A DNA stretch of 63,011 nt, counting the filler, from Phoronis australis (taxonomy: Eukaryota; Animalia; Phoronida): assembly GCA_002633005.1 (NCBI GenBank). It is 7 parts of 7 records of this genome, joined end to end, with 100 filler letters (N's around TTAATTAATTAA, not from the genome) between each part and the next. Parts side by side here need not be neighbours in the genome. Positions count along the whole stretch, not along the records: positions 1 to 28,285 come from NMRA01001303.1; 6 more parts are not named here. One strand, written 5' to 3'. Positions within the stretch are counted from its first letter, which is position 1. Every line of letters begins with the position of its first letter. Position numbers and translations under genes: made by a program. The notes under the pieces are model-generated. The model saw only the letters and a program-made list of their open reading frames with translations, was not told where the DNA came from and did no database searches. This document shows, piece by piece, positions 1-63,011 of this stretch.

Positions 1-1372
1 ATGATGTCAATACACAGGTCGATTGTGATAGGTCAAGAAACTGAGAGGAGTTTCCTTTGGACGCACATACATGTACATGTACTACATGTACGTGGGGCAT
101 AAAATTTCTATTACTTAATTAGTAGAAATGTGAAATAAAACGAAAGAAAGATATTTTACACAAGAGTACATGTACTCTAGAAGTCTAAAAGGCAGTTGGC
201 TTGTTGTACATCCTTCTTAAACTTTTAAGTTAAAGAGTTTAGAAAACAAAATGTGACGTAATTTGAAAATTTCTTTAAATTCTATTTCGTAGCAAAATAA
301 TTAGGTAGTTACAGAGTTGCCTGCATGAATTGTTTTAGTTATATCCAAGTATAACACCAAATATTGTAAAAGGTGGAAGATATCTGGCCTCTTGACAATT
401 AACTGCACTGGCAGAACACAGCACATCAGAAGATGATGGCAATTTTGAGCGAGGGGAGATTGGAAACGAGAATTGCACTCAAGTATATGTATTTAATGAA
501 ACAAAAATTGAATTTGATTTTCTACATAGCTTTGAGCCCGTGTGAACTAGGCACACTTGCACAAGAAATGGTGCAAGTAAATGTAAGCCGCAATCAACAA
601 AACCAAGTGGTGGTTATGGAATATTCTCAAAATTGAACTTAATAATCACTGACAAAGGTCATAGTAACCCTGGGTCACTCGTATCGCATTGCCATGATAG
701 CATGGTCTATACTCAGTGCCTAAACCAACGTGTACTAGTGCTCAATCTGGGCCGCTGGTTTCGAGAGCTTGGCATCATTCACACTAAAATAAAAGCAGCG
801 GGTTCGTTATTTATAAAAATGATGTAAATACACTCACAATGTGTAGAGTACTTCATTGAAACGCCGCTTTTGGGTTTGGCCAAAACACGTTTGAAGAACA
901 AAATGTTGCTCCTGACTGAATTTCCCCCTGGCATTCTAAGATCTTCCTCTGCGCACAAACCTATGGCATTTCTGTGCAACTTTCACGTATTCACGAAATT
1001 TTAATACAGAGGCATTCTCAGTCAAGCTGTTGTTGAAGAAGGCGACTCTACGCGGACTTCTATCACAACTCAGTATGCACTGGTAAAAACAACAGCGGCG
1101 CAGACGGTCGTCTTTTGAGGTATTAATAAATCTCTTTTTGAGACACAGGGTCATAGTGGGAGCTCTTTAACTGGCATTGTTCACACAGTCTTATGTAATA
1201 ATAAGGTTGCTGTCCGCTCAAGTAAGACCATTGCAATGATAACCTGGAACCATTATTTTTTAAGTGGTAAAAATTAAGCACTTACAATTTTATTGGTCAT
1301 GTTTTTCAATTAATGAAATGCCCATCGATTGTAATTCCTGCAAGTTATCTTCATATGAATAACTCTTTTCAG

Positions 1373-2130
1373 AAGTTCTCCTATCACCAGATGATAAAGC
1401 CAACGGGATTATTAGAGTCGAGCAACCTTTATTGATGCAGGCTGTGCGTGAAGAGTTTGAAGATGGAACCGTTTATTTGCATCCCCAGAGAGTGTGTTTG
1501 CAAACAGGTGTGCCCGCTTTTACTGTTCCTGTGACAATGAAAGTGGACGTCAGCGACATTTTAACACAACTGGGTGATGGCAAAGATCCGTCTACGTTCT
1601 TTATATTTAGATTATCTAATGGCGAAGTAACAGACATCACTACTCAGTGCAATGCTCAGCTTCACGGTCAAGAATTGGTTTACTACTGTCGTCATTTTTC
1701 CGAACATGTGATAGGATGGACCGAGTATTTCAGCAAAGTTTTTTCTTTTATAAGGGATTATTTGAAAGGGACATTTAGAGCTAAATTTTGCCCGTCTGCG
1801 AAAAAAGAGAAATTCGGTGTATCACTCAGCTTACTTTGTCATGAAGATGGAGCAAACTGTCCAGAACATCCATGTGAGACAGAATACCCAAGTGAATTGC
1901 ACTGCCAGCAGGAAATTATGTTTTTGGCTCAAATTAATTGCAAACGTGAAGAAGTAGAGAAGAGATCAGACCCGATGAAAGTTGATAGAGAAATATGTAA
2001 ACAGACAGGCATGCGCATTGACGAGTGGCAGAGTGTTGATGACCGGGAGGTTGGAGACGTGGTTGTTATGAAGGTGTACCAACTGTCAAAAGAAAACAAG
2101 GCTGTCCTCCTACGTTCAAGGAAAGTGCAA
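1373..2130 (+). CDS. Exon A of a PIDD1-like ZU5-UPA-DED protein (ZU5 with HFS motif plus UPA-like region); upstream exons not resolved
   Basis: Acceptor ctcttttcag (AG 1371-1372, phase 1); donor CAA|gtgagt after 2130 (phase 0). Translation includes PQRVCLQTGVPAFTVPVTMKV...VTDITTQCNAQLHGQELVYYCRHFSEHVIGW, matching the pattern of the second PIDD1 ZU5 domain as recalled (F-x-x-PV-T ... W-x-DIT-x-Q ... HFS). Confidence 0.85.
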
Positions 2131-3032
2131 GTGAGTATAAAATACAAATAATCAAATACATGCTCACCTTCAACGCATTGTTTACTTGTTGCTATGGAAC
2201 AATGTACTCACCTAAAGGGGAACATTCTGTTGTCAGACTTCTGGGACGTCCCAAAATGACCACTCAGCTGATTTAGAATGTCTTTACTTCTACCAAAACA
2301 CCTTTTTGAAAGATAACAAACATATTTCCACTTAACAGTTGATGGGTTTCAGCCCAATTTCAGTCTTGTTTGACCTGCATGTATGGGTGTCCCTTATACG
2401 GGCCGTATTTATGTATTTCGTGCCTGTTTTTGCGCTCCCTTCTTTTGGCATACATGTATGAGTTTCTTTTTAAAGTCATGACAGATAATTTCGACGGGTA
2501 GACTTATTAANNNNNNNNNNNNNNNNNNNNNNNNNNNNNNNNNNNNNNNNNNNNNNNNNNNNNNNNNNNNNNNNNNNNNNNNNNNNNNNNNNNNNNNNNN
2601 NNNNNNNNNNNNNNNNNNNNNNNNNNNNNNNNNNNNNNNNNNNNNNNNNNNNNNNNNNNNNNNNNNNNNNNNNNNNNNNNNNNNNNNNNNNNNNNNNNNN
2701 NNNNNNNNNNNNNNNNNNNNNNNNNNNNNNNNNNNNNNNNNNNNNNNNNNNNNNNNNNNNNNNNNNNNNNNNNNNNNAGACAAGGTTATGATTGACAAAT
2801 CGGGAGTCGCAACGGAACATACTCCCAGTCGGAAGGACAAGCAAACAACCTCTTAAACCGACCCAGTTTCGGCCGCGAATTCCATATCCACGTTCACTCA
2901 AACGGAGACGAACCCCCAACTCCAAAAGCGCAGCGAGACTGTCTAGCTGTTCTGCTTCAAGTTCAATTCATTGTTCACGCTTGCTATCTGTTATTTATGA
3001 GCACTTTTTTAAGTATTACTGTTACAACTTCA

Positions 3033-4292
3033 AACTAGAAAGATTATTGTCACGGCGTGACAATAACGGACTCTGCGCGTGCATATTACATGAATTATGG
3101 GAAGTTACTGACAGCATCCCGTTTACCAATATGAAAAGGAATTCTTTAAAATTGTAGGAGAAATTACATATTAATTTTTTGATGACCTTTCCACTAATTG
3201 ACCTCTTCCGGTGCATTATGAGCCCCGATGAGAGAATAATTGTAATCTCGATTAAAAGTGTGCTTAATGCTAAAAATCACCGATGTTTTACTTTAAGCAC
3301 ATCAGAATACAAGATGAATGAATTGGTCAAACTTTCAGAAGAAAAATGCACCTAATGACCCCATGGGTGCACCAAATGACCTGAAAATTTAGAATTCAAA
3401 CTCAATCGCACTTAGTAATCAGATACCTAATTCTGAAGTCTCTAGCTCAAAACTTTAGTTTGCACCCAATGACCTTTGACCTATTTTTTCTGATTGGTTA
3501 GGCCTAGTGCAAAGTAAAGTAGGGTCTTCACTTGGCATGTTGACTTACACCAGTGTGGTGAAATTGAAAAGAATTCCTTGAAAAACATAAGAGATATAAC
3601 ATGTTGAACGTTACATGACGTTTGCACTAATTGACCTTATCCGGTGCATTTTAAGCATCTTTAGGAGAATTATTGCAAAGCCCATGGAAAATGTGTTTAA
3701 CGCTGAGAATCACAGTTGTCTAACGGTTGACACATCAGAATACTTGCTGATTGAAAAGGCCAAATTTTCAGAAAAAAAATGCACCTAATGACCCCATGTT
3801 TGCACTAAATGACCTGAAACTTTGGATTCCGATTTGATTTACCTGTGACAATCAGACCTGTCAATTTGAAGCGTCTAGCTCAAAATTTCAGTTTGCACCT
3901 AATGACCTTTGACCTATTTCACCTGATTGGATGACCCGATTACTTAGAAAAGTATTTTTTTAAATTGTTATGTTGACCTTTACCTGTGCACCGAATTTGA
4001 AACGATAGCTTCAAAACTGTAGGAGGAGTAGCATTTTGAAAATTATATGACATTTGCACCAAACGACCTCTTCCTGTGCAATATGGAATATGATTATATA
4101 ACAAATCAAAATTTATACACTGTCAAAAGTCATATGCTGAATTTAAAGACCGTACCTGCACCCAATTTGGAGTTATTAAGCCTCAAAGTTGGTCGGAAGA
4201 AGAATAAGAAGAATAAGGAGAAGAAGAATAAGAATAAAATCGAAGAAAACCCAGGAACAACAGTACTCTGCGCTTACACGCGCAGAGTAATA
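3033..4292 (-). mobile_element. Non-autonomous Helentron-associated element (HINE/DINE-1-like)
   Basis: 12-bp subterminal inverted repeats (actctgcgcgtg 3070-3081 / cacgcgcagagt 4277-4288); terminal hairpin 4264-4289; (AAGAAT)n microsatellite ~4197-4237; ~430-bp internal tandem units; 3' stem-loop ttattgtcac-ggc-gtgacaataa 3044-3066, then CTAG on the minus strand in T-rich flanks. Confidence 0.75.
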
Positions 4293-5312
4293 ATATTTAA
4301 TAGATTCCAATTTGAATATTTGCTAAGAATGATGAATGTAATTTACAATTGCTATGTTTAAAATAAGCCTATTAACAAAAGTAAGGTATCAGTTTTAGCA
4401 AACCAAGTGCACGGGGCACGCAATAATAAAATGGCCACAAGGTTGAGCAGAAAACCTCAAATTCGTTCGACTATGAAAAAGGAGAAATTACTCTGGAAAA
4501 ACGGGTGACGGCTTTTTACATTCCCAGCATAATTTGCTAAGAGTGCAAGGGGTTGACGTAAGTGATTTAGTGATAAAACATTAAACGTGGAAGACTGAAC
4601 TACGAACGCAAAATTGACCTCAATCGTGCAGGCCTATTTACTTTTTTCTCTATGCCATTCCTGTTCGCGCCAACCCGTCGTTTGAACTTTTTTAAAACTC
4701 AAGACTCCTCTCAGTAATTGCCAAAAACCTCTCTCACTCTTTTTAGAGTTAACGATAAAAAAGCCGTTTGTGCATAGATTGGTGATCCTGAAAATCAATG
4801 TGTCGGGCTTACACGTAAATTTCATCAGAAGAAAATAGTGTTTAGTGTTGATTAGGTATTCAAAAACTAGTTTTGCATGAAATTATTAGCCTTAAAATAC
4901 CCCGACATGGGCGGAACTGAATTGTAGACGATTCTAGTTTGAACATCACTTTTTGCAAGCTCAAATCCGAAAAGACGATTTAAAGTACCTGCACTACATT
5001 TGCAGCCATTGGAAATTTCCGATCATAAATGTTGTCTGTTTCTGGCGCTGAACATTATGTGGTTTTTAACAAAAACTCTTCTTGTGTTTCGCTTGGTGAT
5101 GGGTCTTTCAACGGTCACACGTGGTATTAGTCTCTGGTAACTGTGGCATACTTTTGCTGAACGCTTTGTTACCAATAAATATAGAACATACATGCAACAC
5201 GTGTACTATCTCTTTCCTTGTTTACACCTGCCATGTGATTTAACTTTGTGTTTTAACTTTTTACACTTTACAAGACGTCCTGGAAGTACGTAGCTCGGTG
5301 AGCCTTCAAAGG

Positions 5313-5423
5313 CCTGCAAACAATCTTATATAAATAACTCTTTTTCAGAAGTTCACCAACAAGCCAACAGGATCGAGCAACCTTTATTAAAGCAAGATGA
5401 CCGTGAAGAGTTTAGAGTTGGAG
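5313..5423 (+). pseudogene. Decayed partial duplicate of the acceptor and 5' end of exon A
   Basis: aataactctttttcagaagtt...aagccaacaggat..cgagcaacctttatt...cgtgaagagttt aligns to ~1337-1470 with several deletions. Confidence 0.75.
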
Positions 5424-5957
5424 TGGCAATGAGCCAAATCGGTCAAGTCCAGTTTGCTCGAAGCGTTAGTATTATATTCATAGTTCCCTAACCATTTTCT
5501 TTAAAACTGTCATAAAATGGCCAATTTTGAATCCAAGTTTGGAATTGGTTGCATGAGAGCCGTCAAACTGACGATGACATTACTTATATTACGGGAAAAA
5601 TTTTCCATCTCAGGGCCTACAGGTCTGATTATCGTACATGTATATAGTGATTGTTGGAGCAAAACAAAACAAGATCGGGGGCTTTACTCTTTTATTTGTC
5701 AGTATAATAAGTAGTAGATGACGTAATAGGTCAACTGAAATATCGCAAAAAATATGTTTGTTTAAGTTCACACGTAGCGTAATGCTACACCATGTGCATA
5801 TACAGTAACGAATTCGAGGACAACGCCCTGGAAAATGATGACGGGCAAAGGGTACAATGAAACACAGATAATGTTTTTGCTTGCAAGGCAGAGTTGTCGC
5901 CAACGTGAAATCACTATTTAACAACAACTGAATGTTAGCTGGGTTCTATATTTCCAG

Positions 5958-6018
5958 ATTGAAAAAGACACGACTGCTGCATCCACGTCAAAATGTGCTT
6001 ATCCTTCAGAAGAACAAA
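5958..6018 (+). CDS. Exon B (linker) of the ZU5-UPA-DED gene
   Basis: tttccag|ATT...CAAA|gtaagt; 61 nt, phase 0 to 1, IEKDTTAASTSKCAYPSEEQ. Bridges exon A (phase 0) and exon C (phase 1) exactly. Confidence 0.7.
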
Positions 6019-7554
6019 GTAAGTAATCGAGTCTAAATAGATAATATCATGCAGACTGTACGATTTTGTGAAGAAAAGTATGAATTACTGACGGAATAAG
6101 TGAACAAGACTAGGATTTCTTAAAATTGTGAAGAATGATTTTTATGCATGTAAACATGAACTGTGTTATTCACGTACAATCAAAAACTTTTGGCTCGTAT
6201 TGCAAGAGAATTGAAAGCATATCATGTACATGTAATACTTAGCATGTCGCGATGTCTTATGTTACCTCGCGTATTTGCGATTTTCTTGAGTCTACCGAAC
6301 GCACGCCAGGTCTACGACACTCCCGTTTGGCTTGCAAGTCTAAAGTCGACATTTGGAGGCATGCGCGTTGATGGTGACAGGGGCTGTGTTCCAAGTGCAA
6401 AGACGACTAATGCTGATGCGATCACGTACATTGTTTATAATAAATGACGGTGTCTTGTGAACCTGCTTTATCATCTTACATGTACGTTTTCGTGTGGTCT
6501 CTGAGTCTGCGTATCGCAGGCCAAGATCCAAATGAAAAGAGCAAGATATTGCAATAGCTTGCAAAATGCATATGATACATGTACATAGGAGGTTGTTTCG
6601 CGAGTATTATTACAAGCATATGCGGGTAAAATAGTTCCAGCGAAAGTACCGGTTAACTCATCAACATTAAATAGAAAAAGGGTTGGAAGTACTCATGCTA
6701 AATTTATTATTTGTGATAAAACATGTTGCGACTTCAGCCAAAGTTGAACAGTTTTATAGACAATTGATTAATTTTTAACAGGCATGAAATTTAAACTTGT
6801 AAAATGTATTTAATGAGACCGTGGAGAATCTACGTCTTGGAAAATGATAACGTCAGAGCTGTTCAAGTTCAACATTGCTAGAAACTCTAGGGAATATTGT
6901 CTTATTGACTACTTTTGTATCGGTTACACACTTCAAATCCCTCTACCCTAGTAGCATATATATACAAATACACGCACACATACATATACATGTACATGTA
7001 TGTGTTTGCATAATTCATTGTGCAGTGGCGGGTCGACAATTTTAGTAAGGGGGTGTTTAGGATTTGCGCTTTGCGCACGTAGCGCGGAGGAAGGTCGGGA
7101 GATTCCCTTCCAGCGTAAGACAACTTTTTTGTTTTTTTAACCAAATAGCGCAATTTGCGTACATCCTGGCGAAGTTTGTTGCAGTTAACATATCTCTGGA
7201 GTTTTTCCTGAGACGATTTAAAGCTTTCTCGATTTTGTCTCATGAACTCGGTTCAGAAGTTCAGTAAAAACATATTTGTGCTCACCAAGTGTATGAGTCA
7301 GGCCACAATCAAAATTTGAGATGAAGCAACTGTCTACATAGGCACATTGATCTTTCGCATACGAAAAGTAGTATACAAATATGTGTGTTATGTACATGTG
7401 TATGCACGGGTTTAGGTAATTACCAAATATTCAAGAGCATAAGGAGCACCAACGGTCACGTAAAAGCACAACATTTGAATATAATATGTATACAATAGAA
7501 GGTCATATGGAATTGTTGCTATGAGATACATGGTCATCTGGTATTGTAGCCACC

Positions 7555-7904
7555 TAATACATGATCATGTTGTACTGTGTCTTTGTAATACATGATCATG
7601 TTGTACTGTGTCTTTGTAATACATGATCATGTTGTACTGTGTCTTTGTAATACATGATCATGTTGTATTGTAACCATGTAATACATGATCATGTTGTACT
7701 GTGTCTTTGTAATACATGATCATGTTGTATTGTAACCATGTAATACATGATCATGTTGTACTGTGTCTTTGTAATACATGATAATGTTGTATTGTAACCA
7801 TGTAATACATGATCATGTTGTACTGTGTCTTTGTAATACATGATCATGCTGTATTGTGGCGTTATAATACATGATCATGTTGTAGTGTGGCTTTATAATA
7901 CATG
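7555..7904. repeat. 31-bp minisatellite, ~11 copies
   Basis: Unit taatacatgatcatgttgtactgtgtctttg, with a variant ending ttgtaaccatg. Confidence 0.95.
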
Positions 7905-8857
7905 GTAAACATATTGATGTGGGAATGAAATATCCATTAGTGGTTATCAAAATATTGAATTCTGCAAATGTTCTCTCTTCTTACAAAATACATGTTTTAG
8001 TCAGTATCATGAAAATCTCACCATTAGGGATAGGTTTCCAAGAACAGTGTACTCGAATTATCATGTAGTGGTAACTAATCAATGATCAAATATGTCTATG
8101 ACGTAGAGGTACTAGCTCACTTGCAAGTTTCTCGTTAGTCAATGTGACATCACCGGAAGGGGGCAAAACCCGCCATATTGCTCTTGTTTTGTCCCGAGTC
8201 TTTGCTACACACGCTAAATCTTACTGGAGTTTTATGGTGAATTTCATGCTTAAAACGTAAACACAACTTAAGAGACAGTAGATGAATCTTGGAATAACTG
8301 TGAGTGGACGAAGAAAATGTGAACTTGTTCTGTTGCGGGAAGCTGTGAAATGACTGAAATTGGAACTCAACCCGGACTAGGCATGAATGGCGCAGGCATA
8401 CAGGGGCGACAGTGTATGTCCATGAGTTATTCACTTCAAAATGCAGCAAATAAAATCAAATGAAATATGCATGTGTGCTCATGGAGTAATAATTAACACA
8501 AACCCTGACTCTGGACATAGTTTAGTCTACAAATAACTTGAACATATCCATGGAAACCTCGAGGTTCGCTCGAGTTTCTCACTTGGCGCCATTTTGAGGA
8601 AGTTACGTGAAATCACGCTTGTTGACAAACAAAAAGTCCAAAAGAAACAACTCTAACAAATTTCACTTGATATTTTCTCATGCTATTTTGCAAGTGTCAC
8701 GCTCCAGATCACGCGCCAAGTCTCGCCCTTCGCTCAGTCTCGCATTACCCTTTGCCTCATACTCACCTGACTCAGCTGAAATACTTTGTGGTTATCTCTC
8801 GCGCGGTCAAAGTTACCAGTGGAGTTAGAATTTTTCTCCAAAGTCACCTGATTTCCC

Positions 8858-9008
8858 GTAGTTATGCTTCATCAAAGATATGTTTAGAAGCAGAAAGAAT
8901 AGAATCACTAAAGAAAGTAAGCGCCTTGTTAAGTGATAATTTTAGGTGTAGTATGTATTTTTGACGAGGTGAAAACTGATTTCGCCTACCGCCCGTTTAA
9001 AATACACT
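8858..9008. repeat. Dispersed repeat fragment (inverted copy at ~32831-32985)
   Basis: atgcttcatcaaagatatg...gtgaaaact..atttcgcctaccgcccgtttaaa is reverse-complement similar to 32831-32985. Confidence 0.7.
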
Positions 9009-10567
9009 TGACGAAATTAATATCGAACGCAATAGAACGTATTGTAGTGCGAATCTGAATTTCATTTGCTATAATAGCGATGCTTATTTGGCATTTTTCG
9101 AACTAAACGGCTAAAAACTCAAAGAAAATAGCAGAATACACTCTGCTACCATTTTGGGCAAATGGCCAAACGGCAACCTTTTGCACCACTTTTATATAAA
9201 TTATAGTCTATTGGTACGTTTTGAGCACATTGAATTGCAAAAATTTTGTTATTCGGAAAAAAAATTATTTCATGAACCACTATTAGTGAAGCATACTTAA
9301 AGTAATGTGAAAGGGCATTTATTTATTAAAAAAGTAAAAACTTGTGCCCTTATTTCGGTCACGTAACCATGTCTTTTGAATTAACTGTAGCAAAAGAATA
9401 CACATTCTTTGCAACACTATTATTCTTAAAACCTGGCAAAATTCCGTTTAAATTTGGTGTTCAAGATGGATAGCCTCAAGCTATGTTACAGTTTTCTAAG
9501 TCACCCCTTCGTGTTCATTTCAACCAACCTGTGAGTTTTTCACCGAAGCATTAAAAGTCGTATACGCTAAATTGTAAATTCTTAAAACAATTCTTCACAC
9601 GAGTTTTTGAGATCAATGGATACAGCATGATATGTGAAAGGTTCTTATGTCGCAAACATTCTACTCTGTTTCATATGTATTGCGACTCCCGTTTCACGCT
9701 AAGTTGATGAAGAAAGTATATCAACTTACATATCTATAGGAAACTTTTCTCCTTTTAACATAACACAAGACTGGGTCCATAAGCTTATGCATGTATATGC
9801 CGCCTTCCAAGAAGAGTCAGGGCACTTGTCGGTGGCTGCACTTCTGGTAAAATAGAATAGATGAATATTTGGACAACAAACAAGAATCAAAATATGAACC
9901 AAAAACACCAAAAACACAATACCAACGGTTATTCAATCAAGTAGTATCAATGCGTTTTCAAAAATATTATAGCTGTAATTCTGCAATCGTTCCAAACGAT
10001 ATGTTCAGGTTATTTCAGTCACAGAAATAGACGAGCATGGTCGATGATTAACTAATGTAACCAAATGTACAACATCGTGTTCTTTAGACTTGCACTTTAA
10101 TAGATCACAGAGGAAAACGTTATAACAAGTTACACGTTGCCTAAATTGGTGTTCTCTATTTCCATCTGTTTACTTGGAATAAGCGTTTGAGATGTTCTTT
10201 CAGTGAAAATCTAAAGTTACATGGCTATCAAAAACAATATGTCTCGTGAGTTAACTGCCACTGACATCGCAAGTTTTTGCAAAAATACCATCAAACGGAT
10301 AACACACACTTGAAACAGTCGAAATATGTTTAATTATCATGACCAAGCAACTGCCTCAGACGCATCCGTGTAATGCTGAATTTAACGGATTGCATTCATG
10401 CTTCATACTCGTGGATTAGTTAAACTTAAGTGCGACGTGAAGCCACCTGTGTTCAGAAAACCTCTTTTCAATACATGTTAGTGGTGTTGTGACTGCTGGT
10501 TTTGTTAAGAGTAGAATAAAAAGTTTTAAAACATTACGGGCTTGTACCTAAATCATATCATGCCTAG

Positions 10568-10763
10568 GACGGCGTTGGATAATGTGCAAACTAGTGAAAC
10601 AGACCACCGATGCTGTTAACATAGCTTATAAATGTGTCAATTTATTTGCAGAAGTACCGGATAGAGCGCGGGAACTTCATCGTGAGCTGTTACGTGAGGT
10701 TGATGATAGTCTCATTCAGAGTGATTTTAAAAGGCTAAAGGCAGAGTGTAAAGACTGGATAAA
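10568..10763 (+). CDS. Exon C of the ZU5-UPA-DED gene, N-terminal half of the DED
   Basis: cctag|GA...ATAAA|gtaaga; phase 1 to 2. ELHRELLREVDDSLIQSDFKRLKAECKDWIK matches DED helices 1-2 (consensus f/yR.lL.el.e.L..edl..LKflc.d.i). Confidence 0.8.
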
Positions 10764-11299
10764 GTAAGAAAAAAAAACATTGTGTGTTTAGGAACTATCC
10801 ATCTACTGCACAGTGACTACAAACAATTATGAGCGTATTAAGCAACCCTTTAAAGTTACCGTTACGTCTGCTTCAGGCGGTCGAGAACCACCAATTTCAA
10901 AATGAAATAAAATGCGTATTAAGCAGTGGATTCAGAAATAAAAACACCGAGAGTTTCCTCTCCGATAACAGTCTTAAACCAGTTTTGTTTAACCATCAAT
11001 GAAATCGTCTGCAACTGTCGATAACCAGTCAAGTTACATCCGGGAAGTGTAATGATGGCAACAACAGTGACATGAAATGCCACGTCATCACCATAGCTTC
11101 AGAGCTCTAAATAACCAGCAACATACGGGTCCCGAATGCCCAATGACTCCTTCTTGCATAGTATTTTTCGAAGGTTCTTTACAGATTATACCAAGTGGTT
11201 TAGTTTTTTGATCGTTACTGACAACGTACCTATAGACGTTTTTTTTTTTTAAGGGGTGATATTCTCTCAGTATTTTAATAGTTACGTGGTTAGGAGTTT

Positions 11300-13780
11300 C
11301 CAATTGTTGCGTTCCAGTGGTTACACTCTGATTTTTCCAAATAAACGTTGCTGCAAAAGGAACTTACATGTACCTTCAAACTGAAGAAGGCGGGCACGTA
11401 AAGTTGTAGCCGTTATTTCCTCTTTGTTTCACTGTGACCAGAAGTTTTCAATTTAAATGTCAAATATCTCTCCTTGTACATTTCATAGACGAAGCAATTG
11501 AGCTGGAAGTGGTTTCCAACCTCTTTGTAAACTGAAGATACCTGTTCCTTTGTTAAACAGTAGCGATGTTTTGTCAGGTTTTTTGTGCTAATTGGAATAA
11601 CTTCTATATTGGACTCATACGTAGACTCTTGCGACTGACTATCACCTCAGACAAAAGCAACATCTATGGGCACGGTGACAGAAACAGTCGCCAGGCTCAT
11701 TCAGTCAATATTAACTGCAAAGAGCCTGTAATAAATTATTGTACCTTAATCTAAAGAGTCACTGGCCATTCAAGACCAGTGTGCATAGCTAAGTGACCCT
11801 GCAGCTATGACGAGGACCTCTTTAGTATTTCGTAACATTTTTGTTGTACTCATTTCACTTCATTGTTGGATCCGATCACTCATGTTCCAAAGGCAAATTT
11901 GGCCATTTTTCGAGGCTCCAACATAGCCTGCACACCAGTGAGCGTCGTATGGCAAGTTTTGTTTTCTCAACACTTTGTTCTCTTACACCAGTCTGCATAT
12001 TTGATGTGTCAGAAATATGTCTTTGACTGTCATTTTTCTACTTTTTAAAAAATCTTGAGTGGTAGATAGTCCAAGTTATACATTGTCAATGAAAACATTT
12101 CTAAATAGTTTAATGAGTTGTTAGAGTGGCCTATTAAGTCATCAGTAAATGGTGGAAGATCAAAGCTAATGTGTGTTGGTTGCAAACGGGAGGGGCATCA
12201 TCCGCCTACCGTAATCAAGTGGCAGGGACGTGACAATGTTTATGAAACATGCGTAATTGAACCTGCAAACACATCCAAAATCTTTTTAGAACCTTTGGAT
12301 GGTGGTTGTTTCCACCACTGACCCACCTGATGCCATCAGCTATCACTAATTGCCGATTCGATTTTGCCCTCTTTCATCGTTACCGACGTCTTCTGGTTAC
12401 ACGTATGACCTTGATCTAGATTAGAGTTCCCCCATCAACAGGTCCAATTAAACCGTTCAAGTAATAAGGTGTGACGTCATTGTCACTTCCTTCCTTTAGG
12501 CTGATGATATACCTTCCGGTTGCACCCATCACATGCGACCTTTGATTTTCGCCACCTATTGGCCTTTTTACCTCATTTCGAGTCTGCTTGTTGGCGTACG
12601 TCTCCAAAATCCCTGCTCTAAGGTTCATTGCGAAAACTGGTCCATGTTTTGCTACTCAGAAGGTCACACATAACGGTGTCTTTCGGAAAGCTCCAATTAC
12701 TGAGTCACCCCCAAGTTGCGGTTGCAGTTTTCCCTTGGTTTGCCGTTGTTTCGGATCATAAATGTCTTGTAGGAAGTTTTCGAATTTGTTTTTCTATTTC
12801 TAAGAACGTAACAACCGATAACAATTATATCCTGAGGGTATCACTTACCGTTGTGATCTCTATTTCATGCTTTTTACATTTACTCCCCATACTGGGAGCT
12901 CTTGGAAAGGTTTTCATGAAGCATAGAGACTTACTTTTTATTAGAGAGACCAGATTAACACCTTTTAAGATATATTGGACTCATTGTATGCCACATAGTG
13001 ACCATATTTATACCATAAGACTGTGTGTTCAGCCCCTTATCTATTGGATAAACCACTGTAAAGATATTTCTGAAAATTGGTATAAGTGTTCCTATTAGGT
13101 CCGGCTGGAATTTAAACTGGGTCCGGCTGATATGGTGCCCTCTCACGACAATTTCAACATTAAAACTGTGCCGTCCAATACTAGTTTCCTGGTGGATCAT
13201 CACAAAAGTTGGCATGGGCATCTACTGGAGAGAGTACACGTGACGTGGAATTTGGGTCAAATCTCACTACTGCCGGGTTCGCTAGCTATACTTGTTTTCT
13301 ATGAATATACATTGAAATCTACATGTACCTAGTTCTTTGATGGGTGTTCCTGAAATCGTGCAACTAAATTGTCATTTCGTATACAACAACACAATGTCTG
13401 TTTCAGATGGATTTGACCCTTCTTCCCCCCTTGTATCGTTTCCGCATTTTTGTGTGGACTGCTTCCCTTTACCAAATTTATTGCAGGATCATAAAAATGG
13501 CAGGACGTGTTCCTGACTTGCTTTGCACGTGAATTTACTAGGTTTGCAGCTCTATTTAGTGAGAGTGTTTGAAATAATGACATGCATGGTATGCAAAGCT
13601 CACACTTGGTGCAGATTAACGTTCCACGTTGCTCTTATTTTATCCGTTACTTCCGGAATACCTTTGACACATGTCACATGTCCCAATCTTGCTACAAAAT
13701 ATCGTATTGGCCCGGGTGTAAACGTTCTTCTCGCCTATGAACTCGATTTTTCTCATTTCCTTTAGTGTGAATTCGAAATT
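11300..13780 (-). mobile_element. Highly decayed Gypsy (Mag-like) LTR retrotransposon internal region, in the intron that splits the DED
   Basis: Minus-strand remnants in gag-protease order: EKNVYTRANTIF (gag KNv.yeR..F-like), CIRNDNLVARF, degenerate knuckle YKYGHYVAY, protease-like FPKDT and VMGATG. Many stops; boundaries approximate. Confidence 0.45.
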
Positions 13781-14325
13781 ACTTTCATTTTTTGTGCAGT
13801 ATTTTCTGTGAAAATTAGGTTTTAGTACAAGTTCGCCTATAACGGACAATAGATTCAAATAATGACATCGACTTTAATTTTGAGATTTCGAGTTTAGACT
13901 CAAATTTTTAAACCCCAGTGATAGTTTCATGAAGTGCAATCTCAGGTTAGACAGATACCCACCTTCGCCATTGCGTATAATATTAGACCATTTTCTTGCA
14001 TAAGGTGGACTAGAAAATTACAAAAGTGCGGTTGCGATGGATATTGATTACAAAATTTAGACTTCGGAGTCTACTCACAACCTAGGGTGGGTATTATAAC
14101 GTAAATTAAATAATAAGGAAACCGTTCTTGTCAACATTAAATTGATTCTCAATCTCACAGTCGTCATAGCGCGCTGAATTAAGTAGACGTACGTAACTGA
14201 AATTTAAGTTTAAATGTTCTAACGAACCGTTCCTAATCAGACTTACAAGTACATGTACATGTATATGGGCAGTCTCCAGGCTTGATTTTCGATTGACGTG
14301 GTCGTGAATGGTTTGTTGTTTTCAG

Positions 14326-14498
14326 ACCAGCACAACTAGAGAAAATAACAGACACTTTGGAACTTCTAGACCAGTTCGAGAAGCAAGAGATTATTAAATG
14401 TGGGGAGTATAGAAACTTAATCGATATGCTTGGCGTGCTCAATTTGAACCAACTGAAGGGTCGAGTGGAAGGACTGTCACGTGCTATAAATGCACTAG
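14326..14498 (+). CDS. Exon D of the ZU5-UPA-DED gene, C-terminal half of the DED
   Basis: ttgttttcag|A...CTAG|gtatga; phase 2 to 1. PAQLEKITDTLELLDQFEKQEIIKCGEYRNLIDMLGVLNLNQL matches DED helices 3-6 (klEki...ldlf..LEk...i......L.elL..i). Confidence 0.85.
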
Positions 14499-14797
14499 GT
14501 ATGAGGCAAGGGTTTGAAATATTTTCATATATTGGCGTCTTGTGAGTAGCTATGGTTGTCTCTTATTTGTTTGAAAAGAATCAATGTAGGGTGTGAGTAT
14601 CTCATTTAAATGCAAATAAACGTACTTTCCATTGCCAGAATTGCTATTTTTTAAGAAACATAAAACCGAGTATGCATCGTGTTGTATAGTACAATACGTT
14701 TTATGGATGAGATGTACCGCAACATGTTAAGCTTGTAATTGACAAAGGTTGTGCAATATTTGTTCCATTTTGTTAATTGCATTTTTTAAATTTTCAG

Positions 14798-14841
14798 GTG
14801 TGGATCTCCCAGCCACTGACGCCAGTCCCAACTTGACCTAG
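14798..14841 (+). CDS. Terminal coding exon E of the ZU5-UPA-DED gene
   Basis: Strong acceptor ttttaaattttcag|GT; phase 1; (G)VDLPATDASPNLT then TAG at 14839-14841. Confidence 0.7.
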
Positions 14842-15219
14842 CGTCCGCTGTGTTGGTCTTCATTGGTCTGATGGAATACAACCGTACAGGGGGCGATCAC
14901 TTTCGGCCGTGACACCAAGCAGCCCTTTGACAATGTGATCCAATACGTTCACATCATTGATATTTAACTACACATGTCCGTGAATCTTCGTCTGAAATTA
15001 TGCATGTATAAACTGTTCCGTGTCTAAGAGAACAGTTTGGCATCTGGAATTAAAGCAGTTGCTTTTACCTTTGGTTGATTTTGACAGCGAGGTGACAATC
15101 AGTATTGTTATTTATTCAGTTTCATTTTAGTTTATGCGCTTAGTGGGGGCGTCGCTTTTGGTATTTAAAACGTAGACTCGATAAACGTACTTCTTCATCG
15201 ATTGAAAGGTTCCTTGGAG

Positions 15220-15315
15220 TTAAGGTGGCCCTGAACAGTTGGACTGCGGCCGCGGCCAGTTTCAACTCCCAAATTATTAAAATCTGGGGTTTGGCCAAGC
15301 TCGGCTGGCATTTCT
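15220..15315. repeat. Dispersed repeat fragment containing a NotI site (inverted copy at ~59788-59880)
   Basis: ctgcggccgcggccagtttcaactcccaaatt...tggggtttggccaag is reverse-complement similar to cttggcctaccccaaaattt...gggagtgcaaattggccgcggccgcag. Confidence 0.65.
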
Positions 15316-18300
15316 CTTTTTTACGAGGGTCCACTCGGCAAGTGTGAAAGCCAAAACAAGTTATATACAATGCGACCTACTGGAGTTACAAATGCAGTTC
15401 TCGGAAAATGGTAATCGTCTCGTCTGCTGTTCAGTGAGTGGAAGATTCAACCTCTTTTGGGAGAGTGCGAGGAACCGACATATATGTAATTTTTTCAGTA
15501 AATAGAAATTGAGAAAAACACAAGTTAACCAAAAAGTATCTCAGAGTTACATGCAGTATATTGTGCAGCAGTATAGAACAGTAAGTAAACAATAAACATG
15601 TGAAATTATGTCCATTCCCGTCAACGTACTCTCTCCTTAGGTTTAGAAGAACAGGGCGATTGGTGACAGCTTGTGGAGATATTTCCGTGATAAAGATAGC
15701 ACGCTCACAATTAGCTATCTCAGATCACTTTCTGTTTTCAACCACCAGACTTGAGCAGACTTTCGTGTAGGTGTGTCTTATGGGAAAGTCATTTAGCCAT
15801 GTACAATGATTTCGAATGGTAAAAAAGCCACAGGTCTGATGGATTTTGGGTCGTGGGTTTTGGGGGTCGAGGGTGTTGTGAAGAATCCCTCAAATATTCA
15901 TATGATTTAACAATATTTGTATTGTAATATTATTCAGTCATAATACATGTAAATGACCAACTTTACCTTCTTCCAGCCTCTATTTCATCTCTGGAAATTT
16001 ACCTTGGGACGCACTCATTTACGTTCGACCTTTATGTCAAAAATGAATGTTACTTTATTGGTACTAAACTCGTACACTGTATCCGAAGCACGCTTTACGG
16101 GTTGATTGAGAGATTGGATACGACATAAGTATGCGGCTTCAACAACATGACGTCAGATGGATCTAACAATGCTAGAAATATGTGTCAGTAAGAAGTATAC
16201 AGCGCGTGTAAGATTCAGTCAAATGCCTAACATATACGCGCATAATTAATAGCAAAGAATGTTTCTTCAAGAAGAATGCTTGGTGATTTTATTTTGTCTT
16301 TAAACGTCCTTTTTACGAATTCCCATAATATACCCAACTCTCAGTCCAAAATTTATCGATTATAAGGTAGGTTGGATCCATGCAGATACCCTAGGTGACT
16401 TGTGAACAGTTTGGCTAAACGTTGCAGATTGCAAACTGCACCATTGTTCAAACACCCAGGCTGTCAGCAAGCGCTAGCGGTTAACAATACAACTAACATG
16501 TCGCCTTTTAAAATATTTCCAGATTTGTCACTAGCATAACAATTGGCATTTCTTAGTTTTCAAACGCTAAAATTTCAGTCACAATTAGATGTTTTTTGTA
16601 ATAAGCTCAGCGTGACATCAGGTCACTGATCAGGTAGTGCTAACTTGTTCCTGTATTCTTCTGCAGAAACGGAAGGTTTGATCTTTTTAATCTACCAAAA
16701 CACAATTAAAATAAAAAAATAGTTAAGAGCAACTTGATAACCTTTATATACCAATTAAAAACTTGAGTTGTCAACTGATTTGTTGACGACGCAATGAATA
16801 TTTGGTGAGTATGACACATGTGAATCGTACATATACATGTAGTTTGTTTAAGCCAGATTGTGAACGCAAATTTCTGAGAAATAAGTTACCATCAGATTTA
16901 AGATTTCACTTGAAATTATGTAGCAGATTAATTTAGAACGTTATTTCAAAGTCAATTGCCATAATGTCCACGCTGACAAAAACAGTAAATGAATATAATT
17001 TTTGAGAGAAGAAAGGTCAAGGTTTATAAATTGCACTTAATACTTACGAGTCATTGTTATCATAACAGTGCAAATCTTTTACATGTAAGTCTCTATTTGT
17101 TTTTACATAACGGTACGTTCATAGTACAAAAACCCTCGACTTAATGAAACATTTTAATGTCTCTTAAAAACGTTGCTAAGAATTTCGATTACTGATTGAG
17201 ATGACATTCTACCCCAAATTAACTTTTAAAATGTAAGGCGGGATTGAGAGTTTTTGTTAAAAAGCAGTGGTCGTTTTCGTCTATCGCACAGTTCAATAAC
17301 ACTTGGACAATAAGAATCCAGACAGCGTATTTGAAATTGACTGAAAACTTTCAATGAAGTACACAGAGCCGTTTTCAATAACTCGTGCTCCTCAGTTCAG
17401 ATAAAAGCTATTTGCATAAATATAACACTTGTTAGAAAATAATTTGCAAGTACTCTGCTATAACCCCAGTAGATATCGATAGCGTATACTGTGCAATGTA
17501 ATTTGTTTTTACTTTGCGATGTCTAAATATTCAAACTTAACACTAACGACCGACGTCATGATGATGGGATATTTTTAATCTGTGTCTGTACGCAAACTTC
17601 ATAAAGCGGTGTCCATGCCTTTTCTTTTCATTAAATTTCACATGGGCGTGGGAAAGCATCACACCCAGTTGCTGCAAATCCTGCACGATATCAACGCGCT
17701 AACTTAAAAAGCCACTGATATCAAGAAACCAACTAAAAGTAATAACAAAAATTATGCGAGCAACATCAATACAGTGAAATGTCGAATTACTGATGTACTC
17801 CACGGAATTTGTGGACGATATACAATTTAAAGCAATGGAACATAAAATCGCACATCGTCACGGAACACCTAGTTTACAGTGTACTTGTTCTGAACGGCCG
17901 TATGCACGCAAATCCACAATTCTCACAGGATCAAAATTACGCATGCCTTCGCTTTTTGTATCATCTTTCTATGCTATGAACACCTCGTTGATGGAATGTT
18001 ATGGCGACTCTGAATGAAAGGACTTCGGGTACAAACGGAAGTGTTCTAATCACGGAGGGAGATTATATTTCAGTGACCGATTTTTACTTTTGATCGTTGA
18101 TAATAGTAAACACATTTCCAGGCTGGAACTCATGCTTTTCTGCCATATAAAAGCAAGATCTCGATTTCCAAGGGAACTAGAAACGAAGACAAGCAGTTCA
18201 TTCACACAGGTACTGAATATTGAAAAATACTTTTAGAATTTCTAAGCAATATGCTACATATCCTTGATGTGGCACTAAACCAGCCTTTGGCCATCAAATA

Positions 18301-18974
18301 CACTACTGTTGATTTAGAACTCATTTTGTTTTAAAACTGTTGTCATAGTGTGCTTTACTGGGGCATGATTCCTTTAACATAATAAAGCCCAGGCCCTGCA
18401 CCCCAGTTCACTTCAGCGATTTGCGGTTATCGCCAGGACTCTGAACTCAATCAATACCTCACTCTTCGGCTTGTAACGTTGTTTTCTTGTTTTTTTATAT
18501 TATATTCTGTTAATTACTTACTTGTTTAAATTTTAGAGTGTTGTCTGACACTGTTGTTGTTTAATGTACAGATACAAAAAGCGGACGCAGTGGTCGGATG
18601 ATGGAATTCTTCGATGCTCTTTAACTCTATCTAGCTGTTAAACTCTAAACCTGTTTAAGGGCAAACATCCAATAACTTGTAACTGTATTTACATGAATTG
18701 CGCCGTTAGCTATTTCTTTAGATCTGGATTTGTTAATGAGTACATGTAGCACTCATCACGAATTTTCATCCGACCAGTCGGCTAGGAGTATACAGTGGGA
18801 TGTCACGGATGATGGTTTCGTTGTGGAAGCGTGGCTGGACGACCTATTCCAACTGCAGCAGATGTCCGTTCCTACATGTAACATTCAGAATATAAATCCA
18901 GCTTAACACACGACACATGTTCTTACAAAGTGAACATGTATATCGCCAAGACTCCTATTCGTGTACAGTTGTCT

Positions 18975-20425
18975 GCATTGTTTTATCACCTACTCTTTTT
19001 GCACTGTTCATAAAAGATTTGGCAGCGAAATTTAAACAGTTAAATTTAGGTTCGGATAATGATTCATCTTTGTTTTATACCGATGATATATTAGTAATTG
19101 CCGAAAGCGAAGAAAATTTACAGGCTTTATGGAATATAGTTGCCGAATGGTACTCTAAATGGAGGCTAATTGCCAGTCAGGAGAAAATTACACTTCAGAT
19201 CCAAGCATACATGTATCTCTCTTAGTCTATATCCTTTTCGGTTTGGCCGATTAGATCTAGACTATGTGCCCATTTACAAATATTTAGGAATAATTTTAAA
19301 TGAACATTTAACGTTTTCTCAAACTGCTAAAAGTCAGAATCTGCCACGAAAGCTTCCGGCGCTTTAATTAAAACTTTTAAAAGAATAAAAATATGAGGTA
19401 CACAACATTCATTACATTATTCAATGCATGTGTTGTGTCTGGTAGTGATTATTGTGTAGGTCTCTGGGGTGGCTCTAGTTTACAGCCTTATAATGTCATG
19501 CACAATAGAGCCGCGATATTTTGCTTGGGCGTTAACATATTTGCTTCTAATCATGCTCTTAAATGTTATGGGTGGGAATTCCCCAGTGTTCGGCGGAAAA
19601 TTGGGCTTCTGAGAAGGTGGAATTGTGTTATTAATTTCGAGTAAGAAAAACTAACATATCGAATGTTTTGGTGGGACTACACTGCCTGAAGTAATAATCG
19701 TTAATCTGAAGTTTTGAGGAATTGGCAATTTCGGATTTTTTTTCGTAACTTTCTCGTACATTCAGTTAATCTCTCTCGCTATGAGAATAGTTTGCATTAT
19801 TTGGCTTGTAATAGGTGGCTGTTTGATTGCCGTTTGAAACCAAAGTTAAGAACTTATGTTTTGTTGAATACTGTTTTAAGTTCATTTAGACTCAACAGGA
19901 CCTAGTAGGTCAATTCTTGCTCAAAATAGAACAGGATCCCCCCAGCTATTGGTTAAGGTTGGGCGTTTTTGTTCTCTGGATTTTCATGGTAGAAGTAGTT
20001 GTCTTTGTCAAACTGGTTAAGTTGAAACTGAAGTACTCTTTGTGTTTGAGTGTCCGTTTTTCTTATATGCCTGAAACACCTTTTGAACTCAAATTGAGAT
20101 TCAATATCCTTGGTTTTGCGCAGAAAGCTGTGAAGGTAAATTAATAACAGTTATGCAAAATGTGGTATCAGTAAACTTCAGTTTTTATCAAAAATATTTT
20201 TGAAATCAGGATTTTTTATATGATCACTTTTATCATTGTGTTCTCTTTTTGGTCCCCTTGCAATGTGTGCACACTTGTTTGTTTCTCTTTTGTTTTTTCA
20301 TGTGTCTAAAGTGACTAATAAGCCCCGTATAGGACTGGGTGTTCTTGTTTTGTTACGTATGAATTGTTTAAATCTACTTGAACACATGTGACTCTAAAAA
20401 AAAATTACTTATACTTACTTATTTA
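18975..20425 (+). mobile_element. 5'-truncated, decayed non-LTR retrotransposon (CR1/L2-group RT, C-terminal region and 3' tail)
   Basis: LSPTLFALFIKDL, FYTDDILVIAESEENLQ, YKYLGIILNEHLTF, KPKLRTY spread across frameshifted ORFs; short (TACT)n-like tail near 20405-20425. Confidence 0.85.
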
Positions 20426-21699
20426 GTGTAACAATAAGTTCACATGAACTTCAACGTCTTACCACCAGTCGATCTATGTGCTAGGGTTGCAGAATGGAGA
20501 TTTCAATAAGCAATACTTCACCAGTGACCATCCCGGCTCTATTGCACACTGACATGCTCGTGAAAATGAAGTGAACATTGATCTACAACCTGCGGCGTGG
20601 CAGGCAACGTTAAAACCCTCACATGTTTGTGTGTCACCATATGTACCGGCATTTTACATTGCGCATCCAACGAATGTCAAAATGTGGCTCAATATAAGTC
20701 AGACTGAGTAAATCATTGTCTCCTCATATTCACGGGTACATTGTCAGTACAATGTACCAATTCAGTGTCCTGTTGGTTTGAAAGCTGCAGAATTTATTGC
20801 TTGCCGTCTCAGGACATTGGCCAAAACGAGGCAAAGGGGCTACCGGCTTTTTTGTTCATTTTGAAAGAAAGTGATTTCCTGAAACTGAAGAAAAATGTTA
20901 ATTTTTTAATGTTTATTATGAATCATTCAGTACAATAAAAATATTTTTCAACAGAAATCTCCAAGAGGCATTGTATCTGGGCTAAATACCTACAGATAAT
21001 AACAATTCTTACTTACAACTACACAAATTAAAAAAAATATGTTAAGATGAGATGTAGTTGTGAAAGTTAATAAATAGTTTTTATACTCGTATACAATTTT
21101 ATCAACTCAAATAAAACTATTTAATATTAAAAAGAAGTTTTGATAGTACAAAGAAAAGACATAAACAAATGATATGACACGTCAAGATGACAATGTGACA
21201 GTAAATCGGGACAATTACAAAGGCGGATTTAGAGTCCCAGAACAGGCCCCCCCCTCCTCCAGGGGCACGGTCAAACATAATGAAAAGTTTTTGTCATGCC
21301 GATTGTACAGCTTCAACAGGAGTTGTACTCTAAATCATGCAGTTGCTCCCCCTAACGGCATCCCCTATCCGCTATTCTTTAACATACATGTACACCCAGT
21401 ACAGAAGCCTCAAATTAAGCATGATTGATAATAGTTTGAAAAATTCAGACGCAATGAATAACAATAGACAATACTGTGGCTCGTGTAAGCATAAACACTT
21501 GACACACAGAAGAATGTCATAGGCATGGGCCTTATGCATCTATTATTAAGGTAATATTAACCATGAGGGTAACGCCACCAATTCACAATGCTTTCCATGG
21601 GGGCTCCTAGACATTGGCATAGGTCTGTCCAATTACATGTATATATGCAAGCATCAACACTTGACAGACTGAAGACAATATCATAGGGATAGGCCTGTA

Positions 21700-21930
21700 C
21701 AAGTATATGTGCAACCATCAACATTTGACACACATAAGACAATGTCATTGGCACAGGCATTTACAAGTATGTTATCCAGCAGCTGCTTTAATATGCAGTC
21801 GATGAACACTTTGAAGAGAGTAGGCGAAGTGGCTCCAACTTGAGGAGCATCTCTAGTGAGACGAGCATTCAGGCTAGATATGGTTTTCTCAAGCTTATCT
21901 GTTGCTGTCTGATTGCTCAACGAGTGCATA
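21700..21930 (-). mobile_element. Decayed non-LTR RT fragment
   Basis: PQVGATSPTLFKVFID...ACANDIVL = degenerate PQGxxLSPxLF...YADD. Confidence 0.65.
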
Positions 21931-24867
21931 TTACGTCGCGTAAGCCCTTTGATAACTGCACATTTATTACATCTCTCTAGTGACTGAACTGAGTACTTGT
22001 AATACGTGAAAGGTGCTCAATATCCATGTTGGAAGACGTACAGCATGTTTGCTATGCAATTTATTATGGCGTTTGAACAGAGATACCATTATGCTTTGAT
22101 TTATTAACTGATGGCACCGAGGAAGAACATTTAAGAGTTCTTTTCTCTGAAAGTGCAAATTACACAAAATGATTAGATTAAGATATGCAATTTTCATCAT
22201 ATTTTATGCGTACTTCGTATGAAAGAAAATTATACCAAGCCCAACAACGAAGGATTATGTTGCAATTTGAAAGTTTCTGACGGCAACTTTTAGGTCAAAA
22301 AATAACAAAGTCGGTTATGTTGATTTGCAATGGTAATAAAATTGAATACAATTTAGATTGCTGATATACGATCATTTAACTTGTAAAGCAACTGTTGCGT
22401 TGAAAAACAACAATATTGTCGATGGAGAAAGGCGAAAAGGGAATGCGTTGCGTGGGCCANNNNNNNNNNNNNNNNNNNNNNNNNNNNNNNNNNNNNNNNN
22501 NNNNNNNNNNNNNNNNNNNNNNNNNNNNNNNNNNNNNNNNNNNNNNNNNNNNNNNNNNNNNNNNNNNNNNNNNNNNNNNNNNNNNNNNNNNNNNNNNNNN
22601 NNNNNNNNNNNNNNNNNNNNNNNNNNNNNNNNNNNNNNNNNNNNNNNNNNNNNNNNNNNNNNNNNNNNNNNNNNNNNNNNNNNNNNNNNNNNNNNNNNNN
22701 NNNNNNNNNNNNNNNNNNNNNNNNNNNNNNNNNNNNNNNNNNNNNNNNNNNNNNNNNNNNNNNNNNNNNNNNNNNNNNNNNNNNNNNNNNNNNNNNNNNN
22801 NNNNNNNNNNNNNNNNNNNNNNNNNNNNNNNNNNNNNNNNNNNNNNNNNNNNNNNNNNNNNNNNNNNNNNNNNNNNNNNNNNNNNNNNNNNNNNNNNNNN
22901 NNNNNNNNNNNNNNNNNNNNNNNNNNNNNNNNNNNNNNNNNNNNNNNNNNNNNNNNNNNNNNNNNNNNNNNNNNNNNNNNNNNNNNNNNNNNNNNNNNNN
23001 NNNNNNNNNNNNNNNNNNNNNNNNNNNNNNNNNNNNNNNNNNNNNNNNNNNNNNNNNNNNNNNNNCAATATTTACTATAAACATCCCATGGATCTTACAA
23101 CTGTGTCAACACGTGTCAAAACATGCTAATCTGATATAATTTGCATTGGCATCAGTTGCACAATGATTTTACCTCTGACTATTTTTTCCAGTAATTGATT
23201 TCCTACGTCGGAAAACAAGCGCCATCGATCAGGTGTTTACCTAAACTATAGGTCGAATTTTTCAATAGGCTGGTCGATCAATGTGGGATAAGACCGATAC
23301 TTTTAATTAGAAGAACATAATGACATGTCTCTTGCTCTAAATTCCTGACGCTGAAACATATAAAATATGGATGAAAGAAATATTCGATCGATGAGCATTG
23401 ATTAAGCTGTCTCTCTGCCCTTGCAGTTTTAATTCTTGATTACAAGGCGGAAATGTTTTGTATGAACTGCCTTATTATCAATGGCGGAATACCGCTTTTT
23501 ATTCCAATGCCGGGGATGCAAACTTGTCTTCGATGTACAATAGAAAACGTTGGGTTTTAGGCTTTCTCCAATACTACAGGCATTTCTATTGACGGATATT
23601 CGGAAAAAGGCTCTTCAAAAACGTAAAATGTTATCTCCCGTATTTTTGTAAAGGAACAGTATTTTAGGAGATTGTATCAAGCATTCTGTGTTCCAATTTA
23701 AATCTTTTTATCTATGGTAGTTGTATTGCACTAACAATTATCAACCCTTTAATTTTCACTCGGTGAGCACAGTTTATTTAAAACTGTACTTTATGCTGTG
23801 CAAATACAGTTAGTTACTAACAAAATTCCAGCATATCTCCTTAAATGACATTCACGTATGGGATCAAGAATATAACATCTTACCAAAATAAAAAATATTT
23901 AACAACCACCTACATTTCAATTAAAGTTATCCCAAAATATGCCCACGGGCTCACTTTAGGCTGCGTTTATTTTTTGGCGATTCCAGATGATGTTTCGGTT
24001 CGGAATTTGTGTCCGTTGGGAGATTCGACTGGATCCGTGTAACATGAGTTATCTCCGAAGTCAGACTATAATGTACCCAGAAAAAATGTCTGCACTGACA
24101 GCAAATTGAGTGATTTGGGAGCATAATGTGTACTACCATTCTTGCTACACTCATAGTTGTAATTCAAAATTCACACAAAATTGTACGTTTACAACATGTA
24201 GCTGTTGAAATGTATCATTTAGCGAACTCCATTCACCAAGCAAGAAAACGATCGCTGTTGGGTAGTAGAGTCCATGTAAATGGTAAATGTACTTATTTAT
24301 CCCTCATTTTGTGTGGTTGATAATGTTGCTTTTGATTTCAGTGTACATACCTGGACGTATATCTTATTTGTATGTCCTTGTAGTGGTTGGTGTGTTAGCA
24401 TTTACAAAAAGGTTCCCTGCCATGAAACGCTATTCTTCTATTAAGTGGTTGCTGTGTCATAATCTGAAGAAAATTTACATCTTCTTTTGAGTTAAATAAA
24501 CACTTCCGCTTCATTTCGTAATGTTGGCTTTAACACATGATGGTTCAGCTAAAACTTAAACCCAAATACTTCTAATCTTACACAAGCTAAAATATTTTCA
24601 AATTTAACTGAGCTTTCAATTGTTTTTTAGGTCATTTTTATTTCTGAAGTGCACCACAGTCTAAATTGTCATCGTTTTGAGAAAGGCCTAACACTTTGCT
24701 ACTAGATGTGTTGTCAATACATGTAGGTTTGACAGTTTGATTTTTAAAGTCCTTATTTACTCTAACTAGATATTTTTAGACTTTTGCATTCTCTTAAATA
24801 AAATATAGGAGACTCTTATAAATTAGGTTATCTGATTTGTGGGGAAATATGCAGAGTGCAAATTTAC

Positions 24868-25133
24868 TTTCCAATGACGTTTAAACATGGATTGACGAGG
24901 GTTATCAAAAGGTAACAGTCCATCTGTCCCAAGAATTTCAGCAGTTGCATCCATACATGTGTCTGTAGAGCAATTGCCAGGGTTTGTTTGCTTAACATTG
25001 AGCCATTGGTTGACAGACCGTTTGCAATCTAATAATATATGTTTAAAGTGTCTATTAGATCTGTGGGAACGTTTGATGACCGTGTACGCCATGTCTAACT
25101 GGTAATCGTACTCATAGACTTCTGCCCCTTTTG
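24868..25133 (-). CDS. Probable exon of an unidentified (possibly decaying) gene
   Basis: ttttattttttaag acceptor, AAA|gtaaat donor, 266 nt open: KGAEVYEYDYQLDMAYTVIKRSHRSNRHFKHILLDC...FDNPRQSMFKRHWK. No family recognised. Confidence 0.4.
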
Positions 25134-26882
25134 CTTAAAAAATAAAACTCCTAAACTGTAACGGGCTAAAATTAACAGGAATGCACATTAATACGAAAAA
25201 ATGCTAAAACATCTTGCTAGGGGGCTTCAACAAGCGAGGGAGGCATCATCGTCCATACAGCACAATTTGAGAAAGTGTCGCAACTAATGAACGCATGAGT
25301 ATATTCAACAGGCGAACTGTGTATGTATCAGTGACAGCAAAAATCAAGTACACCCTTTCTGAAATAACTCTTCATAAAATTGGTGTTTCCGTGAGTCATG
25401 ACGTATTTTGGTCACGAAATTAGGTCACGTCTCGTACCTGTATGTCCTTGTACCATCCATCAAAAACTCAAATAGCGTTGTAGCGGAAGGAATTTTGAGA
25501 AACCTTACTCCTAAGGCAGTGTATCCTAGGCCCTGTTACAGTAAACTTAATTTTCAAAGCATGAACCAAGCTAAAAAGTTGCCTGTTCCCAAACTTAACC
25601 ACAATAAAAGAAATCATGACGTTGGGACTCATCTCTACACTTCGAAATAGACGAAGCAATAATCGAAGTTTCCGAGATAAGGTTCTTCTTACTCCGTTCC
25701 AAGGTGATCGTGATATTACCGGACGAATTTCTTCGGATTTTTTAGCGCCCTGTAGGAGAGTATTGAGTTTCTTTGGCTGCGTCTAAATCTAATTTTGGCG
25801 GTATATATCTGTTTGGTAATAATTCATTCAATTTACACATTGTACAATTAGGTCTAAAAAGTGTTATTTTTCTTGTGCAATTTTGTTGAAATAAAGGTAG
25901 GCCTGTCCATATTTTTGGTGGGTTTGACCCGCAACAGGGGACTGCAGACAAAGAGAAAGATTGACGGCAACTGGGTGGTGGGAGGATTGTGTTTTGATCA
26001 TACCTTTCTTAGGGCCCAAGGGCGAGGAGTTTCCGATTTGTCCGCTTTTACAATGGGTGGTGGACCACGTTTTATAGGTCTTCTGGAAAATACTTTTTTA
26101 AAATACTTTTAAAGGCCTAATATGGTGCTAAAATGATCATATTTTATATATAAGATACGTGTATTGACGAAAAACATCAACATGCGCTGTCATACATTAG
26201 CGGATTTGGTGGTGTGGTCCAGGTGTTCGCCCCCCCACCCCTTCCTTGGCTGCCGCAAAAGACAAGACAGCAAGAGCACAGGGAAATGTTGAGTTTATTA
26301 ATTAACCCCGGTAATTAAAATTATACAGCGGAAACAAGATTTAAATGTGTGCAGTTTTAGTGTGTTTGGGAATGGGGGCTCAGATCCAATTTCAAATGTC
26401 AAGTTCGGAACACGGCTCAATTGTAACGAAACTATTGCTAAGTATTGATTCTCCCGCGGTATCCCAAGAGACCGGCAGTGGCGCTGCCCCCCACGACTGT
26501 TTCCGTCGTCTGCTTCACTGTGCGATAAAGAAAACTACACGTTTTTAAAATGGAATCTGAGGGACGATGAGAAACCAGAAGCTGCTGATAAGATGTCAAT
26601 TTTAATCGAAGCCTTAGTGAATCACTCAGAAACAACAATTCTCTCGTTGTCAAATCTTAATTTAAGACGATTTCCAAAGCAATCGAGTCATTAATGCCAA
26701 CACAAAAAAACGGATTTGGTGTTTTGGGCAATTGAAGACTATTTTAAATACAACAAGTTTGTTACGAACTGATTGCACAAAATATAAAAAATGTAATAAC
26801 CAATACAAAAACAAGTGGGTTTCGCTCGCAAACGCTGTGAACCATAAACAAGTAGGTATCTTATTATCAGATTAGGAGTGAA

Positions 26883-26950
26883 GTTGTGGTGGTGCAGTGG
26901 TAAAGTACGCGAGTTCTCTCCGCCAGGTCGTGAGTTCGAATCTGTGGGAT
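26883..26950 (+). mobile_element. tRNA-derived SINE head / tRNA pseudogene
   Basis: Pol III A-box-like tggtgcagtgg and B-box gagttcgaatc at tRNA-like spacing; acceptor stem not intact. Confidence 0.55.
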
Positions 26951-28384
26951 GAGCAGTTTTTCATGTTTGACACGTTCTCCGCGTTTTTTTTTTCTATTTC
27001 TTTGCCTTTTTTACTTGGATTATACTTCAGGAATGAAGGCAAACTCCCCTCCCGACCTCCCCCCATTAGGTGCTATGCGCCTCTAATCGTGCTTTGCACA
27101 AATGTTTTCGGACAAAATGTTGGGCCCCTTGTGATATCCAAGATATGCCACTGCCATAGCTTACCCCCAAACGTTAATTAAGTAGGCATTGGACAATACA
27201 ATAGCCACATTACAAACTCATTTTAGCGCCAAAAAATGAGATGGCTCTTTTACTAATCGAAGTCTAAGACGAATTGACTTTCACCGTGTCTCCATCGTAT
27301 TGAATCGGCGATGACTGTCCGTTTAATTTAGTGCAAAATACGTGGAAGATCAAGGAAACACATTACATGTAGTTGTTCATTTCATGTCAATTTGTAGTAA
27401 AATTGATCAAAACCATTACTTTTATACTTTTTTATTTAATTATTTAGCAAACATTCCAACACGGGCCAACATGGAAATCTCCGGGAGTGTGACTGGGGCC
27501 GTCGAAACAGCCGGAAAAAAGTCTTCGTCCGAATTATTATCAGGCAAATTCGCAATGTTTATTATAAACTGTCGTTTGCTAGATAAAAAACTTTGATGTC
27601 GGGAAATTTGCATTCATGTCTTCTTGAAGCGGAAGGCGTGAACGCTGAGTGATTCAGATAGGGGCCGCTGTCGAGGGTCTCTCCTATATTGGAATCGGAG
27701 ACAAAAGACCGTTTAATTTGGTGCAAAATACGTTTAAACGTTACAGCACATTAGCCTGACCTTTTTCTACACAGCAATTATAATAAAATTCATTAATTTT
27801 CAAAATAATTCGTCATGAAATCCTGCAACCAGTGTTCGCCTCGATTTTGACTCGGTCAACCTCAAAAGATTGAAAATTTTACACACGTTCTGAGTATCTG
27901 TAAACAAAAGCTATGAAATAAAGTCTAGATTGTATGAAAACATGCCGAATATAAGGATTTGTAATCAATTGGACGTTTTGAATTCAATCAAAAATATATT
28001 CCGATATGGGTCGACAGTGTCTGAATTCTGTTAGGCCTACGGAACGACCCAAATCAGAATATACCGATTTGGGTCGGAACGGTAACACGAAACGTCGAAG
28101 TGCACACTGCAGATGTTAGTTGTAGCAAGTCAGATAGCTGTTTGAAGACTATCGCCAAAATACAGCTTGGCCTACGTGACACTGTGAATTGAGCTCAGTT
28201 AGACAACGAAATTTCATACAGGCCTGGTATGAGTACTGTTAGTCACCTCGTCGTGAAACTTATACATGTATCGTAGAGCCAACGANNNNNNNNNNNNNNN
28301 NNNNNNNNNNNNNNNNNNNNNNNNNNNNNTTAATTAATTAANNNNNNNNNNNNNNNNNNNNNNNNNNNNNNNNNNNNNNNNNNN

Positions 28385-29010
28385 NTACCTAGTCTGTATC
28401 TTCAAAGGTCCTCAACGGATTTTCATAACATTTGGAATATAGGCATCTTTTAGTGAGATGACGGTATCCTCCTGTTTTCGAATGGAATCGAGGTATTTTG
28501 TACCACCTAGTGGCCATTTTTGCGGTTTTTGAGTCCACTCTCTGTCAACCAAACCATTCTAAAGATGATTTTCAAAATTGGCGTATATGTTCTCAGTTTG
28601 AAGAGGATGGTTAATGATGACTACTTTGAATACTGTGGCGCCTCTTAGTGGTAGTTTTATTTTGTTTAGCGCCCATAGCTGTATCTCCTAAACCCATTGC
28701 AGGATCTCTGTTAAATTTAATAAGTGTATTTATATGAAGCTAACAACAGACGTCGATGACCTTTAGGTGAATGCATCGAATGGTGTGCCCCCTAGTGGCA
28801 ATTTAATTTTTTTCCATTTTCCTTTCTCTGGAGATCCTTGGCAGATTTTTATGAAATTTTTAAATAGCTTTCTATTAAAGAAGCAGTGGCATGTTCCCGT
28901 TTTCGGGTGAAATGAACGTTTTTGCGCCATTTAGTGGCCATTTTAAGATACAAATAAACAACCCTAGAAGCATTCGTGGGCACATTTCAACGCTTCGTAT
29001 TGCTCTTATT
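28385..29010 (+). mobile_element. HINE-like repeat family 2, copy 1 (truncated by gap)
   Basis: Internal ~140-bp periodicity; end cattcgtgggcacatttcaac; reverse-complement similar to 58455-59316. Confidence 0.7.
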
Positions 29011-29522
29011 TAATTGTGACTGTATTTGCTGGCTTAACGATAAAAAAACTACTGACCATCTAAAAGCCGGGTTTTATTTTGGGGACACATTGTCCATTCT
29101 GTTTGCATGTATTGTACTTTCTATGCAACAATAGATAGTTGTGCTAACAGCCCTGCTAATGCCCGCCTACCACTTGTGCTGTCACATCCATTGAGCAAAC
29201 ATGAATGCCGACACAAACTGTTCAGTAGTGAGTCTGTGTCAGCTCAATCGAGGTGAATGCAAAAGCACTCTTCTTTTCTGTGAATGGTAAGCACATGTCA
29301 TGGGAACAGCACTTGACAATGGAAAATGTGTCTCCAAGTAACTAGGATTTTTTTGGTTTTAATGTAATGTTAAAGACGGTTGCGTTTCCTTTTCAATCTC
29401 ATTTGTAGCTTGAGAGAATTTATTGGTTGTGAACTTTATTAAATGATCGTTTGACTTCAGCCCCCATCTCATGCAAAATTTATATTAATATACTCTAGTC
29501 ATTCCTTGGTTTGTTTTTACAG

Positions 29523-29622
29523 GCTTTTCTTCAATTGGACTCAGGACAGTGGCCGTCCAGCCAGCGGTAGTTTGGTCCAGCTTGTTACCAAAGATGGCCA
29601 GACAGAGTTTGTTGTGGCGTAG
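29523..29622 (+). CDS. QDPR: Dihydropteridine reductase, last coding exon
   Basis: ttgtttttacag|G, phase 2: LFFNWTQDSGRPASGSLVQLVTKDGQTEFVVA*, matching the QDPR C-terminus as recalled ([28 protein letters not shown]). AATAAA near 29868. Upstream exons not seen. Confidence 0.85.
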
Positions 29623-31020
29623 TAGTAGTTCATTACAACGCATAGATTTGATGCACTTGGCAATGTTTAGCATAATGAAGTGTACCACATTGGACCTACA
29701 GCACCAAGCTAACAATTTACGTAGAAACCAAGTTTTGGCTTAATATGAGCAATGTAGAGGCTCCATATGTCAGTTTCAGTTATTCATAAGATGTGTGGTA
29801 AGTCTTCCCCTATTTAATGGTGAAAAAGTGAACTTTATTTTGGTAGATTTCTCTTCAACAGAAACAAAATAAAGTTAAAAAAAATCATTGTATAATTACT
29901 ATGCTTTGTTCTGTGCAGATTTAACATTTGGTTAAGTTTCCATTATTTGTAGCATTCCTTGAAAAATAGAAAAACAATCATTTTCACAATCATTTATGTG
30001 CAAAATTAATGATATGCTGAAATTTCCCAATACCTGTAAGGTAGTGATTGATTACATGGAGTGCTTATCAAGACTCAGTGTATCTATTAGCAACTAGCCT
30101 TGAGCATTCAATCGCAGAACCAGCCAAATTGGTTTTTGTGCATAAAATAATGAATTTATCAATTTCAAGTTATTACTTTACAGACTTTAGCTACAAAGTA
30201 CTTTCAATTTTACCAAAGATTAGAAATCATTACAAATCTGAGTAAGGAAAACATTGATGTCAATTTTGTAGTAGTAATCAGTCTTGCTTAAAAGTTGATG
30301 TTTTTTTACATAACCGTTAAGTGCACCTGTTTTTCGAATTTCTCACATACTCAGAGTTGGGATCTGTGTGCGCGTCTTCATTTATCACCAACTGGCGCAC
30401 GGGCATTGTATCTCCGGGGAGTACGGCAGAGCCGTGTGCCTCCGCCCCCCCCATTCTTCAGTGCAAAAAGTTCCCGTTTGTTCCTCCCCCTGTTTGTTTC
30501 AGAGTGCTTCCACTCACTTCACGCACCGTTGAGTTTTGTGCTTCTCATATTACTTGCTGAGAACCACTCGTTTGCTTCTGTTGTGTTTCTTAATGTACCA
30601 ATCTCGGCATTTAGCCTATTGTCTTCTGTTGTTTTATGTAACTATGCGGACTACATCATGTCTTTGTGCTTTCGTTAGGATGTTTGTTTTAACATGTGGC
30701 TTCTGCTTGTATTGCAGAGATTTGTATTCAGTGTTGAGGCACTCATTTGCCCATTTACTGTTTAGTGCAGTAGGAGATCTGTTGTGTTTTGATAGCATAG
30801 TTTATAGCAGCATTGTGGTCAATATAAGGGACTGTTTTGGATTTTAATTAGAATAATGAAATAGCATCATGGTGTCTGTAATTAACTGTGCCTTGTGAAA
30901 TGCTAAACATTCTGTTTTAGNNNNNNNNNNNNNNNNNNNNNNNNNNNNNNNNNNNNNNNNNNNNTTAATTAATTAANNNNNNNNNNNNNNNNNNNNNNNN
31001 NNNNNNNNNNNNNNNNNNNN

Positions 31021-31081
31021 GCGTGGTTGCGCTGCACGCGAAACAAGATGGCGGACGACCTTTGGAGCCTGACGACAATAG
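31021..31081 (+). other. Probable first exon (of CHD1/2 or NT5C/M)
   Basis: CpG-rich segment with aagATGGCGG (YY1-type start-region motif) and donor AG|gtaacc after 31081. Confidence 0.45.
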
Positions 31082-34000
31082 GTAACCGGACTATATATGT
31101 CGGCGGATTGAAGCAACAAACTTCGGCGGCCTGAAGTGGAATAGCACACATGATACAGTGGCGCCATGATCTCGAGTGTGATTGGGTTTTATGTTCCTCA
31201 GTCGCTGCTCTTCCCGGGTAGGCATGCATTCAGTAGGCAAGTTTCCTGAGAGAAAAGCAAGATCACGCAAGACTGATCCGCTAGTTCGCGGTGTATTTTT
31301 AGGGGAAGCACGTGATTTTGTAAAGATTTGCTCCCTGCTACTAGACACTTTGGCAGTCAAAGGTGCTAATGATTGACAGATCTTATACTTTGAACATAGT
31401 TTGAACAATGTAACATTTTGTTTACATTGTACATTTCTTTATGAGTTGAAAAGTCAACCCGCTCTTAATCTATCACAGATCATTTATGAGCTGGAAGCCG
31501 TGGTAATCTTAAAATGACAGTGGGCATCCAAATGATGAATTGGGTGTCCTTGTCAGGGTGTCCACATTAGTGCTAGGGTGTCCATTTGGACGACCAGGAA
31601 GTACGGCGCTGCATGAAGGCCTGCTCCCCGCTAGTCACTTAAAACGTCCCAGAATTTGTTCAAAGCACGTGCTCAACAATCGGGCGATACTACTATTAAA
31701 TACGGGTGCTCCATCGGCTGCAGAAATAATGAAGCAAAAACACATCGCGTAAATTTAAGTCCTCAGGCAAATCAAGAGTTCAAAGAAAAACAAATTTTTG
31801 ACCATATGGATGCTGACAGAATGTTCGACTTGCGCTTAACGACAAGTTCATTTCTTGCGCTGTTGCTTTTGGTTGGGTGCTTCCATTTAGTTGTCAGGAG
31901 TGAAAGTCAATAAAAACGTGCGTTTAACCAAGACCGGAGCAGCGAGACAAGTTGCTTGTCACAATAGCTCGTATCTGCTTCAGCGTTGTATTCAAAATAA
32001 TGCGTCAGTTTCGCCTTTTAGCCTGCCATACGTGGTGGTTACCATCACTATAGACGTGACTGGGTACCATTTGTCAGTGAATTGTTGAAGTGAGACATTG
32101 AACCTGATGAGTCGTATGCGGTTTCCGTCCAAAATAATGTCGGTGCAGTTTCCATTATTGTTGGTCATGTACCAGTAGAGTGTGCTCGTGTTTTTTTTTA
32201 GATCTTATTTCATTGCTCAGGGTGGTGATGTTTCGTGTACCATCACGGGTAATCACAGAAAGGTCTGCCATGGACTTGAAATTCCTGTCAAGTTCCATTT
32301 TGTTGGTTCTTCTTCGGCAATTTAATATATTTGACAAGTGCTGTCTCAGTGATCAGTACATGCTGACAGGAAGTTCCGTGCGTGAGCCAAAGGAAACAAT
32401 TATGTCTCCGTCAGTAAAAAGCTTGAGAATACAGGTATTTTACCGCCATAGTATGACAAGGTCCTGGTTCCGCCAAAACTGATTGATTGTCACTGAAAGG
32501 TAAGGGAGTTGCGCACGTTTTGGAATCTTAGTTTTGTGCAGCGAACGTTCACAAAAGCACAGACTCTTTTTAGGAAAAAAACAGTGCAGTTGGCCTGATG
32601 TCATTTGCAGTGCATCAGATGTGCACAGGCTTCATGGTTGGGCCCATTGCACAAAATACCTGAGCCACTTTTAAGGAAGTCTTGATCGTGAAAATTTCAG
32701 GAGTGGGCGGTAAGCCGAGCGTGGGCAGTAACCCGGACAAATGCGGTATTAGTCTAAGCCCAGGGCCTAGTACTAGGCCCTGGGCTTAAACTACAATACT
32801 TCCCACTGTTTTCTGTACTACTTTCATCCCGCGTATTTAAACGGGCAGTAGGCGAAATCCGCTCACCAATTAAGAGTTTTCACCTTGTCAAAAATACATT
32901 ATACACTTAAAAATATCACTTAAAAAGCGCTTACTTCAATGATCCTTTCTGCTTCTACACATATCTTCGATGAAGCATAGTTACGAGTTATGTTGACTAA
33001 ATTGTATTCAGAGTCATGGTATGTGTTAATTATAACTCCATGTGGATATGTGCATGTTTCATTCGATTTTATTTGCTGTATTTTGAAATGAGTAACTTTT
33101 TATGGGGATGTACTAACGCCCCTGTATGCGTGCGGCATTCAGGGCGATGTAATTGCCTATCCTTAGTCCAATTGCCCAAATCCGCAACTGGCCATTTTTA
33201 CACTGCTCGTGCCAGGAGATATGCTGTTTTTACCAGGTAGAAACCTCTTGTCTGCATTACATCCTGGTCACCGTCTAACAGGATAGTGAATTTCAATACG
33301 ACAAGTCTATTAGCAACTAGCGTACCCCTATGAGAGGAGGTCAGACTCTGAGCAAAATGTGGTTACACTTCGTTAGTAAGTTTTGAGTTCTTTATTACCT
33401 CTGCACTGAAATTTTGGGTAACTTTTGCTTCAGCAAAGTTGCCATCATCTCCCAAAAGATATCACTTTTACCAAATCAAAGCGTATAGAAACAATAGACG
33501 TCAACTATCAGTTTCATGGGTGAATGAAGGGGTATGTCAAAAATAATTGCTAAAGTATTTTGCTCAAGGATTTAAAGACATCTGTAGTGCGGCCTCCAAA
33601 GGCAATATGCTCGAAAGGAACCTACTAATAGCAAAGATGTGACTTTGGTGGTGGATCTGCCAGACTGGACCACACTTAAATGAAAATTTTCTAGCCTACA
33701 TGAAATATTAGGAAGTCTGCCTGCAGATACTTTGCCAAATTAGTCAAGTCTGTTTGACACCAATGCTCTCTTCTCAGTCGTCTAATAATGAAATATACCT
33801 TAAAATTTCTTTGTACATCCATGTTTACGATACTTTTTATAGGATTACTTTACTTGGTCTCTTGGTGTTATTAATTTCATTAATTAATACAGTTTACTAG
33901 AATGGCCAACATTGTTAGGACTACAAGTCACAGAAATCACTAGTAAGAAGGTTTTTGTTGGCATCTTCTCGACTCAAAATTTTTCGACTCTTAATTCAGA

Positions 34001-34143
34001 CAGGACTTTTTCTATCTAAATTAGTTTGTGGCTAATATCTCTCAAGGCAGATCTTTGCTGTATAAGGGCTTTAATATTGTCTCTTTGTATAGCTTGTCAC
34101 ATTAACACTGAAATGTGACTAATTGATTTAATTTATATTCTAG

Positions 34144-34260
34144 CTGAATCTATTGCTACTAGTCATCACCCAGACGTTCGCAGTGAAGATGCCGACTTCT
34201 GAATCTAGGAAGTTACTGGTCCTTGTTGACATGGACAGTGTTCTGGCTGATTTCGAACTT
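34144..34260 (+). CDS. NT5C/NT5M: 5'(3')-deoxyribonucleotidase (NT5C/NT5M family) exon, truncated by gap
   Basis: tttatattctag| acceptor; MPTSESRKLLVLVDMDSVLADFEL contains the family HAD motif I (VLVDMDGVLADFE). Confidence 0.8.
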
Positions 34261-34360
34261 NNNNNNNNNNNNNNNNNNNNNNNNNNNNNNNNNNNNNNNN
34301 NNNNTTAATTAATTAANNNNNNNNNNNNNNNNNNNNNNNNNNNNNNNNNNNNNNNNNNNN

Positions 34361-34446
34361 GCGGCCATTGTCATATGTGGCGGCCATTGTCATATGTGGC
34401 GGCCATTGTCATATGTGGCGGCCATTGTCATATGTGGCGGCCATTG
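34361..34446. repeat. 19-bp tandem repeat, 4.5 copies, abutting a gap
   Basis: Unit gcggccattgtcatatgtg. Confidence 0.95.
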
Positions 34447-34902
34447 CCATTAGCTTTGATTTACGGTTGTTACGAAATTGACCTCGGCTTGTTTGTTACC
34501 CGGGAGACTATTTGAGGACGTGGAAAGCACTGAATATTGGTTATGACTTTACTTGTCTTGCTATGACGGGGTAACCTTCCACGCCTTACCGCATCTAAAT
34601 TGCAAATTGGCTGTGCTTACCAAGTTCAGAAACCTTTTTGCATCTGGGTGGAGACTAGATTTATAGCGGTTAAAGCCTCTTAGGGTTTGAAGTAAAAATT
34701 TGACTATTTCAGCAGAACGCAGGTATCACCAAGCTGTAAGTGCCACTTATTTCTATCTATAGTTGTCTTACGTGACCGCTGGTGATGTCACTGTGTCATA
34801 CTTTGTATTGAGTAAATGTGTCAGTAGCTGTAACCTGCAAAGAAGTGAACTTTACACCTGTAATCTTGGACTCTGAGACAGGAGCCCGTTTGTCTATTTC
34901 AG

Positions 34903-35131
34903 CAGTGGCTCCGAGAGCGGCTCTGGTTCCGAATCGGCGTCAAAGTCGGGATCAAATCCATCCAGCAATGGTTCTGGCGCAGGGAGCAGCTCGGAGGAGG
35001 AAGATGCAAAACAGCTGAACAACCTGATTCTGGAGAGCGGTGAGGACTCGCACGATGCGTCGTCACGGGCAACCAAAACGTCATCCAGCAACAAGCTGCC
35101 CAAAAAGGAACGTCTGAAGGATCTTAAGGAG
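34903..35131 (+). CDS. CHD1/CHD2: Chromodomain-helicase CHD1/CHD2, Ser/Gly-rich N-terminal exon
   Basis: ctatttcag|C (NAGNAG acceptor), GAG|gtgagg; SGSESGSGSESASKSGS...KLPKKERLKDLKE, continuing in frame into the next exon. Confidence 0.8.
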
Positions 35132-36229
35132 GTGAGGTGCAGTAATACTGAGGTGTATTGTACAAGGTGGGATTTTCCCGAGTTTGGTGAGATCATGAAA
35201 AATCATGTGATTGAAAGTCTAGTTTTTCGCAAGCTTGTGAGCCTAGCAAAAAGGTCGCCGTAAAAGTTATTGGCTGGTGAGGCTGCAATATTGAATTATT
35301 TGTGAAAATCAAAATCAAGTGTGCTATTTCATTTCATGAGTTGGGATTTCTCACCTCAAGGGTCTCTGCCAGTTTCTTGCATTACATAACACACTCATCA
35401 TTTTGCATGTTTTGCTATATATTTCCCGATACCTGAACATGACGATTCATCTTAAGGCTAGCCATGGCTGTAGGGTTTCACGTCCAAATGACTATATCTG
35501 CTGAGCAGGTTGGTGGTGAGTCTTTGAAAAGAAGAATTGTGTTTTAAAAATTTGAAAATCCTTGATGTATTATTATTAACATGGTACGTCTATGTAGTCC
35601 TGTCAGGGTTCCGAAATGGTTTATTTTGCCTGTCAACGTATTTTGCTTCATTCTGAGGTGAACAATTTTGATTTTTCCCTAAAAAAATTTACAAGAGCAA
35701 GTAGTTGTCATTCCCTATGTCGTCATGAGTTTCTCAGTACATTGTGACGAAACTTGAAGGAGGTTGGGCATGAGTCTCCGCTCCAATCTTTTGATAGTTT
35801 CTACAACCATAGCACCCCCTGGTGGGCGAATTTTTTTTCCAACCATTATTATGGAAAAGATTTGGCAGTTTACTAAAACTTAATACTGAAGTAATGGTGG
35901 TGTGTCAGCTCCAATCGATTTTTGGACGAATTTGTTAACTGTAGCACCTCCTGTTGCCTATTTTAGTTTCGAACAAGAGGTTTGTTGTCCATTGATTGTT
36001 GTTGATATTGCTCGAAACGTTTTGAAGAAACTTTATGCTGAGGTATATGATGGAGATGGGCTGACTCCAATTATTATTTGGACGCCACCAGTTGACGTTT
36101 GTTGGTTTTTGACAAGATGTTCATTGTGCATCACACACATATTGTCTGGTAGTTGGATAGATTATGAAGCGTCTTGACTTAAATGTATTTGGCGGGAATG
36201 CGCCAGGTCCAATTAATTTTTGCATTGAC

Positions 36230-36405
36230 TGGGTTACTGCAACACCTCTCACTAGGTTGGATTGGACTGCTGCAACACCCGCAATTGGATAGATTGAGTT
36301 ACTGCAGCACCCCCATTTGGACAGACTGGGCTTCTCGAGCATATGCTTGGTTAATCGCTGCATCCCCACTGGGATGTATTGGGCTATTGCAGCACCCCCA
36401 CGTGA
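36230..36405. repeat. Degenerate ~32-bp minisatellite
   Basis: Recurring tgggytactgcaRcacccc motif about 5 times. Confidence 0.6.
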
Positions 36406-36727
36406 GCCACTGACTGTTGTAAAAACTGCCAGACAGATTTTAAAGAAACTTAAAATCAAAATATTTGGCAGTGCTAGCCTTAGGTGCAAAAGTATGAATG
36501 ATAACTTAAAGGTGTTATAAGCCAGTCTTTGGCCATTTTCAGCTATTAAGTCACAATATTGAGTTGTCATGTCTTCTCACGCCCATAAATGTGGATGAGG
36601 ACCAAGTCAAGACAAGTTTCATAATGTTAAGTGGCCCAAGTCTCGAGTTAGCTTTTTGACTGGTGGTGGGTTTTTAACACCTTTAAATGACGTGTTGGCC
36701 AGATGAGGAAACTGTTTCTTCTTTTAG

Positions 36728-36811
36728 ATGTGGGAGGTGCAGCCCGACCTGTACGGTGTACGTAGGAGTGGCCGCGAGAGGAAACAGGTGACGCGTCTCT
36801 CCATCTCGCAG
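36728..36811 (+). CDS. CHD1/CHD2: CHD1/CHD2 next exon
   Basis: ttttag|ATG...CAG|gttagt; MWEVQPDLYGVRRSGRERKQVTRLSISQ matches the CHD2 motif as recalled ([28 protein letters not shown]). Confidence 0.88.
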
Positions 36812-37842
36812 GTTAGTCACTTTGCTTCTGGATAGCAGGGCTGTTGCTGTTACAGTGGTGATAATACTTGTACTCCCACTGAAATAAGTGCGATTGCTCT
36901 TCCTTTAAGTTGCCCAATCGCATTTCTTTTGCCACTTTTCATTGCATTTGAATTATTTGGGATTGAAATTAGACAAGGCTTTATGAGCTTTCGCATAGTT
37001 TTGAGATTTTCCACTAACAAGTCAGTCGTTTGCCAATTTTCCAGACTTTTCTGGGGGCACTGATTGAACTTCCATTGAATATCGTTAAATAATACAAGGG
37101 CACGCAGCCTTGGAGATTTTTCGTACCCAGATCAAAAATCATGATTGGTCTATTATACAAAACATTCGGTTGTATTTAGATGTTAACGGTGTAATTCGCC
37201 AAACTAGGTCAGTAACATTCACGAAAGAAACCTCAGACTTGTGTGAGATTGTCTTCAGCTAGCCTAGGCTGTTTCTGGTCTTTACCGATATTAGCATACT
37301 GAGGTGAGGATGTGCTTTTGACCCCATTGCAAAGTGTATGAACCTATGTGTTTATATAGTTCGGAAAAGTACGGATCTGTACGCTGAAGACTTGGAACTG
37401 CTAAAAGCTGCAATATTGTGTTGCTCTCGTAGTACTGATAATTAACATTCTATTATACTTTTAAACTATTAAGTTGTGTCAGTGTTATCAACCTTCCCTG
37501 ATTGTAAGTACCATGAGCTATTACACGTCTGCAAGCTTCGTGACAATCAAGCTTCCCTGGCGCCCTCTAGTACCACTTTCCGTTACATGCCTTATACGAC
37601 ATCTGTTTGCTTGCAGATTCTGTTGTGATATTTTTTGTGTGTTTTCATTTCAAGTTAATGTTTGAGACACCAGGCTCCAAGTAGTTTCCAATCTGTGCTC
37701 TGTATTTTTCTTTCCTTCAACTGGCTGCACCTTCCAGTTGGACCTTGTAAGCACCCCACATTTTCAGTCGTGTTTTTCATGCCTCTGTAACACTATGGTC
37801 CGGTCCACACATAGCCTACCCTAGAACAACTTGGACTAGTGC

Positions 37843-37902
37843 AACACACACACACACACACATCACACACACACATCACACACATCACACACACACATCA
37901 CA
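37843..37902. repeat. (CA)n/(CACAT) microsatellite
   Basis: Read directly; runs into a gap. Confidence 0.95.
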
Positions 37903-38499
37903 NNNNNNNNNNNNNNNNNNNNNNNNNNNNNNNNNNNNNNNNNNNNTTAATTAATTAANNNNNNNNNNNNNNNNNNNNNNNNNNNNNNNNNNNNNNNNNN
38001 NNACGAATAAAAGAATTATGCTGTACGTAGAATCACCTGTGTTTCTCTCGATTGTTCGCTGACACTGCGCCAGAACACAGGTAATGTCATTATTAATGAC
38101 ATGAAGCTGGACGCTGACGTCACAAACAATGAAATTATACCAACCATCAATAGTATTTAACACGGAAGTTTGACATGATGTGATAAAATTGTCATTGAGT
38201 TTTACAAGTAGGGTGATAAACAGTTGGTACTTGCTGTTTCATCTATATAACTGTTTTTTAAAAATGGACTGTTTCCAAACGAATAGATAAAACTTAATAA
38301 AGTACTAATAGGGCTGGGCCAATCTCCCTGAAAATTTCAGAACAATTTCGATCGTGCAAATCACAGCCAAAAGTTTCGAGAAAAATTATGCCAACTACTT
38401 CATAAGTAGTGTGAAAGAGAAAACGTTATTGCTATGCCTCAATCTGGGTCTAGGAAAGAGTACATGTACAATGTACAGTACAGTGGATCAAATATTTGA

Positions 38500-38960
38500 G
38501 TGATATACATTGATAATTAGATACTTGTCACGAGAGAATGGTAGATTCTGTTGTGCTTTTGGATTTTAAAGCAGCTTTTGATAGTATCTATAGATGTGTA
38601 TTATGTTTGAAATTAAAGAACAATCACATAGTAGGTGAGATGTATAGGAAAATCAAAACAATTTACACGGAAGTAAAAGCGTGCGTGAGATTGGATAATG
38701 GGAGCTATACGCTGTTCTTTCACTGTCAGAATTGTCTAAGACAAGTCTCTCAGCTATCACCGTTTCTGTTTATTTTGCATTATTTATAAGTGATTTAGTG
38801 CAAGAATTAAAATCTGGAGGCGGTGAAGAAATTTGCATGGGATCAGCTGATTTATTGCATTTGCTGTTTGCTGATGATTAGGTCACTTTCCAATAGTGGT
38901 TAGGGACTGCAGAAAAAATTGAGTGTTTTATGTGAGTATTGTCAGGGGAATATCCTCAAT
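38500..38960 (+). mobile_element. Decayed non-LTR RT fragment
   Basis: VLLDFKAAFDSI...KLK...IYTEVKACVR...LRQ...LSPFLF, then LLFADD after a frameshift. Confidence 0.85.
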
Positions 38961-39794
38961 AACCACAGGTTAGGTGTAACACAGAGAAATAGACTGATGT
39001 CTCGTAAGAAAAACATCCCAAAGTCGACAATATTCCATGAAAGCAAGTGAAAGAATTGCTTTGACTAGAATTACCCAAAACAAACTGGAGTGTGAAATAG
39101 AAAGTAACAGCTTAACAGTTTTATACCAGAAATATTGTTGGTTTTCATAGGAGGTTTGGAAGAAACATGACGTAACATTAAGATTCTCCTTAATCATCAA
39201 ATATTGGCTGACATTGTGATAACAGGTATTGAAACATCTGCTACATCTACCAACATAGTTTGATTGAACGAAATGTCACCTGTTGAGGAGGATTTGACGC
39301 TTTTACTGTTTAAGATTATCTTATTTAGCACGGCATGAGAAATTGTGTCAGTTGGGAGGAGCAGACATTTTTGAACATGAAATGCGAAATGCCTTTTGTT
39401 ATTACATGTAACAGATGAGACTATGCAGATACGTTATTTTTGTAATCTACTGCATTATTGTTGATATGGCTGCAGACGGAACATCACTTATTCCAGAATG
39501 CCGTCCTCCTCGGCCTACGGGGTGGTTTTGCCTTTTGATTTCGTAAAACTGTCGAATACTGTACCAACCTGTTCATCAGTCGGACCAGCATTTGCTACTA
39601 AAATTTGGTCAGGTGAACCCGCGGTCGCTCCTTCCGTGGCAGGATGTCGAACTTCAAAAGCACAGCCTTGCCTTTTTCGTTCCAGTTGCAGTTTCATGTG
39701 AATGTATGACCAGATGATAATAGTCTATCGTTACCATTGCACACTATTAACACGTGACAAACACGTTTTTGACCCACTGTCATTTATTGGGTAC

Positions 39795-39878
39795 CTTAAG
39801 GATAGTCTTCGTTCTCTCAACATCATCGTTGTCATTACTACAGTATTTCCCGCAGACGTCGAAAGCAGTTTTATTGTC
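39795..39878 (-). CDS. Possible phase-0 exon resembling the end of an ankyrin repeat
   Basis: tatgtttacag|GAC...AAG|gtaccc; 84 nt, DNKTAFDVCGKYCSNDNDDVERTKTILK (d.kTa.D motif). Confidence 0.35.
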
Positions 39879-40669
39879 CTGTAAACATAGACACACTTTT
39901 ATTTGTGATGGGCTACTGCTAAAACAGGAGTAAAATGATGGGACACAGCAAGAGGAAAATATGGCGGTAGAATTGTTGAACCCAAGCAATTATGACATGT
40001 GAGATCTGATAAACAAGTTTTACGTTTTGATTTAACTGGAATGGGCTTTTTCGTATAGTATGGAGAATAGCGACTTTGTACAACCACTCTCACCACGTAC
40101 ATGTACATGTAGGTACTTGGAGTCAAAAAATCGTCCTAGTCAACTTAAGGGCAAATGTCAACACTGGTGAAGTCTACTTCCCTTCCATCAAATCACTTTT
40201 TAACTGTAATGTCAAACCTAAAATGCAATGTTTTTGGATTCCTCAAAAATGAAAAATTGGATTCACGCCTCAAAACAGTGGCTGAGTTATTTCTGCAAAA
40301 TTGCGCCTTTTTGCACAGATCATGATTTTCACAAATCTTATGCGCAGATGACTACGCCATTCTTTATACGACTTATGTTCAAACCTCCAAAATATTCATT
40401 GTAGGCGCCACGTATTTTTGATAACACGACCACGAACTGCTTAATTTCAAACCAACTTGTATAAGACATCATCTTAGTTAGGCAGCTAATATTTCCGTTG
40501 TTTTACTTTAATCGAATACACATGCTACTTTAAGACCAGAATAGTATATGGACCATGTAGTTGAGGTGTGTAAAGCAGCGTGATGCGAAAACGCGCTTAA
40601 TAACTTGTCGCCAACAAGAACATCAAAATCATCATCAAATCATTAAAACGACTCAGGTTTTGGCGTTGG

Positions 40670-41080
40670 CCATCCCATAATTTGAGCATTCGAAATTAGC
40701 GCTAGTGTACTCATTGCCTTGAACTCGAGTTGACCATCCCATAATTTGAGCATTCGAAATAAGTGCAAGTGTACACATTGCTTCAACTCGAGTTGACCAT
40801 CCCATAAGTTGTGCATTCGAAATTAGCGCAAGTGTACTCACTGCCTTTAACTCGAGTTGACCACCCCATAAGTTGTGCATTCAAAAGTAGCGCAACTGTA
40901 CACATTGCCTTCAACTCGAGTTGACCATCCCATAAGTTGTGCATTCGAATTCAGTGCAAGTGTACTTATTGCCTTCAACTCGAGTTGACAATCCCGTACG
41001 TTGCGCATTCAAAAGTAACGCAAGTATACACATTGCCTTCAACTCGAGTTGATCATCCCATAAGTTACGCGTTCGAAAGT
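40670..41080. repeat. 64-bp tandem repeat, ~6.4 copies, each with the palindrome (tc)aactcgagtt(ga)
   Basis: Unit starts at 40671, 40735, 40798, 40862, 40926, 40990, 41054. Confidence 0.95.
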
Positions 41081-42095
41081 AAGGGATTTTACAAAAACGA
41101 TATAATACCAGTAATGCCCGCCAACTTGAATTTCGGTTTTAGCCTGATAAACAACGAGAAAGTTTGAGTGCCAATCGGAGTGTATCTGAATTTAGAGATT
41201 AGAAACCGTGGGCCACAGTGCAAGAGGTAAGTTTTCTTGGAATTTTATTTTTATAAAAAAGTTAAACAACTACAAAAATCGTGACGATCAACTTCAAAAT
41301 CCGCTGTTTCCATTGATTTAAATGTACCAAGCGAACCAGAGGGGTAAGTGGATATTTCGTGGGATATTTCTTAACATCCTATTACCTTTCTTGTAAACTT
41401 CACACTTTATTCGAATTCTCAAAATATTTGTGTTCGAATTGAAATATAAACTGGAGGCCAAAGACTGCCAAGTAGGACTTAGTAAGTCTGTGGCCACTTT
41501 TGGATCTAACACGTTTGAGAGGGAATGTAGGGAATATCAACGGGCCGTCTGAGTTTTGACTGCGACATAAATCGAAGCACTACTTGTCAGTGTCCAAGTC
41601 CGCTTCGTATAATGTACGAGTGATCAAAATTGTTATATAATACAAAGCAGTGACTATAATCTCGGGTGGAAATGGTGGAATTGCCTTTACACTCTAGCAA
41701 CATTGTACGATCCTCTGGACCCCAATCGGGGAAATAGACAAACAAGCAATACCCAAATGTGGCAATAACTCGCCTATGTGCGATTAATTTCTTTCACAAA
41801 TCAATTCACAATGTTTCATGCAAGTTGACAAAACACCTATTTGCCAATCTGGAACATGAGGCTAGTGGGTCCTAGCTAGAGTTTATAGTGGAACACCCGT
41901 GGAATAGTTTTCACCTGCAGATCATAGGAATTGTTTTCTAAATCCATCAACAGATTATTTGAAACTGGCTAAGGAGGGTCTCCCCAACTGTTAAAACGGA
42001 TGGAACTACATTTAAGTATATTTTTATGGGTCAGTTTCCAACTCAGCGGTGAATATGGGAGAATTGTCCCTTTATCAAGGTGTTTGACTAAAAGC

Positions 42096-42277
42096 TCAGG
42101 AGGTCTTGAAGACCCACTGCAGTTTGTTCGGGACCCAGAAGACTCGATTAACAGAAAAACGAACAGTCTGCGTTCTCACACAGAGCCCACTGTTTGCCGT
42201 ATTCTGGTATTTTTCAATCAGATCTGTCATTTGCATTGGGACAAGATGTCTGCTGAGATCTGCAAGTATTGGTTGAG
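42096..42277 (-). CDS. Unidentified minus-strand gene X, terminal coding exon
   Basis: aaactgctag|CT, phase 1; QPILADLSRHLVPMQMTDLIEKYQ...WVFKTS*. Confidence 0.55.
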
Positions 42278-42702
42278 CTAGCAGTTTAGCAAGTAAAGTT
42301 AAAGGCATCATTATATCCACCAACTTCTAAACAAATATATTTGCCTGGGTCAGAAAAGTGCAAGAAGAAAATCGACATCATAAAAAAATGTAATGTAATC
42401 TGTTTGTTCAAAGAAAAATGCACAAATATTCCACATGTGCTAGAAATCGATCATCCACCTTAAAGTATTATTTAACGATTGATATATTTCCAGTACTTTT
42501 CATTTAACAATAAATTTTAACACACGTCATCGTTTACCAATTTGTTACAGAGCAGTCAATCTCGCTAAGGAAATGTTTCCAATTTACTCCTGTCCATGTC
42601 GGCTGGTAGAAATCAATTAGAAGCTACAGAATTGTAAGCATTCGCTGGGCGATAACAACACCGCCAGGTGAACTGTTCTACAGTTAACGAATCAATGCTA
42701 TT

Positions 42703-42962
42703 GCGAATGAATAATTGGAAATAGTTATACATGAATCGAAGGTTTGCGAATGAGTAATTGGAAATAGTTATACATGAATCGAAGGTTTGCGAATGAGTAA
42801 TTGGAAATAGTTATACATGAATCGAAGGTTTGCGAATGAATAATTGGAAATAGTTATACATGAATCGAAGGTTTGCGAATGAGTAATTGGAAATAGTTAT
42901 ACATGAATCGAAGGTTTGCGAATGAGTAATTGGAAATAGTTATACATGAATCGAAGGTTTGC
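42703..42962. repeat. 43-bp tandem repeat, 6 near-identical copies running into a gap
   Basis: Unit gcgaatgagtaattggaaatagttatacatgaatcgaaggttt. Confidence 0.95.
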
Positions 42963-43098
42963 NNNNNNNNNNNNNNNNNNNNNNNNNNNNNNNNNNNNNN
43001 NNNNNNTTAATTAATTAANNNNNNNNNNNNNNNNNNNNNNNNNNNNNNNNNNNNNNNNNNNNCAATTTTGGCCACCAACCATACAAGACTGGTCTTAC

Positions 43099-43351
43099 TT
43101 TGTTCCTTCCAGATAAGAAGTGATTTCTGAACTTGGGGGAAACTGGCACATAAAATGATTTCAGGGGTCAAGGCAACTTGTCGACCAAAATGCCAAGAAC
43201 AGCTTTTTGTCAGAAGGTAGGTTAGTGGCTGCTTAACACTCAACATGTTGGACCAGCTCAACTTTCTTTTGTCAAAATATTCACAATGTATTAAGTACAA
43301 TAACTTGGGTGTCCACATGCAGAGTGACATACTTAATGTGCACATATCATG
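43099..43351 (-). CDS. Gene X internal exon
   Basis: aattttatag|CAT...CAAA|gtaaga; 253 nt, phase 0 to 1, open (HDMCTLSMSLCMWTPKLLYLIHCEYFD...SLLIWKEQ). Confidence 0.6.
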
Positions 43352-44285
43352 CTATAAAATTTAAACGGAAACTGTATTTTATTCTGAGTAGATTTTGCAT
43401 AGTTTTGTATGATTTGTTGGTTACTTTCACTAAATTCAACAGCAAAAAGTAAACTGATATCTTTTAATGAAACTCAAAAAATTGGTTCCGAGTTCCACAA
43501 CCACCTGATAGTAGATACTTGCTAAGAAAACAATTTAATTAATACAAAAAACTCAACCAGATAACAAGGGATCTGTAGTATTATTATTAAAGGTAACATA
43601 AAAAATGATGCTTTCCCTTCAAGATTGAAAAATTCTGGCATTTAGTTGACATACTCATAACTTGAGAAAGGTTTACAACACTTCAATATACAAACCATCA
43701 TGTGAAGAGCATCCATTCGGACAACCATGTTTTTGTGCATAAGCGATGGATTGTTTTTTGACTCGTAAATCTGAAAGGATTAAAGGGCAGTAAAGTACTA
43801 GTGACAACAAAAAAAAAAACAAGGAAACACGAAAGAAGCAAAGACAATTATCATGAAAAAATCCCCAGATTGGGACATTCTCTAAAACGTGGAACACTGG
43901 AATTAAAGTTAAAATTGAATTTTCTCGATTCCAAAGATTGGGATCTTGGCGATTTTGATATTCATTATATCGGACAGTGTGATATATATCAAAAGAGTCA
44001 GGAAATACACTTGGCAGTTCAAAAAAATCATGAAAACTAGCCACCAATGCAACGTTAAATCATAGTTTGTAATAATATCTCAAGTGAATCACTAATTATT
44101 TATTGTAATCGTAATTCCTGATATAGTAAAAGCAAATATTGCCTATTTTTAATATTTGGTACAAGCACAAAAATATTTCTTTTGGCGTCTCACTGCTTTT
44201 GTCACGGATTACTACAACAATCAAAAATACGTAGCCTGTAAAAAGTATGTCAGCAATCAAAGGAACCACCATGGAAGCTTTAGCT

Positions 44286-46725
44286 TACCGTAAACGTTCG
44301 CCCCTACTTTAGGTGGATTTTCGATTTAACCGCCCACTGCTCGGTTAAGCGCCCCCCTGCGATCTTTGAAGATTTCCAGTTAAGCGCCCACCTCTCGGTT
44401 AAGCGCCCACCTCTCGGTTAAGCGCCCATCCCCCACTTTTAAAGAATGAAGATTTAGCGCCCAGTGCTAAGGAAACGTGCGATTTCCCGACTTTAAGAAA
44501 AAGATCGATGATCACAAAGAGCGCAACGACGCCGGGCTTCCGAGACGGTGGTTTAGCAATGTGAATTACAATTCAAGTAACGAGTTATTGTCTTGGGTCA
44601 TGGACTCACTTCAAAATATAATACTTGAACGTTTTTGTCACTTTATTTTCTTCCCATGTTTGCAAAGTTTAAGAACGCCGCCGGCGTCAAAACCTCCGCT
44701 TTCAGCGACTTTGTCTGCCGCGCTGAGTTTCCATCTGTAGTGCACAAGATAAAACATATATTCGAAAAAATCAGGCCAGAGAAATGTGACCATGGTTTTG
44801 CCAACCCTCCAAATTCTATTAAGGTGGGAAGCTCTCGTATTTTGAACAAATCGCACAACTCACGGAAAGATGTCAAATTCTCAATATTTTGATGAATGTA
44901 ACTGCCGGGTTATAGAGGATGTGTGGCGATCGAAGGGACAGTACAAGTGCCTTACTGGGTTACCGATTTCGTTGCTGCCTATCGATTTCTGAATTCAAAG
45001 GTTGACAATAATGTATGTTTGTGTATGATCTTGAGGTAATAAAAAACTGCTAGTCAAATTTTGTTTTTCGCGTATTGCATCTCAGTCAAACTGGCGTTAG
45101 CAGATTTAACTAATGTCGCTGGCTGTTTACTATTTCTTGCGTCAGCCCCCACGTAAGCGTGACTGTGTGAATTATCGTTTCCACATCCCCTTTTTAGCCA
45201 TCCAGAATAATTTTGTTTATACATTGGCCAGTTTCAGCCTGAACAAAAATTCTTACCATTCTAGTCTGAAATATCTACGACGTAGACTGACTGAAAATTG
45301 GCGATAGTGGGTAAGAGATGCACGCAGCTAGCTACGGGCATGGGCTTAGGGAACATCGAGCCGGGAAATATCGGAATTGACTTGACATCGCAGTTTTGGG
45401 GAACATTGGCAATGGAGGAACATCGTAAAGAATTGGGTCTTTTGTAGCAACAGCTTAAAAGTACATAGTCACGCCCGTTTTTGATACTTAGGACTGTCGC
45501 TATTCTCTTTGGCGACTTTGTTGTGGTGCACGTGCGCAAGTTCCCACACTTTGGAGTGCATGTTACCTTGACACCAACATGTGATTGACAGGTGACTCAC
45601 ACGTAGGCCCTACGTGCGTGCTGAATCCCGCCGCTATCTTTTGCCATAAAAAAACGAGGTGCATATATCGAAAGAGGCCGTTATATTACTTGACGGCATT
45701 TATAAATCACGATTGTCAGCCGACTGAGACATTGCGCGCTAACAGCCTGACCGAACAGTGCCGCAATGCGATTTTGCAAGTGATATAAATAGGATAATCT
45801 GGACATCCTGCATGAAAAATAAATGTTTTTCCACCACGAAGTTTGGTAAGGTGATCGTTTAAGAATGAATTGAAACATCGCTGTTTTGTGGCGTGTTTAT
45901 CACATATTTATGCCGTGGCTCGAAATTTTATTGTTGATTGACGAGTGGCTCACTCTGATTCTTGTCTTAGGCCTACTTCTTTGCCGAGCATGTTTGGCGC
46001 AACGGCAAGTGAGCAATGCCGGGCGGTCGAGATAAAAAAGCTAGCCGCAGAACCATACGCTGAAAATGTCATTGAGTCACGGAGTGTCAACATCCCAAAC
46101 ACAAAAAACATCTGAGTTAAGTTTATCAAACTTTTATTACAACTAATTTTAAAACTGCTCTCTGACTATGAACTTGGCAGCTAGTACGAGACTGTAACCA
46201 TAAATTTGATATCTGCTGTGACCTCTGCAACAAGTGAAGCTTGCACGCGCGCACTTAAGCAAGGTCACGTGTTGAAATATTTGCAATCCAAGTAGAGGCT
46301 GCGTGGTCTCTGGTCGTCTGCGCTGCGCAGGGCAAAGTAACAAGACCGTGGGACGGCACGGGGCTATTACTCAGCAATTCTGTAAATTTAATAGAGTGAA
46401 TAACTAATGTGAGGGCAATAGAACCTTTGTTGGGATCATCCGCTGTTATGACATTTCCCCGTCATGTGGCGACGTGACGATAACGCTCTTTGAAAAGTGC
46501 TACGCGTTCCGGGTGCGTGTGTGGTGTGGGGACTTAGATCACGAGGTAAGATTAACCGCCCAGGGCGGTTGCCTGTCGTAATAAGCGCCCATGTTCGGTT
46601 AACCGCCCACCCTGGATTTCTTGAAATTTCACGTTTAAGCGCCCATGTCTGGTTAACCCCCCACCCCCGATTTTTTGGGTTTGCCAATTTAACCGCCCAG
46701 GGCGTTAACCCGAACGTTTACGGTA
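44286..46725 (+). mobile_element. Non-autonomous Tc1/mariner-pogo-type DNA transposon, copy 1
   Basis: TA|ccgtaaacgttcg ... cgaacgtttacgg|TA terminal inverted repeats with TA flanks; multiple subterminal ttaagcgccc/ttaaccgccc repeats; no intact transposase. Confidence 0.85.
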
Positions 46726-48676
46726 TTACATTCTTGCTTCATACACTTTGGCAAGAAAGTGGGCTATGATGTGATGATGTGTTCTACACCTGAACACTTA
46801 GGCTGACACCAGGTCGTTAATTGCGACTTTGCAAAAATCGTCAGGTCACCAAACTAAATCTGGGGTCTCAAAAACCGATGTCAAGATTGGCAACTCAAAA
46901 GATCATGTTGTCTCAAATGTTTACCCATAACTCTTCTATTTTCTCCCCATAACATGAATACACCATTCAATTCAGACAGTCACATACACTGGAGGCTCGT
47001 GTTTTATGGGTCAGTCTAACCTGACTTTTTGTTGACTTATTTCCACTTCTGTTTGTTTACTTTCGGTAGTAATTTAACCGCATCTTTGATGTGTGCCGAC
47101 TGCTGAAGGTGGCAAATGCACTGATTTCATGAAATAGTGAACCAAATGTACTGAATCTAGGAAAAGTGTTGGTAGTTTAAACCTTCGGAGACACCACAAA
47201 TTTTGAAAGGAATTTCAGGAGAATTATTGTCAGACTTTGATACTCGTGGTAGAGCAGTGTGGCGGCTGCGGTTTCTTCCCAGGTCGCCAAACACAAAGCT
47301 GCATTAGTGACCTGCAAGTGGCCAAATAAAGCATTGGTGAACCTGAGGTCCAAAGCATACAGTAATATCTCACTAATGTTGGATACAAATAAATGTCAAA
47401 ATGACCCATTCTTGACTATACAAGACAGTGCTTCTAACATTGTTATGAATGGTCACATTTTTTGAAAACATCGTTTGAGGGTAGCCATGGCATAAAACTT
47501 GAACATGGAAAAGATAAAATAAAATTTCACTTGTCAGCCCTATTGTGTCCTAGCTAAATGGGCAAGTATGCACATTTATTTATTTATTTATTATTGTGAT
47601 ATTTAAAATGAGGGTGGCCTCTTCAGTGATAGCACTGCTTTCCAAGAGGGCACCTGTGCTGGCACCTGTGGGGAGAGAAGGCATCAAACTGCAAAATGGA
47701 CAGATACCCCTGCAGCAACGGCAATCAGCTCATACATTAGTGAGGTTTTAAAAGCATCGTTCCAGGTCTGTGTTTTAATGTGCCTAGGGATTACTTAAAC
47801 CTGTCAGAAAAGTGTGCCATTATGAAAAAAGAAAATGGGCCGCTTTGTGCTGATTGAATATAGAACTGAGGCACGCCACATTATCCTGGTTGCTAATGTA
47901 ACACATAACTAACACCTGATAACTGCCTAAAACCCGCAAAAATTCAAGATTATTTTCCATAGACACAAAGAGTGCTCCTGCTGAATCCATACTGTTGTTT
48001 TATCATAAAAATTATAGACTTGTTGATTGGAAGTAAGTTTTAATTTTGTGACTTTGTCTAGTTGGCTGATTTTCTACAAACAAGGAGCATGTTCGGAAAA
48101 AGCATTTTTGGAGCAAAACATCAAATTCAAATATATGCCAGAGCTATACAAAATATACACCAGATCATGTGTTGAACAGTGTCAAATATACGAAAGAGTG
48201 CGTCAATACAGCACTCACTCTCTAAATGTGCAAATCGCAGGACTGCACCTCCAATAATATACTACCATTTTCAGGAGCCTTTTTGTGAACAAGATTTCTT
48301 CCAAATGAAAATTTTATAATGTAGAGGAATCCACTGCGATTATTTTTTAGTAAGTTAATCAAAATGTAAACCTTTAATCGGGACATGCGCTAAGCGTATT
48401 GTCAGAAATTCTTCCTGTAGACTAGCTCATCCACAAACATGCTTCATAATTGACACGTGTTCATAAATTCACAATAGAAGTAAACTACATTAAAAGTGAC
48501 CCAATATTTAATTCTGCACTGCCAGCTTTGTTCCATCCTCCATTATAAAAGCAGCTGAACAAACCACAGTAGTTTCAGAAGCTTTTTCTAATTTGTAAAT
48601 AAGATGATGAGTGAAAGAACAATTACGTTTACATTATTTACACATACCAAACTTGTTGACATCATTAACTTCATAC

Positions 48677-48853
48677 CTTCTCATACTTAAGACCCAATTC
48701 TTTGTAAACATTCTTGATAGATTTACTGTCTGAGAACTCTAGCGTCTTTTTGTAGTCCTTCATTCGATTGGCCAAGGCCTCAAAGGACACAGACTTTTCC
48801 AGGAACTCCTTGCTGCATTTGTTCAATGCTTCCATCAAACCCTGTTGGGAGGA
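48677..48853 (-). CDS. Gene X internal exon
   Basis: tttttattatag|TCC...AAG|gtatga; 177 nt, phase 0 to 0; SSQQGLMEALNKCSKEFLEKSVSFEALANRMKDYKKTLEFSDSKSIKNVYKELGLKYEK. Confidence 0.7.
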
Positions 48854-50935
48854 CTATAATAAAAACAAATGAAAGTAAGTTTTGTACAACAGAAATTCTA
48901 ACTTAATTTTGTTTCCAAGTACAGAATAAACTGATTTGAATTGACCTCTTGCCAGTCAGTAAGTACAAACAAAGTACTAACTATAAAGCAAATGCAAGGG
49001 ACCCTCAGTCTCAGGATGCATGATTTGTAACCAAACAAACATAATTTCACACTGTAATGTGTGATATTAAGCTTGATTAACCAACTTTCAGGAACTTACG
49101 TAAAGTATAAAGAAAGCCTAAACTGTCACCAGGATACACGACATGACCCAAAACCAATGTCACCTGTACTTTTGAGGATCTATAGTACAGACACAGACAA
49201 TTGTCACTAGGAGTGCCACAGACGTGTGACCCATAACAAAATAAACAATCAGATTTTCTCATTTTAATAAGAACAAAAACATCTGCTTAATTTCATAATG
49301 ACCCTTAAAGCGGCTTGGCGGATAGAAAGACTATGCCAAAAACAGACATTGCTAAATAATTATGGTAATTAGGGGGTGCAGAATGTATTGAATCTGATCA
49401 AAGATGGATGGCGTTGTCTCTTTAATAGAAAACTATTCACCAAATTCAATGAATATTATCCAGGAATTTGGAAGATACAGAGGCATAGCCCACCAAAAAA
49501 GGAAAATCTAATTTGCCACGAGGGAACACTACAGTTTGAGTGTCAGACGTGATCCAAAATCAATGCCAGCCGTACTCTCAAATGAAATCCATATACCAAT
49601 CACATAAAGTTCCATCAGGGGCCTGGCAGATATTGAGGAACAGGCAAAAAACAAACTATGGGGCAACCCAGCAATTAGACTCATCCAAAAATCAATGTCA
49701 GCCAAGCTCATGAAAATGACCACTAGGGATGAAAACAGTTTGAACCCACCTGAAAATGAGAATGCGTTGTTACGCATGACTGAACCATAAATGGTATGCT
49801 TTTGTTTACCAGTGTCAAACCTGCCTGAAAATGGGAAAGTGTCGCTGTCTCCCTAATAAAAATCTATCCACAAAATTTTATGAAAACTTGTTAAGGAACT
49901 CGAAAAAATAGAAGCAAAAATAGAAAATGAAATTTCCCNCATGGCTTGAATTAGTTCCCCTCACTGGTTGGGCACCAGAGGAAGGTGGCTCAAATGGCTA
50001 CAAAACAGAAGTGCTAAGGCCATATTTAATCTGGCAACTGTAAAGCATATTTTTTGCACTAAGTGGAAAATAGCCTAAGAAACATACCAGGACCGTTAAA
50101 GTAAGCCTTGTTACAGACTAACATGCATTACCTACTTCCTTTACAAAACTCACATATTGCAGGCTTTGCCTACCATAATTATCACGTAAGTGTAAGGCCT
50201 GTTGCACAAGCAGAAATACTTGTGTCGTTCTGCAATAATCCCCAATATAATACAATACATTATGTGAACAATGTATACAGACTATTAAAAACAATTTTGT
50301 AATCAAATAGTATAGCCAAGCTCAATCCACTTAATGTCAGTAACAGATAGAATGGGTATTGTACGCTCACAAAGGGTGTGTATTTGTTGTCACTTGAATG
50401 TTGTTGAAAAAGAAATTCAATTTTTGTGATTGTGTCCTGTACGAAACGATCCTCGGCAAAAATTCAAACGTCCTATCAGAAAATAATATCATCGACAGTG
50501 TAATTTGTAAACATAATGAAAACAAACAATATAAAAGAGTTCAGGAAGCAGAGTGTAAATTTTTATTAAAATCTCAAGACAAACAGGAATCAATTGTTCA
50601 ATTGTTATTTTTTGAAATTCATCCTGGTACGGGAATTGGGGATAGTTAGGCCTATAAAAGATCTTTAACCCTGCCGCATAGCGTCTAAAGCCGCGCACCG
50701 TACCAGTGACTGCTGGCAACTCATCGGGACTCAACTTTCCTTCGCCGCAGAGATAACAACTCTTGGGCTGTCTCCGGTGAGTCCATTCTTTGTTGAATGA
50801 TGTTTAGATAAATTGTGTAAATCATTGTTTATATATTATACTTTATTATATGGGCCAGTGGCCTTATTACTTGAAATAAACTGATAAATCTTAACTGTTC
50901 TCTCATTTTGCTCCCTATTATCTTACAGTACTTAC

Positions 50936-51041
50936 CTCCCCTGAAGGCGTGATCACAATGTTGTGAATGATTGGTTGAAAATGTTGAAAGTTCTTGAACA
51001 ATTTTCCAAAGACTTTCTGCTTTTCGATTGGCATGGATGTT
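50936..51041 (-). CDS. Gene X exon
   Basis: aaattttcag|A...GAG|gtaagt; 106 nt, phase 2 to 0; TSMPIEKQKVFGKLFKNFQHFQPIIHNIVITPSGE. Confidence 0.65.
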
Positions 51042-51663
51042 CTGAAAATTTGCAATTTAAGCACAATAACTCAGAAATAAGTGACAAGAGCAACAAAAAG
51101 CATTGATAAGCGGCCAGTGTGAGTATTGCAAATGGCAAATATATAAAGGATGCTCATTTTTTACACTTAGACTAAAGCAGACTTTTAACTTGATCAATAT
51201 AGATAATGCCACAAAGAAAACTAAAAAATGACCACCACTGGGCACTGTAGCAGTTGGATTCTTACAATAATCACTTTCAACTTAATACAAATTCATCAGC
51301 CTAGATGATTCATCAAGTGATTTGACAAACAGGGAAGAGGAACCTTCTCACACACACCATACATATTAAACAATAGTTCATACAAGTCATGAGAATCCAA
51401 ACAATTCAAAATGACGTTTGGAGCAGGAAACCTTACTCAAGGGTTCAGCAGTGTGGTCTAGTGGAATTTGAACACACAATCTTTAAATTGGAACGCCGTA
51501 ACTCTAGTGCTGTTTTTAATCAAAAATGCTGAATTCCAAAAAAATTCAAGCTTTCAGGAACAATTCGTGAAGACATGAGATAAATGTGATTAAAACCCAC
51601 TGGTAGTCAAAATTCAAGGAATTGTGGTAACATTCAAATCCCATTGGACAATGAAGCCCATAC

Positions 51664-54248
51664 TACCATAAACGTTCGGGTTAACGCACTGGGCGGTTAA
51701 ATTGGTGAACCCAAAAAAATCAGGAGTGGGCGGTTAACCAGACATGGGCGCTTAAACGTGAAATTTCAAGAAATCGCGGGTGGGCTGTTAACCGAACATG
51801 GGCACTTATTACGACAGAAAACCGGGGTTGGCGGTTAATCTTACCTCATGACCACAGTCCCCACATATGGTTGGAACTCGTAGCACTTTTCCGAGCTATA
51901 TCGCCATATAGCCAAATGACGGTAAAAATGTCATAACAGCAGATGACCCCAACAAAGGTTCTGTTGCCCTCAGATTAATCATTTCAGTTAAATTTTCAAA
52001 ATCGCTGAGTAATAGCCCGTGCCGTCTTGCGGTCTTGCTAGAGCTGTACCTGTAGAGCACAGACAACCAGTGACTATGCAGCGCTCCATTTGGATTGCAA
52101 CTATCCTCACTGACATGGTGCAAAGTGCGTGCGTGCAACCTTCACGTGCTGCATAGGTCACAGCAGAGTCACGTGTTAGTTGTCAAGTTCTGAGTTAGAG
52201 AGCAGTTTTAAATTATTTGTAATTAAAGTTTGAAAAACTAATTCAGGTGTTTTTGTGTTTGGGATGTTTATGTTCGAGACTCTGTGATTCAATGACATTT
52301 TCAAGGTAAGGTTCTGCGGCTGTTTTATTTTGACCGTCCAGCGGGGGTAGGCATACATAGGCCAGTCGTCAATCAAAAGTTACCGCAAAGGCATCACTCA
52401 AAAAAAGTACTTTTAAAAGATTTCAATGTTAAAAACATACTAACACGATGAATGGGATGAGTCTAATGAACCCGTGTAGTAGAGTCTGAGAAAGAAGTAG
52501 TTTATACACAAGTACCTACGTCGGTAAAAATAATTAGAAGACGAAGCCCCCATTATTCGCGTAACCGGCACCAGTGGTTTGTTCCAATGTTGCAAACGGG
52601 ACTCGGCGCTAGGCATAACGAGCTGCAGGTTGCATTGGCGACCTGAATTTTGAAAATGTGAGCTGAGATTTTGGTCATCTTGTATGTAAACGTAACATGC
52701 AACCTGAAATTTCCAATGTACGGACCACGGTATACATATGTGATAGAACATCACAAAACAGCAATGTTTCTATTTTCTAAACGATCAACTTACCAAATTT
52801 TGTGGTGGATAAACACATTTTTATTTTACATGCAAGATTTCCAGATTATCCTATTATAATATCACCTACAATATTGTACTGCGACACTGTTCGGTCCCAC
52901 TGTTTGCGCGCAATGTCCCTGGAAACGATCGCGACTTGGAAATGTCGGCAAGTAATCGGCCTGTTTCAATATGCGTCTCATTTTTATGGCAAAAGACAGC
53001 GGCAAACAAATTCTCAAGACCTTCTTTTCGGAGTTGAGCACGTGCATATGAGTCACGGGTCAATCACATATGCAGTCAAGGTAACTTGCACTCCAGAGCG
53101 TGGGAACTCACACGCGCAACACACAAAATTCGCACATCAAAAAACAACAGCGACAGTACCAAGTATAAAAGTATAGCGGCTTGACTGTAGGTTTAAGCTG
53201 ACCGGGTGTTTATTTGACACAGAACTTGGGCCTCCTGCTGTTTTAAAAAAAACAACGTACCCCAAAACTGCGACGCGAAGTCTCAGTTCTGATAATTCAC
53301 AGCTCGATGTTCCCCAGGCCCTAGGGGTTCACCCCCTCCCCACTGCTGCCAATTGACATATTGCAAGCTCCGCCCCTTTGCGTAATGTCGACTAACAAAC
53401 AATAAGTTTTTTCCGGCAACGTGTTGTTTGTTGGGTTTAATGGCAGCTTGGAAACGAAGATGTGTCAAAAATGCTGTGTTCTAAATGGTGACTTAAGCCA
53501 TCACTCAAAATCCTGACGATAGGTCAATTTTCAGTCAGTCTACGTCGTAGATATTTCACACTCGAATGGGAAGGATTTTGTTCCAGCTGAAACTAGCCAA
53601 TGAAGAAACGAAACTATTCGGGAGGGCTAAAAAGGTAGGTGGAAACAATATTCACAAAGTTAAGGGAATTCTTCAAAATCTGAGAGCTTCCCACCTAAAG
53701 CAAATTAGGAGTGTTGGCAAGACAACTGTCATGTTTCTCTAGCTTTATTTTTTTGAATATTTGTTTTATCCAGAGCATTGCAGACGGAAACTTAACGCGG
53801 CAGACGGCATCACTGAAATCGTAGGTAATTTGAAGCCGGCAGGATTCTTAGTTTTGCCAACATGGGAAGAAAACAAAGTGACAATTGAAAGAGTTCAAGA
53901 AATTATTACATTTTGAAGCAAATCCAAGACCCGGGACAATAATTTGTGACTTGTAATATAATTCACATTCCCAAACCACCGTCTCCGACGCAGTCGTTGT
54001 ATTCTTTATTATCAGCGATGTTTATTTAAAAATGGGTAATCGCACGTTTCCTTAGCACTGGGCACGTAATCAGCAATCTTCAAAAGTCGGGCATGGGCGC
54101 TTACCCGAGAGGTGGGCGCTTAAATGGGAATCTTCAAAAATCGCAGAGGGGTGGTTAACCAAGCAGTGGGAGGCTAAATCGAAAATCCACCTAAAGTAGG
54201 GGATGGGCAGTTAAGTGAACATGGGCGTTAACACGAACGTTTATGGTA
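51664..54248 (-). mobile_element. Same DNA transposon family, copy 2, inverted relative to copy 1
   Basis: TA|ccataaacgttcg ... cgaacgtttatgg|TA; internal sequence is reverse-complement similar to 44286-46725 (e.g. aaatcgaaaatccacctaaagtagggg). Confidence 0.85.
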
Positions 54249-56879
54249 TAATACACCCTGCACAAGGAAAGTGTACAGATTTTTAATTTAGTAGACAGGC
54301 ATGGAACACAGCCCAGCTACGGTATTTTATGGTAGATAATAGAAGCACTCCGTGTTTCAAGCACCACATTACCAACACAGAACGTGTCATGCACCACATT
54401 GCAACGCAGAGTGTAATTGAGATAGAACATTTAATCTGTACCAAAGTCCCGGGATGGTTTAAAATCAATCTTAGTATGCCTTCACCTATCTTGATGTAAT
54501 GATAGTTGAGGAAGGAGGTTAAAAGGGCAAAAAATTGCACTACTATGGAACACTTAATTCAAGAAAATATTCTCAGACAATCTTATGATGCTGCAAATCC
54601 AATGCTATTTCGTGAATCCGACTGGTTCATTTCGTCTATTTTAAGCCATTTCGGTAAATCCAATATCAACTCAACAACTGTATTTTATCTATTTTATCCT
54701 TTATCGCAAACACACTGCTACTTCGTAAATTCAATCGTGTTCTATGGTGAGACTTCAAAATCCAAAGGACATTCAGTTGATTATTCGCGTAAAAAGGGTG
54801 CTTCTATGAGAGGAAGTAAGCACGACCTCATACAAAGGTAAGGTTTGTGATTATTTTTACGATTAGTCCATGATTATTCTACCGATGCCTGTTAACTGAG
54901 GCACTCGCCGATGTCGACTTCGCGGCAGTCAGTCGCCAGCCAGAGTCTGGTTATCTTTATGACTTTATATGTTGTGATATGTGATACGATACTTGACGTA
55001 GCAATCGGAATCTTTCGTACATCAAAGCATTATTATTGTTTGGAATGATTTCTAAAAGTTTATCAGTGATAGTTACATCAATCAATGCTGAATGTTTATG
55101 CTGTCAACTCGATACAGGTTAATATGAGTTAAGATTACAATCCAATCCCAATGGTAAAGGAAACGTGAGTGATAAATATCCATTGCATTAGACTATTTGT
55201 TTACTCCCTATCATATGTCTTCTGGCAATCTGTTACACGTTGAAATGGAAATCTATCACGTCAGTTTTCACGTAACCTTTGGTTTTTAGGTTTGAAGACT
55301 TGTACCGTGCAGAGGAGATATGCTGTTTTGCTACTTGTATCAATTGTAAAACCACGAAAATATATTACTGTAACANTACTCCCTATCATATGTCTTCTGG
55401 CAATCTGTTACACGTTGAAATGGAAATCTATCACGTCAGTTTTCACGTAACCTGTTTTGCTACTTGTATCAATTGTAAAACCACGAAAATATATTACTGT
55501 AACATTTTCCGAATTCACTGTGACTGAATAGTATTGACTCATGCCTTGAAATGTTTCAAGTCGTTATAAATTCAAATGACTGCCATTTTTGTGAAAATTG
55601 CATTTTTGATGGTGCCTTACGATTTGTAATTACTCTTAAACAACAGAAAGATTATCCATCATTTTTAAATGACCCAAGTCTTCATATCTTCTACTAGAAG
55701 AAAAACGGTTCCCTCAACCTTAGGCTAGAAGTATGCTTGACAGACCCTTGAACCTGTAATCTGAGTTTAAAATTGCTGAAAGTATCAAAATTAAAAAGGC
55801 TTGAAAATGGGTAACAAATGTTTGAAGTTGTCTCAAAAAATTTATATATTTTACAGACAAGTGATGCGTTTAAAGAACTGTTATGGCTAGGGATAAAAAA
55901 TAAAGACACAGTTTTATGCAATACTCATTATATACACCCTTGGTTTCTGAAAATAGTAAATATTTAATTTTATGTGAAACTGTAGACCAATCACCATATA
56001 TTTTTGAAAAACAGGGATAACATTTTTGATCCAATCTGGAGTACTTAATTCTTCATATTTCAATATTTGTTACAGGTGCAGTGACATTTTAAGACCACTT
56101 CAAGCAGTATCATAGACAAGCTTTGTTACTCGGTTCTCTTCCCACAGCACTTCCACACACCAGCAGTGCTGCTTGGCACAATGTGAAAGTCAGTGGCCCT
56201 GGAGAAATGTGAATAAGAGTACTAAGTTACCATAAGACAACGTGCCAGTGGAGTGTCTGTGTATTCAGACGAACTATATCTGACTGCTACACAAACAAGC
56301 CTTGTTGGTGAGGATGCCCTTTCATAGGCAATGAGTCATGTGTGGACAATAGTTTATTTCTTTTCCTGGAAGAAAACATGAGGGACTGAAGCTAAAGAAG
56401 ACCTAGTCACACTCTGGTCTAGTTCAGAGTCTGATATTGGGCTCAAAACGATTCAAATGATATGCTGCTGTGTTTACCTTCAAGGGTCTAATTGTGGATG
56501 TTATTGAGGCTGAATGAGGTTACATGAAAGAAAGCCACGTGTTGAAACTGGACCTTTTTTACAAGCGCTTCTATAGGCCATTGAAACTAGAACCCAGTGA
56601 AATGAAAGCCAAAAGCTGAGTGACATTAAATTGTCCTTTCAGAAGAAAGGCTTTATACTATTGGTAAAAACTTTTCAATTTGGTACAGATTATGGGGAAA
56701 TGACATTCAGTGACTGCATCGATTGTCTTATTGTATGTTTTCAATTGTAGCTAGCTGGATAAGAATCTGCTATGCACAAGATTCGAGAATAAACAATTAT
56801 CAGTGTATTTAAAAACAAATGGCAAACTGAAAAAGCACAGAAAGAAACAACATTGCGAGGGAGTCCATAATCAGGCATA

Positions 56880-57000
56880 TCAGGTGCTGAATTTCTGAAT
56901 TACGTTCAATTCTCTCAGGTTATTGCTGAAGGATTGCTTTTCACTTTGTCCAACGGTGAAATAGATGGTCAGGCGGTTGGTTTCAGTTGTTTTTTCTTGC
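56880..57000 (-). CDS. Gene Y terminal coding exon
   Basis: ttctgttacag|G, phase 2; QEKTTETNRLTIYFTVGQSEKQSFSNNLRELNVIQKFST*. Confidence 0.5.
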
Positions 57001-57645
57001 CTGTAACAGAATAGAAATATTAGCAAATTGTAAAAGAAAAGACAAGACAAAACTACTTTTGTAAGGCAGAACATACTTGACATTTCATCTTCATGTTTAT
57101 GTGTAGAAACTAATAACCTTTGTACCCAAGTCTTATTTAATATCTGAATTAAAATATGTGAAACAGGCTAAAAGTGATTTAACAATGTGTATTTTTCATG
57201 ACACTTAAAATGTGCTTCTGATCTCAACAAGTAAAATTCATTCTAGGTGTCAATTTTTTTCCAATGCAATGTTACGACATTTACTGAATTAAGGCTTATT
57301 CATGTTAATTCGATAACTGAGCTGGTGGTCCTGGGGGTGGGGTCCACGATAAAATAAGGAAACTCACTCATCTAGAGAATTTTATTGGAAACAGCATAGT
57401 TTTGAAGAGAAACTGCTGTGAAAAAGTCACTCTTGACTTCTGTGCATCACGTACCATACACCTCTTATTTTGGGAGCACTCCCACCCAGGACAATATGAA
57501 TATGTGCTGCTAGCCTACCCGGCATCGGGTGAGTTTCCAAAAAGAAACACTTAGTTCCACTCAATAAAACTGTTATTCAGTGGGGTAACTGGTGGGGATA
57601 ACATCACCGAACGATGTTGATAGAAACTGATTGCTAAAAACTTAC

Positions 57646-57800
57646 CAAGTAATGTTGTGTAGTCTCCGAATGGAACTGCATAGTCATAGAGCACACACGG
57701 GGCTTCAGCATCCACACACTTTTTGTCAGTTAGTTGACCCTGTTGACCGCAATTGTCCACGAATATAGTAACCTTAGGTCTTTTGGGAATTTGTGGCCAC
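57646..57800 (-). CDS. Gene Y internal exon (weakly helicase-C-terminal-like)
   Basis: tcttcgacag|G...TTG|gtaagt; 155 nt, phase 2 to 1; WPQIPKRPKVTIFVDNCGQQGQLTDKKCVDAEAPCVLYDYAVPFGDYTTLL. Confidence 0.55.
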
Positions 57801-58191
57801 CTGTCGAAGACTTGCACCACGGAAATCAGCAGTAATAAGGCTTAGCGCGACGACGTATTTTGATAAAAATTCCATCTTTTACCAGTTGTTTACATGCAGA
57901 CAGCCACGCATGCGCAATTTAATCACCACTAGTACAGCAGCGACACCGCGAGGAGAATTCTCCGAATAGCCCCATTAATAATTATCACAAAAACTAGGTC
58001 ATGCAGGCGGATTCAACATATTAAATGGGTCAAGCTGGTGCACTGTAGTCCACTTCTAAGTAGTTCAACAGACTGTCAATGTCCTTGGGCTCCATGGAAT
58101 ACAAGATAGTTTAGATTGCACAATGCACCCACCATTATATCATCACCAGAAACCATTAAGAATCTTATTGTAAGCGAATCTGTGAAAAATT

Positions 58192-58380
58192 ATGTGGTCT
58201 AAAAAAATGAACGTGATCCCCAAACCAGCCTCATGGTTTGGTGGATTCTATGAAAGATTAATCGGTATAATGAAATCAGCAATGAAGAAAGTGCTTGTCA
58301 AATCATGTGCAACACTGGATGAACTAGCCACTGTGCTATCAGAAATAGAATCTGTGATCAACAACAGACCCCTAACATTA
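58192..58380 (+). mobile_element. BEL/Pao LTR retrotransposon integrase fragment
   Basis: PASWFGGFYERLIGIMKSAMKKVL...TLDELATVLSEIESVINNRPLT is the BEL/Pao integrase signature. Confidence 0.9.
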
Positions 58381-58454
58381 TGTATCAACCTCACTCACTC
58401 CATCACATCTGATCCATGTACGGTTGACTTCAAAGTTACCCTGACAGTTTGCAG

Positions 58455-59316
58455 AACTTGAAGAAACGCGGAGTGTTGAAATAAGCCCACGAATGCACTG
58501 AAAACAGTGGGCTTCTAAGGTGTTTATTTGTATCATAAAAATGGCCACTAGATAGTGCAAAATATTTTGAATCCATCAAAAACTGGAAAATGTCACCGTT
58601 TTTTAACAGAAAGCTATTTCCCACATTTCATGAAACTTTACCATAACGGAAAAAATGAAATTGCCATTGGGAGACAAAGATTCATCAGATCCGTCCGAAA
58701 GTTGTCGTCTTCCGTTGTCAACGTATTATAAATACACTTGCTAAAAACATTCTGCTGAGGGCTTAGGAGATACAGCTAAGGGCACAAAAAAATGCTACTG
58801 AGAGGCGTCACAGTAATTGAAGCCGGAAAATCATCGTCAACCATCCTCTTCACACTAACAAATAAGCCAATTTTCACAATCATTCATTTGGTTGATGAAG
58901 GGCGGACAGCAAAAACAGACTAGAAAACAGTTCAATTGGCAACTAGATGGGGCAAAATAAATCGAATCCATCTGAAAACCGGAAAAAGTCACCGTTTTTT
59001 TACAAGAAAACTATTTAACAGATTTCATGAAAATTCGTCAAGGAATTTCAGAGAAACAGAGGAAAACAGAAGAAATGAAATAGCCACTAGGAAGCAGTGG
59101 TAGTCGGACCCGGCTGAAAGTCATCGTCTTTCATTGTTAACTTCATATAAACACATTTGCTACATTTAATAAAGATCCTGTAGAGCGCTTAGGAGATACA
59201 GCTATGGGCGCAAAAACAAAAACAAAACTGCCACTAGCAGGCGCCACAGTAGTCAAAGTCGTCGGAAAATCATTGTCAACTGTCCTCTTCATAGCAAGAA
59301 CATACATGCCAATTTT
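58455..59316 (-). mobile_element. HINE-like repeat family 2, copy 2 (truncated by gap)
   Basis: gttgaaataagcccacgaatg end, ggagatacagcta blocks and ~430-bp internal duplication; reverse-complement similar to 28385-29010. Confidence 0.7.
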
Positions 59317-59898
59317 NNNNNNNNNNNNNNNNNNNNNNNNNNNNNNNNNNNNNNNNNNNNTTAATTAATTAANNNNNNNNNNNNNNNNNNNNNNNNNNNN
59401 NNNNNNNNNNNNNNNNAGCTAGACTAAGAAAAATAAGGGCAAAAAAATGCAAAATCGGCACTTTTCACCCGAAAAACACCACTTCCCTGCCGATGCACGA
59501 CTAAAACCAAACTTAGAGTCTGAAAGCAAATTTCCTACCGATTCAGAAAATGTGGTCCAAAAGTACTGTCAACCAACTAGTTTTTTTGCAATTCTTGCTT
59601 GTTTGAGGGCTACCTAAAATCACAGCCAATTTCTCGGTCGCTACCCAACAATGCACAATTGCAGCTGGGGGCCGCCATCTTGAAGAAGAGTGCAGCTACA
59701 GCCAAGAAAGTGGCCTTTTTTATTCACAGCATGTTCACAAATACAAACAAACCACATTCACTGAGCCTACGTGCAATGCCCACCTACAAAATGCCCCCAA
59801 ACTTGGCCTACCCCAAAATTTCTATATTTTGGGAGTGCAAATTGGCCGCGGCCGCAGCCTAACTATTCAGTGCCACCTTCTCATCTTCTGATTCAAAT

Positions 59899-60327
59899 AA
59901 GGTACAGCCCATGGACGCATGAGCACGACTCACGGACCTGCAAACACCGTCCAGGCGTCCACTAGTGACTCACAAACACGGGAACGGACTCACAAAACAC
60001 GATCCATTCACCCAAATACACGAGACACGGACTCATATTCAAGAGGAAACACGGTTAACGGACCTCCAAACACGGTCACGGACTCATCGACTTCCTGGGT
60101 CAGCTGACATCTACAGTTTGTACGTAAACCGTGTTTGGCGGTCCGTTAACCGTGTTTCTTCGTGAATGTGAGTCCATGTCCCGTGTATTTGGGTGAATGG
60201 ATCGTGTTTTGTGAGTCCGTTCCCGTGTTTGTGAGTAAGTAGATGGTGTTTGCAGGTCCGTGAGTCATGTTCATGCGACTCCGTGGGCCGTGTTTATGAG
60301 TCCGTTAACCGTGTAGTTAGGTACCTT
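59899..60327. mobile_element. Foldback/MITE-like element with ~170-bp inverted arms
   Basis: actcacaaacacgggaacggactcacaaaacacgatccattcacccaaatacacg and its reverse complement cgtgtatttgggtgaatggatcgtgttttgtgagtccgttcccgtgtttgtgagt; ends aaggtac / gtacctt. Confidence 0.85.
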
Positions 60328-60509
60328 GTGATTGTCCCCAATACACTATATAATACTACAAGGTATGACACTCCCAACTAGAAATTCCATGGGTGCTTCA
60401 CTTCAGCCGTCCATAGGAAACACAAAACTCAATAAATTTACACAAAATAGAGGTTCAACAAACCACGAGGAATTGTTCTTTCTCCCAATGCCATTTACGG
60501 TGTCTTGCT

Positions 60510-60815
60510 TCGCCCAGTTCGTAAGATATTCGTGGTTAAAGCACAAAAACCTTCTCAAAAAGCCTGTCCGGAGAAATGTAAATCGAAGGTCAAGGACGAT
60601 TATTACGGAATTATCCGATGAGTCACGGATGAACGGCAATTGCCGATTTGTCAGGGAAAGTTACGAAATTATGACAATCGGCAATTGCCGTTCATCTGTA
60701 ACTCATCGGATAATTCTGTATCGTTATTGACCTTCGATTTACAAAGGAATTTCTCTGGACGGGCTTTTAGGGAAGATTTTTGGGCTTTGACCGCGAATTT
60801 CTTGCGAACTGGAAA
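60510..60815. mobile_element. Second foldback/MITE-like inverted repeat
   Basis: tgtaaatcgaaggtcaa...gaattatccgatgagt..gatgaacggcaattgccgatt versus aatcggcaattgccgttcatc..actcatcggataattc...ttgaccttcgatttaca. Confidence 0.8.
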
Positions 60816-63011
60816 ATGTTGTGTGCTATTGTATTTGTGGGAAACTGTAACTTGCCAGTAATTCCTGAAAAAATGTCGAAAGTTGGATGTTTTCGGAACA
60901 TCATTTGTGCATGAATTTGAAATGCGATCAAAAGCGATCAAAAATTGGAAATTAATGATTTTGATGACAAAAATCTGTAGTTGCATAACACAAAAAAATT
61001 ACGTAGAAACTCGGACTGCTTTTCGAAAACTCAACCAAGTCATAATAGCTTATGCCAAAAAAAAAATTGGTCATTTTTATTGATACTCTTGCTTTGCTGT
61101 GAACATATCTGTCCTTTTTTGTTAAATTTTGCCAAAAACATCGTTTGACATAATTAATAACAGTTAGATAGCAAGTCCAATGTTTGAAAGTATTGCAAAG
61201 TGCTGGTTAACAATATTCTTGGAAGTGTTGGGAGGCCACAGGGTTGAAGGTGTGCATGCTTGTGTGAGGAAACAGAAATGGAAAGACCAAAGACGATGGT
61301 TTGCTATTGCGTTAACTGTTTATCAGATGCATGGAATATTTTAAACATTAATAAAAGCCCAACATTTGATTCTGCACATTGTCCACTTTAAATATACTTT
61401 TAATGAGTTAATTCTATTGTTTTGTAGATATTTGTTTAAATGCATTGTCTTGCTGAAAGCAATTTTTCAGATGTACAAAATATATTAAAAAATTAGGAAA
61501 TTCCAACATTAAATTCTGCACTCTTTCTACTTTAAACAAATGTATATTTTACTGAGTTAAAATTTTATAGTTTTGTCAGTTTATATTTGGCCTAATGCAA
61601 TAGCCTTGCTTAAAGGAATTTTTAACTTGAGAACTGGACTGACTAGATGACATGTGTTCAGTTTCCACTGGCTGTCTCCAAAAATTACACCTACACTCTG
61701 GTGTCATTTAATTTTAACTGGTTTTCTGACTCTTGATCAGATCTGTCAAGTTTCAACTCCAGAAGTAATCTTAAAGTTAATTAAGCTGACTTAATAGTTT
61801 TACATTAGTGTAAAAGTCTAAGAGCCAACACTTTATTGATTCACTTAATGTATATGAGTGTGAGGGGCGGAAAGAACAAATTTGTTAAAACAGAAAATCA
61901 ACTCTTGTTTTGTAAATTCAACTTTAAATAATAAATTCAATCCTATTTAAAATATAATTAAATCCTATTTCATTAATTCAATTCTATCAGGAAGAGATAA
62001 CCAGGAAGGGACAACTGTTTTAGCGCAGTTTAACGTGATTTCAAACGTAATTTCAAAAGTAAATGTTCAAGTTATCTGGAATCCAAGCATTATTTTTGAA
62101 AGATTAACTCTTTAGCTATAAAATGACACCACTTTGGTCCTCAAAGACTGCATATTACTGGCACTGGGATGCTTTGAACGTGACATGTTTACCCTTCCAA
62201 AAGATGCTTCTTCCCAGGCATGTACTCGGGCATGAGCCTCTTTTTTGAACCAACAGATGTCACTTACATATGCAAATGAGGCTCGCATCGCTACGTCATA
62301 CGACGTCATACGGCGCGAGCTTCCAATTTGAAACGTCAGGTGCCTATAGTGTATGACCAAGGAGTGTAGTAGTATACTCGTACGCTCCTTGGTATGACTT
62401 GAAACGCCGCGCAGTAGTCTACTTGATCGGGAATATCCTAGTATGATTCCAAGAAAAATAAGAACTCACCCAAGTCAATGTTCAAAGAACATTGAGTATG
62501 GTTTCACATGAAAATACATTTAATTGTATTTTGGATACGCTTGCGTGTGTCATGCGTGGACTTTGTCATTTTGCTTAAATCCAGATTTGCTGAAAGTAGA
62601 AATTCATTAGCGTTAGCCCTAAGCCACGGTGGCCGGTGTCGTGGCAGTCCCCGGGAAGTCTGATCCATGCACGTGCAATTCGATGACCTAATGGTAGTCG
62701 CTGGTCAGCTCCGCTACGATTCATTTGGGACGTGCGGCTTAGCTCGAACCTATGCCCGTGTTCTGGCTCCAAAGATCGTTTTTTGATCCCCAATGGTTTC
62801 GGGAAAAGTTCATTTTAATAGGGTCATTCCCTGAAGATTTTTTGAAAGGTATGGTCCCCGAAGTCCTTGGCCTATAGAGCTCATCAAAATTCCTTGCTGA
62901 AACACGGCCACTTGTCCAGCTTCTGCCGGGCGGCTGGGAAAATGAACGTGTGTCCCAAAAATGTACACACTTCAACGCCTGCACTTCAAGTTCATTTCTC
63001 GTCAATCACTG

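Follow-up and report, generated by a model that had tools for sequence, protein, structure and literature searches.

We describe a gene of Phoronis australis that is expressed and polymorphic. Our favoured reading, which we hold tentatively, is that of one domain-shuffled gene: an isoform containing exon A would be a self-cutting ZU5-UPA protein ending in a death effector domain (DED), and a small duplicated exon, A', would divert most transcripts elsewhere. The ZU5-UPA-DED protein would be one isoform at most, and the gene is best read as one of the shuffled ZU5-UPA/death-fold type common in marine invertebrates. In favour of this reading are the in-frame arrangement of exons A to E on one strand, an A' that shares the phases and frame of A, similarity to ZU5 and UPA in the ESM Atlas, the placement of an HFS tripeptide, a spliced C-D junction and a DED of fitting length. 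Counting against it are the unlisted A-B and B-C junctions, a drop in RNA depth from B to C, an assembly gap after exon A, a ZU5-UPA assignment without HMM or structure support, a DED score under the Pfam cut-off and residue-changing variants.

The exon chain and its surroundings

Coordinates are positions along the whole window, i.e. the complete stretch of 63,011 nucleotides that was analysed, and the gene lies on the plus strand. Its features are as follows.

1373-2130, +, exon A: predicted ZU5 (most of the domain) and predicted UPA; 252 codons; phase 1 in, 0 out
1693-1701, +, HFS tripeptide: residues 107-109, end of ZU5; predicted autoproteolysis site
2511-2777, assembly gap: 267 N, separating exon A from the exons that follow
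5349-5464, +, exon A': 116 nt; RNA joints 2130-5349 and 5464-5958
5958-6018, +, exon B: linker of 20 codons; phase 0 in, 1 out; acceptor in 30 + 9 reads
10568-10763, +, exon C: linker, then the opening third of the predicted DED (~10678 onwards); donor in 4 reads
14326-14498, +, exon D: remaining two thirds of the predicted DED (as far as ~14482); acceptor in 4 reads
14798-14841, +, exon E, coding part: codes for 13 residues, then the stop codon; sense-strand RNA covers its bin
14842-15600, +, probable 3' UTR: AATAAA at 15591; sense depth 3.6x and 4.4x over 14851-15400

A preliminary description of this DNA had proposed five exons with GT-AG ends and phases 0/1/2/1, giving ~409 amino acids without a stop, and at the DNA level this was borne out. 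AG precedes all five exons (1373-2130, 5958-6018, 10568-10763, 14326-14498 and 14798-14841) and GT follows the first four; the A-B-C-D-E junctions have phases 0/1/2/1, and the spliced chain has 409 open codons, closed by the TAG at 14839-14841. A frame check found no stop or frameshift in the five exons or A'. The frame that holds exon A is, with 262 aa, the longest one of the window free of N and stops (the runner-up has 158 aa), and the exon is hence not a chance ORF. Exon A has entry phase 1 and carries no start codon of its own; no upstream exon was found in the window, and we infer that the first strands of its ZU5 lie on an upstream exon outside those found. LRRs, a second ZU5, a NACHT-LRR, a transmembrane part and an ankyrin part were not seen in the window sequence.

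The acceptor of exon C is poor in T; an alternative in-frame acceptor would start the exon at 10652, and an ATG at 10582 is in frame. The window holds no second copy of exon C or D. No rival partner exon is evident either: a Pfam scan of 300 of the ~317 N-free frames of at least 55 aa gave only reverse-transcriptase fragments and chance matches. The introns are rich in transposons. The 267-N gap could conceal another exon or a further copy of A'. Within 2131-5348, as far as it is assembled, there is one weak candidate for a small exon or B-like copy (4528-4561), and one candidate exon (8776-8950) was found between B and C; both are without a listed RNA joint.

Domain assignments at the two ends of the chain

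The likeness of exon A to ZU5-UPA is a lead drawn from language-model features only, and it received no HMM or structure support. Its top match in the ESM Atlas scored 0.96 (183 of 256 features shared; recognition 2140, below 2300), all ten of its best family matches fall in the ZU5/FIIND clan, FIIND clusters are among its neighbours (0.92), and so are UNC5B-like and death domain-containing protein 1 clusters. The UPA half scored 0.87, a lead only. The Atlas clusters listed for exon A and for the UPA half include none named PIDD. HFS or SFS is a defined autoproteolysis motif (PMC9162469). The HFS stands ~145 residues ahead of the end of exon A, enough space for a UPA, and none of the listed RNA variants touches it; an HFS or SFS appears somewhere in 6% of shuffles. 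Of 10 coding differences tested in exon A, 8 alter the amino acid, a pattern compatible with relaxed constraint no less than with diversifying selection. The ZU5-UPA call of the preliminary description holds as a lead, on the Atlas score and the HFS, and is not matched by Pfam or phmmer.

The Pfam scan of exon A gave no match, FIIND included, and phmmer found none at E<=0.001 among 1.84 billion representatives. Word searches confirmed 0 of 1073 candidates among longer proteins and 0 of 180 among proteins of similar length (E<=10); 0 of 99 pattern matches in metagenome contigs were confirmed, and the 12 matches among PDB sequences (E 0.15-2.7) included no ZU5. All PDB sequence matches, these 12 included, were at chance level. 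Searches for homologues of exon D gave 0 of 44 and 0 of 598 candidates. As no relatives were found, the gene may be a lineage-specific experiment. A single-sequence AlphaFold model of exon A, made without an alignment (pLDDT 31.8), is no evidence either way, and Foldseek with this low-confidence model was uninformative (best E 0.71). Likewise, AlphaFold without an alignment rendered exon D as one long helix, again no evidence either way.

The C-terminal domain is likely, judged from its sequence, to be a DED rather than a death domain (DD). Exons C and D were scanned singly, so that the DED score is that of exon D alone: it matches PF01335 at E=0.0011 over profile positions 32-81 of 82, with 19.6 bits against a cut-off of 35.9. 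Exon C alone does not match PF01335, and the 31 profile positions left by exon D are filled in length by the end of exon C. As background, 1 of 300 window frames scored better by chance (E=2.3e-4). In neither exon did the Death, CARD or PYRIN families score in Pfam at E<=1. The claim of a DED in place of a DD holds as a lead, the DED being the only one of these to score, at a level below the Pfam cut-off. At what we take to be the canonical positions, placed by Pfam coordinates and not aligned by a tool, the FL and RxDL motifs are absent by eye: A-E stands near residues 331-332 and LNQL at 378-381. Since the DEDs of caspase-10 are also without RxDL (PMC4915230), its absence does not exclude a DED. 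With FL and RxDL both absent by eye, an activating platform is not the sole reading.

The duplicated mini-exon and competing readings of the transcripts

RNA runs X1, X2 and X3 were chosen by species label, and ~18-19% of each of the three libraries was aligned; fixed-site differences from the assembly mark them as other individuals or haplotypes. The exons are covered on the sense strand, with depths in X1 and X2 of ~19x and ~12x on exon A, ~44x and 19x on exon B, and ~3x and 2x on exon C; A' and B have about twice the depth of exon A and 2- to 18-fold that of C to E. In X3 the gene has hardly any coverage (exon A: 1-2x), and no useful exon coverage came from the X4 contigs. The drop in depth from B to C implies that most B-containing RNA does not run on into C as assembled. 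No coding indel is listed among the RNA variants.

Four junctions had been proposed, and of these C-D (10763-14326) is the sole one listed, in 1 + 3 reads. A-B (2130-5958), B-C (6018-10568) and D-E (14498-14798) are not among the 15 of 30 joints listed, nor among the 9 of 9 obtained with a 96% filter; reads on exon B are mostly less than 96% alike to the assembly, and because the filter penalises them these blanks are weak. The proposed transcript model disagrees with the reads, although its exons are covered in sense: it had missed A', to which the donor of exon A is joined, out of frame if directly, and the A-B junction that it requires is unlisted. A' is a partial duplicate of the acceptor and first codons of exon A (~70% identity to 1337-1467), with frame-keeping deletions of 12 and 9 nt. 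Entered in phase 1 it is open for 38 codons and exits in phase 0 like exon A; entered directly from A it is out of frame and meets a stop at 5388-5390. The A-A' joint (2130-5349) has exact GT..AG ends in 13 + 5 reads, and the A'-B joint (5464-5958) is found in 30 + 9. Thirteen A-A' reads at ~19x suggest that most exon-A transcripts of X1 go to an A'-type acceptor. Splicing of exon A elsewhere had been named beforehand as an outcome that would speak against a fused protein, and this was found in part, with A-A' in 18 reads and A-B unlisted.

These joints might also be read as a split gene, which we judge rather unlikely: transcripts of A would end in A', as a ZU5-UPA-only protein or by nonsense-mediated decay, and the DED would be made only from A'-B-C-D-E, so that the fused protein would be essentially lost and an ancestral ZU5-UPA-DED gene broken by partial duplication of exon A. 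The exact ends of the A-A' joint in 13 + 5 reads, the stop at 5388 and the unlisted A-B joint agree with this, as do the reads per depth, which are equal for A-A' (0.70 and 0.42) and the direct joint A'-B (0.71 and 0.48). However, the longest shorter sides of the A-A' reads are only 44 and 29 nt, whereas those at C-D, a direct joint, reach 63 and 60 nt, and under a uniform-read model a plain direct join has P ~2e-4 and 2e-3. The letters between A and A' are moreover marked 'not known' in the read alignment, exon A is intact with its HFS kept, and the RNA comes from only three libraries at ~18-19% of each. Alternatively the assembly may be incomplete, with an exon of ~55-63 nt (3n+1) or an A'-like copy missing in 2511-2777; for X1 the short sides agree with 55-61 nt inserted between A and A' (P 0.37-1.0). 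The outcome would be either a longer in-frame ZU5-UPA-linker-DED mRNA or neighbouring tandem paralogues, with a DED-only gene possibly starting from the ATG at 10582. In X1, 13 reads carry the assembly base at 5382 and 4 do so at 5395, with no such drop among variant reads, as if reads derived from A left A' after ~44 nt; the twofold depth of A' and B over A, their 2- to 18-fold excess over C to E and the divergent B reads point the same way. Against a missing piece, an insert lowers the joint-showing share of donors to 0.32-0.47, whereas X1 shows 0.70; the 29-nt side in X2 fits poorly (P 0.007-0.06); the assembled part of 2131-5348 offers only the weak candidate at 4528-4561; and the window has no second C or D. 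We regard this account, too, as rather doubtful.

It is highly improbable that the gene is a PIDD1 relative (LRR-ZU5-ZU5-UPA) whose DD was swapped for a DED, forming a DED-PIDDosome through which PIDD-type signals would activate caspase-8. An HFS rather than SFS, as in PIDD1, and a ZU5-UPA followed by a death-fold domain would agree with it, but no homology to PIDD1 was found in 1.84 billion representatives or the PDB, PIDD is unnamed among the Atlas clusters listed, LRRs and a second ZU5 are unseen, FL and RxDL are missing by eye, and the full chain was not seen in RNA. We consider it very unlikely that the gene is a decaying, transcribed member of an expanded immune family, without a selected protein function. 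The amino-acid-changing variants (8 of 10), the out-of-frame major joint, the degenerate DED, the transposon-rich introns and the lack of detectable relatives could be taken that way; the five exons and A' are nevertheless free of stops and frameshifts, no coding indel is listed in the RNA, the deletions in A' preserve the frame, and the HFS is retained.

According to our favoured reading of one gene with diverted transcripts, the gene would have arisen by domain shuffling, and A and A' would be alternative phase-1-in, phase-0-out partners of B. Skipping of A' would give the 409-residue ZU5-UPA-DED protein (381 residues with the other C acceptor), A' in place of A a linker-DED chain of 195 residues that lacks the cleavage module, and use of both a ZU5-UPA chain of 265 residues that lacks the DED. 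In line with this reading, at the A'-B joint the shorter side reaches 62 nt in both runs, though exon B measures 61 nt, which would fit a following exon that begins with G, as exon C does at 10568. The predicted self-cut at HFS would free a UPA-DED fragment, and by analogy with NLRP1, CARD8 and PIDD1 the halves might stay paired after the cut until a trigger removes the N-terminal half; the mechanism has precedent (PMC3210808, PMC9162469, PMC11874512). UPA-driven clustering would display the DEDs, and the predicted partners of the freed fragment are DED proteins, FADD or caspase-8 for example. Lacking FL and RxDL by eye, the DED would be more likely to act at one face of a DED filament, as its seed or its cap, than to lengthen it. 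It is possible that a single protein links self-cleavage to cell-death enzymes. An unlikely but further-reaching version is a splice-controlled death switch: the UPA-DED freed from a self-cleaving ZU5-UPA-DED sensor would nucleate caspase-8-type filaments without a death receptor or DD adaptor, and through the mini-exon the same gene would also encode inhibitors of itself, a cap made of the DED alone and a sink made of ZU5-UPA alone. Such a switch would stand to the DED as the PIDDosome does to the DD and the NLRP1/CARD8 inflammasome to the CARD.

Relation to known ZU5-UPA proteins

The single-DED proteins FADD, PEA-15 and DEDD resemble our gene in having one DED, and the A'-B-C-D-E isoform would approach a DED-only regulator. 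FADD differs in its DD; the gene here has none, and FL and RxDL are absent by eye. NLRP1 also carries the alias DEFCAP (death effector filament-forming). A FIIND homologue is named 'Dog_ded' (PMC3210808), a label that may be a naming artefact via that alias.

The closest working model is offered by NLRP1 and CARD8, in which a FIIND (ZU5-UPA) precedes a CARD and UPA promotes filaments of the freed fragment (PMC3210808, PMC11874512). Our gene resembles them in a single, here predicted, ZU5-UPA ahead of a predicted non-DD death fold, and differs in having HFS instead of SFS, a likely DED instead of a CARD, and no Pfam match to FIIND. PIDD1 is built as LRR-ZU5-ZU5-UPA-DD (PMC9162469). Both have an HFS-bearing ZU5-UPA-like module followed by a C-terminal death fold, and the predicted release of UPA with the death fold resembles PIDD1-CC; unlike PIDD1, the gene has a likely DED, no detectable homology and a duplicated mini-exon that reshapes its transcripts. 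Without a death domain or sequence homology, and with its N-terminus unseen, it is not a PIDD1 member, and to call it 'PIDD-like', as had been done, was an overstatement: neither LRRs nor a second ZU5 was seen, and in corals and sea urchins ZU5-UPA has been shuffled onto many effectors (PMC8195603 supplement). UNC5 and ankyrins, with their ZU5-UPA-DD supramodule, and DTHD1 are linked to exon A by its Atlas neighbours, UNC5B-like and death domain-containing protein 1. By analogy with UNC5 the ZU5 could sequester the death fold (PMC9162469). The gene differs from the UNC5/ankyrin type in that it has no DD and no transmembrane or ankyrin part was seen; UNC5b itself has Leu at the position of the cleavage Phe (PMC3210808).

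In corals, sea urchin and amphioxus, ZU5(-ZU5)-UPA is grafted to HEPN, TRADD-N, GT4 and Death (PMC8195603 supplements), and the present gene would be alike in joining a predicted ZU5-UPA to another module. The expectation of further ZU5+DED architectures found a counterpart in a 7154-aa amphioxus model with ZU5 and DEDs within one chain (same supplements); in 12 of the 13 supplement files, one of them covered in part, no UPA+DED, ZU5+DED or DED+ZU5 string occurs. The literature searched, architecture databases such as InterPro lying outside it, contained in the portions seen no description of a ZU5-UPA-DED protein, and unannotated ZU5+DED proteins may exist.

ZU5-UPA shuffles are common in marine invertebrates, and the fused transcript is a candidate. 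Known outputs of self-cleaving ZU5-UPA modules are DD platforms (PIDD1) and CARD platforms (NLRP1, CARD8), and if the reading is true a DED would be a third death-fold output. UPA-promoted assembly would then be wired straight to the caspase-8/FADD arm, and the mini-exon would provide a simple regulatory switch.

Exon structure and transcription

Of all frames in the window that are free of N and stops, the longest (262 aa; runner-up 158 aa) contains exon A, the first of five exons that the preliminary description had joined into one chain. In the window sequence AG precedes all five and GT follows the first four, and the computed splice has phases 0/1/2/1 and 409 open codons with TAG at the end. 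The boundaries, phases and codon count thus hold, but the chain is incomplete, as RNA adds a further exon, A'.

1373-2130, (+), exon A
5349-5464, (+), exon A', partial duplicate of the exon A acceptor and first codons, ~70% identity
5958-6018, (+), exon B
10568-10763, (+), exon C
14326-14498, (+), exon D
14798-14841, (+), exon E

The window sequence has exon A starting in phase 1, so the gene start lies upstream of it; none of the RNA joints listed enters 1373 from inside the window. In library X1 we observed sense RNA (~3-5x) at 551-1372, upstream of the exon A acceptor, with no joint listed; a retained intron, another start site or repeats could each explain it.

The RNA came from three raw-read libraries (X1-X3, ~18-19% of each read) and one contig set of the same species label; X1 and X2 were re-mapped at 96% identity. 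First mates over the exons map to the minus strand, indicating plus-strand RNA if the library is stranded in the usual way. Depths in X1/X2, estimated from bins with all sense depth taken as exonic, were 19/12 for A, 41/19 for A', 44/19 for B, 3/2 for C, 2.5/8 for D+E and 3.6/4.4 for the 3' UTR. The sharp fall after exon B would be explained if C-E had divergent alleles or paralogues, or if a different 3' exon were used.

Splice joints in RNA (reads, X1+X2)
2130-5349, A-A', GT..AG, 13+5
5464-5958, A'-B, GT..AG, 30+9 at 90% identity, 7+2 at 96%
10763-14326, C-D, GT..AG, 1+3

Among the four junctions proposed earlier, C-D was therefore recovered, whereas A-B (2130-5958), B-C (6018-10568) and D-E (14498-14798) were neither among the 15 of 30 joints listed at 90% nor among the 9 of 9 at 96%. 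Because the 96% filter drops most exon B reads, unlisted joints do not prove absence. The runs show fixed-site differences from the assembly, so the RNA stems from other individuals or haplotypes. We regard the gene as real and expressed, and its ZU5-UPA and DED parts as plausible; the fused ZU5-UPA-DED protein is predicted.

The predicted ZU5-UPA and DED regions

Judged from its sequence, exon A very probably encodes ZU5-UPA. Its top ESM Atlas match scored 0.96 (183 of 256 features common; ZU5 on 47% of cluster members), and the ten best family matches all fell within the ZU5/FIIND clan; residues 112-252 of the chain on their own matched a UPA-bearing cluster at 0.87, which is no more than a lead. 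The tripeptide HFS, the predicted autoproteolysis site, occupies residues 107-109, the position of a ZU5 end with space for UPA after it; HFS or SFS occurs anywhere in 6% of exon A shuffles. Atlas features and HFS speak for the proposed module, but exon A matched zero Pfam families at E<=1 and zero of 1.84 billion phmmer representatives, word searches, metagenome scans and PDB were all blank, and an Atlas recognition value of 2140, below the 2300 mark, weakens the ZU5/UPA placement. The AlphaFold model without relatives (pLDDT 31.8) was too poor for a fold call, and Foldseek on it was uninformative. The initial strands of a ZU5 domain seem to be absent from exon A and presumably sit on an upstream exon.

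The domain split over exons C and D is, on sequence grounds, in all likelihood a DED. Exon D alone matches Pfam DED (E=0.0011, profile positions 32-81 of 82) and no Death, CARD or PYRIN family at E<=1; DED, not DD, is its only death-fold match, but at 19.6 bits lies under the 35.9 cut-off. One of 300 background frames, in a tandem repeat, gave a better chance match (E=2.3e-4), so the DED score alone is not decisive. Exon C alone had no Pfam match. Residues 310-340 (exon C end plus first exon D residues) match the 31 unmatched profile positions in length, and RNA reads show the C-D junction to be spliced. By eye, at the presumed motif positions, the FL site reads A-E and the RxDL site LNQL. The FL motif drives DED chains (PMC3477315); RxDL is missing in caspase-10 too (PMC4915230).

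Repeats of the window

The window (38% GC) is repeat-rich. Its spliceosomal introns and the putative domains suggest an animal source, probably an invertebrate. Across 300 of ~317 frames of at least 55 aa, Pfam matched only reverse-transcriptase fragments, the DED and chance hits, and no other recognisable gene was found.

18896-19222, +, reverse-transcriptase fragment (Pfam RVT_1, E=1.9e-12)
38517-38786, +, reverse-transcriptase fragment (Pfam RVT_1, E=0.0047)
7526-7904, tandem array, unit 62 (31) nt
34361-34450, tandem array, unit 19 nt
40665-41083, tandem array, unit 64 nt
42701-42962, tandem array, unit 43 nt
28286-28385, 30921-31020, 34261-34360, 37903-38002, 42963-43062, 59317-59416, six identical spacers

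Each spacer (44 N, a 12-nt palindromic TTAA repeat, 44 N; all frames stopped) is an assembly artefact at a contig join outside the gene. The intron after exon A holds a repeat at 2790-4300 with an internal duplication (3132-3648 / 3565-4080, 72%) and no Pfam match; its RNA depth is very high, mainly on the opposite strand (up to ~400x in X3), and as the reads are mostly 90-95% alike they probably derive from other repeat copies. A stretch at 21684-22016 (-) resembles the RVT_1 fragments by eye, with no Pfam match. A large inverted duplication in pieces (44301-46728 / 51661-54202, 73-86% identity) possibly represents old transposon terminal repeats, and a Ser/Gly/Glu-rich open frame of 128 codons at 34877-35263 (+), with no Pfam match, is perhaps a transposon N-terminus. 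The 91 codons at 58186-58461 (+), also unmatched in Pfam, we take by eye to resemble a Bel-Pao retrotransposon integrase end.

Alternative readings and known systems

Relative to exon A, A' has 12- and 9-nt deletions that keep the frame; entered in phase 1 it gives 38 open codons and leaves in phase 0, as exon A does, so either can come before B. From the first full codon, computed products are 409 aa for A-B-C-D-E (381 aa with the in-frame, T-richer exon C acceptor at 10652), 195 aa for A'-B-C-D-E and 265 aa for A-A'. Entry straight from A shifts the frame and brings a stop at 5388. It might be that the A' duplication has split the gene, which we consider somewhat unlikely: joint reads per depth are 0.70 and 0.42 for A-A' against 0.71 and 0.48 for direct A'-B (X1, X2), but at its longest the shorter read side reaches no more than 44 and 29 nt (C-D, 63 and 60), and in a model with uniformly placed reads A spliced straight to A' has P ~2e-4 and 2e-3. 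A 55-61-nt insert between A and A' fits the X1 read sides but would give fewer reads. In X1, 13 reads carry the assembly base at 5382 and 4 at 5395, as if A-derived reads tracked A' for ~44 nt before diverging. Exon A is separated from all downstream exons by a 267-N gap (2511-2777), in which an exon or a further A'-like copy could lie; that the assembly conceals an exon or paralogue, one branch of which likewise yields the fused protein, is also not very probable. A decaying copy seems very unlikely. Of 10 exon A RNA variants tested (from 11 listed, beside 67 further rows of the variant table), 8 are residue-changing, and HFS is touched by none of those listed.

HFS is the PIDD1 self-cleavage motif (PMC9162469; PMC3210808). 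The PIDD-like kinship proposed earlier was not borne out: a DED match stands where PIDD1 has its DD, no sequence homology to PIDD1 was found, and LRRs are not seen among the exons in the window, the gene start lying upstream. The protein is not a member, and a true PIDD1 derivative is most improbable. Nor does it belong with NLRP1/CARD8, whose SFS and CARD are both lacking here.

On the best-supported reading, still tentative, domain shuffling produced a single gene, and its isoform with exon A encodes a ZU5-UPA-DED protein. If this protein behaves as CARD8, NLRP1 and PIDD1 do, it would self-cleave at F/S with the halves remaining associated; removal of the N-terminal half would free UPA-DED, whose assembly UPA might promote, as it does for NLRP1 and CARD8 CARDs (PMC11874512). 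Given its degenerate surface, the DED may seed or cap FADD/caspase-8 DED chains from one side, and the A' exon may give forms without the cleavage module or without the DED.

Shuffling of ZU5-UPA modules is widespread among marine invertebrates. Corals have HEPN+TRADD-N+ZU5+ZU5+UPA(+Death), sea urchin has Death+Death+TRADD-N+ZU5+UPA and Acropora has ZU5+ZU5+GT4 (PMC8195603; in supplement file 4, 72 of 96 ZU5 places were covered). Further examples are NACHT-ZU5 in early-branching animals (PMC12909245), amphioxus LRR-ZU5-kinase (PMC9573974) and Xenopus BIR-FIIND-CARD (PMC13159474); in amphioxus DD, DED and CARD are interchanged on NLRs and caspases (PMC2575513). UPA+DED, ZU5+DED and DED+ZU5 strings were not found in 12 of the 13 PMC8195603 supplement files, one of these in truncated form. 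One very long amphioxus model there holds ZU5 and DEDs. The 'Dog_ded' FIIND entry (PMC3210808) could be an earlier case or could reflect naming only. We found no published description of a ZU5-UPA-DED protein in literature whose coverage is thin on subscription journals. The working mode would be like that of UPA-death-fold platforms, and the gene might, though this is quite unlikely, be a DED-based equivalent of the PIDDosome and the CARD8 inflammasome, with splicing as its control.
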